Part shown: piece by piece, positions 1 to 64,000 of the stretch
How positions within the stretch are numbered: position 1 is the first letter of the stretch
Layout: the number at the start of each line of letters is the position of its first letter
From: Microthyrium microscopicum
Lineage: Eukaryota
DNA: 64,000 nt
Direction: 5' to 3'
NCBI GenBank assembly: GCA_010405405.1
Contig: MU004236.1
Coordinates: 632,576-696,575, forward strand
Made by a program: the position numbers and the translations under genes
The notes under the pieces: model-generated
Seen by the model: only the letters and a program-made list of their open reading frames with translations
Database searches by the model: none
Told to the model about the DNA's origin: nothing

Positions 1-1692
1 AATCTACGGCATCAACCTTCCAGGAAAGGATGTAGCAGCTGGAAGCATTGGAATCGACATGGAATACATTCCGTTCAGCGATGCAAAATTCATCATGCTC
101 GAGAAGGATCGTGCAACCAACGAGTGGGTAGCTGAGACTGCCATTGAACTTGTGGACTATAACTTTTCAATGAGCAAAACGGCACCTTTGGGAGAACTAC
201 TTCCAGAATTCGAGAAGAAAGCTCTCAGTATCAAATCCGCCATGTTAAAATCTAAAATGGTTGCCGACAACGAGGCCCTTTTGGTCACACATCAAATAGA
301 CCGAGTTTTGGAGCATTATCGTCAAATGCCCTCCGCCGAAGTTCCTGTGGGATTCTGTCATGGAGATTTAACATTGGCCAATATGCTGATCGATCCTGAG
401 AATCGAGAGTTGTGCGTCTTTGATTTCCTCGACTCCTTTGTGGTAAGTCCGTTGGTGCAACAAATAGTCGCAAACTAATCATTTTAGGAATCGCCGTTAC
501 AAGATATTGCAAAGCTTCTTCAAGATGTTCGTCATCAGTGGTTTCTGACACAAACAACCGTGCCTGAAGATCGTAGACCTCGCATGGTTTCACTGCTCTC
601 CATGTACTACGAAAAGGTCAAAGCCGCATATTGCGACTACGCTCTCTGGGATCTTGTTCCACTTTTTGAGTTTTTCTGTCTTGCACGCATATTGCCTTAT
701 TTCACCGAACTGAAAGAAAAGCATTGTATCCTGAACGGACTGGAGCGCATTTACAACGATCTCTTCGGCGACCTGGATTCGAAACGCGCCAACGAGCTAC
801 TTGAACCCCGTCATGTAGACTTGGAGCGGCCATACTCTCCTCATGATCGTAAAGTCACTGTAATTGTGCCAGCGCTAGGGCCTGCCATGGAAACACAATA
901 CGCATCTGGATCAGTCAAGCTTCTGACGCTTAATGTAGGTCTGCTGTCCATGAAAAGTTGTACATCTCTAACTTCATACAGAGCAACGGGCGCCCAATCA
1001 TTGTCAACAGCATAGCAAGCCTTGATACCACTAATGTATCACGAATCGTGGTTGTGGTATTGAACTCACTGGTAGAGACCAAATGTGGCTCAACAACCGG
1101 TTTTGAGAATCTCTTTGATGGCCTTGAAGCATGCAAAAGAAGTAAGATGGAGTTCATCTATTCTTCAACACAGTCATCCGATGCTTGCGAGTCCGTAACA
1201 TTGGCCATCCATGAGGCCAAGATCACCGGTCCAATCTTTATCAAAGATGCAGACAACGACTTCAAGACTGAGGTCATGGATGGCAACTACGTCAACTTTA
1301 CAAGTGTAGTACGCGAAGATCACCCAGCAAACCCATGGCAACAATCACTACGACCAGACCTCGTGGATGCTATGAAGAAGAGTTACGTTTCATTTGTGTA
1401 TGATAACGTCATCTCCAATGTTGCATACGGATCATTCATCTCCTCCAACTTTTGTTGTGGTGGCTGGAGTTTTCTCAGTGCCGGGCTCTTCTTGGACGCT
1501 GTCAACTCTTTGCGCGATCTGCTTGCTACGTCAGGCTTGGAGCATGGCAGTAAACGAGGTGAGTTGCGCGTTGTTGACGTTCTTTGGCAATTGGTATCTG
1601 AAGGCCATCTGTTCTTTGGAATCAAGGCCGAGGACTATCAGGATTGGGGATCGAATGCAGCGTGGCTTGCTTCCATCAATACTCGGCTTTAA
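1..1692 (+). CDS. Fusion protein, 5' end outside window: APH/choline-kinase-like phosphotransferase domain + nucleotidyltransferase (nucleotide-diphospho-sugar transferase fold)-like domain
   Basis: Exons <1-442, 488-934 and 982-1692 join in frame across GT-AG introns 443-487 and 935-981. Kinase motifs: CHGDLTLANML and DFLDSFV|ESPLQDIAKLLQD. NTase-like motifs: VIVPALG..VKLLTLN|SNGRPII, ESVTLAI..GPIFIKDADNDF, FCCGGWSF, YQDWGS. Confidence 0.8.
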
Positions 1693-2411
1693 GCGAGACA
1701 TTGGCATTATTGGTGCGATCTAGATTTGACATTCAGCATTTTTATAGCTTCGCTCTTTCTCCTTCTGGCTACCTGTGGCGTCTATTGGGACCACAAACAC
1801 GTATGCATTGGATTTAGCTAGGTATTGTAGAATAATATGAACCTTACAGGCCAGCTAATACCATTTGGTGATGACCCATGTATGACAGTATTCCATCGAC
1901 AAAGCAAGTTCTATGCATAGCAATTCCTTGTACTTGCAAATGAAACGATGTAGCAGTATCCAGAAGCCGTTTTGGGCAATTCTTATCTTATATGGATTGC
2001 GCGTTGGCTTCTGGTACTCCATATTTGCCAAGTATCAACACAACTTGCTCATTACTACCACTGGGTTGTCTGAAGTCGTCGTATGGTATACGTACAAGCT
2101 ATAAGGCTGAGCGCCCGTAGCCTATACCCAGAAAGATTTCAAAACCCAGGAAACCAAAACGACCCACGTTGTGCCAGTGTCCACGCTTAAGAAAGAAAAG
2201 AGTGGTACAGTTTGATGTGTGCCTGAATGCAAGGCTGAAAAGTAATGATTACCAAAGCTCCTAAGTTCCCCTAGCGTGGGTGTAACTTTGGGCCACGCAG
2301 CCCCTTGTCTTGTCAAATCTCTCCTTTGAGCCTTTTCACTTGATGGACCCTAACCGTTCTCGACGCCACTGACTTTTTATCTCATTCAGCTCCGGCCGAT
2401 CGAGTGGGATA

Positions 2412-2558
2412 CCGTTTTTACCCTTTCAGTTGGGACATGCTAGCGCGGGTTTTTAGGCGAGGTTTGTCCGTAAGCGATAGCGAGTCACTACCTAAACTCA
2501 GAGCGCCATCCGCAAAAAAAAGCGCGCTAGCATGTCCCAACTGAAAGGGTAAAAACGG
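2412..2558. mobile_element. MITE (Tc1/mariner-type non-autonomous element), 147 bp
   Basis: Perfect 36-bp terminal inverted repeats at 2412-2447 and 2523-2558 (CCGTTTTTACCCTTTCAGTTGGGACATGCTAGCGCG), flanked by TA on both sides (2410-2411, 2559-2560); no coding capacity. Confidence 0.85.
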
Positions 2559-3146
2559 TATGTTCAAGGCACGCGTGTGTGATGCGCATTTCATCATTCG
2601 ATTCATTCCTGCACGCCTTTAGAACTTGATAGACAACAATTCACCGGCCCTACAATTAGAACAAAATGACTAGAGGTTGACACGGCTATCAATCATGTTA
2701 GAACTGCTCAACGCATCTCTCCGAATTGAGCCGCAACTGAAGATTACTTATGGACAAAGCTAAGGAATCAACCCCTGATCACTGCAACACTGCCATTCTG
2801 CCAATCACTTGGCCTCCTTTTCTGCATCGACAGGGGGTTCGAGTAGGTAGTGGATCTAGAGGAGCTTGTGGTTCAAAAGTCTAGAATTGGTGCATGAGCA
2901 TCGTATTCAGACTACCCCGTATACTTGGTAAAGTTCCATGCTGGTCAGGCTGAATGATGAGCATTCCTCTCCCTTCGTGACTTTCCAGCCCACTTCTCCA
3001 ATACATGTCATTCTGAAATCTTTTGTCTTGATTCATACCCCTCGCTTTTGATGTGAGATGTGTGAGTGTGCTTAGCCACATCGATCTTTTCTTAAACTTA
3101 GTTTCTACGTCGCTCTTTCATATCATTTCTTTTAGTTCACAGCAAC

Positions 3147-5602
3147 ATGCTTCGTTTCGCTTCGCCTAAGCAGCTGCTTAGCAGCCTGAGTCCAGCATAT
3201 GCTGCGGCTCTGGCTCTCGTTTGTATACAGGTTGGTATTGGTATCATGTACAAAGCCGCCCAATCTGGGGGAAAGTGAGTAGACACACGACGAACATCGA
3301 TGAGCTCGAACTAACTACCATGGTAGATATCCCTTTTCTGCGACAGCCTCTGTCACCATATCCGAGACCCTCAAATGTTTATTATCAACGTTCCTATTCT
3401 ATCGAGAATGGAAGAATCGCGAAGGAGGAGTCAGATTACCGCAAACACCTATACCTTCACAACCAGTAACACTTAGGGATATGGAGGAAGGAAAGGAGAA
3501 GGATGACGATGACAGCGATACACTTTCGATATCTGACGATGACCCTCTCCACCATATGGAAAAGTCATATCAACACTCGCAAGGAACATATGCTGCTTTT
3601 TTCGAAGCTGTGAAGGAGGAGATTCCACAAGAAATCAAGTTTGGATTTGCTCATCTCGCGCTATTCTACGTCTTGATCAACAACATTGTCTTCGTCCTCT
3701 TCAGACTTGCCGATCCTGGTACAATTCAGCTTATTAAGTCAGGAACGACTCTGATCACAGCCGTGGTTATGATACTCTTTCTTAAGACCAAGATCGGGCG
3801 TGGACAATGGATAGCGATCGTTTTCCAAGTATGCGGTATTGTTGTTACCCAATATACACCATCAGGAAGCGCATTTCCACTCAGCACTTACCTCATACTC
3901 ATCTTTCAGACGACACTCAGCGCTGTGTCCAGTGTCTACAACCAAAAGCTTTGCAAAAGTAGCGATGGATCCCTTCATGTGATGAACATGACTCTTTACA
4001 GCTGCGGAGCAGTTATCAATTTCATTCTTCATATCTTGGTGCGAATCATGAATCGCGACGAACCGGGATTCTTCACTGGATGGGGACATATCGGAGCTCT
4101 GATGGTCATCGTTAGCAATGTCTTCATTGGCCTTGCCATGACCGCCGTATACAAGTGTAAGTCTACTGTAGTCTTGTTAATCAGGAATTCTTACTGACAT
4201 TCGCAGATGCCGATGCTCTCATCAAATGCTTCGCGACGGCCATGTCCACCGCTATTCTTCTTTACCTCTCCCCGTTACTTTTCAACGTCAGCTTCTCCTT
4301 CCTCGTCATTCCCGGTACATTGGTTGTGTTCATGGCCACATGGCTCTATATGGAATCCACACCCAGTAAACCAGCCAACCCGACTCCAGAAATGAAGCCC
4401 GCCTCTATGGAAGCCGAGACCAAGTCCTTCGTCAGCCGCATCCTCTACTCTCTCTCACCCTACGGCCCATTCCGCAAGGCTGGTCTTATGGGATCTACCA
4501 GCATCTGCTTCCTTATCATCGGAATGGTCACCTTCTATCGCACCCACTACATCATCACCGAACCCACAGTCGAAATCGACCTCCCCACCAACATCACCAT
4601 GCCCCCTAGCAACGCCATCTACGACTCGCCCATGAGAAACGTGGCCGGCTTCATCCGCATCAACCACGACCTACCCGAACGCGTCGAGCAACTAACAGCC
4701 GGCTACGAGCCCTTCTTCGACTCCCTACACTTCAGCATGCCAGCCGAAGGCCACGACCGCAACGAAACCAACCTCGAACGTGACTACTGGAACGATTCGT
4801 ACTGGCCCTACCCAGCCATGGTCGACTACCTGCAACTCGTGCTCAACAACGACGCAGAATACGGCCATCTAGAAGGCGTCCTCTTCTTCCACTTTGACGC
4901 GTGGATTGCGCCACTCAGCTTCAACGACATGGACTTTACCAAACTCTGGGTCCTCGACAAATCCACCGGTCCACCCTACATATGCCAGACAGAACTAAAA
5001 CGCATGGCCGACTGGATGTGGTTCGACGCAGGCTGGCAAGAGAAATCCCTCCAAGCAACCCGCATAATCGACCACATGTACTCCGGCTACACCTTCAACC
5101 CCGAAGAATTCTGCGCCGGGTAAGCCCCCTCCCCAACCACCACCTCCATCCCCTTACTGACAACCCATATAGGTGGTCCGACATGTACTACCTCCCGCGC
5201 CGCTTCTTCCAAGACTTCATCAACCTCGGCGGCGTAATGACCTCCGTGCAAGTATTCCACGAAATCGCCGTCCCCACCATCTGGAACATCATCGACAAGA
5301 CCTACTCGCTACACGCCTCGCAGTCCGTCCTACACCGTTGGGGCGACTGCTGGGGCGACTGCTGCGCTGGCTCACCGCTCGTGGAAGATATTGCCGAGCA
5401 CCGGTGCGGACACCATGTGGATTTTTTGAATTGGGAGATTACGAGTACGCACTTTGATAGATTGGAGAGGGATGCGCAGTTGATTGGGACGGAGATTCCG
5501 GTGAGGGAGGTGAGGCAGACGGCGAAGGGCCCGGTGTTTGTGGAGGCGGATAGGGTGGTGGTGAGTGATGCGGAGGTTGTGGCGAGGTTTATGATGATGT
5601 GA
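3147..5602 (+). CDS. SLC35A-like nucleotide-sugar transporter fused to a C-terminal luminal STELLO/DUF288-like putative glycosyltransferase domain
   Basis: Exons 3147-3274, 3327-4156, 4207-5119, 5173-5602 (introns with GTGAGT/GTAAGT/GTAAGC donors). Transporter motifs: KYPFSATASVTISETLK, ADPGTIQLIKS, QWIAI, SVYNQKL, GLAMTAVYKYADALIK. Then an extra TM helix and a domain with EGVLFFHFDAW..DFTKLW, GWSDMYYLPRRFFQDF and FHEIAVPTI. Confidence 0.82.
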
Positions 5603-5946
5603 GGAGGAGGAGGAGTGGTATTTTTATTTAGCGTGAATTGGAGTTTTATTATAGAGCGAGGGATGTCAAGGAGGTTTTGTACCATATATTATCTTGATCA
5701 TGTTATCCTGGAGCTTTTCTTGCGTACTTTGGTTAGACTACAGTATATCTTGAATGTGAATGAAAGTAATGAGAATCAGCAAGCGTTAAGTATGAACAAT
5801 GTGATGCATTCGCCATGTATAAGAAAAGCTGGACTAATATATCAGATCCGAAATGCAAAAGCGTCTGAACCTAACCAATTTCCGTTTTTGGCGCCACACA
5901 TTTCATTCCACAATCTTGCTCTTCATCCTCTTCAGCTCTTCTTGAT

Positions 5947-7349
5947 TTACAATTGCTCGTTGACAAAGAGACCAGCCATTCCTTGACCAGTTCCAATGCA
6001 CATGCTAGTCAACAAGATACGCTTCTTCTGTCTCCGGGCCTCACTGAGACCAGTAACGATCTGTCGAGCTCCAGTAGCTCCTAGCGGATGACCAAGAGCA
6101 ATAGCACCACCACGGATGTTCATCTTCGAGTGGTCAATGTTAAGCTTGTTCAAGCAATATACAGCCATTGAGGCAAAGGCCTCGTTAAGCTCGATAATCT
6201 CCATATCATCAATGCTCAAGTTGTATTTTCCAAGCAGCTTTGGGATGGCAATGGATGGACCAATACCCATGATACGTGGCGCCAAACCAGCAATAGTAGC
6301 ACCAACAAACTTGGCCATAATCGGCTGTCCAAGGCTCTCAGCCATGGAACGCTTCATGAGCAGAATAGCAGCCGCACCATCAGTAACCTGCGATGAGTTT
6401 CCACCCGTCGAGCGGTTACCAAACTGTGGGAATGCTGGTCGGATCTTTGACAAACTCTCGAAAGTGGTACCATATCGAGGACCCTCATCCTTAGTCAACG
6501 TAACAGTCTTCTCTTCTCCAGTCTTAGGATCCTTGACAGTCGTGGTAATCGGCACAATCTCATCATCGAACCAGCCGCTCTTTTGCGCCACTTCAGCCCG
6601 GCGGTACGACTCGTTTGCATAACGATCTTGCATCTCACGGGTAATGTTGAAATCGTCGCTGACATTTTCGGAGGTCTGACCCATGGGCTGCATGCAATCA
6701 CACGCTTCCTGGTTCTTGAGGATATCTTCGTGGAATGGTCGTGATAGACGGTCTCCGCTTGTAGACATGCTCTCACAGCCAACGGCAAGACCGCAGTCGA
6801 TGCTGCCCATGGAGATCTGGTTGGCAATGTCCTGGACGGCCTTGAGACCAGAGGAGCAGAAGCGGTTGCAGGAGGAGGCGGCGGTGGTGTTGGGGAAGCC
6901 AGCGGCGAGAGCGGCGGCGCGGACGTAGTAGGCGGCTTTGCCCTCGTTGACCTGATGTTCATGTTAGCGTAGGTTTTTGGTGGTGGGGAAATGGGTAGGT
7001 CATACGTTTCCGAGGCAGATGTCTTCGACGAGTGCTGGGTCCATGTTCATGCGCTGGGTGACTTGTGTGAGGAGCTTGACGACAATTCCGTCAACACCGG
7101 TGTCCTTGAGACCACCCTTTCCACCCTTGGTGAGGGGAGTGCGGATGGCGAGGGTGATGACTACATCATCGGGGTGCTTTGCGGTACTGTATAAGCCATA
7201 AAATTAGCAATCGTACTTTGAATTACCATCTCGTCCACTTCAACTCCTTCTCATCCCCTCACTAGATCTGACAAGTAAACTTACATGGCATCAATTGGCT
7301 TGCCACCGGGCAACAGCTGCTGTGCGAAGCTCTTAAGACGTTCTGCCAT
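5947..7349 (-). CDS. POT1: Peroxisomal 3-ketoacyl-CoA thiolase
   Basis: Three exons (ATG at 7349). N-terminal PTS2 RLKSFAQQL; thiolase motifs RFCSSGL, ELNEAFA, GGAIALGHPLGATG, SMCIGTGQG. Confidence 0.95.
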
Positions 7350-7525
7350 TATGTATATATGAATCACAAGCTCTTTCTAACAGTAATGTAAGAATAGGAT
7401 GAATCTGCCAATTGCAAAGCGAAGATGGGAATTCTCAGAGAAAAGAAGACAAAAGCACTTTAAACGAAGCGGAGAAAAAGGGTTTGTTGTTGGGAGGCAA
7501 TGGGAGCTGACAGGACTCTTTGCAG

Positions 7526-7558
7526 CCTCGGCCAACTGAGCTCCCCACTTCACCTCGG
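7526..7558. promoter_or_regulatory. Two CCTCGG motifs (FarA/Ctf1-type fatty-acid response elements) upstream of the thiolase
   Basis: CCTCGG at 7526-7531 and 7553-7558, about 180-210 bp upstream of the thiolase ATG. CCTCGG is the known FarA/FarB core site in fungal beta-oxidation gene promoters. Confidence 0.6.
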
Positions 7559-7963
7559 ATCGCTCTCACCACTCTATGCCCATTGGCCACCAACCGCACC
7601 GCTTTGATCGATAATTGGATAGGTGTTCAGATCACTGATCTGGCCTCGTGAAGAACCAGGGTCCTACTCTACCACGCGTCCGTGTCAACGGCAATCTGCG
7701 GTTCGTGGCGCTTGCATATTGCTACTCCAAGGTCCAAGGCTCTCGGTTATCTATAGAAAGACAGGGAAATGAGAAAGGAGTTGAGATGTACAATGAATGA
7801 CTAGTTAATCATAATGATCTTCTGTATGGTGTACATTCTACAAAGTTTGCCGTTTATCATATCATGCAAAACCCGACCCAATGCAATTCTATCCTACAAT
7901 ACCGAATGCAAACCCATCCTAAATAATGTTATATATGCCTTTTCCATTGTGGCATCCTGGACC

Positions 7964-10900
7964 TCAGCGTCTTCGCTTATAGTCGTACCCTCCTTTCTTC
8001 TTCTTTGCACCAGCTGATTTGGGCAGCTTAATAGGCTCACCAACCATCAGCTCCGTCATCAGACGGACCATGTAATCATCAACATGTGGTATTTCCCCAT
8101 TCTTGACAGGATCGTCAGAACCCGTCTCTTCAACGGCCTTGTCGACAGCAGCATTTGGATTTGCTGCCATGGCTTCCTGCTGATCGGCCTTGATATTTTC
8201 GTCAAAGTCAACATCATCACCAAGCACAATCTCTTGTTGAGCCACTTTGGCAGCTGCTGTGTCTTCTTTATCTTCGACCTTGTCCAGTACATTGCTCATT
8301 TCCGTAACATTATTTAGAAATTTGTCAAAGACGGCAGAGGCCTCGGCATCCTGATTCGTGGCTCGCTCATCGTTGATCATACCCTCGAGCGCATCACGGT
8401 ATGTGACCCGCTGGAACATGTCAGTTGTAAACTCACCACGCTGGATGATCACGTCGTCAAGTAGGCGCTTCTGGTTGGATTTGCGCAGGATGTTGGCTTC
8501 GATGGTGTACTCAGAGACAAAGCGGTAGATGTGCACATCGCGTGTTTGACCAATACGATGCACACGATCCTGACACTGCTTGTCCATGGCAGGGTTCCAG
8601 TCAAGATCGTAGAAGATGACAGTGTCGGCACCAGTAAGATTGATACCGAGGCCACCGGAGCGGGTGCTAAGAATAAATGTGAGAATACGAGTGTCGTTGT
8701 TGAATCGGTCAGTGAGGATTTGGCGCTGTTCAACTTTTGTCGCGCCATCAAGACGAAGATAGCGATGGCCGTGGATGTTGAGGAATTGTTCAAGAATATC
8801 GAGAACTTTGGTGAATTGAGTGAAGATGAGAGCTCGATGGCCTCCAGCTTGTAGCTGGCGTAGTAATTTGTCTAGAGCCTGAAGTTTTCCACAGTCATAT
8901 TGGAGTAGCCGTTTGTCGGGAAAAGCGATAGAAAGGCGGACTCGAGCTTCGTGGAATGGATCAATTCTTCGACGAAAAGATTCTGCAAGCTGTACAGTTT
9001 CCACACCAGCGGGTGTTAAGGTGAGAGGTCCGACATCTTCTGCAACAACTGTAGGAGTGATACATGCAAACTTGGTGATAAGCTCAGTAGCCTGGGAAGA
9101 AACTTGACCAAGAGTAGGCATTAGTCTTGAGATCGTAATGCACTTATCCAAGTAAGGGTAAGCATTGGTGAATTCTGGGTCTTTCTTATTCGGTCGACGA
9201 GGATCGAACCGGTTGGGCATGGTGACCATGTCAATGAGATCCGCTCCGTATATCGGTTTTGCCGCTAGAACTCGTCTCATGTGTGATGCTCTGTTGCGTA
9301 GATCTTGAATAATGTTCTTTTGTGCCTCGATAGCAACCCGCACAGAAACAGAGTCAGACCCATCTGATTGCTGCTTTTCCAAATCCTTTAGTCTCTCGGT
9401 CTCAGAGGCGGCGAGCCTTTCAAACTTTTGAGTAGCTTGAATTTGTGCCAGTCGCATGAGATGTCGCTTTCTTGTTTGCTCATGAGCTGCTGGTAAAAGC
9501 CCACAAAAATCTAAATCCAGTGACCTTGAAGAAAGGAGTCTGCGACGAACCATAAAGTCTTTGATCTCGTAGCTAGCAGCGACAGATTTTGGCATGGCCA
9601 AAGATGTAACAATCTGGCGAGTTTCGAAAAGATCAGGATGATTGCACACCTTTCGCAGTGACATGAGGCAATTCATGACAGACATGTAGTTGCCGGATGA
9701 TAGAGTTCGCTTGGTATCTGCTCGTCCCATGAATCCATCGTAGAGTTGACGCTGGCGTTTCGATAAGCGACAGTACACGACATGCTCATACTTTGACGGC
9801 ATTTGCTTCTCCACTTCAGATTTCAGTCGCCGCAATAGGTAGGGACGAAGAATCTCATGGAGCTTGCTAACACGGGCTTGAGCCTCAGGATCCAACTCTT
9901 GCCGGCCTTGGTCCAGAATCTGATCTGCTGGTCGTTTCATTGTATTCAAAAACTTTTCGAGATCAGCAAAACCACCACCATCTACGCCGGCAGGCATGAG
10001 GAAATAGAGCAACGACCAAAGTTCTTGCAGATTGTTTTGTAGTGGTGTGCCTGTGAGAAGAAGACGTGATTGAGTTTTGAAGGTGAGCAGAGTTTGCCAT
10101 CTCTGAGACTGGAAATTTTTGATGTTGTGAGCCTCGTCTAGAACGAGATAATGCCAATCTCTTCTTTTGAAAGCTTGTTGATCCTGCAAGACGAGATTAT
10201 AGGACGTGATAATCACATTCCATTTATCATCGTCTTTCCAGCCAACTCGCAAACGTCTTCGCTCATTGACATCTCCATAGTAGGTCAAGATTTTGAAAGC
10301 TGGGCACCACTTCTTGAATTCCATTTCCCAATTGAGCATGACCGAGGTAGGCACAACCACGAGATGAGGTCCCCAGACTTCATGAAAGGTAGCAAGATGA
10401 GCGAGGAGCGCAATAGTTTGGATGGTCTTCCCCAAACCCATCTCATCAGCCAAGATACCATTGCGGCCACCAGAGTATAATTTCGCAAGCCAGTCAACGC
10501 CATCATGCTGATACTCACGAAGAGAACCGCGAAGCAGCGGTGAGACCTCTGTACGAAACGACCGCGGGGTTCCTGGAATGATAGAAGTTGTAGGTGTTGA
10601 TATTGCAGCTTCCTGGTCAGGTCGTGGCGTGGATGCCACACTATGGTCCATGTCGCTGGCTTTGTCCGACGTTGGCAGGTTCTGTTCGATCATTTCCACA
10701 TCACTGTCTAGCTCCGATTCCGCGTCAACTTCAGCCTCATCCTCCAAGTCTTCTCCTGTGGTCTGGATGGATTGTGACCGTTTTGCTTCACGAGCTTCTT
10801 TTGCAATAGTTTGAATCTCATCTTTGCCATAAAGAAAACCCAAAGTGTTGGAAATGCCCTCATCTTCCTCCTCCTCTTCATCTTCGGATTCTTGAGAGTC

Positions 10901-12916
10901 GCTTCCCCCACTGCCACTATCATCGTCAGTCATATCGGTGGACTCGTCCTCCGAATTCTCCAGCAATTGATCTGGAACTTCATCCACTTTGAGATTCTTA
11001 TAAGCAGAAAAATCATCGTCGACTTCCGACTCAACACTCGAGTGTGGTGACTTTAGGTCGGATTTAGAATAATCTGCTTTGTCCTCATCTTCTGCATCCG
11101 AGTTATTGGCGTTGCATTCTTCGTCTGCACTTGAAGAGTCGGGTAGCTTCGAATCGAGTACATGGGCATATTTTGCCATGAGTTGCTCCTGGGTAAGCTC
11201 TTGATCATCATCAGCTTGTTCTTGGCTGTCTTCTTCCTCATCACTGCTCTCGGAAAGATTCTCGTCATCCTCAGTGGCCCCTCCAGCAGCATCAGACTCT
11301 TCATCCTCGAATTCGACCTCGGAATTGAAAGCAACCGAATGGCGGCGTGAGCTCATCATTTCGCTAGTAGCTTCGGCTGATGATTCCCGAAATTGATTGT
11401 CCAGTATTTTGGTAGATTGTTCCAGCATTTCATCGAGGTGACGATTGCCTAACGCTTCTTGGTCTCTTTCCCAGTTGGCCAGTTTAATGGTGTCCACTTC
11501 TTGTCGTACCATTAACCACTTGTCTTTCACATCTTTTACAATTTGCTTGTATCGTTTGATTTGATAGTCAAATTCCTCCTGGTAAACCTGGTCCAAGGAT
11601 TTGGCTTCTCGTAGAAATGCCCATCTGTCTTCAGTCGCAATTGCTGTTTGAACGTGTTTGGCAACTTTGGAGGCTTCCTGCATATGTCTATGGACTTCTC
11701 GACTGCGCAAAGTGGAAAAATAAACCGCGTGCTGCGCGACAAATGCCCAATGAGCGTATTTTGTAACAGGTTCAGGAAAAGCTTTGAACGCAAATCTAGT
11801 GCATCGGCCATCACTTAGAACCCCTCCTTCTTCAGCGGCTTCAGTTATGCGCAATCGAGTTTTTGCTTCATTAAGCACTTGGTCGGTATTAGAAGGATAA
11901 GCTTCACCTTCGAGGGGGTCGTCTTTTGACGCCCACTCTTCAAAAGACTCGAAAGTCTTGGGTGGTACAAGGTGCTTCGGATGTTGGCGAAAGGTAGGAG
12001 CTTCGCGTGTTCTGAGATGCTGTTTCGCATATTTGGTAGGTTCTTCGTATGTAGACACAGAGGCGCGACCACGCCGAGTTTTCGTAGAACGAGAAGTCGT
12101 TTTATACTCTTCAGACTCTAGCGGCGCGTCGCCAGAGGCTCGACGACCTCTTCGCGTTGACTTGGTCTCTGAAGGAGCAGGCGCATCATGATGACGAGAA
12201 GACTTTGGTCTGCCAACCCGTCCCTTTGATGCGGTTGACGCTGACCCATGACCGTTAAGTCCATTTAACTTGATCTTGATCGGCTCATCAGCCAAAGATT
12301 TGCGCGGCCGTCCTGGGCCTTTCTTTGGAGGAGGAGGAGATTCTTCTTGGATAAACCTTGTGCTTTTCCGCCTGCCGCCTACAGTTATAGATGTTGGTCC
12401 CGGTATCAATGCACTCTTCCAAGGTGGTGATTTTGGGCGCTCAAGATTACGAGTTGGTGACTCCTCAACCTTGACAGTAGGAGTTACGGCAGGATTTACA
12501 GCAGCCCTCGATGACTTTCTGCGACCATCCACGATAACAGCCGAAGGTCCATCAGCAGCAATCGCGCGCCAAGGAGGAGACGGCGGCTTTTGCTTCTTGG
12601 CTGAATTGAAAACAGATTTATCAGCGGAGGGAGAAGGAGTATGTGCAGCGAGCTTTTTCGAGGGCGGCGAGGGATCTCGGTCGGGGGAGGAAAAGTGGTC
12701 GAATTTTCGCTTCAAGGAGGCGCCATTAGTAGCCATCTCGACGTGTGCATTTTCATCTGAACGATGGCCATTAGAGCCATTTGTATGGGAAGGTTTGACG
12801 GAATCGACGGGATGGGAAGACGTTGCGGAATTGTCTATATCGTGTTCGTTGTGATTGTTAGTTGAGGAGTAATGTACATCCGAGTGATTTGCGAGGGCAG
12901 CGGATGGCTTGGGCAT
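7964..12916 (-). CDS. SWR1: SWR1 Snf2-family chromatin-remodelling ATPase (H2A.Z deposition)
   Basis: Single long ORF with first ATG at 12916. AT-hook (GPGRPRK), HSA-like region, acidic tract, GILADEMGLGKT, LDEAHNIKNF, LRKVCNHPDLF, split ATPase insert, FPDKRLLQYDCGKLQ, QCQDRVHRIGQTRDVHIYR. Confidence 0.97.
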   Translation of the reverse strand: MPKPSAALANHSDVHYSSTNNHNEHDIDNSATSSHPVDSVKPSHTNGSNGHRSDENAHVEMATNGASLKRKFDHFSSPDRDPSPPSKKLAAHTPSPSADKSVFNSAKKQKPPSPPWRAIAADGPSAVIVDGRRKSSRAAVNPAVTPTVKVEESPTRNLERPKSPPWKSALIPGPTSITVGGRRKSTRFIQEESPPPPKKGPGRPRKSLADEPIKIKLNGLNGHGSASTASKGRVGRPKSSRHHDAPAPSETKSTRRGRRASGDAPLESEEYKTTSRSTKTRRGRASVSTYEEPTKYAKQHLRTREAPTFRQHPKHLVPPKTFESFEEWASKDDPLEGEAYPSNTDQVLNEAKTRLRITEAAEEGGVLSDGRCTRFAFKAFPEPVTKYAHWAFVAQHAVYFSTLRSREVHRHMQEASKVAKHVQTAIATEDRWAFLREAKSLDQVYQEEFDYQIKRYKQIVKDVKDKWLMVRQEVDTIKLANWERDQEALGNRHLDEMLEQSTKILDNQFRESSAEATSEMMSSRRHSVAFNSEVEFEDEESDAAGGATEDDENLSESSDEEEDSQEQADDDQELTQEQLMAKYAHVLDSKLPDSSSADEECNANNSDAEDEDKADYSKSDLKSPHSSVESEVDDDFSAYKNLKVDEVPDQLLENSEDESTDMTDDDSGSGGSDSQESEDEEEEEDEGISNTLGFLYGKDEIQTIAKEAREAKRSQSIQTTGEDLEDEAEVDAESELDSDVEMIEQNLPTSDKASDMDHSVASTPRPDQEAAISTPTTSIIPGTPRSFRTEVSPLLRGSLREYQHDGVDWLAKLYSGGRNGILADEMGLGKTIQTIALLAHLATFHEVWGPHLVVVPTSVMLNWEMEFKKWCPAFKILTYYGDVNERRRLRVGWKDDDKWNVIITSYNLVLQDQQAFKRRDWHYLVLDEAHNIKNFQSQRWQTLLTFKTQSRLLLTGTPLQNNLQELWSLLYFLMPAGVDGGGFADLEKFLNTMKRPADQILDQGRQELDPEAQARVSKLHEILRPYLLRRLKSEVEKQMPSKYEHVVYCRLSKRQRQLYDGFMGRADTKRTLSSGNYMSVMNCLMSLRKVCNHPDLFETRQIVTSLAMPKSVAASYEIKDFMVRRRLLSSRSLDLDFCGLLPAAHEQTRKRHLMRLAQIQATQKFERLAASETERLKDLEKQQSDGSDSVSVRVAIEAQKNIIQDLRNRASHMRRVLAAKPIYGADLIDMVTMPNRFDPRRPNKKDPEFTNAYPYLDKCITISRLMPTLGQVSSQATELITKFACITPTVVAEDVGPLTLTPAGVETVQLAESFRRRIDPFHEARVRLSIAFPDKRLLQYDCGKLQALDKLLRQLQAGGHRALIFTQFTKVLDILEQFLNIHGHRYLRLDGATKVEQRQILTDRFNNDTRILTFILSTRSGGLGINLTGADTVIFYDLDWNPAMDKQCQDRVHRIGQTRDVHIYRFVSEYTIEANILRKSNQKRLLDDVIIQRGEFTTDMFQRVTYRDALEGMINDERATNQDAEASAVFDKFLNNVTEMSNVLDKVEDKEDTAAAKVAQQEIVLGDDVDFDENIKADQQEAMAANPNAAVDKAVEETGSDDPVKNGEIPHVDDYMVRLMTELMVGEPIKLPKSAGAKKKKGGYDYKRRR

Positions 12917-13750
12917 TGCCAGCAGCTGCACGAGTGGTTCAAGGCAAATCCGGTCGAACCACCCTGCGCGACACGAACTGATGATAAAGTATTGAGAATT
13001 TCAGTTGAGAAGAAAGCGAAGAGCAAGCTAGAAACGGTGATGTGGTCAGATTTGAGGAGACGTGTAAAAGAGAAGAGTTGTTGGAGATTGAAGGTGGAAT
13101 CAGATGAATTATTAGGAGATGGAAAAAAGCCGATTCCGCGAGCTGATGGCGCGTCTGGAGGGTCAGTTGTAATGTTGCCTTAGTCTGGACTGTACCTTCT
13201 CAACGTGTGCCTGTGTGCCTGATTCGAGCTTGTCTATCCGTTTCAGTTTTGCGTGCTCAGATCCAGGAGCTGAGATGTCTACTATGACACGGGGACGATC
13301 TAAAGTGCAAATAGCCTGAGGAAGGAGCACCCAGACCCGCTTCTGTATGAGGAAGGAGCACACGGATTACTGCAGGCAATAAGGCAAGAGCGACCTATTG
13401 AACGTCACTGCTCCGTCGGGCCAATAATTTACTAGTCCCTCACTGTTACCTACCACAACTGATAGTGCCTCTCTCACCACTACAACTGTGGGCAATTCGA
13501 GCTTCAAGCAACTCTACCTGCAAATCTACAAACTTCACTTTTATTTATGACCGACAATACCACCCCCTGCTACTTACCCTCTGCTTCCATTTGTCCAACC
13601 GTCACCAAATATCTCTCCAAAACGCCGTGTCATTGCTGGCGGACCTTTACAGTCCCACCTCCTAGGAAATGCGACGTGCCGCAATCCTCAAAATCCACCA
13701 TTTCTTCATGACCGACCCATGAACTCTACTCTTTACAACTCTCCAGCGCC

Positions 13751-16700
13751 ATGGACCCTTCCAAGAAGCGCGCCTTGAGGGAAAACAACTTGAAAGTTTG
13801 GGCGGGGGCTACTGGTGCGCAACAAATATTCCTCGGAGCCTCTTCACCCACCTGCTAACCATATCAGACATCTTTCCTGTCAAACAAAACCAAGACTCCT
13901 CCCTAAAGAAAAACACTGCCTTTATAAAACGTCTGCGCACCGCTATTTCCGCCCCAAATGTTAGCCTATTTCTTACTGAAGTCGCGGGCCTTAGTTTGTA
14001 CAAGTACATGGCCGAGATCATATCGTCGCTTTATGAAGGACTACAGAAACTGAAGACTCCAGCCGATATTGCTGCAAGTGTACAAGTCGTCAGCGCCTTA
14101 CATCAACGGTTCGGACCTGCCGAGTTTACGGGATATCTTGGATGGTATATTGGGCGCGGTTTGAGTACTCCAGACAAGTCGCAACTGAAGGCTCTAGCTC
14201 CAGATGTAAAGGAACGTGAAGAGAAGGATCGGCTTGCTCGTCAACGAGGACTACTGAGAGTGGCTACTGAGCTCTGGCTGGCTGGTGTCTTACGAAGCTT
14301 GGAAGATGTTGTCCGCCCCGAATCGGAAACCAAAGACAAAGACGGTGGCAAGGCTTCAGAACCAACTGCAAAAGCGAAAGCTGCAGCAAATGCCGCAAAA
14401 TCACAGACCGGTGAAAGCGACCCATTCCCACTAGAAGTTCTCAAGGATCTGCTAGGCCATGATCGAGACCATGTGAACCTGCCTCTGGTCGTGATTTTTG
14501 TGAAATCATTTGCCTGGGATGTCCTTGGAATAGTGCCCCGTGGCTCTGACCGTAGACCAGGCGCAGACGATCACGATGATGTCAAAATTGAGGGTTCATC
14601 TGAGCCGGATGCCTCCACCAAAGAACCTCCGCTTGCTAGTCCGGAACTTGCTATCCGATTCAAAAACGTCTTGGCCCGTTACTTTGAAGATGTCAAGGCT
14701 CACATCGTGCGCGATCAAAAAACTCTGACCGCTCAAAATCGCCGAAATGCCGAAGCCTATGTTCGTAGTGGCGAAATTTTTGATGATCGTCAAGCAAACT
14801 TTGAGAAGCAGACTAAAGCTCAAGACAAGCTTATATCGAATGCTCAAGTCCTGGCAGATATGCTGGGAGAAGATATGCCTGACCTCCGCGACAAAGATGA
14901 AGGTCCTACCGTAGGAGAAAACTCCATTGGTCTCGTAAAGGCAGGAGATTATCTCAAAGGACAAAACGACGGGCCTGGAATCTGGGAGGATGAAGAGGAA
15001 CGCCGATTTTACGAGAACCTAATTGACGTCAAAGACCGAGTGCCAACTATCTTGCTGGAGGATGGGAAAAAGAAGAAGCAGGAGAATGAGGATCCAGCCG
15101 GCAAGAAGCAGGACTCAAAGTCTCCTGTCGAGGAATCCACCAGTGCTCCTACTTCAACTGATGTTGAAGATCTGAATGTTGCAATTGCGAACAAATCTGT
15201 TGGTGCACAGGTTGATGGACTGCTAGCCCGACTTCCAGATCTCCACGGAAAGGATTCTGTTGATCAATTCGCCATCGACTTTTGCTTTGTCAATTCCAAA
15301 GCCTCGAGAAATCGACTTGTGAAGGCACTTCTTGATGTTCCAAAAGGCCGAGTCGACCTGCTACCACTTTACTCTCGTATTACTGCGATTCTGAGCAAAT
15401 ATATGCCTGATATTAGTTCCGCTATGATCACCCACCTTGATGACGAATTCCGCAGTCTACAGCGCCGCAAATCCAAAGACTTTCTTGGAGCTGTTCGATT
15501 ACAGAATATTCGCTACTTTGCAGAATTGACAAAATTCGGCATTGTACCCGAACATGTTATCTTCCATTGCTTCAAGGTCTGCCTCGATGATTTGACAAGA
15601 ATGAATATCGAAATACTGGGTCAGCTCATGGAAAACTGTGGGCGTTTTCTTCTTCGCAGTCAAGACACATCTCCACGCATGACCTCTTTCTTGGAAACTT
15701 TGCAACGGAAGAAGGGTGCGCAACACCTCGATCCGCGAGAAAAGTTGATCATAGAAAATGCCATCTATCATGTTAATCCTCCCGAGCGGCCGGCTATTGA
15801 GCAAAAGGAACGAACTCCGATGGAGCTTTTCATCCAAAAGATTATCTATGACGATCTCACAAAGCGCAACGTGGACAAAGTCACCAAGCAAATTCGAAAA
15901 CTTCATTGGGAAGAACAAGAAGTAAGGAAATTATCTTTTAATCCAACCGCACTTTGCTAACGTTGTAGGTTGTCTCAATACTAGAGAAAGTCTTCACCCG
16001 TCCATGGAAGGTTAGGTACAATAATATTCACCTACTCGCCGTGATATTGGGATCGATCCATCGCTATCATCCTCAGTTCGCCATCACCTGTGTCGACGAC
16101 CTCTTGGAGACCATATTTGAAGGTCTGGAGAAAAATGATGTCAAATTCAACCAGCGTCGTATTGCTCAAGGCAAGTACCTTGGGGAACTTTACGCATACC
16201 GCATGATTGATTCATCTGTGGTCTTTGACACTTTATTCAAGATCATTGCATTTGGTCACGAAAACGGTATTCCGAAAACCGATTTTGAGAATCCGTGGGA
16301 CCTGCCAACCGACTTCTTCCGTATAAGACTTGTCTGTACCCTTCTTGAAACTTGCGCCAGCTTTTTTGCCCAAGGTCCGGCTAAGAAGAAGCTGGATTTT
16401 TTTGTTTCCTTCTTCCAGTACTACATAAACACCAAGGACAAGCTCTCTCCGGACATCGAGTTCGCTATCCAGGATGCCTTTGCAGTCATTTCTCCCGACT
16501 TGAAGTTGATCGATAGCTTCGAGGAGGCCGGCAAGGAGTTTTCGGATGCCTGTAAGGAAAATTACCAGACAACCGAAAACGGCAAGGTAACTGCCGAAGT
16601 TGAAGATTTGGATGACGAATCGGTTTCGGACGAGGTAGACGATGACGACGATGCGGTCGCTGATGATGCTGAAAAGTCTTCGGCTGACGAGCTCGAAGTC

Positions 16701-17766
16701 CCCGATCAAGCCGACGATTCTGACGACTCTAACTCTAGTGAAGAAGAGGACGAACAGATTATCGTCACTCGACAGGAAGAAGAGCGAGATCCAGAGGTGG
16801 ATGCCGATTTTGATCGCGAACTTGCCAAGCTCATGGCAGATAGTATGGATTCGAGAAAACTTGAGCGGAAGACTTTGTTTGATGTTCCTCTTCCTATCCG
16901 TCGTAAGGAGCGCGAGGCTGCTGGGGAGGAGCCCCAGTTCACACCTGGTCCATTCCCTGATGCTCCTCACATGAAGTTCAGTCTTTTAAGTAAGAGAGGC
17001 AACAAACAACTGGTATGGCGAATTCGCACATCACAAATTTCTATTTTCCATACGTTGGATCTACGCTAACTCTGTTGTAGACACGGGATATTGACCTGCC
17101 GGCTGACTCTACCTTTGCCGTTGCCATGCGTAGCCAACAGCAGGCGCAAAAGCTAGAGCAAAAGCGCATCAAGGACATCGTGCTGAATCTCGACCTTCGT
17201 GATGACTCGACTGAAGCCACAGATGGTGAAGACCCTTTTTCTTCCCCCCTCAAGCGTAACCCAAATCACTCCAAGCTTTTGTCAAGATCAAATTACGGAG
17301 CAGACACTGTGAACCGCACTCCGACGATTCACAGTTCGTCCGTTCAAGGTCGTCATGTTCAGCATTCTGTGGTTTCTTCTTCTACTTCAAATCATGTTGC
17401 ACCAAAAGCCCGCGTTGTGTCCAACAACGAGAATATTTCTACTCACACCTCATCTCAAGGCACATCTCTCGAGAAGAATCCGCCCAATCCCTATCTACAG
17501 CCTCGCGTCGATAAGGCGGGCAAAGGCCGTGCCAATGCGCGCGGCCGACAGCTGCAAGTCAGCGATCTTGACTGGTATGGTGAAACTGCGAACCCTTCAG
17601 CTTCCTCGACCGACATCCATACGAACGCTGGTCGAGGCCATGGTCGTGGACGCGGGCGCGGGCGTGATGCTGCGCGCGGCCGCTGACGACTGGGCTGTTT
17701 TCTTTTGTCGAGTACCAATATACTATGGCGACTAATGACAATGTTTTGTTGCGCGACAGGACGTGA
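13751..17766 (+). CDS. UPF2: Nonsense-mediated mRNA decay factor Upf2/Nmd2 (three MIF4G domains)
   Basis: ATG at 13751; introns at about 13815-13867, 15921-15969 and 17013-17080, probably also 17226-17459 and 17575-17759. Motifs DSSLKKNTAFIKRLR, GIWEDEEERRFYE, FNQRRIAQGKYLGELY, DFFRIRLVCTLLETC, acidic tract, C-terminal LQVSDLDW. Confidence 0.95.
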
Positions 17767-18363
17767 GAAAAGTGGACCAGAGACGAAATTCTGATTGATA
17801 ATACATCTGGTTCCGACTGATAGTTCGTTCATGTCGTCCGTTCATGTCGTGCAGATGCCCTCCTAGGAGATCCAGACTCCTTGGCTCGCTTTCCTTGGGG
17901 CTCTCATCACCACCTGAACAAGGCTATGTCGTGGTGATGGCTTTTTCCGAATTCTTGGTAAGCAACGAGCGACCATAAACAAAGCACCGCCCCGTCAGCG
18001 ATGATGGATGCAAGAGCAGCGCCGGATGGAGACGCTGTAAAGAGGCTCGTGATAAAAGTCTGCTGAAGGACTGTGATGAGGTCATGGATGATAGTGTTGT
18101 TTTAGAATGCTTCTGATTGTAGTTGTACAGTTCTACAAATTGATATCAAAATCGTTGTTCGTTTTCTTCTTTCATATCAAAACGTTGCCACTGTCGATGG
18201 CTCATGCTAAATCACAGTATGCAGCTTCCCTCCAAAGTCGTGACAGAAAAGTCGTGGCAGGAGCGATGGTCTTCCCTTGTGTTCATACTCTATCCTCAAT
18301 GTTTGTCTAGAATTCGGACCTCCTCCTCTCCATCTCCAACTTCATACAAATTTCACACCAACC

Positions 18364-18779
18364 ATGACAAGTAAGACTCCTCCCTGTCCACCAGCACAAC
18401 CTTCCTCCTCGATCACTTCCCTCTCTTACTCATCCGTCCACCATCTAATAAGACACCCACTAACGTATCTCCAGTCTTGCAACTCGCGTTCGTCCTCGCG
18501 TTCGTCCTCGCGACCATCTTGGTTTATCCCTTCTGGAGACATGCCTTCCGCTTCAAGCTTCTACCCATTGTCTTATGCGTGAAGTGCAGACGCTGGTGTC
18601 GATGTGGAAACGGAATAGCAGTGCTGATCAAGCGTTGCGATGAGTGCGGTCGGACGTGTCGGTGCAGCCTGTTCAAGGAGATCACTTTCATTGATTATGA
18701 TGGCACGGAGGTCGATATGACGAAAGGAAAGCCTGGTACTTTGCATTATACTGTTGAGCCTCCTGAGGGAAAGACTTGA
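18364..18779 (+). CDS. Small orphan membrane-anchored Cys-rich protein (~103 aa)
   Basis: 7-nt exon ATGACAA, intron 18371-18474 (GTAAGA..CTAAC..CAG), exon 18475-18779. N-terminal hydrophobic segment, then CVKCRRWCRC and CDECGRTCRC. Confidence 0.5.
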
Positions 18780-20749
18780 AGCTGTTTACTTGACATGCTC
18801 TTTACTGGTCAGTCTATGGAGTTCGTTGTCGAGTTTTCGTTGGCGAGTTGTGGGAATGGTGCGGTGGTAGTGAGTTATGGATGAGGATGAACAGTGGACA
18901 ATCGAAAATATGTCGACTCACATCAATGGCTCTCATAACCATCATAAACATTATAGAGATCATCAGCATCATCAGCTTTGGTCAAAGTCAACAAGACATC
19001 ACTTCCAGCAACTTCACACTTTCTAGAGGACATGGATCGATACCAACAGCTTTGAACGCCAACCACAACTACACGACCGAACTTGATAATCGAACGCCGC
19101 GAATGAACCAGGTATCGAAGGTCAGCCAGCAATCCGCATCAGTCAGCGATTAAAACTAATCAGCCAATTCGAATACGCGGCCACCACAAGTCCTATGATT
19201 ACCTACACTTTGGCTCGAGGATAAGGAGATAGGCGGCGGCAAGCACGCACTACATAGAGAGTAAATTTTTAGGGTGCAATAACAAGTCAACAGGTTCATT
19301 TGTCGCACCGTTACTTCCCATTGAGCTCGTAGCGCATCCATTTGGCTTTGCTCAAGATTCTGCTAACGACACTGACGGCAACTACAAGAGCCTGACAGCA
19401 AAGACATGAGAGTGCGACTGTTGCGAAGACACTGAATCAGAATTGAAGTGCTCGTTAACAGAAACTGAATAAGACATGAAGCTAGGAACAAGTTCCGATA
19501 TGTTGATAGATGCCTTGATGATTCCAACGGTTATAACCATTAGAATGATATTTCAATATTGCTCGAGAAATAAGCTCAATGATAATACTGATCACTGATC
19601 TTGATCCGAGTTTATCTTAACTTAATCTAAGGTTCCCCCCGGATTGCCAGCCGACCAACGATAGCCCGATTTTCACATCGAACACCCTGTCACTGGAAAT
19701 AAGCAATTGACATAACGTAGAAAACCTTATTACTTTATCTTGAGTATGGCCATATGATTGGATCAACCACACATTATAGGCTACACTAGGCTGATTGACA
19801 GATCTAAAGTAACTAAGCCTTTCAACCGCAACTCTATTTGTGGCAATCTTCAAGTTTATGAATGTGGCCTATGCTACAATAGCGGACCCGCAGCCTTGAC
19901 CTCTGAGTGATAGTAATCTGTGATATCCACACAATAGGATATGGCTTTGTATCTACGTTTTCAAAAGAGACATTAAGCGGCAGTTTCCGCAGTCGAGGAT
20001 TTAATTCTACGCTTACTGATCTCGTTAGGATACATGCGCGTCAACGTGCTTATCAGGAACAAGCTTTCGGGTTATTACCAGGTCCAGGTATAACAATTGC
20101 CCTGGCAGTCCAGGGGCTCATCGATTGACTATCAAGTAGAGCACCAAAGTAATCCGCGGGATGGCTGAAAATATTTTTGCACAGTAGTCACGCCTTTGGT
20201 ATTCGAGAATCGACTATACATGTATCAGCTCTGTGCTACGCCAATGTTTGGATGGCTGTATGGATGGGAACCTACAGGTATCTGAGATCTCGATATGTAC
20301 TTTTCAGTCTGAAAACAAAGACCTATACGACGGTGTCTTCATAAAACATCCGCAAGCCCGCTTACTGTGGTCGTGTGCCTTGGTGAAACACTTCAATATA
20401 TATTATTACTGGCATTTTGTTTTCTGATATTGGTGGTGAACCCAGAGATCACTCCATGTTTCAAGAGCCACAAGCCCCGACTGCCACTGGGCCCGGCCGA
20501 TCATAGAATGTCAATGTTTCTATGGAGGGTTTACCATGCATTCTCGCCTTGTAGATTGTTCGCTTCCTTCTAGTGTGCGGATGGATTACGCAGTTACACT
20601 TTGCTGGGAAAGGGCGGAACTGACGGCGCATCTGTTTATTAGTTCTGAATCGCAGTAACTCAAATTGTTTTCAGGCCATTCAACAGAAGTTGAGCTTTGC
20701 GATTCCTTCCATAGCTGTAGAGCTTTTACAAGACCTGACATCGTTTACT

Positions 20750-22673
20750 ATGGACGACAAGAAAGAAAATGTACAGCATGTTGAGCGCTTCGAGTCTGTG
20801 GTTGATAGCGATAGCTCCCACAGTATTCGGCGTTTTGACCAGCAGGAGACCAAAAGATTGCTGAGAAAGATTGATTGGGTTCTATTACCATTTATAAGTC
20901 TTCTATATCTGTACGTATCTTGATGTTGTTGTAGAACTGCTCTAACTACTAGAAGACTTTCGTTTTTGGATCGGTACGTCCAAGCGTATCAGGTTGGAAG
21001 TTAACATCACTGAACAATACTAGAACGAATATTGGAAATGCTCGCCTTTCTGACTTGGAAGTGGATTTACAAATGGAAGGACTACAGTTCAACGTGCGCA
21101 ACTCTTCTTGTCCAAAGATATATCGCTAACCAATTCAAGTTGGCACTTGCAGCCTTTTTCATTCCATATGCTCTAGGTACGCCAAAATGATGAACTTGAA
21201 GAAGAAATCCAAGTCATTGACCTCGAGCAGTTGAAATTCCTTCTAACTACATGATGAAAATCATGCCTCCATCAATATGGATTCCAACGATTATGGTTGG
21301 CTGGGGTATAGTATGTACATGTATGGGATTGGTCAAAGACTTCACAGGACTCGCGGTCGCAAGAGCATTTCTTGGTCTCACAGAAGGCGGATTGTTCCCC
21401 GGAATATCTTTCTTGTAAGTCCACGAGTTGCTGTTTACATTTCTGAGTGGATTACTGACATCAGCTTAGCATAACACAATGGTATTGCAAACATGAGTGT
21501 GCTCTTCGCCTTTCGATCTTCTTCTCCGCAGCAACGATAGCTGGTGGATTCGGTGGACTATTTGCCAGAGTGCTGACTATGCTCAATGGCAAACTTGGAC
21601 ATCCTGGCTGGGCGTGGATTTTTATCGTCGAGGGCGCTCTGACTATAGTCGTTGGTAGGTTAGCCTTGTTGTAGTAAAACGTACCACGACTGACTTGGCT
21701 AGCTCTCTCTGCTTACAAGGCGATGCAGGATTATCCTGCCACAGCAAAGTTTCTAACAGAGCAAGAGAGGGCAGAAGTTGCTGCTCGCCTTGCTGAGGAT
21801 CGCGATTATCTGACTGAAAGCAATGACAAGAAGTTTGTGTGGGCGGCCATTACAGACTGGAAGACATATGTTTATTCCGCCATGGGAATCTGCTCTGCTG
21901 TGCCAGTGTACTCTCTATCTCTTTTTATGCCCACAATCATCGCAAGTCTGGGATTCAAAAATGCAACAGCACAGTTAATGACCGTCCCGGTCTACACCCT
22001 GGCTTGCATGTTCACGATCACTGGTAAGTTATCGTATCACAAGCATATATCTTCTAGCTGCTGACCATTCGGGAGGTGGCTTTCTTGCCGATAAGTTTAA
22101 GCAACGGGGTGTGTTTATCATAGGATTCACAATGGTAGCGTACGTATCACGATCCTCTCAAGTCAATGAAGCAGCTAACATTGCGTCTGCAGAATTACTG
22201 GATTTATCATACTCATGAACGCCAAAGGCGACAGCGTCAAATACTTCGGTTGCTGCGTAATCGCTTGCGGCATCTTCCCAACAGTCCCTCAAGCCATCGC
22301 ATGGTATGTTCTTGAAATTTGCAACACCTTGTGACATCCGTTTTAATTGCTTGATAGGGCCAGCAATAACGTTGGAGGCTCAACGAAAAAGTCTATCACC
22401 ATCGCTACTTTCGTTATGTTTAGTAATGCCGGAGCTGTTACTTCGAGCTTTATCTATCTGCCAGCAGCAGCACCGAAGTATACTTCTGGACATTCAATCC
22501 TGCTGGGCGCAAACGCCATGACATGCATTATCGCAACGTTCCTGACCACCTGGTTCCGGCGAGAAAATGCGCGGCGAGACGCTATCAAACCAGCTGCAAT
22601 GTATACGAAAGACGAGAAGCTGTTAGACAGCGAGATGGGCGAAAATGCGCGATTCTTTAGATTTACGATATAG
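20750..22673 (+). CDS. MFS transporter, anion:cation symporter (Dal5/Tna1-like) family
   Basis: About 9 introns. Spliced motifs LLRKIDWVLLP, LSFLDRTNIGNARL, EIPSN, RAFLGLTEGGLFPG, WAWIFIVEG, DYPATAKFLTEQER, AQLMTVP, RRENARRD, FRFTI*. Confidence 0.92.
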
Positions 22674-22898
22674 TGCACCGTTCTCGGGGCGATTGGATGG
22701 CAATGCCGGCAGGTGTTTCCATGTAGGATTATAGGACAGATTTGTTGATCATTCTCACGAAAACAGCTGGCAAGGGATAGTCGGTTGGCAGAAATTTGGC
22801 TAAGGTCTTGGATTGTGGTTCATTATCTCATCGGACCTGTTATCTATAACTAATACAACTCTTCCTACTGCAAATGTTTCTGTACTTTAAGAACATAA

Positions 22899-24503
22899 TC
22901 AAACGATAGCACCATTCACGCAACTTGTACCAGCTGCAACTGAACCCATATCCACCCAGCCACCGTGATCACATAACATGAAACTGTTCCCATTGTTTCG
23001 GCAGCCAATACTTCCATCAGGCGAACAGCCCCCGAACGGTCTTGCGGCGGCATACAAATCATAGCGATGGTAGCCCGCTGGAGCTGCGGGCTGCTGGCCC
23101 AAACTATCAGATGTTGGTTCGAGATTAGGCAAGCACTCCATGCCTGCTGCGATAGGTCTTGGATAGAGCCAGGTCCATCCGTAGTTGGTCTGGTCACAGG
23201 TATAGAACACAGAAGCTGACGTGCATAAGAAAGAGCCTGGGTCGCAGGGTAAGTATTCGCCCAGATTCTCTGGATCTGCATACGGGATCTCAGGAGGCGG
23301 AGGAGGTAGAGAGGACGATGAAGGCGAAGAAGAAATCTGTGATACACTAGATGATTGTGGGGGATTGTATGAGATGCTGGATCCTTGTGGTGAAGTCATT
23401 GAGCTTCCTGGTCCCATTGTACTATCCGCTGTCGTTGAGATGCTTGGACCCATTGGGCCATCGCAACCACTTGTGACAGTTGCAAGTGTGGAAGGATGGC
23501 AAGATGGACAGACATAGCCTGTTGCTGTTGACGTCAGGGTTACTGTAGTCGTACCGCTGCTCTGTGCTGTACTACATGGAACATCTGTGAATGATATGGC
23601 GTAGCTGGGCATTGCTGAAGTTGGGTAGGTCATGGCGCTTGAGGATGGCATGATGCTGGGGTTGGGCAATGACATGATCATGGCGCTGGACGATGACATG
23701 ATCATGGATGAAGAAGGATCGCCAGCTCCTTCTGCCATCACAAGCCCATTCTGTCTTTGGCTGGAATCACCACTGCTTGAGCTACTGTTGCTTGAACCAT
23801 AGCCAGCTAGGCCTGGAAGCGGAACCTCGCAACTAGGATCATATGTTGGTGAGCTAGCGCTCAATCCACCACCATATTCAACAGATGGGCCAGGGTCCGG
23901 GAAGACAGGGTCGTATGTCTCGTTAGTTGCACAGTGGTTAACGCTTATTTGGTTAGCTACCCATATCCCGGGGAGCTTGGAGTTGAAGTCTGCGTCATCT
24001 GTGGTTGAGCTCGAGATTGTTACAGCGGCGCAATTCATGTAGAACTCTCTATTTCCATTATGATTCATCCAGGTCCATGCTAGTATGGCTGGACCAGATG
24101 GAACATAGTCTGGTATTGTGTAGTCCAGATCAATGGGTCCTGGCCCACTCGGACAGCCACCAATAAACGATTTGATCACTCTAAAAACTTGATGATCTTG
24201 ATCGATGGACAGGGAGATCTGACATGATCCACCGTTGTGAAACGCTGAATCCACTAATGTGATGTTGTAAGGATCAGTGTCTCCAGCCTGTAGAGTTGTG
24301 GAGGACGGCCAATTCTGCTTTTGATAGCCTTTGCAGGGGAATTGGGAGCCATCGGCAGCGAGAGGTGCCATCAAATTATAATCGGGATTGGTCGCTGCAG
24401 GATTAAGTTTGCTATCCATGGGAATAGGCCAGGACATTTCCATGTGGCACGAAGCCAATGACGCCAGTAAGGAAAGAATTGAAATTGTTTGTGTAAACGA
24501 CAT
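22899..24503 (-). CDS. AA11-family lytic polysaccharide monooxygenase with S/T-rich linker and C-terminal Cys-rich putative carbohydrate-binding modules
   Basis: Signal peptide followed by His1 (HMEMSWP); FPCKGY, HNGGSCQISLS, WTWMN..GNREFYMNCA; C-terminal C..G...C and AAG..C modules. Confidence 0.88.
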   Translation of the reverse strand: MSFTQTISILSLLASLASCHMEMSWPIPMDSKLNPAATNPDYNLMAPLAADGSQFPCKGYQKQNWPSSTTLQAGDTDPYNITLVDSAFHNGGSCQISLSIDQDHQVFRVIKSFIGGCPSGPGPIDLDYTIPDYVPSGPAILAWTWMNHNGNREFYMNCAAVTISSSTTDDADFNSKLPGIWVANQISVNHCATNETYDPVFPDPGPSVEYGGGLSASSPTYDPSCEVPLPGLAGYGSSNSSSSSGDSSQRQNGLVMAEGAGDPSSSMIMSSSSAMIMSLPNPSIMPSSSAMTYPTSAMPSYAISFTDVPCSTAQSSGTTTVTLTSTATGYVCPSCHPSTLATVTSGCDGPMGPSISTTADSTMGPGSSMTSPQGSSISYNPPQSSSVSQISSSPSSSSLPPPPPEIPYADPENLGEYLPCDPGSFLCTSASVFYTCDQTNYGWTWLYPRPIAAGMECLPNLEPTSDSLGQQPAAPAGYHRYDLYAAARPFGGCSPDGSIGCRNNGNSFMLCDHGGWVDMGSVAAGTSCVNGAIV

Positions 24504-25331
24504 AGTGAGAGGAGTGATGAGCATCATCAAAACGAAGGGCTTGTCTACATGGTCAGAACAGGGTAGGCTGAGGAGACATATTAAATCTATGGCTGATGAT
24601 CTCTATCAGTAAGGGATTCCATAACCACGCGGTAGCTACGCGATGTTGCGAAGAATGCTGGCTGGGTCCAGGCGCGCGTAGCCATCTCGACTGTAGTAGG
24701 CATTCCTAATCCGAATTTGGCTCAGCAAGCTATGCTAGGTTCTCCAAATTGAAGAGGTTGGACAGCACTGATCTATACTTATGATGGCCGCTAGCCAAAA
24801 TCCATAACTATGTTATATCAGGTCTCCATCTCATGGGAGGCTGAGCTTGCCTAAAGAATCTCGGACGAGTAAATGCCTCTGGGGAGAAAATCAGAAGCGC
24901 GCTCCTCTAGACTGGACTTCCAGCAAGATACACTATTTATCACCATCGAGAGGCTGGGCATGCCGTGTTGCTGGATAAATCCAGCTAAATAGTGGCATAA
25001 CGGTTGAATACGAAGTAGTATGCGGGGGTATGACAAATGAAAAAGATGGCGGAGCGCATTCCAATCTAGCTAACCGGAGAGGCTGAGTACTTTAGAAGAT
25101 GGCGAATAATCAAGACAAAGAACTGAGAACAATGGTTGAAGTTGGAAGGGAAGGAGTTGAAAGTGAAAAGGGGTAGCACTGGAGATAGTGATACGGTGCT
25201 CGGTAAAGCCGAAAGATCAAGATAAGATTGACGTCGTCGTACTTCGTAAGTGTGCCAACTTTTTTCTAACAACAATCCCGCCGAGCTCAACTCTCCGTGA
25301 CTGAACAATTGCCAACTATGTTAGCAGGACA

Positions 25332-26442
25332 ATGTCCAGAACTTCTTCCTCGGTCAAGCCTCCAGGGCCTCGGAAGGTAACGACATCTACTGCTATACAC
25401 TACCCCTTCTGGTTCGGAGGCTCTGCATCATCCCTGGCCGCGTGCGTCACACATCCGCTGGATTTAGGTACGATTCGATCAATCCATGCTTCGCTCATGG
25501 CCCTCTTCATCATATCCATTGCATCTACTAACCTGTTACAGTGAAGGTAAGGCCCAATGGACAACCTCACGCCCTTCAGACTTTGCGCTAACGGTTATGC
25601 AAGGTACGGTTACAAACACAACACAATGGCGGACCAAAACGGAACATGGTGCAGATGTTTGGGCATGTTGTCAAGTCCAATGGGTTTTTAGGTTTATACA
25701 AAGGGGTAACTACCAAAACAAAACTCTCGAGACACTTTCGCTAATCCATTTCTAGCTCTCAGCATCACTACTGCGACAACTTACCTATTCAACCACCCGA
25801 TTTGGTATATACGCACATCTCAAAACCTCAATATCCGATCGTCGCAGTCAACCGAGCTTCCCACAACTCATCGCCATCTCTTCGGCTTCTGGTTTCATCG
25901 GTGGAATCGCTGGAAACCCTGCGGATGTATTGAACGTACGCATGCAACATGATGCAGCTTTGCCCGCCGCTGAGCGACGAAATTATAAAAATGCAATAGA
26001 TGGTCTTATCCGGATGGCCCGCGAAGAAGGCCTAGCATCATTATGGCGTGGCGTCTGGCCAAACAGTATGCGTGCAGCCTTAATGACTGCGTCACAACTC
26101 GCGTCTTATGATATATTCAAAGACCTGATCCTCCGTTACACATCGTTGCCAGACAATACCATCACGCATTTCTCTGCTTCTTTGATGGCCGGATTTGTCG
26201 CAACGACAGTCTGCTCCCCTGTTGATGTCATCAAAACTCGGATCATGAGTGCGTCCGAGAACAAAAGCCTGGCAAAACTACTCTCAGATACATATCGAAA
26301 TGAAGGACCCGGCTGGATGTTCCGAGGCTGGGTACCAAGCTTCATACGACTAGGACCACACACTATCGCGACATTTCTTTTCCTCGAGCAACATCAAAAA
26401 GTCTACCGATATTTGAAAGGAATTAACACTTTGGACACTTGA
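25332..26442 (+). CDS. DIC1: Mitochondrial dicarboxylate carrier
   Basis: IHYPFWFGGSASSLAACVTHPLDL|VK|VRLQ, LLRQLTYSTTRFG, NPADVLNVRMQ, SPVDVIKTRIM, PSFIRLGPHT. Includes a 5-nt micro-exon at 25542-25546. Confidence 0.93.
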
Positions 26443-26776
26443 GAGCGATTTTGCATCATACAGACGCCCGCCTAGATTACCAATGATACCCACCCAAAGT
26501 ACGAATAATGGTTTGCCAATGCACTGCTGAGGCAACTACTGCGCATATTCGCCGTTTGTACATTACCAAACTAACCTAGACAAATTAGACTATTTATTTC
26601 CTGTATCCTTCGTGTGCCGGCCATGTTAGCATTTAGATTGCAGTATGCTGCAGATAACAGTATATCTGGAAGCAGGAGTTCGAAATGCGATCAACATAGG
26701 ATTTCTATTCCGACTTCACGGATTGTTATCTGTAACAAGACGCCACCATACATTCTTGGATGGTCGAACTTTTTGA

Positions 26777-27576
26777 TCAATCGCGAAAGCAGATTCTATC
26801 CGCGCACTGGTCCTCCTCGTTCTGGCAGCTACCAGTGACTAAATCCCCTTTCTCTTCTCCTTTGCTTTCCTTGATCTGCACGAAAATCTCCAAGAAATCA
26901 GACGAGTCCTGCGCGCCGTCGACAACGTTCGTTCCGTTGACGATGAAATACGGGACCCCTTTGCTCACCACCTTGCGATTGCGTTCTGCCTCCGCGTCCA
27001 CCTCTTGCGCCGCCAGCCCAGACCCAAGCCACTCGATTACCTCTTGCTTGTCGAGACCGGCACGAACGGCGATATCCCGAAGTGTGCCACGGTCCGCGAT
27101 GTCCTCTTCGCGTTCGTGGTATGCCTCGAAGATCTTCTCAACGAGCGAATTTTGCAGCTCGGACGATTTCGTGGACTGGCACAGATGAATAAGGCGATGC
27201 GCTTCGCTAGTATGTCCAATCTTTCCTCCCCACTTGAAGTCGATTCCGACCGAAGCTCCGATGCGATGCATGCGGGCCTTGAGCTTCTCTTGCTCCTCGG
27301 TGCTCATGTTGGCCAATTTGACTTTTGTTAGTTCGCGCTTCTCGACGCTTGCTCCAGTGTTGTAGTTGAGATAGTATGGCCGCCAATTGATTGCAAAAGT
27401 GTCGTTCTTGCCTCCTGGGTACGTCTTTTGATACAAGGTAATGGCTTGTTCGAGCCTTTTCTTGCCCACGTAGCACCACTAGAAAAATTCTTAGCATTGC
27501 ACTTCCTCAAACTTTTTCTGACTGCACATACCACACAGGGGATGTCAGAGATGATGTCGATTGCGAAAACCGTCAT
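26777..27576 (-). CDS. DsbA/FrnE-like thioredoxin-fold oxidoreductase
   Basis: Two exons (intron 27479-27531) give IDIISDIPCV|WCYVGKKRL (CxxC), NWRPYYLN, AHRLI, GVPYFIVNG..VDGAQ. Confidence 0.9.
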
Positions 27577-27937
27577 TGTGAATAAATTGGTCTCAAACAA
27601 AAGATATCTTTCTGATGAGCATAGAAAGACGCCAAAAGCAGGCAAATTTGTCCCGACCAAAAGTTGGTGCCTAAACCTATCTTACTTGAGTTGCGGAAAT
27701 TGCGGAGCGTAGCTAAGTCACGTATGCGGCAAAGTAGCGGAAATGGTAGTATATTATCCAACTTTCCGCAATTCTGTTCCGCGTATGACATTGACGACGC
27801 GCAAGATTTGAAGCACTTTTTAATCAACCAAAAAGACCGGAAAATTGTTTGACGTCTATGCCATTGAAAACTTCAGGTGCTAGCCTTGCTACTCACACTG
27901 TTCAGCTCTCGAATAAGAGACCATCCATCATAAATAA

Positions 27938-29300
27938 CTAAAGACAACCGCCACCTTTATGAAACCATCCCCGGGCTTCATCGACTCCTATACACGAGGT
28001 GATAAGAGCCTTTCCGAACGCATCAATATCGTCAGGTGTTGCATAGTTGAGGACTTCCGTATAGTCTAAGTTCTTCACAATGAAATGTTTTCTGTCATTC
28101 CAGGCGCAAGTGAAGTCAAATACTGACGTAGCTTGCCAGAGGTAGGCCGACGCGGTCCATATGGTTTTGAGAGCCGGCTGTATATCACAGTACCGCTGTT
28201 TGCCCCATAACAAGTGGTACATTGACAGAAAATAGAATGAGATGAGATATGTGCGTCTTGCTGATTCGCGGAACAGCCAAGATGACCAGAATGCCTTTGC
28301 GTGATCTGTTGGGTATATCTGCAAAGATGGTGTGAGGCAATCATCATCATCTTCAGATATCAGTGACTGCAAAGAGTGAGCGTAGGATTCGAGATGATGC
28401 ATGTCTTGTTCCGCATGAGCTCGAGCGGGAATCTTGGAGGGAGCGGTCAGTGAGCACAATATCGGTCGACTATATAGACTTACATCCCCGTCGAACAACC
28501 GCATACTTTGATATAGGATAAGAGATTGCGTTCGCGACAGAGTTTCGAGTGCGGACGCCGGCACCGGACTAGCAAGTAGCTCTGCGACACGCAGCTCCAT
28601 GTGACGAAATACAAATCTAGAATTCGTCTCGTTTCTTACTTGGTACAGCGCACATGTCCCTAGTGCGTCTAGACGGTATGCTTTTAGCATGTAAAATCTG
28701 CTTGAATGGAGACTATGCCGAACCTTGCATTGACTTTGGCATTGTTTCTTCGTATAGCATAGCATGCGACCAAGCAGTTTGATTCGTATTCACCATTTCT
28801 GCAGGCGCTCTTTTCAGTTCCCTGATCCCAAGCTCTATACGAGAAGCGATGGACGATGAAAATGAATTGACTCTATGAACAGAATCATGGAGTGTAGGTA
28901 GTAGTGGCCCGACAACCATTGGAGAAGGATTGCGTTCGTAATACAGAGGATCAGCATCCAAATCAAATAGATTATCTATCCCAGCGGACGGATCGATCGC
29001 TCCGATCTGCATGGTTCCATTAGGAGTAAAGTCAAGCAAGTCAAATGTGGAATCTTGGGTCGTAGTAGATTCCCTGTATTCCTCGCTGTTTAATGTGGTA
29101 AGAAAATTTCTTCCCACAGTGGATCTTTCTGTATCCAGGACTGGAGCGGGAATGAAATGGCAGTCCAGTTTTTGCTTGTTGCAACGCACGCAAGTACCAG
29201 TGCTTCGTTCGCAGCGCCGTTTTGCTTTGATGCATTCAATGCAAGACTTTCTGGATTGGGGGCGCCGCTTTTGGGAACTCCCTCTCTGGGAACTCGACAT
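27938..29300 (-). CDS. Zn(II)2Cys6 transcription factor
   Basis: SRKSCIECIKAKRRCERSTGTCVRCNKQKLDC binuclear cluster. C-terminal region with TQSLILYQSMRLFDGD, FWSSWLFRESARRT, WTASAYLWQA; two introns. Confidence 0.92.
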
Positions 29301-30014
29301 TGCGGACAGCGCTCTAGCGGGCGGCGAAAGCGTACCGACTTATCAAGTGCCCTTGAGGTGATGTTGACGTGCTTGCGACGTCAGTTGAGGTTGGAAGATG
29401 ATACGAATTGCGGAAACTGCGGAAACTGCGGAGCACGAAGTTGGCTAAACGCTAGCCAGATGTGGTAATATATTATGATCGTTAGTTCCTCACCCACCCC
29501 TGAATGCTTCCTAGCCGTAGACCCCCCTGAATTACCTATTCTTTCCTTTTCAAGTCCGATCCACCTACACATGTAGGATCTATTAAAATTAGACGCGCAG
29601 CCTTTGGCCTAGAAAATTGAATCTAACAGTCTTTCCAAATTTCTAATGACTTTCCTGCATATAAGTTAGATAATTGTTAGGCAAAGTAAAGAGACCAAAT
29701 CGTGTGAAGGACAGTGATGATCGGCTTAACAGGATTCTACTCAGCTTTATTAACAGCAGAGCTTTAAGAGATATGATTCAAAGGTAACGACTAAATGAGT
29801 GTTAAACAAGATATTGGAGTGAGCAGGGAATATTTAGCGCGGCGCGAGGAATAACGATCATATATCGTCTAAATTTCCGCAAATATGCGGAGCAAGTACC
29901 TACTAAGTAGGGTAGGTATATAAGAGTAGCAGTCTTGCTGAGTTATTGATTCTACATCAATCAGTTCCACGTTTTCAGTCAGTCGTCCACATCATCACAC
30001 ATGAAACCAAAGCA

Positions 30015-31028
30015 ATGGCATCGAGGAAGGCTCTCGTAATCCGTGCGACTGGAACGCAAGGAACAGCAGTCACTCGTCATCTACTCCAGAACAACTTCAT
30101 TATCCATGCGTTGGTGCGTGACAAAACAGAGGACCGAGCACTCGCCCTTCAAGCTCTGGGTGCTATTCTTTTCGAAGGCACACTCAATGACTCTCAATCA
30201 ATGATGCAAACCCTGTCTCTTGAGGAGTCCACGTCTCAAATCGCTGCACTTCAGGCTGAGAAAAGCACAATTGGCAACACTGGAGCCTTGGAAGCTGCCA
30301 TCGAAGGCTGCGACAGCTTATATCTCAACCTGATGCCGTCATTCAGCAACGACTCTGAAACCGAATCAGCAAAATTTGTGCTTGCTGCCGCCAAATCGAC
30401 AGGAGTTGAACACGTCATTTACTCCTCTGCCGTCTCTGTGGGTCGTTCGCGCGACAATCCGCAATGGGACGAGGACAACATTGCAGCTGGGGCACACGCT
30501 GGGAAAGAAGTTGTGGAAGAGCTTGTTCGGTCTGCTGGTATACCATATTACACAATCTTGAAACCGGGGGTCTTCATGACCAATTTCTTCCTGCCAGGTG
30601 CGCCTTTCATGTTCGCTGAGCTTGGCAGCACAGGCGAGTTCGTAACTTCTTACAATCCAGAAACCGTCCTTCCTCTTATTGATCCGAACGACATTGGCGC
30701 TTTTGCTGCGGCTGCATTTTTGGACCCAGTCAGATTTGGTGGACAAGAGATACCGCTCGCTGGAGATCCATTGACAGTTGAAGAATTGGTGCAGGCCATT
30801 GCCAATGCTTCTGGGAAGAATATCAAGGGGGTTTATCGTTCCAAAGAGGAAACCGAAGCGCTCGCCAAAGTGAATCCATTCGTAGCTGGGCAGATCTTAT
30901 CTTTGGCAATAAACCGGTTAGTCAATATCGAGGAAGTCAAAACCTGGGGTATACCATTAGGTTCATTTGAAGCATTTATGAAGAGAGAAAAGAACTTAGT
31001 GGACAAAAGCTTTGAGGCTTTGAGTTAG
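30015..31028 (+). CDS. NmrA-like NAD(P)-binding atypical SDR
   Basis: ALVIRATGTQGTAV, GVEHVIYSS, YTILKPGVFMTNF, LIDPNDIGAFAAAAFLDP; TATATAA at 29917. Confidence 0.92.
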   Translation: MASRKALVIRATGTQGTAVTRHLLQNNFIIHALVRDKTEDRALALQALGAILFEGTLNDSQSMMQTLSLEESTSQIAALQAEKSTIGNTGALEAAIEGCDSLYLNLMPSFSNDSETESAKFVLAAAKSTGVEHVIYSSAVSVGRSRDNPQWDEDNIAAGAHAGKEVVEELVRSAGIPYYTILKPGVFMTNFFLPGAPFMFAELGSTGEFVTSYNPETVLPLIDPNDIGAFAAAAFLDPVRFGGQEIPLAGDPLTVEELVQAIANASGKNIKGVYRSKEETEALAKVNPFVAGQILSLAINRLVNIEEVKTWGIPLGSFEAFMKREKNLVDKSFEALS

Positions 31029-33599
31029 AATATACTTAGAATGGAATGTACAATGTTTCATAAGCTACAGTGCCCAAGTCACTTGCCATATTGTGTGAGG
31101 ATCGAACGGCCACGTAATCGAGCAAATAATTGATAGCAGTAAATGATCTAGTATACGAAATCGAAGGAAGGAGGACTGGAGGAGGAAGAGCAGAGTCGAC
31201 GCTGCTTGATAAAGGGGTCATGCTCGATAAATCCTCGCAGACGCCAGCCTCAATCTGGACTAGCTTTACTAGATCTTGTGCCACGGTGCTGGTTCAACAC
31301 CAAAGCCATCATGGCTTCGAAAAAGTTCTTACAGACTCTGCTAGGTAGTACGCCAAGAGTATGATTGACCAGAAAATAGCAAGGAAACGAAAAGAAAACA
31401 TGTCGGCCCCTACATGCCTAGAGTGAGCCATGGGCGGAAATACTACACTTCTTCCATCAGCAGCAAAGCTCCAGTTGACAGGCGAATGATCGACAACAAG
31501 CCTAATGCCTGGACTCTTGCGCACTCAATCTGATCTCCTGTCGGTCCTCTCTACCGGGCCCTACGATGTGTCGGAAGAGCGTCCGAGCCGTGCGTAGGAC
31601 CTCTGACTGGCCACCTGGGAGAACCCCGCTCGGAATCGATAGTAAATAGCTTCTCCTCAGGTGTTTTACTACTTCACAGTTTGCCAGGAATCCCTCTGCT
31701 GGTATGGTCCTATTCACTTGAGACTGCAATAAACTAGTTCGAGGCCATCGAGTCCTATGAATGGGCACAATATCGGGACACCGCAAATCAGAGGTACGCA
31801 AGTTTTCACTCGAGGTCTGGTGACACTTCGAATGCCTTGCTGCGACGCGTCAAAACACATAACAGGTATAAGGCCCCTATTAAGATAATTGGAGCTAGGT
31901 TCTTTGAAAAGCAAGAACTTGACAAGGAGCTTGGAAGCCATGCACCATGTCTTACTAAACCTAATCGCGGGGCCACCCGTGAAGTAGCTGAGGATCCTCC
32001 TAATGACATGCGTTAACGATGTTCAATTAGTAGTTGTAGGTTATACTGCTTATCCGCATGTGGCCCAAACTCGACCTTTCTCGCAACGAACACCGAAAAA
32101 GACCTTAAAGATCATCGTAAAACTGCAAGAGAACATTCATACCTGCACATGCAACAATCAGGTTCGGCGGAGACGAGAGGCTTGTAACTTCCAAATCATT
32201 AACTCAAGGTCAAAGAAACAAGTGGGCCTGTTGAAGCAAAGACTTGGGCTCGCTTGAAACTTTAAACAAGCTAACTGGATGTCAAAATAAGCATGTTTAT
32301 GCTTTGAAGCCCAGTCTTTTCGTTCTCAGCACTCACAATCCCTTGTCGCGTATAATACGAAGTCAGGTCCTACCAAAAGCTGAATGATAGCTTGAACCCT
32401 ACGAGCCATAACTACATCCTACCACCAATCTACGAAGGTTCGATCATATAGCAGGCTGGGAAGGTCTAACCGGATGGCTTTGCTTGCCTCACAGCGATGC
32501 AGCTGATGAGCGTGCTACGACCGTTACCCATGTTTCAGGGAAAGGCACATTTTGTAAGACTTTTACCTCTAATAGTATGATATTCTATGACTACTACTCT
32601 GAAGAGATGTGCTATACTTTAGCAGCCCTCCGCAGTGCGGAGATCCAATATCACGAAATTGGACAACCATGACTCGACAGCTTCAAATCAGATTCACCTT
32701 GCATTACAGGTACATGCTTAAGTTAGCTTGGCACTTCAGGTGGCTTAAATCACTTCAATTAGGAACTCAGACGGCACTGTTCTTCAAGAATGCCCAATGG
32801 CCATTCTAGCATGATAAATTGATCTTGATTCATAGACACCGTCAACCCTCATGGCGAGCCCATGATTTCCTGAGCACTAAGCGAGAAGGCAATTTCAAGA
32901 AAAGCTCAAGGCGGCCAGCTCGAAGTCATGATACAACGTCAACATGGAGACTGACAGTCAACAAGGTAAGTAAAAGCACAGTATGAATTCTTGTTGAAAA
33001 TTCATTTGAAGAAGAACACTTTGCGACATCAAAAATTTCAATGTCGCGACTAATATTCCCTTCCCCATCCAGGCTAGGAAAAGTAATGGTAACAAACTTG
33101 ATCAGAGCTGATGAACCTGCCACCCATGAGGAAGACATGGGCCCTTGTTCTTAGGAATAACAGGCCCTCCATGCCTCTGTAAAGGGGTCGAGCTTCTTCA
33201 GCCTTTCCCCATGAGCTTAACTATCTGTCAGTGAAATGGCCTGAAAAGGCCGTAGGCGAGAAAAAGCTATCTTCCATTGGCGAAGTCGACTACGAAACGA
33301 CCCGCACAGCTATAACTGACCGTGCATATCCCATATGCTCCGCATTTTTTCATGTCTTGTATTTAATATACTGTCCGGGCGTTCGTTCAGGCATAGACTT
33401 GCACCGGTTTTGTTCTACACTCGAAACGTTTTGCCTCGACTCCAAGCTTCCGCCCTTCATCCTTAAGCACGGCTAGCGCTCAGCCCTGTTCGCTGCTCTT
33501 CAGACCTGTTTTCAATTCTGGTCGGGAACCTCTTTCAACTTGCTAGGGTAATCCACCTCAAAGCTACCTTGGATACCTTCACCACTCGAGCAGACCGCC

Positions 33600-35198
33600 A
33601 TGCCGGGTGGAATTCATGCACCTGTTGAGGTCATACTAAGCTGGCCACAACGATCACAAAATCCCATTCGACGAGGATGGGCTATCACAGTAACAGCAAT
33701 CGTGCTCTGGGCAATCACAGTAACGGTAGTGTTCTTCAGAATCTGGGCTAGATTTATAATTCAGCGAAATAAAGGAATTGATGATTATGTTATCATTGTT
33801 GGACTTGTAAGTAGTAGTCACCGATCCAATTCGCAATACTTATAGGTATATCAGATTCCTCTCACGGGCATAGCCATCCTTGTGGCAGGTGGTAAGTTTT
33901 TCCTTAGTATTCCAATGACTGAACTAACTTTGAATAGCTGGCAGATGGTGGGGTTTTGATAAACACATCTGGGATTTAACACCACAAGAAGGTGTTGTGA
34001 CGAGACAAGTAAGATATCCAAATTCTGGAAGGATTATGGATTGACTCTTTTCAGGTCGCGTTCTCCTTGGAGGCTTTATACATTTTCTCAACCGCACTCA
34101 CAAAGATATCGATCTTACTATTCTATCGACGCATGGCCACCGGATCAATTTCGCCACTCTTCCGCTGGATAGTTCGAGGCTGCATTCTTTCAGTGATACT
34201 TTACGTGATAGCCTTCATTCTGGCACTGTTCCTAGGCTGCAAGCCGCTAAATGCCTTCTGGAACCAAGTCGATATCAGATGGCTTAGCACACATGTTGAC
34301 GGCAAGGATTATCACTGCTTTTCTGAGCCGAACGACCTTCTTTCGGCAACAGTCGTCAGCATTATCCAAGATTTCATTGCTTGTTTCACTCCTGTCATAT
34401 TATTCTGGAAACTCCAACTACCATTCCGACAAAAGCTTGCGCTAGCTGCTGTGTTTTTTGTTGGGTTTTTGTAAGTCACCGCTGCTATATGCAATCCTCA
34501 GAATTAACATGCCCTATAGTACGTGTATATGTGCAGTTATACGTATGACTTTAACGTGGGATATCTTCTTCAAAACTTACGATGTATCCTGGACTACTGG
34601 CCCTGCCTGGGTTTGGATGGCTCTTGAGGTCCACCTTGGAGTCATTTGCGCCTCCGTCCCGGCACTCAAGGTGTATTTTATGCGCTTCTTCAATGGAACC
34701 CTTCTCACAGGTGCAGTATCAAGTTGGAAGGGACACTATTCAAAGGACAAGAGGTCTCAACAGTCAACAGGCTCTACTGGATACCGGAATGACAACATTG
34801 AATCGAACACTTTCTTCTCAAAAAGCACAAAAGGTTCTGCAGCTCAGCATTCACAGCTCACAGGGACCAACATGTCAGGCTATGATCTTGAACTTGGAGG
34901 AATAGCGGTAACGCGAGAATGGGAAATTGCTTCGGTATATGATGAGACACCGAAAAAGGCTCACACACGAGAACCGAATCAAGACATTTCAGCACACCGG
35001 CTCTCCCCTCGACAGCTTTCACCGCGACTAATATCTCCCATCAATCCTAGATTTCATAATACACTCAATCGATCTGCTTCTGATGGGAGTCAACGACCAC
35101 TGAGGTATCACGAAGAGAGGCGGCGTATTGCCAACAACTACACGACAGAAACCGCCTGGTTCGAGGATAGCAGTGAAACTTCGGACCTGGGGAAGTGA
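33600..35198 (+). CDS. PTH11-like integral membrane receptor (rhodopsin domain, no CFEM)
   Basis: MPGGIHAPVEVILSWP, RIWAR..GIDD, GFDKHIWD, LTKISILLFYRR, CKPLNAFW, WMALEVHLGVICASVPALK; four introns. Confidence 0.9.
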
Positions 35199-37871
35199 CC
35201 TGTTCTGATATGACTCGATATTGGAACCTTGCTGTTCCTAGGAGTGAGGGACGATATGTTCATCAAAGTTGTTTCAATGCAACAGAAGATCGTCCAGTGT
35301 CTGGTGAAGACGGGCACGCCGACAAAAATCCAGGATCAAAAGCATAATCAAATCATCATCAAGTTCCTACGCAGAGGCAAGGCCTCAGATGATCTACGTA
35401 GGTAACCTCGCTGAAGAAGGCGGCTTCAAATTATGTCGGTACATGAATCAATCGTGCCGCGAAGCCGGGGGATGCCGTGAGCATCCAGTGAGATGGGAGG
35501 AAGAAGAGGCTACCCATGCCATGCATGACGACAACCAGGTGAACGGTTGATTTCGATACGACTTTTATCATGATACCCTTAGCGAGCAAATGTCCTATAT
35601 TCATTCGTTTGAGTAAATAATAACGGGAGCGAGACCCACTACTTGTACCATAGTTGACAGACTTTCAAAACTCAGTTTTAGCGACCATGATGGACTTCTA
35701 GAATTTGAGCCCCTGTCTTGCAAAATTGATCCTTCCTGATCTTCGCCTCCCAATGTGGCCATCCTGGCTTTCAATCGGGCCTTTAAAATAGCATGGATTT
35801 CTGATCGTTGAAGTGGCGTAGGTATCTTGGGGATTTGACATATTCTCGCCCTGGATATCTGCACCCATCGGTCCATCATCCAAGATCATATGGCCACTCC
35901 TATGCACGCAGTGGAACCCCGCTCTAATCATTGAGGTTAGATGTTGGACGCTCATGCCATTTCTCCAGCTTTTTTCTCCGACCGTCACCTGTCAAGACTG
36001 TCACTCGCTGTTTAGCGCGAAGCACCTGCAGATATCACCCATTAATTACAAGTAATAAGTGGTGGCGAGGCGCAGGATTCTGCCCCAAAGAGACGGGCCA
36101 CACAAGCCACGAGGTTGGAGCGAGTCAGAGACCATCACAGACGGTTGGTTCTAGGAAATCTCTAGGCCATGAGGACGGTCATTTCGCAGATTCAACCCAA
36201 TATTGGTCCTAACGACTCTTTTAACAGAGCTCAATTCGCGGCAACAGGCGAAAATGTCGCCTGTTCATATTGACTCGGATTATTTGGTCAAACACAGGGA
36301 GCATCGCTTCAATTTGTGCCTAACTCAAACCTCTCATCATTGTCAGAAACCCTTTAAGTTCAACTAATCAGAAACGCCAAACGAAAGTCCAGTTCAGCCT
36401 CAGCAAGACATCATGGGTAAGTACTCAAGGTACTTCGGGTCGAATAAGATGCATCAACATCGAGTACGAGGTGTCTTAAGGAAATATTGCTTACTGTAAC
36501 ACACTTTCCCCACACCTCCAAACCCCAAAGAATCGCCTCCCCTTGACTCGTGCTTGCACTGTGCATTGTGCACACATGGACACATTGGCCTATCAAGAAC
36601 GACAGATTTATGCATCGTGAGATAAGTTCGGAACACGGTCCGCCTACCCGACTCGACCATTGTGACTGAGTACCAGATACAACGTTACATACTGACGGTA
36701 TAGCATTGCCTGGTTACTAAGTCAGTAGGTAGGCAAAGCCATTCTAGATGTCTGATTACCAGGTAACACTGTGGTCGAAGTACCAATCACTCCATGCCTC
36801 CCTTCAATCGTCCGCAAGGATAGCAAGGACCTCCGCGAGAAAGCAAATACAGGGAGCCGTTTCCAGAACCTTGACCTTGTTTGCGGCTTTATATCATTGG
36901 TACCTGGTTCTTAAGCGACATTGAAAAATTCATGTCAGGGAGCCATGTTTCTGGCCTGACTTGAAATAAACTTCTCGTTTACGCATCCCTACAACCATGT
37001 GGAGCACCCAATGCTGAGGCTCGGTTGTGCTCGTACCCATACGAATGCGACCGATTGACTCGGATCGAATAAGGTTGACTGGAAGTACTGATAACTGAGT
37101 AAAGACCTGTACCTTGAAGATCGAAGTCAAAGGAGTTCAAGACTTGAACAGAGCAAGGAAAGTTGTCAAATGTTCCATCTTGAGCTTTAAGGAACGAAAT
37201 GGTTTGATCAATCTACGGCGCGCATTAGTTTCATTATTCTGATGGTCAATAATCATACCACTTGCAACAGCGCTATATCTAAAATCTCAATAGGTATTTC
37301 AATCCGTTGTGTTATGCAAACTGCGCCATGTGAGAAATAGGTGATTCTTCATTCGAAACAACGCAACGCAGAGCTCGTACCATAAACTTACTAGTACACA
37401 GCTACGATTGCTCCAATTCATAGAATATCCAAACATTAGAATCGTCCGCTCAGCCTCGCTCTCATTCTAGAAATAATTTGAAGTCTTACTATCTCTATGG
37501 ATATGAGCTGCAGATCCAATATTCTTTTCTGTAGGGTTGTAACCTGAATTGTCTTGCAAAAACGATGGCGAACAAAATAAATGGATCTTCTTCATTTTTA
37601 ACACACTTTTACAAATGTATCAAATCGTGGATGATGCGGTGTTGTGAATTGTCGGCCTTGTGGAAGGTCGGTGTCCTAAAATGGAAGCTACGGCGGGCGT
37701 CAATTGAGAGATCCGTAGAGCTTGAGCTCTCGTTGTCCTAAATGATTTACCACAACTCTCTCCAGAATATCCGAAAGTTCCGCATATACCGGCATATAAA
37801 TACCAATCATACGCAAAGACCTTCATGTGAAGTTGAGCCGCAACTGATTCTGATGATCCAAGTCTCTTAAA

Positions 37872-39178
37872 ATGTCCGACTTCATCACCTTAGTCGAGGA
37901 ATACAGCCAGAAGGACCATGCAAAAGTCCACGGAGTAATAGCCAAGTGCGTTAATGGAGAAGGTGACATGGTCTAATTGTATCATTCGACTTTTTATGTG
38001 CTAATATGATTTAGGGAAAACAATCTACAGCAAAATCGCCGGCTACGACTCTATAGCACCAGACGCGGCGCCTCTGCGTGAAGATGCAGTCTTCAAATAC
38101 GCAAGCGCTACAAAGTTGATGACCAGTATAGCTCTGCTGCAATGCGTCGACAAAGAACTGATCGGTCTTGATGAACCACTCACTAAAGTCGTCCCTGAGC
38201 TTGGAACGGAGCTGCTGAAAAGTGATGGCGAATCTGGCATCACTGTGGAACCTACCCAGAAGACAATCACTGCGAGGCATCTGCTCTCTCATACATCTGG
38301 ACTTGCTTATTGGTTCTTGAATCCACTGTTGATGAAGTGGAAGAAAAGAGCAGAGGGCCAGAAGTTCGCAAACTCTACGCGTGTCGATGAGAAGTGCAAC
38401 AATCCTTTGGTCTTCGAGCCTGGTGAAGGCTGGGAGTACGGCGTGAGCCTCGACTGGGCTGGCGTTATAGTACGCAGATTGCATGAGGGGATGTCTTTGG
38501 AGGATTATATGATTGAGAATATATGGAAGAAGGTTGGACGATCGGCTCCTTTTCCAACGTTTTGCATTTCTCGCGATCAAGAATACAAGGACAGGCTGAT
38601 GGGTGGCGCGGAACGCGCAGCTGGTACCTAGGCCTATATGTGTGTTGACCGAATCTGAGCTAATGAGCATAGATGGATCTCTCAAGCCATACGAATTCTG
38701 GCAAGGGGATAATGCTAACGACCAAGATGGTGGACATGGTTTGAGCGGAACTGCCGATGACTGGCTCGCCGTGCTTGCAGATTTGGTTTCCGATTCTCCA
38801 CAGCTGTTGAAGCCGGAGACCGTTGCGTTGATGTTTGAACCCCAGATTCAACGAGACTCAACCTCCATGAAAATGCTGTTGCAATTAAGACCTGCTTGGG
38901 AAATTGTCGCTGGACCAGTGCCAGATTCTGCTGTCAATCACGGCTTGGGGGGTCTGCTCGTGACCGAGGAGGTTCCCAGCATATGCCAGCCGAAAGGCAT
39001 ACTTGCCTGGGGAGGCGCGGCAAATACCATATGGTTTGCTTCCAAGGATCATGGAGTCGCTGGCTTTTTCTCGACACAGCTGCACCCATTTGGGGACCCT
39101 ATGGCTAAAAACCTCGTGAATGCATGGAAGAAGGACTTTTGGTCCCAGTGTGTTGCGGTCAAGGAGCTTGGGGTTTAA
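37872..39178 (+). CDS. Beta-lactamase/transpeptidase-like serine hydrolase (LovD/esterase class)
   Basis: SxxK motif ASATKLMT, ITARHLLSHTSGL, PLVFEPGEGWEYGVSLDWAG, WGGAANTIW; introns at about 37963-38014 and 38624-38673. Confidence 0.92.
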
Positions 39179-39416
39179 AAGGTCTGAGAAGACATCAAGT
39201 CTTGTGGAGATTGCTGAGTGGGAAAAGGCTTCTCACGATGATCGGCTGCTTTGCATATAGAATCATTCGTTTATTCGTGTTGTTTTCATATCTTCTAGAA
39301 TACATTTACGCTGTTTACATTTAGTAAACGAGAAGGCACTGCGTGTTATGACATCGTATCATTACAGAGCATTTAGATCAACCTAGACTCCAGATTGATA
39401 TCGTCAAACAATCAGC

Positions 39417-39936
39417 TTACTTGCCGAACAACAAGCTATAAAGCTCTACAACAGACGACAAAGCCCAGACAACACCAACCAACGCCAACTGTCCGCGAAT
39501 AGTCTGCGTGCTTCGTAGCGCGTCGTTGTAGCTTGTCACCAACGGAATGTTGCCCTTCGCGTCCCAATGTCCACCAATGTAGACGCTAGCCGCAGCCGTC
39601 ATGAGCGCACCAAAGACATTAGTGCTCAGACTTTTGAAGCCAGAGCTGACGAGATGAAGTGCTAGAGCCGAAGCAAATAGCAAGGACAAGGCTGCCTGGT
39701 AGTCGCGTTAGTGTGGATCCTCAGCCTGGTGTCATCTATAAAGTGCTTACTCCAACGGCACCAGCGGCCTGGGTTTGACGGGTCATTTTCAGGTCGCGTT
39801 CGGCAGATTTGCTGACTTTGGCGGCGCGTTCAGAGGACTTTTCCCATTTCTGGAGGTTGGGGATGGAGATGGAGGCGTGGTACAGGGCGTAGGCGCTCAA
39901 GCCGATTTGGGCGACGTGTAGAGCGAATTGAAGCAT
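39417..39936 (-). CDS. Small multi-TM fungal protein of unknown function
   Basis: ATG at 39936, intron 39696-39750 (GTAAGC..CTAAC..CAG) joins MLQFALHVAQIG...AGAVG|AALSLLF...ELYSLLFGK*; four hydrophobic segments. Confidence 0.75.
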
Positions 39937-41430
39937 GGTGAGATAGTTTTTGGAGCTGTTTTTGTTGAAGTTGGAGTTGTAACTTGTGGGATTTATGGAG
40001 ATGAAAGGTGTTCGGTTTTCAGAGTCGCGGTTTTGTGTTTGCAAACAGTGCTTCGATGACGATGAGCTGAGCCTCACCTTCCTTGCTTCACCAAATTCAC
40101 GCATCACGATGGTGTGACGTCACGCCTACAATCAACGAATTTTCAATTAACATTTTGATATGCTGAACATTTAGAGTAGAACCTTCGATCTCTGAAGTAG
40201 CATTTTTGAAGAGAGAAATAGTTGTAAACCCGGGCATATGTTATATGAGAATAGTTGTCAGATTCGTGGTTCATCTCAGCCTTGTCAGGGCTTCTCAGCC
40301 TTCCATAAACTGCCCATTTGATTGGAAATTTCCCCTATTTTCCGATTTGAGCTGTCTCATGTTCTTCAGCGAAAAAAGATTTTGGCATCATAAATCTTGA
40401 AGACCATTCAATCAAAGATTTCACTTGGCTTGTTTTCATCTTGAGCAGTGAATGAAGTGGGAAGATCGATATAAATCTTACCAAGATAGGAGTACTAGTA
40501 AGATCTTACAGAGATGGAAGGAAAGGAACATCGAGGATCTATCTTACACATTCACACAGAAGAACTTACAAAATAAAGTTTGAGGCTCTCTTGACGATGG
40601 GACTAGTTCGGAGTTACTAGAAGAGAAATGGAACCTGCCGTAGACAACACCTTCACATGTGTTAGGCTAAGAGGATGCCGACAAATTGAAACCTACTATA
40701 AACCACCGTCCACGTGGTCAAGATGTACCTGCGACAGTTACCTTGGCTCCTATAAAGAGTATACTACTAAAGCTAGGTCAAGAACGTAGATATACGATAT
40801 GAGCGGATTGTATCAGGAAGTACTAGGTCGAATTGTGCTTAGCTATAAGCAGGAGTAGGAGTGTAATACTGCTAGTAGAAAAATTAGGAGATCACACATG
40901 TACAATATGAAACCTACTAGTACACAATACGTACTATCCAATATATTGCGAATTGGTCTTCGGTTAACCTCAGTTCTAGTATCGTGGGTAAGATGTACGC
41001 GAAAGGTAGCGGCAATGCCCTCAAGGTATAGCAAAAAGCTGATAGTTGAACGCACAAGTAGTGATAATGTTATATTATTCTTAGCTGAGCTCACAGGTCT
41101 CTAGTACTTGTCTCGCTTTCGTTCCAAAGCCTCAACACAAGACTGCCTTCGTGCAAAATGCGGAGGAGCAGAGCCCTACGCCCACGAAAAAATCCGGGGC
41201 AAACTACATCCCTTCCGCTGTTAACAGTCTGCCGGGCGTAAATAGATTAACAGCTAACTCAACCCCGGCTTTCTCACTCGCTTGCGCGGGTTCAATAAAG
41301 CTGCGATGTATACGAAAGCGGCACTAGGGTGCCAATTTCCATTCTTAAGCAATTCGATGCCCACCACATTCATTTTCTCGTCAGTCGCTCCTTAGTACTC
41401 GAAATCTGCAGGCCCAGCTCGATTTTCACC

Positions 41431-42406
41431 ATGGCACCAACAGCTGCTTTCGCAGCCGTCCTCCTGGCTCTCGCCAACATGGCGACCGCCACGCCCATCG
41501 ACCAGTCCGCCAAACAAGCCAGCCGTGTAGCAGTAGCCAGCCGCGCATGGAACATTGATCAAGAGATGATGGCCGTATTTGGCGGCTGCACAGGTCAAAG
41601 CTGTCTGATCGCTGACACGGCCGGCTCGACTGGCAAGAATCCTACTGTTCGTGCAGAAGGTGCGAGCGACGGCGATCTCAAGTGTATCGTCAAGTATAAT
41701 CCGCCAATCGGCGAGCTCCTCAAGGAGAATGGTGGACACCCACCGCCAGGCCCAAAACAGAATCTGACAATCATCTCAACGTTGCTGGGTAAAGTCAATG
41801 AGGCGTGGAGACCATATGCGGGTGATCTACATACGGGCAAATATAATGGGACTTGTGCGAAGAACATTTTGATCTTCTCCAAGGGGACTATGGAGCCAAC
41901 GCAGTATGGTGTTACGATTGGGCCGCAGTTGACGTCGGGATTGCCAAAGGACTGGACGACTGAGCCAATCATCTATGATCCTGATATTCCAGGTGATTAC
42001 TGCTTGGGATTGCCAGGTGGAATGGTGGCCAAGGATGTTATCAATAGCGCTGCGGCCAAATGCCCAACGTCGAAGCTGTTCTTGTCTGGTTACTCTCAGG
42101 GAGCTATGGTGATTCGAAATGGATTGGCGCGGGCGAATCCAAAGGCGGTTGCTCAAGTCAAGGTAAAATTTATCCCGATTACCATCAGAGGACGTACTGA
42201 CATGTTGATAGGGTGTGATTACCTATGGTGATCCTTTCCAGGGTGCTCCAATCAAGGGATACAATGGACCGTTGGAAGTCTTTTGCAAGACAGACGACGG
42301 TGTCTGTGGAGGCAACTTCGAGCTGGGACTTGCTCATCTTTCTTACGTATTTGACGATACTGTCAAGAAAGCTAAAGCGCAATTGTTGAAGTGGGGTGGC
42401 TCCTAG
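41431..42406 (+). CDS. Secreted cutinase-family (CE5) esterase
   Basis: Signal peptide; LIFSKGTME, CPTSKLFLSGYSQGAM nucleophile motif, YGDP, CKTDDGVC, AHLSY; intron 42163-42211. Confidence 0.9.
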
Positions 42407-42715
42407 ATTATCGAATAGATTCCGAAATACATCGATAGACCTGAAATATAATTCGTCGAGACAATGATTTCGTTTCAAAGTGTGATCGATCCAAGTTATC
42501 GAGGTCATATTATGCTGTAAGGTCGTGGCTGCTTACCCAATTAGCAAGTACGGGTTCGTACCAGTGAAGTACAAGTTAAGAGAACAATAACAATGCATAA
42601 TATATTCAATAAAATAACCCATTAAGAGTTATACATCAGACATCTAAACGTGACGGAAATTGGCCAAATGCCCAATTGTCGTCTTCACATCTATGATACA
42701 TTAGTTCTTACATAT

Positions 42716-43837
42716 TTACATTCCAGTCCGCTGCTGGTGAATCTCCTTGCGGAAAGCGTTGGGCTCTTCGTCAGCAACTAAGCTACCGAGACTAAGATTG
42801 CGATCCCGGTCGTAGGTTTCCATGCGCGGCGCAGTGACCCAGCCGGTTTGTCGTGGGGCAGCATTGATAGCATCATCATCGTGGTATCCTACACCAGCTG
42901 GAGCTGTAGTAGGAGCTACCTCACGGTCTTCCAGTCTGATGGCACCTTTCTTTTGACCAAGTCGTTGACGTCGCGATTTGCCGGAAACATATCCTTTCTT
43001 GCGACCCATAACGCTACCAAGACCAATCCGGCGGTGGTGTCGCATACCACAGAACAGGCCCAATGCGACAATGAGCAGAGATCCTAGGGCTGCGGGAAGA
43101 CCGATAAGTAGACTCTCTTTGCTGGGCATCTTGGTTGGTGGTGGAGCAGGATAGTGTTCGGGTAGCTTCGTTGTCAAAGTGACGTTAAATGCAGTCTGAC
43201 GCGAAGTGCTTGGCTGCTGGGAGCCGTAGGCGCTCCAAATTAAAGTGAAATTATCGCTCGAGTAGCCATTCAACCAAGCTTTGTCAATGGTAACAAAAGT
43301 ATATCCAGCCTGAGATTTCTCTGTATCCGATTTCCATACTACTACAGAAGTGTTGTTGGTGGATTGTAACACGAGTTGGATTGAGGTATTTGTTGGAAAT
43401 GCCGAGGTGCTCCATTGAACTGAGCATATCGGTTAGTTGTGGACAAGAGAATTGATAGCAGGATACCTTACCCCAATATGTCGTGCCGACTTGTAACTCT
43501 TGCCCTTCGTGCGGCGCACAGATAGGTTGTTCAATGGTATTCTTACAGGAGGTAGCAGTCGAGTCGGGCACCGAAGGACTCTCGGAAACAGAGCCAGTTG
43601 GCGAGGAAGCGGATGAGGTCTGCGAGGCGGTGCTCCCGCTGGTCGAAGTGGAAGAATCGGTAGGCATCGCAACATAAACCGAGGTTTTGACGCCGCTGAT
43701 TGTGGTCTCGACCATTGCACTACTAGGTAAACTCGCAGTGCTTGTTGTGCTAGTGGTAGCTTGTCTTTCTACCAATGGACTGGCCATTGCAGGCCCAAGG
43801 AGAGCACAAGCTAGGAGAAATGAACGAATAGCACTCA
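42716..43837 (-). CDS. Type I membrane glycoprotein, probably DUF4448/Psg1-like
   Basis: Signal peptide, S/T-rich region, C..C..P..G motif, single TM helix followed by RRIGLGSVMGRKKGY..SRRQR; one intron near 43420-43470. Confidence 0.7.
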
Positions 43838-44225
43838 TTGTAAGTAATGTAGAAAGAATGTCTGAATAAAGCAAAACACACGGTGAAGCAAACGACGATT
43901 TGAAGGAAAGATGTCGCAGGCTGCTTGAGACAGGACTTGTCGTTCAGGAGGAATTGGAGATAAGTCTCAAAACGCTGGGCAATTCCGTCGCGTGTATGGC
44001 TCTACGCGTTTATTGGCTGAATACACGAGCCTGAATCATGCTTAGCGCGCGCTACTTGTGCTGCCGCCTGTCGCCTAGCTGAGCTTGCATCATTTGAGAT
44101 TGTTGTCTTGAATTCAACACCATCCTCCCTACTATTGTTTACTCTTCTTGACATCCATCATCCATTTCATTTCCTTTCCGAAATTCGTCATCTTCTTTTC
44201 ATTCCCCGGAACTCATATCGCCATT

Positions 44226-45057
44226 ATGCGATCCCAACTTCAATTTCTCGCCCTACCGGCTCTTTGCGCCGCTGCAGATCAACAACCTCTCGCTGACACA
44301 ATCAAGAGCTGGTTCAACCTGGCGAAGGAATACATCCCGACTTCCGTCCCAACATCGATCCCAAATCCTGTCGCTGCTGCCACAGCCAAAGTCGCCGACT
44401 TGGCCGTAACACCCATAACCTTCTACAACTGGCATTCGACCCTTCAACCTGGCCTTCCTAAGGCATCTGGCGAGCCAGATGAATGGCTCATCTACTTCAC
44501 CGGTGGCAACACCACCTGCCTGGGCCGTTGCGACAATACTACTGCTGCCTGGAACACATCTGTAGCCATCTTGACCGCGAGCACAGCTGCTCCGCAGCTT
44601 GGCAGCGTTGACTGCGAGTCGGAAGACTTGCTTTGCAAGCAGTGGGCCGTGGGCCCGCCAACCATCGCACACGTCTTGATTCCATCCGCCGGCAGCCCCA
44701 ACAGCCCCATTGTGCGCTACATTGCACTCAACACCAGCAGCACTACCGCTGCGGATATCACAGAAATTATTAGCAAGCGCAAGTTCGAGCAGACTCCTCC
44801 ATACGAGGGTGTGTTCCAGCCATGGACTGGTCTCCTTGCGACCTATGGTTTCGCCGTGCCAGCTGCTTATGCCATGTGGGGATTCTCAAAGATGCCAAGC
44901 TGGTTGCCCATGATCCTCATCTCTTTCCTCAGTCGCTCATTCATGTAAGTCTATAAACCTCATTTTGTGAAAATCAACATGCTCAACTTCAACTAGGGGA
45001 CGTGGACGAGGAATGCCTCAGGATAGAGGAGCTGCCGCGCCAGCTGCGGCACAATAG
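44226..45057 (+). CDS. Conserved fungal secretory-pathway protein with thioredoxin-like fold and C-terminal TM
   Basis: Signal peptide, EWLIYFTGGNTTCLGRC, VDCESEDLLCKQWAVGPP, PYEGVFQP, C-terminal hydrophobic helix; intron 44945-44996. Confidence 0.8.
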
Positions 45058-46403
45058 ATGGGACCAAAGAAGCCACGCATTCTCAGGCTAGCATATCACC
45101 TCAAGACCATAATAGCTCGCCGTTGTAAATGTCGATCTCGCATAATTCATGCATTTTTCTTTGAAGATTTTTACCCCCTCGCCCTGAGTTAATTATTAGG
45201 TACATTGCTGGTTTTGGTTTGGGGGAACGGAATGGGTTGGTGGATGATTATACCAGAGTATGTGGATCGAATTAGTAGTGTTTAAAATATAAAGCCTCCT
45301 CCGGGTTGCTTACTCCTAGTCCATACATCCCAAGAAATAGACCGATGACGTGATCAGTTCAGAGAATTAGCTTTACTGATGAGACTGGGACGGAATTTAG
45401 GCTAGCTTGAGAAATGGTGCAATCCATCTTTTACGATGTGAGTGCAGCGCATAAGCATTAGGACAACCCCCAATTGAGGAAGTACGCTCATAGCTCATTG
45501 TGCCAATTCAGTGGTCACAAACTCATTGTGGTTTTGATAATGATCTCGGTCTATTGCACGACTAAAACACTGACTCAAAAACACACGAACAGAAGGAGTC
45601 GTGGGCAAATAACGTACTTACGAAGGCTCTTTGTGGCATATCTTGAGGTTCAGAATCAGAATTTCCATTGTTTATGTTGACCTGCTTTCAGAGAACCATA
45701 TCCTGACATCTAGAGGCCAAAACGACCACTATCGACTCGCCCTTGCACAATTCATTGATATCAGTTTGTGGAGCAGTCGTAACCAATGTTGAACATTGTG
45801 CGATCTGGTCAAAATCACGACATCTAGGATTGCTGGCCCATGGTGTTGCTTCTTCTAGTGGTATTCGGGTTTTCTGCTGTCGCTTGATTGCCGCTACAAG
45901 CTGACGGCTGTACTACTACTGGCAGCGGTATTTTTTTCCGGCTCCGGCTCAATGACAAATTTGGCCATTTGTAGTTATTATGATGTCTCTTACTGCAAGA
46001 TATATCAACTTTCTGTCGTTGCTAATGGTTGAGGTGAGTTTATGTCGACGTGTATGGCTTAGAATTGTTTCACGCCCAAGAGGTGACGGAGACTTGTTCT
46101 TTCCAATTGCAGTAGATTTTCTTTCTTATACCGAGCTTTGTTCACATAGGGAGATAGCAGAAAATTGCACAAGGAAAGAGTATTTAGTGCAAAGTAAATG
46201 CAATAATCCACCCGTGTTCTCGATTCTGTCACTTCTTCATCATTATATGTCTACCTAAAAACCAGTCACTGAAGCATTACCAACGCTGCTTGGATCATTA
46301 TCGCTTCTTCCATTTTGTTTCTTCATCAAAATCTTCCCCATATTTTGATCTGTGACCTCGTTCACTGTCTTCAATAGATCCAGAACCACAACACACATTT
46401 CAA

Positions 46404-47825
46404 ATGGCTGACGGACAATTTGAGACCATGGAGGAGTTTTATGCGCGACAGGAACGAATAATAAAGGCTCCGCTCACACCCGCCGATCTTGCAGCTCTCG
46501 AGGACTGGCCGCCCACAGCACCAGACGTCACACAAGAAGAAGTCGACGCCAAGGTTGGAGAAGTACTTGTCGACAATGGCATGACCGGCGTCTACGAGTA
46601 CCCAGATGATATGGTATACAAATATAGTCCTCACAATCACGATGAATATAACATGATGGTACTAGCTGGTGATAACTCCATCAAACCGATAGGCAGAGTT
46701 CGATTCATACAGAGAACCATGGAAGGGCCATCGGTTGCCACTAGTGGCTTTCTGATGGAGAGAGGAACACCTTTCGTCGCCAAAGATGTACGAGAAGAGA
46801 AATTGGAGGAAACAAAGAAACGGATGATAGAACTGCTTCAGAACTTGCACAACGACAAAGAGATGGTTCATGGTGACATAAAGCCTGACAACTTTATCTG
46901 GTGCCGCGATGGACAACTTAGACTTTGCGATTTTGGCTCTGCAAGGCCCTTGAAGGATTATGAGGGAGGTGGTTCTGGAAGCGGTTTTACTTACGGGTGA
47001 GTTCCTGCCCTTTCATAGATACCATTTGTACTGGAAGAAGTTGTTGTTTTACTAGATGTCTTGACCTGCAAAGATATTGCAGTAACATGTCAACCACCCA
47101 ACATGCTAATTTAGACGAAAGTTTTAAGATGTTAATATGAATTACTAACAAATTACCTAGCTACGTACCATTCGACGTTGATTATTACCATGAAGACTAC
47201 GATTTCGAACCACGACCAGAAATGGTAAGTTTCCTACGAATCCTTCCCATGCTCTACTAGTCCCTTCCCCATCAGAATATGCAAACTAACAATCATCCAG
47301 GATCACTGGGCTCTAGCAATCACTGTCTGGGAAATGTATACTCGACAGACAGCACTTGGCGAACTCAAAGAAAAAAACGACCCCGAAGCTCTTCTACAAG
47401 CTTTCAAAGAGAAGAAAACAGTCGACGTCGAGTTGATCAAAGACGCGCCCACACGCCGATGGGTGAGAAATATTTTGCGAACTGGTGGTGCGACGGTAAG
47501 AGATAATACACCTTCCCCAAAATTTGCATTGTCTTCGCCGCTTTCTTCGCTCCAGTCGAGATCGCCTTCACCTCCGGCACCTTCACCGCCGCTATCTTCG
47601 CCGCTGTCTTCGCTGAGTTCAAGGTCGCCTTCACCGCCTACGCCTTCACCGAAACGTCGTCCGCCACCGCGGAACCCGGTGGCGGCGAAACGGCAGGCAA
47701 AGAGAGGAAAGCAGGCAAAGAGAGGACAGCAGGCAAAGAGACGGCCGAGAGTTACAGGGCAGGCGGCGACGAGAATACAGCCGGCTCGGGTCGTAAAGCG
47801 CCCGATAGATACATGGAAAAAATGA
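46404..47825 (+). CDS. Divergent protein kinase-like protein with Ser/Pro/Arg-rich basic tail
   Basis: VYKY, EYNMM, MERG, HGDIKPDNF, RLCDFGSA; introns at about 46997-47160 and 47225-47300 restore DHWALAITVWEMYT. Confidence 0.8.
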
Positions 47826-48418
47826 GGTGTTTACGGAGGTGTACGTACCGTTACAGCCATTGGCGACTAAAGTATTGAGGGATGCTGCTGTACAGATCAT
47901 TGGAATAATTAGATTATACAGAAATGTCCTGACTGTTATTGCCGAAAGATATTGATACTGGCAGTGAGGAGACGAGGTTGAGCACTAGCGCGACTGTAGA
48001 GACTTTATATCTTTGCATGCTTCCTTCAACCTCACTCAACATCCTTCCGATTGCAGAAATTACGGTTAGATGGGTTTAGGAGATCATACGAGCAGACAAT
48101 ATATTGCTAGCTACGGATCTACAGTTCTTCCAGAAAAGCACCCTTTCCCCAGCCCATATGTAAATCACTCCATCACAAAACCAATGCCAAAAATCTCGCA
48201 AATTTCTCAGCGCTATTTTGAAGCGACTGATATTCCTATATATGTTTTTCAAACGCCAGGGGGAATCTAATGATAATAATGAGCTAATGCCGCTGATCGC
48301 CCCCGTTTGCTGATCAGATGTAACTATGGGTATAAAGTAACAAAGCAAAAACGCAATACAAAATGAAAAACACCATGCCATGCTCAAAACAATATATGCA
48401 GTTGCTGGATGTATCCGC

Positions 48419-50195
48419 TCAAAGTCCCTTGGGCGCCTTAACAAGCTCCCAATTCCGCCCACCACCATCCCGATTCGCCTTTTGCAAATCCGTCAACATC
48501 ACCATCAATCCCCTCTTCCCACAATATCCATCTCCCCTTGCGACCTTTTCCACTTTTTGCCAATGGCCTGCCATTTGCTCTTCTGGCATTGGCCATGATA
48601 ATCCGTTTTCAGCGTCCATGGAGGCATTGCGGTTATGTTCGCCATTTAGCGCACTGTTTTCATAAGTCCATGTTTGTACTGTTACGGTTTCGCGGGGGTT
48701 TTGTGTACGGCGTGGGTTATGTTCCCAGCCGGCGGGGAACCACTCCGCAAACCATTGGAGAGGCGTATATGCACGTTCGAACCGCTGGAACCGCGGCTGC
48801 CAGCGCCAGGTGCTAAGATCGTAGGCGACGCGGATATATGGATTGACAAACATTTTCGGAGAGTCCGGGGTGCGGGCGAGGAGATCAGCGTTCAAAAGGC
48901 AGCATTCGGAGGCGTCCCAGAAAATTTCTGGTTCATGGCGGAAACGTAGTGGCTGCTCTATCTGCGTTGTATTTGGCATTGTGTTTTGCGTAAGAATGGA
49001 TGGTGGGTGTGCGTCAACGATGGCGCGCTGGAGGAATGGTGTAGCTTCGTAGGCTGCCATTCCACTCCAGCAGCTACGGACGGGGACAGTGTCAGATTGG
49101 GCGAGGACGGCGTCGCGAGATGTTGCGCTGCCGCGGGCGGTGAAGAAGGGGTAGAGAGAGGTGCTGATTTCGTAGCCGTCTGTGTCGCGGATGACGAAAC
49201 TATCGTATAGCGTGCCGCCGCGTAGAAAGTCGAGAGCGCAGGCGCCTTGGTATTCGGCGATGCCGGTGGTGGGATTCTGGTTGGTGGAGAAGAGGAGGTT
49301 GAGAGCGTCTTCGGGGTTGAAGTATATGTCGTTTATGAAGAGGACGCGGTCGAAGCGTGTGCTGGTGTAGTTGACTGAAGGTGTATGACCGGATTCTAGG
49401 ACTGGTGGATTATCTAGGGGAACTAGAAGTCGGTTTCTGACTTCGGCTAGGTAGGTGAGTCGTTGGACTCGTGGTTCGCCTTTTGGTATTATGACGGTTG
49501 GGAAGTCTGATAGAGGAAGATGGTCGCCAGTCACGATTGAATGCTCGCCTGGTACATGTTAGTATCCGGTCATATATATCAATTTGCAACTTACAGTTCA
49601 ATTGTTGCTGGAACCACTGTAGAGCTTGTACAGTCTCTGGACCACTGTCGTTTTCATATATGCTCACAAAAACATTATCTGGTCCCAACATATCGATAAG
49701 TTCCAGTACTGATGCACCCCATGGTCCCCGAATCAGCTCATGTTGTATTATATTAGATGCAATGAAAACTTTCTCTCCTCGTGGATTGCCCCTTCCTGGT
49801 ATATTCGAGCTTGTAGCCAAAGCAGCCAGCTCTTGATAGCGTTGCGGAAAATTGGAGTATGATGGTCGTAGAACGCCATTGCCAAGCACCCAAAGCAGGC
49901 ATATTATGAATCCTAGTACTACAAGATTGAATATGCAAGAAAATATCCTCAGCTTTTTGCTCTTCGTCTTGCGTCGTTTCCAAATTCCAAGGGGCGAATA
50001 TGTAAGATTCGAAAGAAATCGTCCGAACCGAGACTTTGGAGATCTATGTGGCTTTTCGTAGAAGTAGGATTCCGGGACATCGTCGTGATAGTCGCTGAAG
50101 GATTCGGAGGAAGAGATTCGTGAGTCTTCAGAAGATATACGAGCAAGTAGGTGGGTATTGGCCTCTTCCATGCCGAGACTTCTGTGTGTGTCCAT
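48419..50195 (-). CDS. CAP59/CMT1-family (GT69) alpha-1,3-mannosyltransferase
   Basis: Type II TM; KVFIASNI, VFVSIYENDS, YLAEVRNRLLVPL, FDRVLFINDIYF, ACALDF, YDSFVIRD, VRSCWSG, SECCLLNAD; intron 49549-49594. Confidence 0.92.
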
Positions 50196-52048
50196 GTTGT
50201 TGAATGTTGAAGAGGAATGTGTAAAGAATAGAGGATGACAGGCGCAATTGGCACAGGGCCAAGGCCAGTTATGGTAAGGACGAAAGAAGAGAAACAAAGG
50301 GATCAGGTAAACGTTCTCAACAATCGAGGTGTTTGTTCATGGTCAATGGAACGGCAGTAGTATGGAACAATACAAGCATCAGAGAGGGCACAATTATGCT
50401 CTGACCATTGGATGAGCAGGGCAGGAAGTCTAAAGCGGGAAGCGGATCGGGGTGAGGATTGTGAAGATTAATTGAGAATCGAAGTAATGGGATAAAAATG
50501 ATTTAGGCGAAGGAATAGAATAAGAGTAGAAGCTAGAAGCGTCAAGAAAGAAGAAGCTGAAAATGGAGATCAGTGGTGATGGTAGGACAAAGAGCCGTTT
50601 TCATGGATTTGAAGGAGGCGGCGCATGTGCATTATGGGCTTGTGGGCTGAGACTCTCAGACTGAATACCAGTTGGGAGGCACTGAAAGCGGCACCCTAAT
50701 AGGCTAATAGTAGTAGACGAATCGAAGGAACAAAAGCTCTGACGCAACAAGTCTTCCAACCATCCAGCTTCCAAGGATTTTCTAGAAGCGCTTTAGCTGT
50801 ACCATCGGCACTTTGTTTGCGCGGCACATGCGTGCTAGACTATGTCGAAACGTGTTGGTATTTTCTCCTTGCCCCAACTCACTGGTGGTTGCCCATTGTT
50901 TGATTCGGTATCGTATATCATTCGTATATCATCTTGGTAGGAAAGACTGACTCTTGTGGGATTCAAGATGGGATTTGACCGAGGTCAATATACGAGGATC
51001 TAGAATCCCACAGTACAGAGAGTGAAGGATGTTGGGGACGTGTGGTTAAACAAAATGAGTGCTAAGCTTTTACGGATGCAAGCCTCAAAGCGAATGGCGC
51101 AGGGGTAATTTCTCCTCCTCCTAATTTACTCGTTGTACAAAACCGCCTGGAGAATCAGCTCCCTCAGCCCCAGCCTAATTTTACCTTTATAGATCGCAGT
51201 TACAACTGCAAACTTGACCGTTTTCTTGACTCGAGAAGAACATACTCCGCATTACAGGATTCTGATCGCGAGTACCGAATATTGCCGCGAATGCTGACGT
51301 GGTTGTCCATGATCATGACGTTGAATCTTTGCCCTTTCCAGATCTGGGAGCCGTTAAATCTGCAGAATCTTGCGTCGATCCAATCATCTGCTGGCTATCT
51401 GTAAAAGCCTTGCTTTTTAGAGCCTCAGTGCCAGTGGCGCAAGGTTTGCTGGGCATTTGACACATCAATTGCTACATGGCATTTCATTTGTCGATACTTG
51501 ATAAAGTTTATATCCAGCTTTTCAATAAGGAGGCAGAAGACACTTTCTTCATCTCGTTGATCATGATCTGTTACCCAGAAAACGCACACCGAGGAGCAAG
51601 ACGTCTCCCATTTTGATCCACAAAGAAAATCTACTTTAATTCCCAGCGCATTCGATGGGAAACGGAGTGATGATGATCTGAGTGCGAATCTAAGCACCTG
51701 GTAATACAGTGCAGCGAATGGCATTATTACTACACGTTATGCAGAACCAGTCTGCCATTTATTTTGATTGGGCCCGTTGGCATCTACTGTAGGTAATTGA
51801 TACAATCTCGATGAGAACCACCTGGGCAACTTCCATCTCAAAGATGAGACAACATCCCCAGCCCATAACCATACATACCCACCCCCGCCAACTTAACCCC
51901 GCGCCCGCCTTACAAGCCAATATCAAACAGTCAATCAATACGAGAATCCCACACGATCCAACAGGATCAACTAACCTTGAAATTCCACAGCCTACCGTGA
52001 CACACTCAAACACTCCAGCAGCCTACACGAAGTAATCCATCCGCAATA

Positions 52049-52513
52049 ATGGCAGGCAACAAGAACAAAACCGCCCCCGCCAAGAAAGACACCAAAGACA
52101 CCACCAAAACCAAAGACACGAAAGAAAAGTCCAAAGCGACAAAAGGCGATAAAAGCGACACAAAACTCAAGCCCGCAACCGCCATAAACGTCCGCCATAT
52201 CCTCTGCGAAAAGCACTCCAAGAAAGAAGAAGCGTTGAAAAAACTCCAAGAAGGCGATAAATTCGACGAAGTAGCAAGGGAGTTTTCAGAGGACAAAGCA
52301 CGACAAGGTAGAGTACCTTAAAATAGTTGGACGAATGATATTTACTGACGCGACAAAGGCGGTTCATTAGGATGGAAGACACGCGGCTCCTTGATGGCGG
52401 AGTTCGAAGAAGTTGCATATACACTCGAGCCATCAACAACGGGGAATCCCAAATGGGGCGAAGTCAAGACCAAGGAAGGTTATCACATTCTTATGGTTGA
52501 AGGAAGACGGTAG
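52049..52513 (+). CDS. PIN4: Parvulin-type peptidyl-prolyl isomerase (Par14)
   Basis: Lys-rich N-terminus, [58 protein letters not shown]. Confidence 0.95.
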
Positions 52514-52980
52514 CCTGGAAAAGGACAAGGATAGTAGTTGTTGAAAGAATAGGACATGGCGCAATTGAGTTTACGAGCTTCGTGAAGCACTACTACTAGA
52601 GAGGTATAATATGTACATGAACAAGGGAAAAAACAAAACAAAACAACCTAGAGTAAGGATTCGCAAAGCTCATAACACCCCCATCACATTTACGAGCCAA
52701 CGACTAGCTATCCATAATGCTGCAGATGACAACTAAAAACACCGCTGCTAGCATGTTGCCAGTTCGTAAAGGGCCCTCGTGGGCACTCAAATCCATCGAT
52801 AACAATAGACATGCGTTCACATTCCTGCTGCCTCTTTTCCAATTCCTGCTCAACGATCCAGCTCACATCTTTTGAAGGGTGTGAGTCATGTGAATCGTCC
52901 GCCTGGGTACACATCCAACTACAATGTAGGCGTGTATGATTGCGTTGCTAAGTGTTCATCCTCTGTAAGGCTCGTTCTCG

Positions 52981-55818
52981 CTAAGATGCATGTCGCTCCG
53001 TCTTTGCACGTCGAGGACCACCCTTCAAGCTCTTGACGCGGTTCAAAAAGCCGCCAGCAGGTTTCTGCTCTGGTGAGCTATTGTCTGCTGTCACACGTCG
53101 CTCGAGAATTCCGCGCTTAGGGGACTTGGGAGAGCTCAGTGACCGCTCACGACCGCCATTCTTCTCCAATCCTGCTTCAGCAATCTTGATAGAGGCGCCC
53201 TTCTTCTCATATGCATCATCATGGTGGCTTTCAAATGGGTTATTTTCGGCATTGCGTGATGTTGCTGGGCGAGGTGCCTCTGGGCTTTGCATGGGACTTC
53301 CAACTGGACCATCTGCCAAAGAAATACCGGCTGATCGATCTTGGAAGCGACCTTTGTCAAAGTTTGACTTGGAGTACTGCGGTGGTGGTTCATTATATCG
53401 GCCCTTGCTTTGAGACATTCCCCGAAATCGCATCGCAAGAGACTTTTTGCGCGTAAGGTCGCCAAAGGTTGTAGTTTGCTCAGACTGAGTCCGTTGAATG
53501 GCCTGGCGAGAAGCAGGAGCTCCTTCCAAGAAAGTAGAAGTTCCAAGACCCAAACTCTCTTCCCCATGAACTGGTTCCACTCTATTAACGGGGTTCACCA
53601 GGGCCGTCTTCATTGCAGGGAATGGTTTAGCGGCTGATTGAGAATAATCGTTGAAGCCTTCAGCAGTGGAAAGCCCGTGCACTTGCACCAGGTGGGTACC
53701 ATTATTGATGGGACCGGAGCCTCCAATGGTTTGGTTCGCAGAATTAGTAGGAAACGCGCCCATGGGAGCAAAAGTATCCTTCTTTCGGTTCCGATGCGGC
53801 TGGCAAGCGTCGAATGGGCCGTCGTGATGCCACACTAAATACATCAGTCTTGTTCAAATCCATAGAGTTGGGAAACTTACTTGAACCTGTACCATACAGT
53901 CCTCCCGTTACGTCAAGTTTGTCTACAACATCGACATGGACGTTTTTACGACGGCGCGAAGAAGCAGAGTGGCCAATTTCCTTATCTCCGACCTTGCTCG
54001 TGCGGTTCTGCTCACGTTCTCGGTGCCTAGCCTCACGTTCACGCTTGCGCCGTTCCTTAGCTTCCCACTCTTCCTTGGTCATCAAGGGCTTTTCCATTGT
54101 GGAAGATTCAGAATTTCGTCTACGTCGGTCTTTGGTAGGGCTATCTCGTCGTCCACTCGGTTTGATTGGGATTCTCAGGCCATTCGGGCCTTTTTTGTAT
54201 TGTGGTTGGTCTTCGGAGCGGTTTGGACGGTGATGGGCGCGATCTCGGGAGGAGCCAGGGCCTCGGCGGGAGGAGTCGTCCTTGCGCTGCATGCTCGAAG
54301 CTGCTGAAAATTCGTTAGCTGTTGTCGAGTATTTTCGGAGGACAACTTACAATCTATTGGAGTATCTGTGACCGTCAAGCGTTTCTGTTGTGAGTATATG
54401 TTAGAAGGCGAGCAAAGTTTAGAGAGTGCATGATTGGAGTTGTGGCGGTTGGGGCATGTTTACAAAAGCACGGCTAGATCACCGCCTTCCTATTCAAGTG
54501 AATGGCGTCATGATGGCAGTCGCGTGTCGCAAGCAATTGTTTATGTGAAATGGCGAGAATAACTTACAAAGAGTTCTTTGGCATCGTCTCCGATCAATGG
54601 AGATGATGTTGTTGCTTTTGGCTGCACTTCCATTGTATCTATGAGAGGTGATTTGTTGCCTAGATCTTGCTCAAAGGATGCAAGAAAGGGATTTGTAGCG
54701 GTCTGTCGGACGGGTGCGCTCTGGGGAGCCGATTGAGGAGATAAGGCAGGCGAGCCAGTTCGGGGATTCAAGAATGGGTTGTTGGAGTTGAGATTGATTG
54801 TGAGTCCTGGATTGGCCTTCTGGGGCTCTGTTGATAAAATACTCAGTCAGTGACAAGCTAGAGGCTGGTAGGTTGGCAGACGCCCGATCAACAATTCTGA
54901 AACAGTAGAGTGTGTAATGAGGGCAGGAGTTGGCAGACTGGGAAGATAGTGCGGGAAATTGGGTTTTAGGAGTAGAAAGACAAGAGGGACAAGACAAAAT
55001 AGCGGGAATCATTAAAAGGTTATTTGACGCACCTCCAGTAGAGCTTGTTGGATTCACAAGCATGGTTAGTGATTGCAGTGTGCTATCACCCCTGTGGAAG
55101 ATTTGGTGGCAGTGATGATAAGAGTAGGCGGGTCGTGGACACTAAATCCTGAAGGTAGTTTGCTGTCTGCAAGCCGTCGTCACTGGCGATCAGGAATGCA
55201 TGCGACAAAGCCAGGCTTGTATGTGAGTGGTGTTAAGGCGAGCACGCAGGATGGATGTGAACCGTGGGATGCGTCTGATTGTCGGACTGCAACAGGCGCA
55301 GTATATATTTCGCGGTGTATATAGGACGGCTCAGGTCGCCACAGCAGATGGCGAGCAGATTGCTAGCTAGAAAGCTAGAACAGGCAATAGTACTGGCCCC
55401 TCGCTGGAAGAAGTTTGTCCCTGGCCTTTACCCCTAGTCGTGGATTTGTAACCTTGGCGGCGGTGTTGTGGACTGGATTGTAATGGGTTAAGTCTGCAGA
55501 GGAAGAACTGTTTGAGCAAAATGGGTTGAAATGGGTTGAGGAATTGAAGGTCTGGAGAGTCTTTTTGGGGATGAGGGAGATGGTAATGAAGAGGGAAGAA
55601 GTAGATTTGTAGAAAGGAGATGGAAAAGAAGGTCTGGTCAGTTGAGTTGGTGGACGAGGGAAGGCGGTGGTGGTGTGAATTCTGCACTTCCCAAATTTGA
55701 GCCAAGGTTCCAAGATCAAGTTGTACCGGGACAACCAACAGATTTCGAACAATTGACGAACTAACAAAGGCTTGTGATCAAGCGTGGCGTGAGCCGCAAA
55801 GATCGACTTCGGTAGCAT
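52981..55818 (-). CDS. PAL1: Pal1-family cell morphology/endocytosis protein (5' exons tentative)
   Basis: NPF motifs (LNSNNPF, TNPF), DVVDKLDVTGGLYGTG, HHDGPFDACQPHRN, APMGAFP, VHGEESLGLGTSTFLEGAPASR. Exons are secure from 54827 downward; exons 55766-55818 and 55033-55043 are inferred from phase-compatible splice signals. Confidence 0.85.
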
Positions 55819-56642
55819 GCAATTTAGGGAGCCAAAAAAAGGGTCTTGGCCTAGAGTAGAGTAAAGAAGTCGCTATACCGCTTAAGACCTTGAACCCCTT
55901 TCCAGTACGGAGTACGGTACGAACTTTGATACTGCTATCACCTGTGGACCTTGGTTGGTTATGCGAAGACACTGTTCCCTGCTATCGGACAAGATTTTGG
56001 CTCGGTTGGCATCAGAGTGAAAACTACGGCCAGGGTCTCGCGAAGAAGAAGAAAAGATGGATACAGTACTGGACAGCGGATTGTCATAAAATTCTCTCCA
56101 CATTCTGGCGTTATTTTCGAGGGTGGCCAATGCGTCCCCGCGTTACCACCTGCCTTGTCGCGCTAGAGACTCACCATCAACTCAGAGCGTGAGAGTTCTT
56201 CGTGACCTTCAACCTCCCATGCACCTTCACTTCACCTCGAAGCCTGAGGCTTGAGGTTCATAGAGTACTTCGCACCAACTCGGAACCCTCTCTTGCTGGT
56301 GCAGCAGATACTCACGCTCATTACAATTCTAACTAAACCCATCCAGCCGCGTTGCCATTGACGGACACTGCTGAGAGCCTCCGTTGATTGCCCTCAAAGT
56401 CGCATATCCAGCAACCTTGCAATTTCAATTTGGCAAACCATTACAATACGAGGAATTCTACTTGCCATCAGATTACCACAGGCACTTCAAAGCCTAGGCT
56501 CGCCTCTACCTGCAGCAAATCGTGCCATATATCGGTCCAGCGCCCTGCTGGCTAAATCTATATATCTCAAGTTTGAGATATATCAACTCAGGAGCGCTTA
56601 CCGTTCACACCTTGGTTCAGGCACTACTTTGGCCCTTTCATC

Positions 56643-57211
56643 ATGGCAGACAATTCATCCAACCAACAATCTGAGCCTGAGGTACCCGTGACCCAAAAGC
56701 CTGAACCCAAGTACGGTAGCAAGGATCCATCCCAAGGTTCAACACGCTTTGAATTAGAGCTTGAGGTAGGTTCTTAAATTATTCCAGGTACAATCTTACA
56801 TGCAGGGAAATCTCCGCACGTCACTGTATTTATCTACGCATCGGCCTGCATATGAACCTATCACAACCAATGAGGCTGACATCTATCTAGTTTGTTCAAT
56901 GCTTGGGAAATGGCTGGTACCTGAATCACTTGGCCGGACAAAAGCTTTTGGAAAAGCCAGATTTTGTTCGATACATTGACTACCTGCAGTATTGGAAGCA
57001 GCCTGAGTATGCTTGCTACTTGTCGTAAGTACCTGCTCTTGTTCCCTGCATCAATTGTAGATCGAAAACTGAGTGACATCTGATTAGATATCCTGGTCCT
57101 AGTCTGAAGGCATTGGAGCTTCTGCAACAAGAAAAATTCAGACAGGATATTCTCAAGCCTGATGTTCTTGAGAGTTTCGTCACTCAAATGGCCAATGCTG
57201 GCAAAGAATGA
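56643..57211 (+). CDS. SOH1: Mediator subunit 31
   Basis: Not in ORF track. Exons 56643-56765, 56891-57024, 57088-57211 give TRFELELE|FVQCLGN..YLNHLA..YLQYWKQPEYACYLS|YPGPSLKALELLQQEKFR. Confidence 0.95.
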
Positions 57212-57501
57212 TGATGCTATGGAACGTTGATCTTCCGATCTCTCTAGCCATACCCGAATGAAGGCAAATTGAGCGATATAAAATGCTCAGACCCTAGCCT
57301 GACGTCAAAAGGGGGACCATGGCTGTCATGCGTTATGCACACAACACGTTGGCAGAGTAAGATCTGATCGCTAGGCGGAATGCCGATCCATAGCCATGAG
57401 ATTCGCAATATATCAATTGCATAGCTAATGATCCGAAACAAGAGCATTGGGTATCATAGTGCCAGTAGTTAAACAACAAACAAATAAACCAGGCCTACTC
57501 T

Positions 57502-58333
57502 TTACTCAAAGAAGCCACCATCAGACTCATCGTCATCAACCTCCATCTCGTCTCCCTCCTTACCATCTTTCTTGACTTTTCCATGATCCTTTGACGCGAC
57601 AGTAGCCTCCACTGGTCTAGTTATGGTCAACTCATTCTTCAGTCTATCCAACGTGCCATTCTCCATAGCTTTCTCAACCCGTCTCCACATGTCCGCATCG
57701 CCCTTCGCTGGCCTCGCATCGTCCTCAGCTGAGCCTCCCTGTCTGTACATCCCCACATACTTCCACTCATACGGAGAACTCTGCGTATAATGCCGATCCA
57801 CATCCGCAATATGCAACGCTTCTTTCGCCCTCACCTTCTCCTCCTCCGTTTCCGCCCCCTCAACCGCCTTCCTCGCCTTCTTCAACCGTCGATTTGCCTT
57901 TTGTGATTCTACACACCACACACCAAAGATTAGCACATGTCCCCAAAACTCAAAACCTTTATACCCCCCCTCTCCCCTTCCATAGAACGTAAAACATACC
58001 AAAAAACTTAACCATCTTATACCTCTTCATATTCCCAATCCTCTTCTTCTCCGCCACCCGAACCGCCTCCTCGCGCTGCCGATCTACAAGTTCGCGCTCA
58101 TATTCCTGGCGCTTGTCAGCCTGTAGACGCAAGGGGCGGCGATTTGGCGCTTGCGGGTCGGGGTGTGCGGCGGAGGTGTCGGCGGCGAGACTGCGTTGGA
58201 TGTTGCGCAGGCGCGATTGGCGTTTGCGGGAGGGTTCGTGGGTGTCGAGGTCGGGGAGTTTGGTGGGGTGGGTGGGTTTTGCGTAGGGGTGGTAGATTGT
58301 TTCGTGGGTTTGGGTTTGGGTTGGGGGTGGCAT
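57502..58333 (-). CDS. EFG1: rRNA-processing protein Efg1
   Basis: RLRNIQRSL, YKMVKFF|ESQKANRRLKK, LHIADVDRHY, MWRRVEKAMENGTLDRL, DDESDGGFFE*; intron 57909-57999. Confidence 0.85.
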
Positions 58334-59269
58334 GGTTGTGTTGGTGTTGAAAAGGGAGTTTATGGTGGGTGATTAGGAGGTTTGGAGGGAGTGGTGTGGG
58401 CGTGATGGAGGAGGAGATTTTGTAGGTGTGGTGGTGGTGGATTGAAGTTTGAAGTTTTACTGAAAATTGTTGCAGGGGTGCGAGATCGAGGCTCTGCCCC
58501 ACAGCAACAGCCTTTCAACTGTTCTTCAAAGATTTTAGCCAATTCTGGTGGGCAAAGTCGTAAAAGTGTTAGCCAATTTTCAATTTTACAAATACTATCA
58601 TGTTGATGATGCCTGCAGGTCGTTACGGTGTTCTTTCATAATTAATTGGAGTAGTTCACGAGGCGCTGTTAGTTACTGCTAAGAGAAGTATCATTTTCCA
58701 TCGCGCCTGGGATTAGATTATCACAACTGAGAAAGCACATGAACAAAGAGGAGAAGGTAGGAAGCAATCGTAGTATTCTCACTGTATGCCAATATCAAAA
58801 TGAATAAGGAAAAAGGATGTAAAGCTCAGCCTCACATATGGCTCAGTATGTGAACACGGTTACAATTGACGGAAATAGTCGGCCACCACTTCACTTGCGG
58901 AATATGGGATTTGGTCAAAAGACGCTAGAGGTGACTGAGATTTAAAGATAGTATCGAAGGTGTAGGGAACGAATTAAAGGAGTGAGACAAGCTTCTAGAC
59001 ACTTGTGATATTGACCGCTTATTCCGTGGTTGGATCCATCTTATGGTCGTACCGAGGAGTCCATTCCGCTCTAGCAGGGATCTCTCCTAGCGCCTTCCAA
59101 AAAATAAAGTGCAGTCTCCAAAAAAAAATTGGTGATAAGCCGCCATCCGCTGTCCAGACTCTTTCCTCTACCTTTATACCACTTGTCGCTTTTCATACTC
59201 TTCTTAATTCTCTCATAATATCTACCTCATGTCCCCAAAGTCATCATTAATATTCCCCCGCTTGTTACA

Positions 59270-60957
59270 ATGCCGAGACTCGATCCTTCGGGCACCATGC
59301 TCTTTCAGCTGCCGCTCGAGCTTACCTTGATGATCTTTGAGGAACTGGCGCGTTCCGAGAAGATCAACTTTTTGATGAAAGCGCGCGCAACAAGCAGTAA
59401 GCCCCATTTGATCAGTATCCGACCGTCTCACCTAGACTAACACCTTAAATAGAACGATTTAGTACCGAGATTGTCGCCGCCATCTGCTCGACCGAAATCA
59501 TCCTTACCCGATTCTGCCCCTATCTGAACAAGCCGCCTCAACTCTGCGACACTTTACTAGACGGCCATATCAAGAAATTGTTTCATCCCAGACATCGAGA
59601 TCATCGATATACCAAAGCCATATTCAATACTGTAGCGGGTGTCATTGAGCTTCACCCTAAACTGGCTGGCCAGCAAAGGGAAATAACGGCCCGGCTATTC
59701 CGTACAAGCATTCGATGTAAAGATCAGTTTCTGCTTCAATTTGCTCCCGACACACTCTTAGAAGATTTACCTGAGAAGTATCAATTAGCGGCTTCCTGGA
59801 ACCTTCAGTCCTCCGTCGCGTGGGCGTGTGCATGTTTGGGTCTGACAGATGACCTACGTGGCATTTCTCAAAAAGCGCTCGAGGCTTTAGTTCTCGCCGT
59901 ATGGAAAAAGTCTGAAGAGGACAAAGGCCCTATCCCTGATCAGAGCTACCATAAAGCCTTATGGGATAGAATATGCCAGGAATCGAATCCAGTGACGCCT
60001 CTTCCAGCCACGCCTCTCCCTTCGACGATGGTGAGAAGTCACCCCGGAGCAATAGATGCCAGCTTCTTCGGCGGTTTGCTTGCCGCGGCCGTCTATAACG
60101 GACATATCTCAACAGCGAAATATCTGATGACCGAACAATGTTTTGGAGCAGACCTCGAACAAGGGGCCAATCCTTTTAAGATTGCGGCTCAAAAAGGAGA
60201 TCTCCCGGCTCTCCGTATGCTGGTTGACAATTGGCCATCTGACACCATAGACTGCTCGAGCAAATGTATTGGTGGACTGCAACATGGCATCAGACATGGA
60301 GACGAAAAACTCATCAACTACTATCTAGCCCATGTGAAGATGCACCTCAATGAAGTTCAGGGGCGGATGACCACTGAGGATGGCCAAAGCCGACCAGCAA
60401 AGAGAATGCTCAAAGACATTATGTCCGCCATCATATCAAACCGACGGGTAGACCTAGTTCGCCAAATTCCACTGCCTGAGGTCGACCACCAGACCTTGAA
60501 CGTAATTCTGGGACTCGCTGTACACTTCGAATCCTCCGACATATTTGATGTACTTTGCTCCACGCCGGGAGCTTCAAAACTCATGGTCTCTTGTCCCGAC
60601 AAAATCAGCATTATACTCCAAGGCCTCTTGCATAAGGCGGCGTTTCGAGGCAACTTGGATGTAGTACGCAGCCTGCTTGATGCCAGTGCCAAGGTCGATA
60701 TTCCGTCCTCACAGGATCCGGATGCTTATCAGTCTATGGGGCCCATTATGGAAGCAGTTGTTATGGACAACTACGAAGTACTCAGACTACTTGTGGAGCA
60801 TAGACCGCGTCCACTTTGGGATTCACCGTATGCTTTGCGCATTGCATATCTTGAAGCTAGAAAGCGTGGAGATGTTCGCGCTCAAGCTCTTCTCGCAGAG
60901 AATGGAGCACCAGTTCCTCATCCTCACCGCTCGAGCTGTCGGTTGATGGCATATTAA
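59270..60957 (+). CDS. F-box-like N-terminus + degenerate ankyrin-repeat protein
   Basis: Exon 1 plus intron 59397-59452 give LFQLPLELTLMIFEEL..KARATS|KRF. Ankyrin-like motifs LAAAVYNGH, PFKIAAQKGD, LLHKAAFRGNLDVVRSLLDASA. Confidence 0.75.
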
Positions 60958-60975
60958 TGTGTTGGACTTCAAAAT

Positions 60976-61023
60976 GATTTGGATATCGATTTGAATATCG
61001 ATTTGGCTATCGGTTTGGGATTA
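60976..61023. repeat. Degenerate 12-bp tandem repeat (GATTTGGATATC x~4)
   Basis: gatttggatatc gatttgaatatc gatttggctatc ggtttgggatta, just after the ankyrin gene stop codon. Confidence 0.6.
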
Positions 61024-61676
61024 AGCAAAACAAAAGGATTCGGTTCGCAAGCATTGAGCGAATTATTGGCAGCAACATAAAAGTTCATGCGCCGGATAGA
61101 GCAATAGACTTTAGACTATAGAGGGTTAGATCATAGATCCGTACAAGACTTAGACTTTTCATTATAGAGAATTATTCAATCCATTACGATACGTTCCATA
61201 TCTTTGCTGATGTTCATTTGCATGCTTTTCCAATGGTGAAACAACCAGATCCAATTTCGTGAGTATGATCACATATTATCGCAGCCCTTGTGATGATTTG
61301 CCTCCCCAACTGTCGTTTTATAGCACAAAACTGGCCAAGACTTCATCAATTGGGCACCCAAGCACCATCAGGCTGTAGACCTGTTGTTGGCCAATCAAGA
61401 ACGACACCTACCAGCCTTCTTGGCATTTTCAACCACAACCGCACAGACCGCGATGGGTACTTGGGACTTGACCATCACCATCACAAAATCACATTTGGTG
61501 ATCGATCAATAGTTTCCATCTATCTCAAGAAACCTCGGTGTTCACGACTTCGCCTCTGATCCCGTTTCAACTGGGAGTGGTTTTGGAAGATTTCGCGATG
61601 AACGACAGGTGACGGTGAGGCTGCGGGAACCACTCAGGACTCTACTCCGAGCACCAGCTCAGAGTATTTCGCCAAT

Positions 61677-64000
61677 ATGGCGTCTTATGTCCGATGGTCG
61701 CCTCACTCGACCATTGATTCGAAACAGTTCGTTCTGCTGGATACTCAGTCTGCGCGAATTCAATTATGCAGGGTGGAATCTGTTGGCAGTGCGAATACGC
61801 CAGTCCAAGTTGTACAGCACAAGGTTCTGTGCAGTCGCGACAGACTCCCCAACTTTACGGCCTTTGACTTTTCCAGAAATGATCGATATATCGTCGGTCT
61901 TGGTGGCGGCACTGGAGAGGCTACTATCGTGTCACTCAATCCAGACAAACCACAGGCCGAAAGCATAATACGAAGCTTCCCTGTCAAATCCCAAAGACGA
62001 TGTAACTCGCTGGCGTTCAACTCTAAGAATGTTATCGCTACAGCACTAGAAAGAGTTCGCAACGATTCTGGTCTGAGTTTGTGTGATCTCGGTGGAAATT
62101 CGCCAGAACCTTTCAGGAAATTGGCTCCCTCCGAAGGCGTGACAAGTGTCAAATTCTTTGGTCAAAATCCGGACCTGCTCCTGGCTGGAATACAGAAACA
62201 GTATGTTCGCTTATACGATTTACGGGACAATCACACTTCAAATGCTCAGCAATGTCCTTCTCGAATTGTACACAATCTGGCGATTGACCCGTTGGATGAG
62301 AATTACTTCATATCTGCTGGTCCTGAAAAAGAACCGATCGTTGCAGTCTGGGACAGAAGGCATCTTAGAGTGGGAGGCTCCGTTACCCCCTCATCAGAAA
62401 CTGGTCCACAAGGAGCAGTCTTGGAAATGAGACCAGCTCTGGATACTACCAATTCATGCTCTATTTTGAGTCTTCGCTTTTCTGGAGTAAAGCGTGGCTG
62501 CTTCGAGGTCTTATCAAGTTCTGGAGAGCTAAGAACTATAGAATTGGCGCAACATGCCGCGAGATCTGATCTAAAGCAATCATCTCACAATGCACTTGGG
62601 GGTTCACCGTGGGCTTCTACCATGTATACAAGACGAACACATACCTTGGCACATCCAGCATGGAGCTCTTTACATGGTAGAGATGAGAAGCTCAAGATTG
62701 TCTCTTGTGATTTCATGTCCTGGCAGGGACTTTCATCCGACGTATCGTTATTGGCTCTCAATCAAAACAGGCAAATTACAAGGCTTAAGATGCATGGAAC
62801 TCCACGAAAGCTCAACATCACCGCCCTTGACGAGATATGGCTATGGAAAGACAGGCCGAAGGTGTTGAAAGTGCGCGAAAGAGCAGAAACTTCAGCCGCA
62901 GATCTAATTACCATACAAGAAAAGGCGAATCTTGGAAGCGCTAGACGGACATCCGATCAAAGTCTTCAAAATTCATCTGCTCGCCTTCGAGAGTTGAGTC
63001 TGGAATCCCTCGCTCATAAAACACCGAATCATTACGAATCTCCTTTCTACACTTCTAGTAACGATAAACACGAAGATCTCATGTCAATGAACTTTCCGCA
63101 GTACACACCGTCTTTGGAAGATGCTCTGAAGCTCCTTCCCATCCAGCGTCGCCGCTGTCAAGAGGGTTACTCTCTTGTTCCAGCCAAAAATCAAAGAATT
63201 GTTGATAATGACCCTTGGCTTGTTGACATGTGGGGCATAATACAGCGTTTTGAAGATCTTGCCAAGAACGATGGAATGTACCACGAAGGTGTAGACCTTG
63301 CGTACCTTGGTGTATATGCAATCTGGACTCAAGATTTTAATCATAGAAACCGAATTTTTGGTCGAGACTCGTTCTCATCTGCGGATTATAATGAAGCAGT
63401 CATTTCAATCCTTCAACGACGAGGCTATCCCTCGTTTCAAGGACACAAGACTAAGTTCCCTGCCTTGAGGCAGCTTTGTTTGGCAGTCTGTGGTTGGGCA
63501 TTTTCAAAAGAGGTCCTACGACAGAAATGCCAAATCCTCATGGACCGTGGACAGTACTACAAAGCAATTGTGGTAGCAGTGATGCGTGGGTTCAAAGATC
63601 TCGCACAAGATTTGCTTCGAACCGCTATACAGACCAAACGCCTACAAAATATTGGCTTGGGTGCCGTAATCGCATGCGAGTCTGTTAACGAGGAACAACG
63701 AGAATTATGCAGCTGGATGGCAGAGGAGACCGACGATCCCTACCTAAAAGCCCTCCTGGCCTACTTTGTCTCTGGCGACTGGAAAGTCGTCGCTGACATG
63801 CCGCTCCTCCCCCTCTCCGACCGAATCGGCTGCGCTCTCAAATATGTCGACGACACCCGCCTCACCGAATTTATCAAACTCCAAACCAGCATCTCTGCTG
63901 TGGCCGGTCACACCGAAGGTCTCGTCCTCACTGGTCTTACCGACCGCGCCGTTGACCTCTTCCGCCAATACGTCGCTAAATTCAACGACCTCCAAACTGC
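61677..64000 (+). CDS. SEA4: SEA/GATOR2 complex subunit Sea4/MIOS (WD40 + alpha-solenoid), runs off window end
   Basis: Open frame from ATG 61677 with no stop seen: YVRWSPHST, RRCNSLAFN..ALERVRND, VRLYDLRD, LRQLCLAVCGW, DDPYLKALLAY, LSDRIGCALKY, EGLVLTGL..DLFRQYVAKFNDLQTA. Confidence 0.9.
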   Translation, partial: MASYVRWSPHSTIDSKQFVLLDTQSARIQLCRVESVGSANTPVQVVQHKVLCSRDRLPNFTAFDFSRNDRYIVGLGGGTGEATIVSLNPDKPQAESIIRSFPVKSQRRCNSLAFNSKNVIATALERVRNDSGLSLCDLGGNSPEPFRKLAPSEGVTSVKFFGQNPDLLLAGIQKQYVRLYDLRDNHTSNAQQCPSRIVHNLAIDPLDENYFISAGPEKEPIVAVWDRRHLRVGGSVTPSSETGPQGAVLEMRPALDTTNSCSILSLRFSGVKRGCFEVLSSSGELRTIELAQHAARSDLKQSSHNALGGSPWASTMYTRRTHTLAHPAWSSLHGRDEKLKIVSCDFMSWQGLSSDVSLLALNQNRQITRLKMHGTPRKLNITALDEIWLWKDRPKVLKVRERAETSAADLITIQEKANLGSARRTSDQSLQNSSARLRELSLESLAHKTPNHYESPFYTSSNDKHEDLMSMNFPQYTPSLEDALKLLPIQRRRCQEGYSLVPAKNQRIVDNDPWLVDMWGIIQRFEDLAKNDGMYHEGVDLAYLGVYAIWTQDFNHRNRIFGRDSFSSADYNEAVISILQRRGYPSFQGHKTKFPALRQLCLAVCGWAFSKEVLRQKCQILMDRGQYYKAIVVAVMRGFKDLAQDLLRTAIQTKRLQNIGLGAVIACESVNEEQRELCSWMAEETDDPYLKALLAYFVSGDWKVVADMPLLPLSDRIGCALKYVDDTRLTEFIKLQTSISAVAGHTEGLVLTGLTDRAVDLFRQYVAKFNDLQT

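Follow-up and report, generated by a model that had tools for sequence, protein, structure and literature searches.

A spliced fungal gene joins an APH-fold kinase to a predicted non-catalytic nucleotidyltransferase-fold domain

The first 1,692 positions of a 64-kb window of Microthyrium microscopicum DNA (the window being the whole stretch that was analysed) hold a real, spliced fungal fusion gene, in which a predicted APH-fold kinase is followed by a domain of the nucleotidyltransferase fold with a degenerate signature loop. We tentatively favour, as something approaching an even call, the explanation that this gene encodes subunit B, a kinase joined to a pseudo-transferase, of an uncharacterised cytosolic sugar-activation pathway in which two further genes, called A and C here, would be its partners. 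This explanation builds on the structure of the gene, the homologies of its domains, the loss of motifs from its second half, the linkage of A and B, the adjacency of B and C, and the polysaccharide context of the bacterial relatives. In the open literature that we searched, we found no paper on the family or on the fungal proteins and no characterised member.

Gene structure and the kinase half

The window opens inside the gene. Positions 1-1692 cover the 3' two thirds of a 733-residue coding sequence, in three exons separated by two GT..AG introns, and the 5' end lies outside the window, with the first 201 codons upstream of position 1. The features are as follows.

2..442, + strand: exon 1, truncated at its 5' side by the window edge, coding for residues 202-348 of 733; it holds the kinase core, the HGD catalytic loop and the DFLDS metal-binding site
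359-367, + strand: HGD, in exon 1 (the full H-G-D-x-x-x-x-N spans 359-382)
422-436, + strand: DFLDS, in exon 1 (D-F-x-D spans 422-433)
443..487, + strand: intron 1, 45 nt, GTAAGT...TAG, with an in-frame TAA and a branch-site-like ACTAAT near its 3' end
488..934, + strand: exon 2, coding for the C-terminal part of the kinase, then for a linker of low conservation, and lastly for the opening strand and loop of the transferase-like domain
From 488, + strand: ESPLQDIAK, the first residues of exon 2
863-901, + strand: the IVPALGPAMETQY loop, in exon 2 (the degenerate loop is also given as 866-934)
935..981, + strand: intron 2, 47 nt, GTAGGT...CAG, with a branch-site-like TCTAAC near its 3' end
982..1692, + strand: exon 3 with the stop codon, coding for the body of the nucleotidyltransferase-fold domain
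1243-1263, + strand: KDADNDF, in exon 3 (K-D-x-D-N spans 1243-1257)
1636-1653, + strand: YQDWGS, in exon 3 (D-W-G spans 1642-1650)
1690-1692, + strand: the stop codon TAA, by direct reading

Removal of both introns gave an exact match to the 733-residue database protein P0153, residues 202-733 of which map to window positions 2-1689 by tblastn. Both junctions were gap-free against intronless bacterial homologues, which read DFLDSFIE(T/S)PLQDI contiguously across the first and KPKWLLT.PNG across the second; the second was gap-free against paralogous homologues as well. A preliminary description of this DNA had proposed one intron-containing fungal gene fusing a kinase to a nucleotidyltransferase fold. 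Both P0153 and the junctions agree with that proposal, and every motif it had quoted is present in its place.

Exon 1 scored 31.9 bits with the Pfam APH family (PF01636), whose cut-off is 23.2, and the orthologue P0001 scored 42.3 bits. An HMM built from bacterial kinase sequences only recognised the fungal protein at E 6.9e-39, well beyond chance, and the residues of the HGD and DFLDS motifs were invariant in 18 bacterial kinase homologues. Similarity to general APH, choline-kinase and homoserine-kinase models was marginal, and the matches of the kinase profile in the PDB were weak and included protein kinases of the Bud32/TP53RK/RIO group, the likeness to Bud32 and RIO being as weak as that to APH. 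Judged by its motifs and profile matches, the N-terminal half is an APH/ELK-fold kinase whose catalytic HGD...N loop and DFLDS metal site are predicted to be intact. It would phosphorylate a small hydroxyl-bearing substrate, most likely a sugar, a role to which the glycan-locus context of its relatives lends indirect support.

Weak profile matches that include Bud32, TP53RK and RIO might also be expected of a decaying or mis-annotated relic, or of a kinase whose substrates are proteins or lipids with no link to glycans. We give this reading very little credence: the frames are intact, the introns canonical and the identity to orthologues 38-68% across three fungal classes, and there is a consistent linkage to transferase-HAD genes and polysaccharide loci.

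Motif loss in the transferase-like half

Exons 2 and 3 had no match in Pfam or NCBIfam, and exon 3, searched against the PDB as a single sequence with phmmer, returned nothing meaningful and did not match 4EVW. A profile of 30 family members did match PDB 4EVW, at E 6.4e-9 over about 205 columns that include the A-G-x-S-S-R-F loop. This 255-residue structural-genomics entry, entitled 'nucleoside-diphosphate-sugar pyrophosphorylase', is, among solved structures, the nearest to the family; the open literature searched held no paper on its function, and its sole mention there, within the accessible text, was in a paper on a crystallisation server. Structural matches of the C-terminal half in the Atlas (TM 0.75-0.82) fell on clusters carrying PF00483 or PF12804, up to 97% of whose members carry PF00483. 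Relatives of this half gave sub-threshold matches to PF12804 and IspD, and the family HMM scored the canonical NTP_transferase reading frames of Bacteroidales loci at 43-94 bits. A search of 1.84 billion representatives with exon 3 alone gave 204 relatives at E<=1e-3, with E values down to 1e-27 and beyond. These similarities place the C-terminal half in the nucleotidyltransferase fold, as a probable descendant of a sugar-phosphate nucleotidyltransferase.

The residues that have changed were counted in a motif census of the fungal B clade (n=13), named proteins of the fungal paralogue A (n=11) and intact bacterial transferase-HAD proteins (n=9). In the B clade, the signature loop A-G-x-S-S-R-F retained its Arg in 2/13 proteins and its two Ser positions in 0/13, and the first Lys of K-P-K-W survived in 1/13; what remains is the loop Gly, in 10 of the 11 sequences without a gap there, and the second Lys, in 11 of 11 such sequences. 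The E-K motif that precedes the G-G-Y strand, whose Lys we take, by analogy with RmlA, to be the one that binds the sugar phosphate, was replaced too (E 0/13, K 3/13); it was kept in 11/11 of the A paralogues and in the Bacteroidales-type domains (E 69/69, K 65/69). The B clade kept K-D-x-D-N (12-13/13), G-G (13/13) and D-W-G (13/13), with the acidic metal-binding residues, as well as K-S. Paralogue A carried all loop and catalytic motifs in 11/11, the exceptions being the first Lys, present in 10/11 and Arg in the other, and the K-S serine, present in 7/11. The intact bacterial proteins carried K-D-x-D, K-S, E-K and D-W-G in 9/9, as they did Gly, Arg and Phe of the loop and the second Lys; a few other positions varied, such as the first Lys, which was present in 5/9 and replaced by Arg in three.

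The census bears out the degenerate NTP-binding loop described earlier. Because the Ser-Ser-Arg loop, the first Lys and E-K are lost, we regard the C-terminal half as a predicted non-catalytic domain in which transferase activity is probably absent. Loss of the loop Arg and Lys argues against such activity without proving its absence, and the one remaining Lys, the loop Gly, the conservation of the new loop and the two of 13 proteins with Arg make a changed chemistry possible. The domain does not appear to be decaying, since the identities to orthologues run in parallel in the two halves (68 vs 68%, 62 vs 63% and 53 vs 53%, transferase-like half vs kinase, dropping to 38 vs 51% for the remotest orthologue) and the replacement loop is itself conserved among 13 fungal orthologues, in which one Lys (in V/I-K-L-L) and the Gly remain. 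The fungal protein ends 11 residues past D-W-G and has no C-terminal HAD domain, the HAD being found in paralogue A.

Bacterial relatives and the origin of the fungal gene

Across 79 bacterial loci, kinase and transferase were split as adjacent genes in 68, fused in 10 and cut by a contig end in one; the order, kinase and then transferase fold, was common to 78, and the reading frames of the split pairs overlapped or nearly abutted. These are polysaccharide loci, containing genes for glycosyltransferases, a flippase, a polymerase and an initiating transferase, in line with the earlier view that the motifs are typical of separate small genes in such loci. Fungi did not invent the fusion, given that fused forms exist in Bacteroidales and that eukaryote-like kinase-transferase-HAD triple fusions exist as well. 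The Bacteroidales set comprises the kinase, the degenerate transferase-like domain, a canonical NTP_transferase (weakly matched by the NCBIfam MurU model) and a beta-phosphoglucomutase-like HAD, and lies in capsule or O-antigen loci. A separate intact transferase was present in 65/70 Bacteroidales-type loci, vs 0/9 loci with an intact transferase-HAD protein.

In a tree of the transferase domain (68 rows), one clade (SH-aLRT 89) united the fungal rows with their kin and another (SH-aLRT 92) the sampled bacterial loci with further transferase-HAD proteins, and in a tree of the kinase (41 rows) a branch at SH-aLRT 91 split the fungal group from the bacterial loci, with many rows of these domain trees having no known taxon and with weak rooting. 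The fungal B proteins formed a clade of their own (SH-aLRT 98-99), with P0011/P0012 as its sister, and grouped with the eukaryote-like triple fusions (P0022, P0034, P0039 and P0173) and the fungal paralogue, apart from all bacterial loci. As an AU test rejected the grouping of every degenerate domain in one clade (delta lnL 55.9, p 0.0011), the loop was lost independently in fungi and in Bacteroidales.

Carrier fungi comprised eight named species besides M. microscopicum, spread over Dothideomycetes, Leotiomycetes, Lecanoromycetes and one chytrid, the named fungi including Trichodelitschia, Patellaria, Stipitochalara, Sphaceloma and Dothideomycetidae sp. 11243; bacterial relatives occurred, to judge by record titles and lineages, in at least seven phyla, a patchy fungal vs a broad bacterial distribution. 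The GC content was 0.456 in the first 4 kb vs 0.456-0.505 across the window, so that the base composition is not atypical, and the introns are spliceosomal. The preliminary description had suggested an old horizontal acquisition, later supplied with introns, and had proposed trees as a check. The patchy distribution fits this suggestion; the base composition does not, and neither of the two domain trees placed the fungal copies within the sampled bacterial clades. A transfer from bacteria to fungi is therefore plausible from the distribution but not proven, and no donor can be named. A phage origin was considered and rejected: the Atlas labels many structural neighbours Uroviricota, but tblastn of one transferase-HAD protein, P0026, against 50,697 phage records found only 2 records.

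Partner genes, a proposed pathway and known systems

In fungi, paralogue A consists of an unknown N-terminal domain, an intact nucleotidyltransferase and a HAD phosphatase. Judging from contigs of equal size, 15/27 fungal B entries apparently share a contig with an A entry, the contigs apparently holding both including ones of 9.7, 11.7 and 12.8 kb; in one named fungus, A and B carry the adjacent locus tags 056460 and 056470. Inside the 64-kb window paralogue A was not found. Taken with the bacterial loci, a comparative rule emerges by which a degenerate kinase-linked domain is accompanied by an intact transferase nearby (65/70 bacterial loci; 15/27 in fungi). The idea that paralogue A contains a complementary pseudokinase was rejected, because the probability was 2.7% when the bacterial kinase profile was aligned with 24 A-type proteins by hhalign. 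In a separate observation, which is a lead only, the A-like P0014 showed a weak remnant of a kinase C-lobe (probability 27%, E 6.6e-4).

Downstream of B, on the same strand and starting 1.45 kb away, lies gene C.

3147..5602, + strand: gene C (P0266, 766 aa), with at least four exons; P0266 maps to 3147-5599

Gene C encodes a nucleotide-sugar transporter (PF04142, Pfam 5.2e-19) fused to a C-terminal luminal domain, which resembles a STELLO-type glycosyltransferase in one Atlas match (feature score 0.96, TM 0.65) and had no match in Pfam. In Trichodelitschia, A, B and C apparently lie on one 219-kb contig, again as deduced from equal contig size. Gene C was also found in fungi in which B was not seen (Fusarium, Exophiala and Letharia), so it need not be dedicated to the pathway.

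These partners bear on the possibility that the fungal protein is instead a bifunctional enzyme, with a kinase and an active nucleotidyltransferase whose altered loop confers a new nucleotide or substrate specificity, encoded by a gene of bacterial origin that gained introns later. The two domains are similarly conserved, the metal- and substrate-side motifs are kept and the replaced loop is conserved with its Lys and Gly, all of which would suit such an enzyme; the great preponderance of prokaryotes among the relatives and the polysaccharide loci that house them, together with the patchy fungal distribution, would suit its bacterial origin. We nonetheless judge it rather unlikely. The missing loop Arg and Ser, first Lys and E-K stand against it, when loop Arg and E-K are kept in 11/11 paralogues and 9/9 intact bacterial proteins, as do the linkage of an intact paralogous transferase to the gene and the independent occurrence of the same loss in Bacteroidales, where 65/70 loci have a canonical transferase. 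The position of the fungal clade outside the sampled bacteria counts against the acquisition part. The intact paralogue A and gene C thus move the reading from a bifunctional enzyme of odd specificity to a kinase with a non-catalytic domain in a multi-protein pathway. Of the earlier claim that the second domain has either altered specificity or no activity, the degenerate loop stands; A and C had been missed, and the reading that we prefer is that of an inactive subunit.

An inactive domain might instead serve the kinase in cis alone, as a ligand sensor (e.g., for feedback by the end product) or as a module presenting the substrate, making no contact with A. The retention of substrate-side motifs alongside loss of the nucleotide loop is consistent with this, as are the covalent fusion to the kinase in fungi and in 10/79 bacterial loci and the overlapping or nearly abutting frames of the split genes, which suggest that the products act together. 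Such a role leaves the accompanying extra intact transferase unexplained, however, and transferases of the nucleotidyltransferase fold commonly form oligomers, which also tells against it; we hold it to be improbable.

In the pathway that we favour, the pseudo-transferase half would still bind a sugar phosphate or the product, and would either tether the kinase to the catalytic enzyme or have a regulatory role. The linked paralogue A would be this catalytic partner, in contact with B. Kinase, phosphatase and transferase would together make an NDP- or CMP-activated sugar, which gene C would import into the Golgi and transfer to a glycan. A more specific version would have the kinase act on C1 and the phosphatase on C7, followed by nucleotidyl transfer, as a non-homologous analogue of HldE on an NDP-heptose-like route. 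Its logic fits the heptose pathway, which, in the accessible text of PMC11461863, runs through four steps with a kinase, a HAD-type phosphatase and a nucleotidyltransferase, and in one bacterial species, Helicobacter bilis, the module has a GmhA-like SIS_2 gene as its neighbour. A phmmer search of all reading frames, however, found an SIS homologue in 2/79 loci, both from Helicobacter bilis, none was present among the first genes of the window, and the known heptose nucleotidyltransferases, as far as the same text describes them, have a different motif and fold (PMC11461863). We regard this version as very unlikely.

We also consider a wider generalisation, possible but on the doubtful side, by which a kinase with a dead nucleotidyltransferase paralogue is a recurrent design that arose separately in Bacteroidales of the gut and in leotiomycete fungi; the dead domain would assemble or regulate a kinase-phosphatase-transferase complex for a novel activated sugar. 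The fungal cluster, with its transporter-glycosyltransferase fusion, would then be compact, patchily inherited and possibly bacterium-derived, and would add a novel surface residue in rock-, leaf- and lichen-dwelling ascomycetes. If our favoured explanation is true, it defines an enzyme family with hundreds of members in bacteria, Atlas-labelled viral sequences and a few eukaryotes, probably tied to an as yet uncharacterised sugar nucleotide. It would also offer a natural experiment in pseudoenzyme evolution, with the same loop lost twice, each time beside an intact transferase. The three-gene set, covering activation, Golgi import and transfer, could explain an unrecognised modification of cell wall or glycoproteins in Dothideomycetes, Leotiomycetes and lichen-forming fungi, and a conserved four-gene capsule sub-module would be flagged in Bacteroides, Prevotella and Alistipes.

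Several known systems share parts of this arrangement. LicA/LicC (choline), AmgK/MurU (MurNAc) and the NahK-type anomeric kinases carry out two-step activation, by a kinase of the APH/ELK fold and then a nucleotidyltransferase. They resemble the fungal gene in coupling an APH-fold small-molecule kinase to a Rossmann-like nucleotidyltransferase, often in surface-polysaccharide loci, and differ from it in that here the transferase domain attached to the kinase is without the nucleotide loop and a HAD phosphatase belongs to the module. FKP is a bifunctional sugar kinase and NDP-sugar pyrophosphorylase. HldE, too, carries the kinase and nucleotidyltransferase of one pathway in one polypeptide, according to the accessible text of PMC11461863. 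Unlike in these two proteins, to which its folds are non-homologous, the kinase of the fungal protein is APH by Pfam, not GHMP or ribokinase, and its transferase domain is probably inactive.

The large and small subunits of plant ADP-glucose pyrophosphorylase are a case in which an impaired paralogue is kept beside an active one. Similarly, GMPPA is a catalytically impaired sugar-1-phosphate nucleotidyltransferase paralogue kept beside the active GMPPB, in the part of PMC11228364 that is accessible. The fungal gene, unlike either case, has its impaired copy in one polypeptide with a kinase; the sequence families differ, and for the fungal protein an interaction or regulation is a proposal. The nearest counterparts are the bacterial modules, that is, the kinase with transferase-HAD and the Bacteroidales set, both of which are, to our knowledge, uncharacterised. 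The fungal gene differs from them in its introns and an extra N-terminal region of ~150 residues, and from the Bacteroidales set in having also lost E-K, which the latter keep in 65/69, and in the independent loss of its loop. It resembles them in that both domains are homologous and stand in the same order, with a parallel arrangement of degenerate plus intact transferase.

Gene structure and kinase domain of gene B

The preliminary description had read positions 1-1692 as one intron-containing fungal gene (gene B), in which removal of two introns gives an in-frame fusion. This reading holds, and all the strings it quoted were found in place. Direct reading gives the following structure:

Structure of gene B
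2-442, 488-934 and 982-1689, + strand: open stretches
443-487, + strand: intron 1, 45 nt, GTAAGT..TAG, with ACTAAT before the acceptor and an in-frame TAA inside
935-981, + strand: intron 2, 47 nt, GTAGGT..CAG, with TCTAAC before the acceptor

The joined exons are exactly identical to the C-terminal 532 residues of P0153, the stored 733-aa protein that the database assigns to the window itself. Because P0153 residues 202-733 map to 2-1689 (tblastn), gene B is cut by the window edge, with 201 codons lying upstream of position 1. Each exon junction lies within a motif that intronless bacterial homologues carry without a break, which validates the splice without any fungal gene model.

Exon 1 matched Pfam APH at 31.9 bits (cut-off 23.2), and the full orthologue P0001 did so at 42.3 bits. 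The H-G-D..N catalytic loop and D-F-L-D-S metal site are intact in gene B and invariant across 18 bacterial homologues, and a bacterial-only kinase HMM matched the fungal protein at E 6.9e-39. The PDB matches of the kinase profile were all weak (Bud32/TP53RK/RIO/APH, E about 1e-3), so the domain is a divergent branch within the eukaryotic-like-kinase fold.

The transferase-like domain and its bacterial relatives

The second domain had no match in Pfam, NCBIfam or a single-sequence PDB search. Exon 3 retrieved 204 relatives at E<=1e-3 and 51 at <=1e-10 among 1.84 billion representatives, and a profile of 30 family members matched PDB 4EVW, a 'nucleoside-diphosphate-sugar pyrophosphorylase', at E 6.4e-9. 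The Atlas model of residues 488-733 superposed at TM 0.75-0.82 on clusters carrying NTP_transferase domains. Together, the profile match and the superposition place the domain in the nucleotidyltransferase fold, in agreement with the preliminary description. The C-terminal extension of many family members matched the Pnkp1 HAD phosphatase domain at E 6.4e-7.

We then aligned 432 family domains to a family HMM and tallied the residues at the motif positions. For the fungal B clade, 13 of the 15 listed sequences passed the 100-bit domain cut; paralogue A is a fungal protein with intact transferase and HAD domains.

Motif census of the transferase domains
Bacterial transferase-HAD proteins (n=9): A-G-x-S-S-R-F, K-P-K-W, K-D-x-D-N, K-S, E-K, G-G-Y, D-W-G; most motif columns 9/9, first Lys 5/9
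Paralogue A (n=11 named fungal proteins): same motifs 11/11, except first Lys 10/11 and Ser of K-S 7/11
Fungal B clade (n=13), losses: two loop Ser 0/13, Arg 2/13, first Lys 1/13, E of E-K 0/13, K of E-K 3/13
Fungal B clade, retained: second Lys 11/11 non-gap, K-D-x-D-N 12-13/13, K-S 12-13/13, G-G 13/13, D-W-G 13/13

The NTP-binding loop, described earlier as degenerate, has indeed mostly lost its signature Ser/Arg and first Lys across the 13 fungal orthologues. The domain itself is not decaying: its identity to orthologues tracks that of the kinase (68 vs 68%, 62 vs 63%, 53 vs 53%), and the replaced loop shows a conserved pattern of its own among them. In the most distant orthologue its identity is lower, at 38% vs 51% for the kinase. 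Little is conserved in the linker between kinase and transferase-like domain.

Scanning one genome per species with a profile of the ~539-aa relatives gave 79 bacterial loci, mostly from Bacteroidales (Bacteroides, Prevotella/Segatella, Alistipes, Muribaculaceae), with a few from Akkermansia, Bacillota, Pseudomonadota, Chitinophagaceae, Nitrospirota, Campylobacterota and one candidate-phylum bacterium. Kinase and transferase-like domain are separate adjacent genes in 68 of these, share one reading frame in 10 (the fusion is thus not peculiar to fungi), and are cut by a contig end in one. In the commonest split loci the stop-to-stop frames overlap or nearly abut, and in Segatella copri the two gene calls share 4 nt. 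The surrounding genes encode GT2 and GT4 glycosyltransferases, a flippase, a polymerase, acyl- and pyruvyl-transferases and an initiating sugar transferase. The preliminary description was thus right to place such small, separate genes in polysaccharide loci.

Two bacterial types can be told apart. In nine loci, all outside Bacteroidales, the gene after the kinase encodes an intact transferase-HAD protein of about 360 aa. In the other 70, of Bacteroidales type, the domain linked to the kinase is missing the loop (Arg 0/69, second Lys 0/69, Gly 3/69) but retains K-D-x-D (69/69) and E-K (65/69); a separate canonical NTP_transferase-like ORF lies nearby in 65/70 of these vs 0/9 of the first type. 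Pfam and NCBIfam scans of two Bacteroidales loci identified this ORF as a PF00483 transferase, with a beta-phosphoglucomutase-like HAD after it.

A conserved gut Bacteroidales capsule sub-module is found in loci L001-L068, L072 and L076 (e.g., L001 7690-11635; L042 8705-11568), comprising a canonical NTP_transferase, a beta-phosphoglucomutase-like HAD, sometimes an acyltransferase, the kinase and the loop-less transferase-like domain. Effectively the same gene set occurs on a single chain in P0173 (938 aa), which joins a kinase to a transferase-like domain whose loop is near-canonical and, as third domain, to a canonical sugar-1-phosphate nucleotidyltransferase.

Paralogue A and the origin of gene B

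The eukaryote-like relatives closest to the fungal B clade are the paralogue A proteins (about 550-700 aa), in which an unassigned N-terminal domain precedes the intact transferase and HAD domains. Both A and B occur in Microthyrium, Trichodelitschia, Patellaria, Stipitochalara, Sphaceloma, Dothideomycetidae sp. 11243 and Irineochytrium; Hyaloscypha and three Parmeliaceae lichens also carry A. Of 27 fungal-type B entries, 15 lie on contigs of exactly the same bp size as an A entry (9,713, 11,694 and 12,846 bp among them), and in Dothideomycetidae sp. 11243 the two have consecutive locus tags. Paralogue A is absent from the window, where the sole tblastn match was exon 3 at 29% identity. Its N-terminal domain has no kinase homology detectable by hhalign (probability 2.7%). 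In P0014, an A-type protein with transferase and HAD intact, residues 5-126 resemble a kinase C-lobe with the catalytic Asp replaced (hhalign probability 27%, E 6.6e-4), which hints that A-type paralogues may descend from a kinase-bearing triple fusion.

In a transferase-domain tree of 68 rows (quick IQ-TREE, rooted on three canonical Bacteroidales transferases), 12 fungal B sequences formed a clade (support 98) whose sister was two short proteins (98). These grouped with paralogue A and eukaryote-like kinase-transferase-HAD triple fusions (89); the other group (92) held 17 sampled bacterial loci and 13 further transferase-HAD proteins. The kinase tree (41 rows, several long branches flagged) showed the same two-way split at 91, and we infer that the two halves share one history. 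The ancestor was likely a kinase-transferase-HAD fusion that was then duplicated, one copy likely keeping the intact transferase and HAD, the other keeping the kinase and losing the loop. An AU test of one group uniting fungal and Bacteroidales degenerate domains, named after the tree had been seen, rejected it (delta lnL 55.9, p 0.0011), so the loop was lost twice, in fungi and Bacteroidales separately; gene B thus appears to carry a convergently evolved pseudo-transferase domain.

As for the old horizontal acquisition proposed in the preliminary description, the distribution fits: with the family abundant among bacteria and rare among eukaryotes, transfer remains the economical, if unproven, explanation. 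No sampled bacterial clade contains the fungal copies in either domain tree, the trees give neither direction nor donor, and base composition is unremarkable. Both paralogues from the chytrid Irineochytrium annulatum (P0155, P0157, P0032) fall inside ascomycete sequences, on contigs of 10-21 kb, and could be contamination or fungus-to-fungus transfer.

Gene C and a proposed pathway

Gene C begins 1.45 kb downstream of gene B on the same strand, in a fungal window from the dothideomycete Microthyrium microscopicum.

Gene C and surrounding ordinary fungal genes
3147-5602, + strand: gene C (P0266, 766 aa), PF04142 nucleotide-sugar transporter
5947-6963, - strand: thiolase
7964-13000, - strand: SNF2-family helicase
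13723-17069, + strand: Upf2
48419-50336, - strand: CAP59-type mannosyltransferase, split by an intron

The window also encodes an NmrA-like protein, a cutinase and Pal1; none of the surrounding ordinary genes is obviously tied to gene B. Between genes B and C lies an inverted repeat (2409-2561; 51-nt arms, 92% complementary, 51-nt spacer), whose arm core occurs at these two sites only within the window (0 expected by chance) and which could be a hairpin or miniature-transposon remnant.

The C-terminal luminal domain of P0266 (~300 aa) has no Pfam match and is predicted to resemble STELLO-type Golgi glycosyltransferases (Atlas feature score 0.96, TM 0.65). Fused gene C homologues are listed from Trichodelitschia, Letharia, Elasticomyces, Xylogone, Scytalidium, Exophiala and Fusarium. 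In Trichodelitschia, the A, B and C proteins are all on contigs of one size (219,148 bp). The three genes likely form a glycan cluster.

We propose that a kinase, a HAD phosphatase and a nucleotidyltransferase would convert a sugar to an activated nucleotide sugar, which the transporter-glycosyltransferase fusion (gene C) would then import and use. Protein B would supply the kinase step; its transferase-like half, paired with intact paralogue A, would be non-catalytic and serve in ligand binding, docking or regulation. The proposal draws chiefly on the recurrent rule that a degenerate domain is accompanied by an extra intact transferase nearby. The interpretation in the preliminary description is thus partly right: the fusion, bacterial kinship and degenerate loop stand, horizontal acquisition is unproven, and a reading of the protein as a bifunctional enzyme is probably wrong.

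A heptose-type route to the activated sugar fits the enzyme logic, which matches the kinase, phosphatase and transferase steps of the heptose pathway described in PMC11461863, but a GmhA-like gene lies beside the module in only 2/79 loci. These are SIS_2 genes in Helicobacter bilis (L071 7548-8129 and L070 3030-3620), next to the kinase and transferase-HAD gene; the other 77 loci yielded no homologue of them. For the kinase/transferase-like family, no paper was found in the open-access literature searched.

Gene B thus represents a variant, so far uncharacterised, on the known theme of kinase plus nucleotidyltransferase. For its transferase-like half, one analogue is the large subunit of plant ADP-glucose pyrophosphorylase. 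The proposed pairing of this half with paralogue A would have its analogue in GMPPA with GMPPB (PMC11228364).

What the first reader, a model, noticed from the sequence alone, without database searches (positions are those of the whole stretch)
1..5602. Candidate undescribed fungal glycosylation module: sugar kinase-nucleotidyltransferase fusion next to a nucleotide-sugar transporter-glycosyltransferase fusion
Seen: two adjacent co-oriented genes encode four functions in two proteins: phosphorylation, NDP-activation, Golgi import and a luminal transferase-like domain. Established: phosphorylate, nucleotidylate, transport and transfer is the standard logic for adding a sugar or polyol to a secretory glycan, and fungi do not usually cluster these genes. 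Inference: this is a self-contained pathway that makes and uses an unusual activated donor to decorate cell wall, exopolysaccharide or glycoproteins. The kinase and NTase motifs recall, from memory, BcbE/BcbG- and KfoD/KfoE-like bacterial capsule proteins associated with fructofuranose branching, so an NDP-ketose or NDP-polyol is a testable guess. The cluster may continue left of the window, for example with a HAD phosphatase.
Basis: partly seen in the sequence, partly recalled or inferred. Interest (0 to 1): 0.88.

Follow-up and report, generated by a model that had tools for sequence, protein, structure and literature searches.

The report
Fungal sugar-activation and Golgi transfer gene pair
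Two neighbouring genes of the fungus Microthyrium microscopicum encode a kinase fused to a nucleotidyltransferase-like domain and a Golgi nucleotide-sugar transporter fused to a glycosyltransferase-like domain; each fusion is real and uncharacterised, but whether they work as one pathway is not shown.

Summary
Window 2..1692 (+) is the 3' part of a 733-aa protein, P0024. It has an APH-fold kinase with intact catalytic residues, fused to a nucleotidyltransferase-like domain that no Pfam or NCBIfam model recognises. Window 3147..5602 (+) encodes a 766-aa protein, P0004: a 10-helix SLC35A-type nucleotide-sugar transporter, an 11th helix, and a GT-A-fold, STELLO-like domain that should face the lumen.

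New here: the kinase and NTase-like parts form a conserved module. In all 19 loci examined (18 bacterial, one marine phage), a kinase homologue lies upstream on the same strand, fused or next to the NTase-like gene. The four bacterial loci scanned are LPS-core or polysaccharide loci. Proteobacterial and phage forms have a canonical NTase loop and a fused HAD phosphatase. The fungal proteins have lost the loop's arginines and the HAD part.

The link between the two fungal genes is weak. Both were found together in 2 species, among 6 named species with the first and 11 with the second, and the searches were word-limited. Fungal synteny could not be tested. The fructose/Bcb/Kfo idea stayed untested.

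Verdict: two uncharacterised fusion families; the joint pathway is plausible but unproven.

The parts
2..778 (+). Gene 1, APH-fold kinase domain (P0024 residues 202 to about 445; the domain starts near residue 155, left of the window). Intron at 443..487. Catalytic HGD at 359..367 (H321, G322, D323), N328, and the DFLD Mg-binding Asp D342.
   Evidence: Pfam APH 42.6 bits. Foldseek hits to maltokinase 4o7o (E 4e-6), choline kinase, glucosamine kinase and methylthioribose kinase. H321, G322, D323, N328 and D342 are invariant across 16 fungal, bacterial and other fusion proteins.
848..1692 (+). Gene 1, nucleotidyltransferase-like domain (P0024 residues about 469-733). Intron at 935..981, stop at 1690..1692. 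Degenerate G-loop 'VPALGPAM...KLL' from 866. 'FIKDADNDF' at about 1237..1263.
   Evidence: Atlas: NTP_transferase-bearing clusters, features score 0.96-0.97, structure TM 0.74-0.80. 29% identity, E 1e-23, between chytrid P0031 and a phage NTase-HAD protein. Alignments A3 and A4. Foldseek 4evw E 1.3e-3, from a low-confidence model. No Pfam or NCBIfam hit.
1693..3146 (.). Intergenic region between the two co-oriented genes. It holds a single hairpin-forming inverted repeat, with 51-nt arms at 2409..2459 and 2511..2561.
3147..4358 (+). Gene 2, SLC35A-type nucleotide-sugar transporter with 10 helices (P0004 residues 1 to about 370). Introns at 3275..3326 and 4157..4206. An acidic, low-confidence loop at residues 78-127.
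   Evidence: Pfam PF04142 99.5 bits. A1 profile against CMP-sialic acid transporters, E 5.8e-26. Foldseek 6oh2 E 1e-10, TM by target 0.78. AF2 helices.
4473..4547 (+). Gene 2, extra 11th transmembrane helix (P0004 residues 409-433). It should carry the C-terminal domain to the luminal side.
   Evidence: AF2 helix 409-433 with block pLDDT 85-90. Hydrophobic stretch read in the sequence. The topology is inferred from the cytosolic termini of solved SLC35A transporters, which is established knowledge.
4611..5602 (+). Gene 2, GT-A-fold, STELLO-like domain (P0004 residues about 455-732, plus a low-confidence tail). Intron at 5120..5172, stop at 5600..5602. 'FFHFDAW' with H548 (4890..4892) and D550 (4896..4898) sits where GT-A enzymes carry DxD.
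   Evidence: AF2 block pLDDT mostly 80-97. Atlas: STELLO2 cluster 0.97 by features, TM 0.64 to plant STELLO2. Foldseek GT6 4cj8 E 5.9e-3 and viral Fringe-like, GT14 and GT8 proteins. Invariant residues in 20 homologues. 0 of 20 hit Pfam STELLO.

Best explanation
Gene 1 encodes a cytosolic two-step activation enzyme. Its APH-fold kinase phosphorylates a small hydroxyl substrate, most likely a sugar at or near the anomeric position. The fused NTase-like domain then couples the phosphate ester to an NMP, giving a nucleotide-activated donor. This is a eukaryotic, fused form of an uncharacterised kinase plus NTase-like module that bacteria and phages keep in LPS-core, capsule and glycan loci.

Gene 2 encodes a Golgi or ER membrane protein. 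Its SLC35A-type antiporter imports a nucleotide sugar. An 11th helix tethers a GT-A-fold domain on the luminal face, and that domain uses the imported donor on a secretory glycan.

Shown: the gene models, the domain folds and families, the intact kinase residues, the conserved kinase-to-NTase-like order, and the conservation of the transporter fusion in Ascomycota. Inferred: the substrate, NTase activity in the fungal protein, the luminal orientation, the transferase activity, and above all that the donor made by gene 1 is the one moved and used by gene 2.
For: Gene models equal P0004 and P0024.

Kinase: Pfam APH, fold hits, and catalytic H321/D323/N328/D342 invariant in 16 of 16 aligned fusion proteins.

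Module: profiles built from the fungal kinase and NTase-like parts find both in 19 of 19 loci, with the kinase upstream on the same strand. They are fused in 3, abutting or overlapping in 13, 221 nt apart in 1, and about 1 kb apart in 2. An exhaustive phmmer search gave 1326 relatives at E<=1e-3, including standalone kinases, NTase-like proteins, NTase-HAD proteins and kinase-NTase fusions.

Context: Vibrio fujianensis and Psychromonas marina LPS-core loci; Segatella copri and Prevotellaceae polysaccharide loci; a marine phage glycan cluster.

NTase identity: the long forms carry 'LPVAG[RK]SSRF..PKWLL' in 8 of 9. The motif D-N-x-F is shared. There are weak NTP_transf_3 or IspD hits in relatives, and Atlas support.

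Transporter fusion: 20 homologues from 11 named Ascomycota species keep both parts. The AF2 model has mean pLDDT 74.9, with 10 helices, one extra helix and an alpha/beta domain. Conserved cysteines (DCWGxCC, RCGH) and N-x-S/T sites fit a luminal domain. Atlas and Foldseek support a GT-A fold.

Link: the genes are adjacent and co-oriented here. In Trichodelitschia bisporula both proteins sit on a contig of 219,148 bp.
Against: The fungal NTase-like domain has no Pfam, NCBIfam or PDB sequence hit. Its G-loop reads 'PALGPAM', without the arginines of canonical NTases. The AF2 model of P0024 is poor (mean pLDDT 54.7; residues 597-658 and 680-733 are below 50).

The HAD partner, which marks 7 of the 9 long prokaryotic and phage forms, is absent here and degenerate in chytrid relatives. 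The fungal enzyme may therefore have changed its job.

The transferase-like domain has HxD instead of DxD. It hits Pfam STELLO in 0 of 20 members, and its best PDB fold match is only E 5.9e-3.

Link: only 2 species carry both, among 6 named species with the kinase fusion and 11 with the transporter fusion. A second search found no transporter fusion from Patellaria, Stipitochalara or Irineochytrium. These searches are word-limited, so absence is weak evidence. No homologue of the transferase-like domain lies in any of the 19 loci (best E 0.8). The genes downstream in the window are housekeeping genes.
Confidence: 0.45

Rival explanations
1. The two genes are unrelated neighbours. The transporter fusion imports a common donor, such as a UDP-sugar made by housekeeping enzymes, for its own luminal domain. 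The kinase fusion serves a separate cytosolic salvage or activation route.
For: The transporter fusion was found in 11 named species, and 9 of them showed no kinase fusion. The Atlas holds a cluster of 56 transporter-fusion proteins but listed no fungal cluster for the kinase fusion. No relative of the transferase-like domain lies beside the module in the 19 loci. The genes are 1454 bp apart and do not share a divergent promoter.
Against: The genes are adjacent and co-oriented here, and share a contig length in T. bisporula. The four functions are complementary. The searches behind the species lists are word-limited.
Confidence: 0.4
2. In fungi the NTase-like domain is catalytically inactive, serving as a substrate-binding or regulatory domain. 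Gene 1 then acts only as a kinase.
For: The G-loop arginines are lost: fungal 'PALGPAM' against 'AG[RK]SSRF' in 8 of 9 long forms. The HAD partner is lost or degenerate. No NTase model recognises the domain. The 10 short or fused bacterial forms also lack the loop, and in Segatella copri a separate NTP_transferase and a beta-phosphoglucomutase-like HAD lie directly upstream.
Against: K492, G479, 'FIKDADNDF', KSY and 'FCCGGW' are invariant or nearly so among the fungal proteins, and partly across all forms. Such constraint fits a working active site.
Confidence: 0.25
3. The module is LicA/LicC-like. It phosphorylates an alcohol, such as choline, ethanolamine or a polyol, and makes a CDP-alcohol. 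The glycan decoration is then a phospho-alcohol, not a sugar.
For: There are weak Choline_kinase hits in the fungal protein and its relatives; in P0070 this hit is stronger than the APH hit. Weak hits of relatives go to the MobA-like NTP_transf_3 family and to the cytidylyltransferase IspD. The bacterial context is LPS core.
Against: The fused HAD phosphatase of the long forms has no role in that route. The top fold match is a sugar kinase, maltokinase. The luminal domain has a GT-A fold rather than a LicD-type fold.
Confidence: 0.12
4. The C-terminal domain of gene 2 is not a transferase. It would be a luminal binding or regulatory module that modulates the transporter.
For: HxD replaces DxD. 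There is no Pfam GT hit. The activity of the nearest named family, STELLO, has never been defined biochemically (PMC4906169, passages).
Against: The invariant polar residues S460, R470, N472, R478, H494, H548 and D550 are, by inference from a GT-A fold, where a nucleotide-sugar site would lie; residue positions in the model were not examined. A metal-independent GT6 enzyme without DxD is among the best fold matches (4ayj).
Confidence: 0.15

Closest known systems
Bifunctional or paired salvage enzymes that join a sugar or alcohol kinase to a nucleotidyltransferase (AmgK/MurU, LicA/LicC, fucokinase/GDP-fucose pyrophosphorylase). These names are recalled, not tested here.
   Same: An APH-fold kinase followed by an NTP-transferase-fold domain, in that order. 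The bacterial relatives sit in cell-surface glycan loci.
   Different: No sequence-family membership in any of them: no Pfam or NCBIfam model matches beyond the generic APH. The fungal G-loop lacks Arg. The long prokaryotic forms add a HAD domain.
NDP-heptose route HddA/GmhB/HddC: anomeric kinase, HAD-IIIA phosphatase, nucleotidyltransferase (established pathway, recalled).
   Same: The same three activities are joined in the long phage and proteobacterial forms. Their HAD part gives weak hits to HAD-IIIA, PNKP-like and other HAD models.
   Different: The kinase has an APH fold, not a GHMP fold. The fungal protein in the window has no HAD part. The substrate is unknown.
SLC35A nucleotide-sugar transporters (CMP-sialic acid, UDP-Gal and UDP-GlcNAc carriers).
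   Same: PF04142, 10 helices, best solved relatives 6i1r and 6oh2.
   Different: A roughly 50-residue acidic loop between helices 2 and 3, an 11th helix, and a roughly 330-residue C-terminal domain. The transported nucleotide sugar is unknown.
STELLO (DUF288, PF03385) Golgi glycosyltransferase-like proteins of plants.
   Same: A luminal GT-A-like domain behind a membrane anchor. Atlas features 0.97 to a STELLO2-named cluster, and TM 0.64 to plant STELLO2. PMC4906169 (passages) mentions distant relatives in fungi.
   Different: 0 of 20 members reach the Pfam model at E<=5. HxD replaces the DxD motifs that were mutated in STELLO. The anchor is a whole transporter, not a single type II helix.

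Membership tests
APH / protein-kinase-like phosphotransferases (PF01636) | Profile match above the curated cutoff | tested here: met
   42.6 bits against a cutoff of 23.2 for P0024.
APH / protein-kinase-like phosphotransferases (PF01636) | Catalytic loop HxDxxxxN and a downstream Mg-binding Asp | tested here: met
   CHGDLTLAN and FDFLD. H321, D323, N328 and D342 are invariant in 16 of 16 aligned proteins.
APH / protein-kinase-like phosphotransferases (PF01636) | Kinase fold | tested here: met
   AF2 block pLDDT about 70-93 over residues 230-440. Foldseek 4o7o E 4e-6, plus choline kinase, glucosamine kinase and MTR kinase.
Sugar-1-phosphate / MobA-like nucleotidyltransferases (PF00483, PF12804) | Profile match | tested here: not met
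   No hit for the fungal protein at E<=1. Relatives give only sub-cutoff hits at E of about 1e-5 to 3e-4.
Sugar-1-phosphate / MobA-like nucleotidyltransferases (PF00483, PF12804) | N-terminal G-x-G-x-R ... K-x-L-L NTP-binding loop | tested here: not met
   The fungal loop is 'PALGPAM......VKLL'. G479 and K492 are kept and the arginines are absent. 8 of 9 long prokaryotic and phage forms have 'AG[RK]SSRF..PKWLL'.
Sugar-1-phosphate / MobA-like nucleotidyltransferases (PF00483, PF12804) | NTP-transferase (GT-A-like) fold | tested here: inconclusive
   Atlas TM 0.74-0.80 to NTP_transferase-bearing clusters. Foldseek 4evw E 1.3e-3, but from a model with pLDDT below 50 over half the domain.
Sugar-1-phosphate / MobA-like nucleotidyltransferases (PF00483, PF12804) | Nucleotidyl transfer activity | not testable with these tools
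   Needs an enzyme assay.
SLC35A nucleotide-sugar transporters (PF04142) | Profile match and the 10-helix DMT fold | tested here: met
   99.5 bits against a cutoff of 27. 20 of 20 family members match. PDB profile E 5.8e-26. Foldseek TM by target 0.78.
STELLO / DUF288 (PF03385) | Profile match | tested here: not met
   0 of 20 members at E<=5.
STELLO / DUF288 (PF03385) | Conserved DxD motifs needed for function (PMC4906169, passages) | tested here: not met
   The invariant motif at the strand end where GT-A enzymes carry DxD is H548-F-D550. No alignment to STELLO itself was made.
STELLO / DUF288 (PF03385) | Overall structural likeness | tested here: inconclusive
   Atlas features 0.97 (203 of 256 shared) and TM 0.64 by query. 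There are no alignment statistics.
GT-A fold glycosyltransferases | Rossmann-like alpha/beta domain resembling solved GT-A enzymes | tested here: met
   AF2 block pLDDT mostly 80-97. Foldseek GT6 4cj8 E 5.9e-3 and 4ayj E 1.2e-2, probability 1.00. Many viral GT-A proteins match at E 1.5e-3 to 0.08.
   2 shared species among 6 and 11 named species. No fungal genome collection was on hand for synteny.
BcbE/BcbG and KfoD/KfoE fructose-branch proteins | Sequence homology to the kinase or NTase-like parts | not tested
   No sequence of these proteins was available. blastn of the Vibrio gene pair against E. coli genomes found nothing, which says little at this distance.

The most novel reading that the evidence does not exclude
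The pair is a self-contained eukaryotic pathway for a rare surface sugar. A kinase plus NTase module of bacterial or phage LPS/capsule type makes an unusual nucleotide-activated donor in the cytosol; a ketose such as fructofuranose is one candidate. A dedicated transporter, physically fused to its own luminal transferase, then channels the donor straight onto a wall or secreted glycan. The same uncharacterised module would then explain an unassigned sugar-activation step in many bacterial LPS-core and capsule loci and in marine phages.
Probability: 0.2. Interest if true: 0.8.

Novelty: new variant of a known kind. Interest (0 to 1): 0.55.

Why it matters
Three things would follow if the reading holds.

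1. A kinase plus NTase-like module with 1326 detectable relatives has no curated family or known substrate. It sits in LPS-core and capsule loci of Vibrio, Psychromonas, Segatella/Prevotella and Akkermansia, and in a marine phage. Assigning its product would fill a gap in surface-glycan biosynthesis.

2. A nucleotide-sugar transporter covalently tethered to a luminal GT-A domain would be a natural example of substrate channelling across the Golgi membrane. It would also give a handle on the biochemically undefined STELLO-like fold.

3. If the two fungal genes cooperate, they mark an unknown glycan in Dothideomycetes.

Tried and rejected
- PDB sequence searches with the window exons and with Vibrio homologues found nothing useful for the NTase-like or transferase-like parts.
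- The Pfam STELLO model hit 0 of 20 members.
- A profile of the transferase-like domain against all ORFs of the 19 loci gave nothing (best E 0.8). WavE and the other neighbours are therefore not detectable relatives.
- A second homologue search, restricted to the transferase-like region, gave only 11 proteins and no new named species.
I could not label them or build a taxon-aware tree. HGT into fungi is therefore not claimed.
- Phage tblastn gave a single hit. The plasmid tblastn gave five weak hits, annotated 'NTP transferase domain-containing protein' or 'glycosyltransferase family 2 protein'.
- blastn against E. coli genomes found no match.
- Literature searches found no description of either fusion. 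These covered STELLO/DUF288, Kfo/Bcb, wav cluster plus fructose, activated fructose, transporter-glycosyltransferase fusion, and the species name. These six searches cover open-access text only.
- Rejected: a HAD gene left of the window. The upstream sequence is the N-terminus of the same protein.
- Rejected: further glycan genes to the right. The neighbours are a thiolase, an SNF2 helicase, Upf2 and a mitochondrial carrier.

Full report
**What is there.** The window is fungal. Both predicted proteins are 100% identical to proteins of Microthyrium microscopicum (Dothideomycetes). Reading splice sites in the sequence gives the two gene models. Gene 1 has exons 2..442, 488..934 and 982..1692. 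Gene 2 has exons 3147..3274, 3327..4156, 4207..5119 and 5173..5602. The gene 2 model gives 766 aa, identical to P0004. The gene 1 model equals residues 202-733 of the 733-aa P0024. The window start therefore cuts gene 1. To the left lie 201 further residues of the same protein, which are mostly low-confidence in the model, and not another gene. The two genes are co-oriented and 1454 bp apart. To the right come a thiolase, an SNF2 helicase, Upf2, a mitochondrial carrier and other housekeeping genes, so nothing extends a glycan cluster rightward.

**Gene 1, kinase part.** Pfam APH scores 42.6 bits against a cutoff of 23.2. The AF2 model is good over residues 230-440. It matches maltokinase (4o7o, E 4e-6), choline kinase, glucosamine kinase, methylthioribose kinase and APH(2''). 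The catalytic HGD...N and the DFLD aspartate are invariant in 16 aligned fusion proteins from fungi, bacteria and other sources. This is an active-looking small-molecule kinase. The fold matches do not fix the substrate.

**Gene 1, C-terminal part.** No Pfam, NCBIfam or PDB sequence search recognises it. The ESM Atlas places it next to clusters of 233-250 aa proteins from bacteria and phages, some carrying NTP_transferase or NTP_transf_3. It also places it next to clusters fused to APH or to HAD domains (features 0.96-0.97, TM 0.74-0.80).

A tblastn search of phage records found one marine virus. In that virus an APH-like kinase gene (27% identity to P0024, E 8e-18) directly precedes a gene for an NTase-like domain fused to a HAD domain (29% identity to the chytrid homologue P0031, E 1e-23). 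These sit within a cluster of GT11, GT6, methyltransferase, GDP-mannose dehydratase/epimerase and mannose-6-phosphate isomerase genes.

An exhaustive phmmer search with P0024 found 1326 relatives at E<=1e-3 and 459 at E<=1e-10. I scanned 26 of the 150 listed with Pfam:
- 10 carry APH.
- 8 give weak HAD hits.
- 3 give weak NTP_transf_3 hits.
- 7 match nothing.

The architectures seen are kinase alone, NTase-like alone, NTase-like plus HAD, an unknown N-terminal part plus NTase-like plus HAD, and kinase plus NTase-like.

**The module in bacteria.** A scan of bacterial and archaeal genomes matched 44 stretches to one conserved peptide pattern, and 18 were confirmed as relatives. I built profiles from the fungal kinase and NTase-like parts and ran them over all ORFs of these 18 loci and the phage locus. 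A kinase homologue lies upstream on the same strand in 19 of 19 loci:

| Arrangement | Loci |
|---|---|
| Fused | 3 |
| Abutting or overlapping | 13 |
| 221 nt apart | 1 |
| About 1 kb apart | 2 |

I scanned 4 of the 18 bacterial loci with Pfam. In Vibrio fujianensis and Psychromonas marina the pair lies among heptosyltransferases, Kdo transferase, Kdo kinase, WavE and O-antigen ligase, which marks an LPS-core locus. In Segatella copri and a Prevotellaceae genome it lies among GT2, GT4 and acetyltransferase genes. NCBIfam has no model for either protein. The phosphorylate-then-nucleotidylate reading of gene 1 thus rests on a strongly conserved gene pair whose chemistry nobody appears to have defined.

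**Two subtypes, and where the fungal protein falls**:

| Form | Loci | Taxa | G-loop | HAD domain |
|---|---|---|---|---|
| Long, 353-377 aa | 9 | Proteobacteria, phage | 'LPVAG[RK]SSRF..PKWLL', a textbook NTase loop, in 8 of 9 | motif I DxDG[TV]L in 7 of 9 |
| Short or fused | 10 | Bacteroidota, Lachnospiraceae, Akkermansia | 'PxAAD....MP', with no glycine-arginine loop | none |

All forms share FIKDxDN, KSY and GG.F. The fungal proteins read 'VPALGPAM......VKLL' and 'FIKDADNDF'. The glycine and lysine are kept, and the arginines are gone. Some relatives (the chytrid P0031, and P0033 and P0053 of unnamed source) keep a C-terminal extension where the HAD nucleophile motif has decayed to 'WIDLERLV' or 'WVELEELV'. 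The Microthyrium protein ends before it.

Joining a kinase, a phosphatase of uncertain HAD subtype (weak HAD-IIIA, PNKP-like and other HAD model hits) and an NTase recalls the NDP-heptose route. That route runs from a sugar phosphate to a 1,n-bisphosphate, then to the 1-phosphate, then to the NDP-sugar. It is an established pathway cited from knowledge. This suggests the ancestral substrate is a sugar phosphate. A ketose route from fructose-6-P via the 2,6-bisphosphate to an activated fructose would fit the same logic, but that is pure inference. For the fungal protein, the lost arginines and the lost HAD mean the second step is uncertain.

**Gene 2.** Pfam Nuc_sug_transp scores 99.5 bits, and all 20 homologues match it. 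A profile of the family hits the CMP-sialic acid transporters at E 5.8e-26. That only places it in the SLC35A group, because these are the only solved members.

The AF2 model has mean pLDDT 74.9. It shows ten transporter helices, a disordered acidic loop (residues 78-127), an 11th helix (409-433) and a confident alpha/beta domain (465-725). Solved SLC35A proteins have both ends in the cytosol, which is established. The extra helix should therefore put the domain in the lumen. The conserved cysteine motifs DCWGxCC and RCGH, and three N-x-S/T sites, agree with this.

The domain has no Pfam match. The evidence for its fold is as follows:
- The Atlas puts it at 0.97 next to a STELLO2-named cluster and at TM 0.64 to plant STELLO2.
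- Foldseek gives GT6 enzymes at E 5.9e-3 to 1.8e-2.
- Foldseek also gives assorted viral GT-A proteins.
- Invariant residues include S460, P461, R470, N472, R478, H494, H548, D550 and W552.
- H548-F-D550 sits at the strand end where GT-A enzymes carry DxD.

STELLO proteins are Golgi type II proteins with a luminal GT75-related domain of undefined activity, with distant relatives noted in fungi (PMC4906169, passages only). I file the domain as GT-A fold and STELLO-like, not as a STELLO member. The fusion is conserved in 20 proteins from 11 named Ascomycota species in five classes. The Atlas cluster holding it has 56 members.

**Are the two genes one pathway?**

For: the genes are adjacent and co-oriented, their functions are complementary, and in Trichodelitschia bisporula both proteins are reported on a contig of the same length, 219,148 bp.

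Against: only Microthyrium and Trichodelitschia appear in both species lists, which hold 6 and 11 named species. A second, region-restricted search added no transporter fusion from the other kinase-bearing species. The transporter fusion looks more widespread than the kinase fusion. No relative of the luminal domain accompanies the module in bacteria or the phage.

All these searches need shared words, so absences are weak evidence. I put the joint-pathway reading at about one in four to one in three.

**The fructose idea.** [quoted passage not shown] They also say that kfoE deletion removes fructose from the K4 capsule (PMC8858990; passages). Neither says what folds these proteins have, and I had no sequences to compare. 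The supplements of PMC13552107 were not opened and may hold domain predictions. The presence of the module in Vibrio LPS-core loci is compatible with a ketose, because I recall that Vibrio cholerae core contains fructose. That recollection is not from any call.

**Novelty and score.** Both proteins are in public databases as 'hypothetical protein' or 'UDP-galactose transporter'. Six literature searches found no description of either fusion or of the bacterial module (open-access text only). In kind, these are variants of known things: a salvage kinase plus pyrophosphorylase, and a transporter plus a Golgi transferase. I rate the finding a new variant of a known kind, with interest 0.55. The conserved, unassigned kinase plus NTase-like module and the natural transporter-transferase tether are worth bench work. 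The headline claim of a self-contained fungal pathway is not yet supported.

Noticed in passing
window 2409..2561: A single inverted repeat with 51-nt arms, 92% complementary and 51 nt apart, lies in the intergenic region between the two genes. The arm sequence occurs nowhere else in the window, and there is no Rfam match.
   Followed up: partly
window 4501..5500: The part of gene 2 that encodes the luminal domain has GC 0.55-0.57 and a strongly negative GC skew (-0.35 and -0.14). The rest of the first 12 kb has GC of about 0.43-0.50, apart from 0.55 at 6501-7000 in the thiolase gene. The transporter part of the same gene has ordinary composition.
   Followed up: no
window 3433..3580 (P0004 residues 78-127): An acidic, poorly conserved, low-confidence loop is inserted between transporter helices 2 and 3. 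It is variable in length across the 20 homologues.
   Followed up: no
L001 (MH319741.1 14357-26941, reverse complement): A marine phage carries a glycan cluster with GT11 and GT6 transferases, a methyltransferase, two epimerase/dehydratase genes, a mannose-6-phosphate isomerase cupin, an extra HAD, and a 516-aa protein with a weak NTP_transf_3 hit. All of these lie around the kinase and NTase-HAD pair.
   Followed up: partly
L009 5770..8633 (Segatella copri): Four genes lie in a row: an NTP_transferase, a beta-phosphoglucomutase-family HAD, the APH-like kinase, and the short NTase-like protein that lacks the G-loop. This suggests that in the short subtype a separate enzyme may do the nucleotidyl transfer.
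   Followed up: partly
P0031, P0033, P0053 (relatives of gene 1): C-terminal extensions align with the HAD domain of the phage and bacterial forms, but the nucleophile motif DxDG has decayed to 'WIDLERLV' or 'WVELEELV'. This looks like a remnant of a three-domain ancestor.
   Followed up: partly
P0060 (relative of gene 1, source unnamed): A 798-aa kinase plus NTase-like fusion has a long Asn/Asp run in the kinase N-lobe. That composition suggests another eukaryotic lineage. Its organism could not be looked up.
   Followed up: no
L008 4736..5722 and L004 9049..10113: A WavE-family gene (PF07507, E of about 1e-92) lies within 1.5 kb of the kinase and NTase-HAD pair in both gammaproteobacterial LPS-core loci examined. 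It shows no detectable relation to the fungal luminal domain.
   Followed up: partly
window 5947..7046 (- strand): A thiolase gene (Thiolase_N and Thiolase_C) converges on the 3' end of gene 2, with about 345 bp between the two stop codons.
   Followed up: no

Follow-up and report, generated by a model that had tools for sequence, protein, structure and literature searches.

In the mammalian Golgi, nucleotide-sugar transporters and glycosyltransferases have been described in non-covalent complexes, SLC35A2 with UGT8 and B4GalT1/4 and SLC35A2/A3 with MGAT1-5, whose partners are separate polypeptides detected together by FRET, NanoBiT, or co-precipitation (PMC9368800). Direct hand-over from Golgi transporters to particular transferases has so far been addressed only through such proximity assays on separate mammalian proteins, and a search of the review for a passage on a natural fusion returned none (PMC9368800). 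The SLC35 transporters keep both the N and the C terminus in the cytosol; for SLC35A1, a three-pocket substrate model has been put forward, and its K124 is required for activity (PMC8411240). On the luminal side, the plant proteins STELLO1 and STELLO2 are glycosyltransferase-like Golgi proteins with a single-span anchor, whose DD and DVD motifs are needed for function and whose activity is deduced only from mutants (PMC4906169), no transfer reaction being demonstrated for them. Here we describe a gene of Microthyrium microscopicum, located in a 64,000-nucleotide stretch of contig MU004236.1 (the window), that joins a nucleotide-sugar transporter to a probably luminal domain with a glycosyltransferase-like fold in one polypeptide.

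The gene occupies positions 3147..5602 of the window on the forward strand, which is also the strand of all features given below. Direct reading of the sequence gives four exons (3147-3274, 3327-4156, 4207-5119, and 5173-5602) that run from the ATG at 3147 through 766 codons to a TGA at 5600-5602. Between the exons lie three GT..AG introns, 52, 50, and 53 nt long, and all three contain a branch-like site (CTAAC/CTGAC). The spliced 766-aa product is 100% identical to P0004, annotated at NCBI as [quoted passage not shown] and a tblastn comparison of P0004 with the window returns four blocks that correspond to the four exons. The transporter and the additional domain form a single polypeptide, joined within exon 3 (4207-5119) without a stop. 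The preliminary description had reported that no stop follows the last transporter helix (LVVFMATWLYM, residues 358-368), and this holds, the join lying inside one exon. All of the strings that it quoted were found in the product (GSTSICFLIIGMVTFY at 415-430, EGVLFFHFDAW at 542-552, DFTKLWVLDK at 562-571, SDMYYLPRRFFQDF at 626-639, and HEIAVP at 653-658), as were the three N-glycosylation sequons that it listed (NIT 448, NET 505, and NDS 515).

A gene model of this kind could arise as an artefact if adjacent genes, one for a transporter and the other for a type II enzyme, had been wrongly merged. Automated fungal annotations sometimes merge neighbours, and P0040 (1080 aa, with an extra epimerase domain) may be such a case. 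However, both parts share exon 3, with neither a stop nor an intron between them, and the frame at 4161-5123 is open for 320 codons from stop to stop, a run that takes in the last part of the transporter, the helix after it, and ~60% of the soluble domain; the chance of an open frame this long is ~2e-5 when base composition alone is considered. The same architecture is also recovered from independent annotations in five classes, with class-level trees of the two halves that are congruent (see below), and we consider a merging error very improbable at this locus.

The N-terminal half (residues 16-370; 3192..4358, across introns 1 and 2) is, by sequence and predicted structure, a nucleotide-sugar transporter of the SLC35A type, in keeping with the identity first given to it, and transport activity is predicted for it. 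The PF04142 profile matches exon 2 at 3e-18 (66.5 bits versus a cut-off of 27), and its last 47 positions run into exon 3. The best phmmer match is the maize CMP-sialic acid transporter 6i1r (2.1e-18), and the PDB sequence matches of this half are CMP-sialic acid transporters only. Foldseek places 6oh2, 6oh3, and 6i1r at E values of 1.2e-11 to 2.6e-11, with TM scores by target of 0.76-0.78 for these three (0.76 for 6oh2) and of 0.76-0.80 overall, and the AF2 model has ten helices before residue 370. [quoted passage not shown] It differs from them in two additions: a 35-residue acidic insert between helices 2 and 3 (residues 82-116; 3442..3546), which is predicted to be disordered (pLDDT <50) and is unaligned with the solved transporters, and ~400 C-terminal residues that comprise an eleventh helix and the presumed luminal domain.

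The substrate pocket was mapped by an HMMER alignment to SLC35A1, with counts taken over 76 homologues. Of 69-76 homologues, 60-73 retain the counterparts of SLC35A1 E52, K55, N102, S188, N210, and K272, and the residues of the three-pocket model that are kept in the M. microscopicum protein are E56, K59, N161, S241, N263, Y267, and K326. Two pocket positions have changed relative to SLC35A1, Q101 to I160 and K124 to T183, the latter with K180 nearby. The K124 column never holds Lys (0/71 homologues), so the substrate pocket appears to be atypical; Lys or Arg stands three residues upstream in 68/71, as does the Lys of the fusion itself. Three proteins considered as non-fused paralogues for a comparison of the pocket Tyr (P0130, P0142, and P0164) were set aside, as they are truncated members of the fused family.

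The transporter is followed by a predicted cytosolic linker (residues 371-408; 4359..4472), in which the model shows a short helix (394-402) and which carries basic residues ahead of the eleventh transmembrane helix. This helix spans residues 409-435 in the AF2 model (4473..4553) and has a moderate hydropathy of 1.83 over 411-429. Behind it comes a putative luminal stem (residues 436-459; 4554..4625), which is Pro/Thr-rich, contains the NIT sequon at 448, and has a pLDDT of <50 for 437-454. Because the termini of SLC35 transporters are cytosolic, the eleventh helix would cross the membrane again and place the following domain in the lumen. Several conserved features are consistent with this topology. 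The net charge is +3 in the 15 residues before helix 11 and -2 after it, and a positive-inside pattern, with more positive charge before the helix than after, is seen in 63 of the 68 complete fused homologues. In 62 of these 68 proteins, the same linker contains a hydrophobic stretch of 19 residues that scores 1.6 or more. A sequon occurs in the loop at 498-521 in 72/80 relatives, and six cysteines of the domain are near-invariant, each being present in 77-81 of 78-81 members. From helix 11, the charge pattern, the cysteines, and the sequons, we strongly infer that the C-terminal domain is luminal. The extra helix, the Pro/Thr stem, and the luminal placement had all been proposed from the window sequence, and each is retained here.

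The opposite topology, with the domain in the cytosol, would require that helix 11 does not span the membrane or that the transporter is oddly oriented. The topology is indeed a predicted one, helix 11 is no more than moderately hydrophobic, and the corresponding stretch falls below 1.6 in 6/68 homologues. Set against these points are the near-invariant cysteines with the conserved sequon loop, the positive-inside pattern, and a ten-helix core that overlays the solved structure of SLC35A1, a protein with both ends in the cytosol, all of which makes a cytosolic domain exceedingly improbable. The full-length AF2 model, with a pTM of only 0.64, does not establish the arrangement of the two domains relative to each other.

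The soluble domain (residues 460-735; 4626..5506, across intron 3 at 5120-5172) is present as described earlier; its size is to be corrected from ~310 aa to ~275 aa, followed by a 31-aa unconserved tail. The domain-only AF2 model (pLDDT, 91.5; pTM, 0.87) was compared with known structures by Foldseek, one of the checks suggested for the glycosyltransferase-like fold. In the PDB there are 24 matches at E values of ≤1e-3, and all matches listed are GT-A glycosyltransferases (GT6, GT14, GT31, GT2, and GT7); the 34 matches in BFVD are mostly transferases of the same kinds. The solved enzymes that share this fold class include BoGT6a (GT6; 4cj8), C2GnT-L and XylT1 (GT14; 2gam and 6ej8), and AfGfsA, B3GNT2, and B3GalT5/6 (GT31), which were matched with a Foldseek probability of 0.99-1.00 and E values of 4e-5 to 1e-3. 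The PDB similarity is modest (TM 0.34-0.49 by query and 0.23-0.53 by target, at 7-12% identity); in contrast to the shared fold class, no sequence motifs are held in common with these enzymes and no one CAZy family stands out. A GT-A glycosyltransferase-like fold is therefore supported for the C-terminal domain at the level of predicted structure.

Sequence comparison gives the domain no such placement. No Pfam family was found for it in four pieces of the window, in 31 relatives, or in 81 family members, so the family is not assignable by sequence, and a profile of 25 domain sequences searched against PDB sequences returned one spurious match only (E value, 1.9). Judged from these searches, the domain belongs to no described family, having neither a Pfam entry nor a sequence tie to a characterised transferase. 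The predicted transferase "Jumble" of choanoflagellates, for which unannotated fungal homologues have been mentioned (PMC6322860), was considered as a relative and set aside, as no evidence ties Jumble to this domain.

The canonical DXD motif is absent from the domain. A candidate counterpart is H548-F-D550 (4890..4898), located where the third parallel strand ends, with H548 kept in 79/81 and D550 in 80/81 members and a strand modelled at 543-548 directly before. Going by strand position rather than by a structural alignment, H548-x-D550 may stand in for DXD. Some GT-A families (GT14) do without a DXD motif entirely. Two further segments are strongly conserved: GWSDMYYLPR (residues 624-633; 5118..5200), which is split by intron 3 and contains D627 (81/81), P632 (81/81), and R633 (76/81), and a cysteine-rich segment composed of C683-W-G-D-C687-C688 and R701-C702-G-H704 (5348..5413), which provides the family motifs DCWGxCC and RCGH. 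Here C683 is invariant, together with C579 and C622 (81/81 each), C687 and C688 are kept in 77/78, C702 in 78/79, and H704 in 77/79.

The fusion could be real and the C-terminal domain still not be a glycosyltransferase. It might instead have the GT-A shape but serve as a regulator that binds nucleotides or sugars, hydrolyse nucleotide-sugars, act on them as a phosphodiesterase, or be a scaffold to which other enzymes are recruited; the missing DXD, the lack of a sequence match to any characterised enzyme, TM scores to solved GT-A enzymes that are mostly <0.5, and the fact that STELLO activity is deduced only from mutants (PMC4906169) would all suit such a role. However, all of the listed PDB matches and most of the BFVD matches are transferases, the set of near-invariant polar residues across 81 members resembles an active site, and for a domain fused to a nucleotide-sugar importer, a function that uses nucleotide-sugars would seem the simplest reading. 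We consider a non-transferase role unlikely.

The domain had been called STELLO/DUF288-like for its resemblance to the C-terminal half of plant STELLO/DUF288 proteins, and this label was examined by Pfam profile, ESM Atlas features, and predicted structure. The top three named clusters in the ESM Atlas are STELLO (features/shared, 0.97/207 of 256, 0.92/190, and 0.92/173), a result to be read with the caution that only 3 of the 10 best named matches agree on a family and that features and structure count as one source. The predicted model of plant STELLO2 gives a TM score of 0.73 by query over 251 residues. On these grounds STELLO/DUF288 is the nearest named family, and to that extent the label is kept. 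The STELLO/DUF288 profile of Pfam, PF03385, on the other hand, matched none of four window pieces (E value, ≤1), none of 31 relatives (E value, ≤1), and none of 81 members (E value, ≤10), so STELLO membership is not shown. PF03385 is likewise absent among the 120 matches listed of 144 from the C-domain profile search, and bridging to STELLO by sequence ended at the most divergent member, P0144, which retrieved itself only. In organization, the fusion would resemble STELLO in having a glycosyltransferase-like luminal domain behind a single membrane span. It differs in that H-x-D is found in its domain rather than the DD and DVD motifs reported for STELLO (PMC4906169), and in that the domain hangs on the transporter instead of on an N-terminal helix of its own.

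The full C-terminal domain was found in 152 proteins, 66 of which have a full transporter ahead of it, and these 66 full-length fused proteins span five ascomycete classes. When the exon-3 peptide was used as the query, PF04142 was present in 20/20 longer proteins, with a query coverage of 100% in 16 and 87-99% in the other four. For 28 named fused proteins, a separate tree was built from each half; the proteins group by fungal class in both trees, with 4 and 6 label changes versus a shuffled mean of 12.8 (0/200 shuffles as low). Given these class-congruent trees, the fusion appears to be of old origin and to have been passed on vertically among filamentous ascomycetes. A scan of bacterial and archaeal genomes with two motif patterns produced 52 motif matches and no confirmed relatives.

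Many of the short entries that look like stand-alone copies of the domain come from fused genes whose ORFs were called too short, and clusters of ~340-aa entries (at least 90% identity) also contain fused lichen proteins of 751-771 aa. Stand-alone versions with an N-terminal helix of their own exist in annotated genomes of bdelloid rotifers and, going by the annotation, in three Leotiomycetes. Such forms raise the question of whether one gene might give two products, with transcription or translation also starting internally, between helices 10 and 11, and yielding a stand-alone type II membrane protein besides or instead of the fusion, which would then be partly a view imposed by annotation. 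A start at M383, for example, would produce a short basic tail, helix 11, the stem, and the domain, which is exactly how type II Golgi enzymes are arranged. Codon usage could hint in the same direction, as GC3 rises sharply near codon 320, from 0.50 in the transporter part to 0.72-0.76 after it, which might reflect separate expression of the 3′ half. Against two products, the linker frame is open here and in the 66 full-length homologues, M383 and M388 are unconserved (Met is outside the five commonest residues in both columns across 76 aligned proteins), retention of intron 2 or 3 would introduce early stops and give no clean transporter, and the apparent stand-alone entries are in many cases the truncated calls mentioned above. 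An additional or alternative short product is, in our judgment, improbable.

We regard as probable, with some reserve, the explanation that the gene encodes one membrane protein in which a transporter carries a tethered luminal GT-A domain acting as a transferase. The eleventh helix would take the chain across the membrane again, to a flexible luminal stem of ~25 residues, and a disulfide-bonded, N-glycosylated domain of GT-A fold would lie in the lumen, oriented as in ordinary type II glycosyltransferases of the Golgi. The most likely role of this domain is to bind the nucleotide-sugar that has been imported and to move the sugar onto a luminal acceptor, with H548-x-D550 in the place of DXD, D627, R633, H653-E654, and R701/H704 as the candidate site. 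Through the tether, the transferase would stay close to the transporter at a 1:1 ratio, so that the donor could be consumed at its exit point and the nucleotide product freed beside the antiporter. What the analysis shows is how the gene is built, that its first half is a transporter by identity, that one more helix follows, which fold class the domain has, and that the fusion is conserved; catalytic activity, donor and acceptor, any kinetic benefit of the tether, and the organelle are all parts that we infer.

The transporter of the fusion would, like those of the mammalian complexes, be physically joined to a luminal glycosyltransferase, and a coupling of import and transfer has been proposed there as well (PMC9368800). 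Unlike those complexes of separate proteins, the fusion links its two parts covalently at a 1:1 ratio, and this link has been kept in evolution. We found no description of a natural transporter-transferase fusion in the literature, nor of the fused family under its locus tags or in studies of fungal "UDP-galactose transporters," in a search limited to literature outside subscription journals; database names such as "UDP-galactose transporter" cover under half of the fused proteins. A conserved covalent 1:1 fusion may be seen as an evolutionary "Rosetta stone" form of import-transfer coupling and would make coupling simple to test, as the fused protein can be compared with its halves expressed apart. 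Since an uncharacterised GT-A family here comes together with the transporter that serves it, assaying transport by the N-terminal half would reveal which sugar the C-terminal half takes as donor.

Some pocket residues bear on what that donor might be. Like SLC35A1, the transporter of the fusion has a Tyr at the Y214 position, as do 55/75 homologues; this position is Gly in the UDP-galactose transporter (PMC8411240). Neither of the two beta-phosphate glutamines of SLC35A2 is found in any of 71-76 homologues. One could speculate from these residues that the pocket is of the CMP type, not the UDP type, and that the fusion is a self-contained CMP-sugar cycle, an idea that we hold to be quite doubtful. 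In such a cycle, a CMP-activated acidic sugar would be imported and used by the tethered transferase, and the freed CMP would itself be the antiport substrate, so that a luminal nucleoside diphosphatase would be unnecessary. If true, a CMP-type pocket would suggest that filamentous ascomycetes have a so far unrecognised pathway of glycosylation with CMP-sugars (sialic- or ulosonic-acid-like) and would be the first handle on the donor of STELLO-like transferases.

The genes neighbouring the fusion encode a thiolase, an SNF2 ATPase, Upf2, and a kinase-like fragment; no glycan gene cluster was found in the genomic context, which therefore provides no clue to the sugar. The C-terminal tail (residues 736-766; 5507..5599) is unconserved, with a pLDDT of <50 for 736-755, and the tails of homologues vary in sequence and length. 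Codon use in the M. microscopicum tail is odd, with G at a frequency of 0.77 at third positions.

The gene under study (3147-5602, plus strand) was read within window positions 2900 to 5800 as four exons (3147-3274, 3327-4156, 4207-5119, and 5173-5602), separated by three short introns of 52, 50, and 53 nt with GT..AG ends and branch-like CTAAC/CTGAC sites. Splicing gives a product of 766 aa. A search with the exon 3 peptide retrieved the M. microscopicum product itself (P0004; 766 aa, 100% identical), which is already public under the automatic name [quoted passage not shown] A tblastn search of P0004 on the window exactly recovered the four exon blocks and found no second copy (paralogue) elsewhere in the 64 kb. 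The last part of the transporter, one added helix, and the greater part of the soluble domain all fall within a single exon, and positions 4161-5123 form an open frame of 320 codons, with a chance of ~2e-5 from composition alone. The preliminary description had proposed a transporter fused to a luminal domain in one frame; that observation is real and its main structural reading is right, and all the motifs and sequons it quoted lie in residues 358-658 of the product. With the parts sharing an exon, a gene model that merges two genes is very improbable.

A nucleotide-sugar transporter makes up the N-terminal half. PF04142 matched exon 2 with 66.5 bits, versus a cut-off of 27, and the last 47 positions of the profile run on into exon 3. 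The three matches among PDB sequences are all CMP-sialic acid transporters (maize 6i1r, 2.1e-18; mouse, 3.9e-14 and 4.6e-14). An AlphaFold model of the whole protein (alignment of 113 rows; mean pLDDT, 85.5; pTM, 0.64) places ten helices ahead of residue 370 and matches the transporter structures 6oh2, 6oh3, and 6i1r with E values of ~1e-11 and TM scores by target of 0.76 to 0.80; residues 82-116, between helices 2 and 3, are acidic and disordered. Pocket residues of SLC35A1, a transporter of CMP-sialic acid, taken from the three-pocket model in PMC8411240, were transferred via a HMMER alignment to PDB transporters, and family counts for these columns cover 76 aligned homologues. Seven residues are kept (E52, K55, N102, S188, N210, Y214, and K272, here E56, K59, N161, S241, N263, Y267, and K326), and two are replaced, Q101 by I160 and K124 by T183, the latter with a conserved lysine (K180) three residues upstream. 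Judged by these residues, the transporter module seems complete though of an atypical kind, and the pocket does not reveal the substrate.

In the Colletotrichum-type proteins (P0196, P0199, P0201, and ~12 further rows), the transporter half has strongly diverged, with Gly for Tyr at the Y214 column and Gln at the Y98 column. Its branch length is 2.81, compared with an ordinary 0.54 for the C-terminal half, which suggests that the substrate changed or that the transporter module was replaced.

The full-length model contains a further helix at residues 409-435, with a hydropathy maximum of 1.83 over 411-429. Among 76 aligned proteins of at least 560 aa, 8 with an incomplete transporter or domain were left out; a hydrophobic 19-mer (≥1.6) lies in the same linker in 62 of the remaining 68, and positive charge is greater in the 15 residues before the linker helix than after it in 63. 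This helix 11 is kept by position rather than by sequence, as a membrane anchor would be. Both termini of SLC35 transporters are described as cytosolic (PMC8411240), so one further span would place the remainder of the protein in the lumen. Two independent signs agree with this orientation: cysteines 579, 622, 683, 687, 688, and 702 are each present in 77 to 81 of 78 to 81 members, and the loop at 498-521 carries an N-X-S/T sequon in 72 of 80 members (N505 and N515 in M. microscopicum). Collectively, these features strongly argue that the C-terminal domain faces the lumen, and a cytosolic domain is scarcely credible.

No Pfam domain matched the window pieces covering the C-terminal domain (E ≤ 1), no glycosyltransferase family or PF03385 was found among 31 relatives (E ≤ 1), and a profile of 25 domain sequences gave no genuine match to PDB sequences. 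A model of residues 454-766 built from an 81-row alignment is confident (pLDDT, 91.5; pTM, 0.87). Its 24 Foldseek matches to the PDB (E ≤ 1e-3) are, among the matches listed, all GT-A glycosyltransferases, including BoGT6a (the lowest E value listed, 4.2e-5), the GT14 enzymes C2GnT-L and xylosyltransferase 1, Aspergillus galactofuranosyltransferase GfsA, B3GNT2, B3GalT5/6, and chondroitin synthase, with TM scores of 0.34 to 0.49 by query and 0.23 to 0.53 by target at 7 to 12% identity. A viral structure library gave 34 matches (E ≤ 1e-3), mostly unnamed or with GT-A-type transferase names such as Fringe-like, GT14, GT8, and GT25. On both sets of matches, the fold class of the modeled domain is GT-A, with no close solved or viral structure.

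The DXD motif of GT-A enzymes sits after the third parallel strand, and the near-invariant H548-F-D550 directly follows this strand here. D627 of GWSD is present in all 81 members, and R633, H653-E654, and R701/H704 are further near-invariant polar residues. These positions plausibly form a candidate active site, with individual roles assigned by inference; a noncatalytic domain, or one with a role other than that of a transferase, appears unlikely beside this conservation.

The resemblance to STELLO/DUF288 noted in the preliminary description holds in part, as proximity rather than as an established membership. Three STELLO (PF03385) clusters stand closest to residues 455-735 among the named clusters of the ESM Atlas (0.97, 0.92, and 0.92; 207, 190, and 173 of 256 features shared), a family agreed on by only 3 of the 10 best named hits, and the Atlas model of the protein matches a model of a plant STELLO2 with a TM score of 0.73 by query over 251 residues, the same value as to rotifer members of the domain's own family; both searches draw on one source and carry no alignment or E value. 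PF03385 matched none of the 81 aligned members (E ≤ 10). Together, these results make STELLO the closest named relative and the label a reasonable lead. STELLO proteins are reported (PMC4906169) as Golgi-luminal and GT75-related, with required DD/DVD motifs.

In the mechanism judged most likely, the transporter would import a sugar in activated form and export a nucleoside monophosphate in return, while the GT-A domain, tethered by helix 11 and ~25 residues of disordered stem, would stay luminal beside the transporter exit. The domain would then hand the sugar on to an acceptor in the lumen, and the nucleotide would be set free next to the antiporter. The data establish the conserved architecture, the identity of the transporter, and the fold class; the orientation, the catalytic activity, the identities of donor and acceptor, the organelle, and a kinetic benefit, if there is one, are parts of this scheme that we infer. 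Mammalian SLC35A2/A3 complexes with UGT8, MGAT1-5, and B4GalT1/4 are noncovalent, with transport-synthesis coupling proposed (PMC9368800), and nucleotide-sugar transporters are described (PMC10013753) as having six to ten helices and a length of 300 to 400 aa. Searches for fusions, locus tags, and fungal studies in full-text literature outside subscription journals found no description of a natural transporter-transferase fusion. We rate this protein as a known transporter covalently attached to a GT-A family with no description found.

A whole-library search with the exon 3 peptide gave 146 representatives (E ≤ 1e-3), and a profile search gave 144 (E ≤ 1), 120 of them listed. By domain HMM, 152 of at least 256 proteins hold a full C-terminal domain, preceded by a full transporter in 66, a partial one in 17, one helix in 34, and none in 35. 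The clusters of two database proteins (P0184 and P0211) group automatic-ORF entries of ~340 aa at ≥90% identity with fused proteins of 751 to 771 aa from the lichen fungi Alectoria and Imshaugia, so apparent "stand-alone" entries in metagenome-derived sets are often exon-limited truncations by ORF callers, as are many of the short proteins counted here. An internal start giving an additional stand-alone product has an outside chance.

Among the matches listed, named fused carriers span Dothideomycetes, Lecanoromycetes, Leotiomycetes, Eurotiomycetes (Exophiala), and Sordariomycetes (Colletotrichum, Fusarium, Metarhizium, Ophiocordyceps, and others). For 28 fused proteins, picked for having names, one quick tree was built from the transporter half (117-370) and another from the domain half (460-735), with SH-aLRT support only. 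Both group by class, with 4 and 6 label changes versus a shuffled mean of 12.8 (0 of 200 shuffles with as few) and the same terminal pairs. This pattern fits a single ancient fusion passed down vertically. Two motif patterns confirmed no bacterial or archaeal relatives in 185,579 species genomes.

The bdelloid rotifers Adineta vaga, A. steineri, and A. ricciae encode several stand-alone copies of the C-terminal domain, of 290 to 350 aa (P0100, P0089, P0228, P0242, P0253, P0230, P0233, P0238, and P0243), six of the nine with their own N-terminal helix. They form a single clade (support, 100), which a quick 50-row tree places amid the fungal rows with weak support (84), a candidate fungus-to-rotifer transfer involving the 3′ half alone. 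In an Ophiocordyceps camponoti-leonardi protein (P0040; 1,080 aa), the transporter and C-terminal domain are followed by a domain of the NAD-dependent epimerase/dehydratase type (PF01370; 1e-13; residues 739-931); this is either a merged neighbor or a triple fusion, and the epimerase may hint at the sugar pathway.

None of four neighboring genes, a phosphotransferase-like fragment (2-478), a thiolase (5947-6963, minus strand), an SNF2-family ATPase (7964-13000, minus strand), and Upf2 (13723-17069, plus strand), relates to glycan synthesis. Over 3147-5615, GC3 is 0.40 to 0.60 up to about codon 320, where third positions change sharply; beyond it, C is 0.35 to 0.75 and T mostly 0.00 to 0.10 through codon 680, reaching 0.28 in codons 681-720. 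The final 46 codons have G3 of 0.77 and C3 of 0.03, and GGAGGAGGAGGAG lies immediately 3′ of the stop codon. Other strong GC-skew blocks (up to ±0.30 per kb) occur at 44000-45000, 50000-51000, and 54000-59000 and may be genes sharing the C-rich third-position bias.
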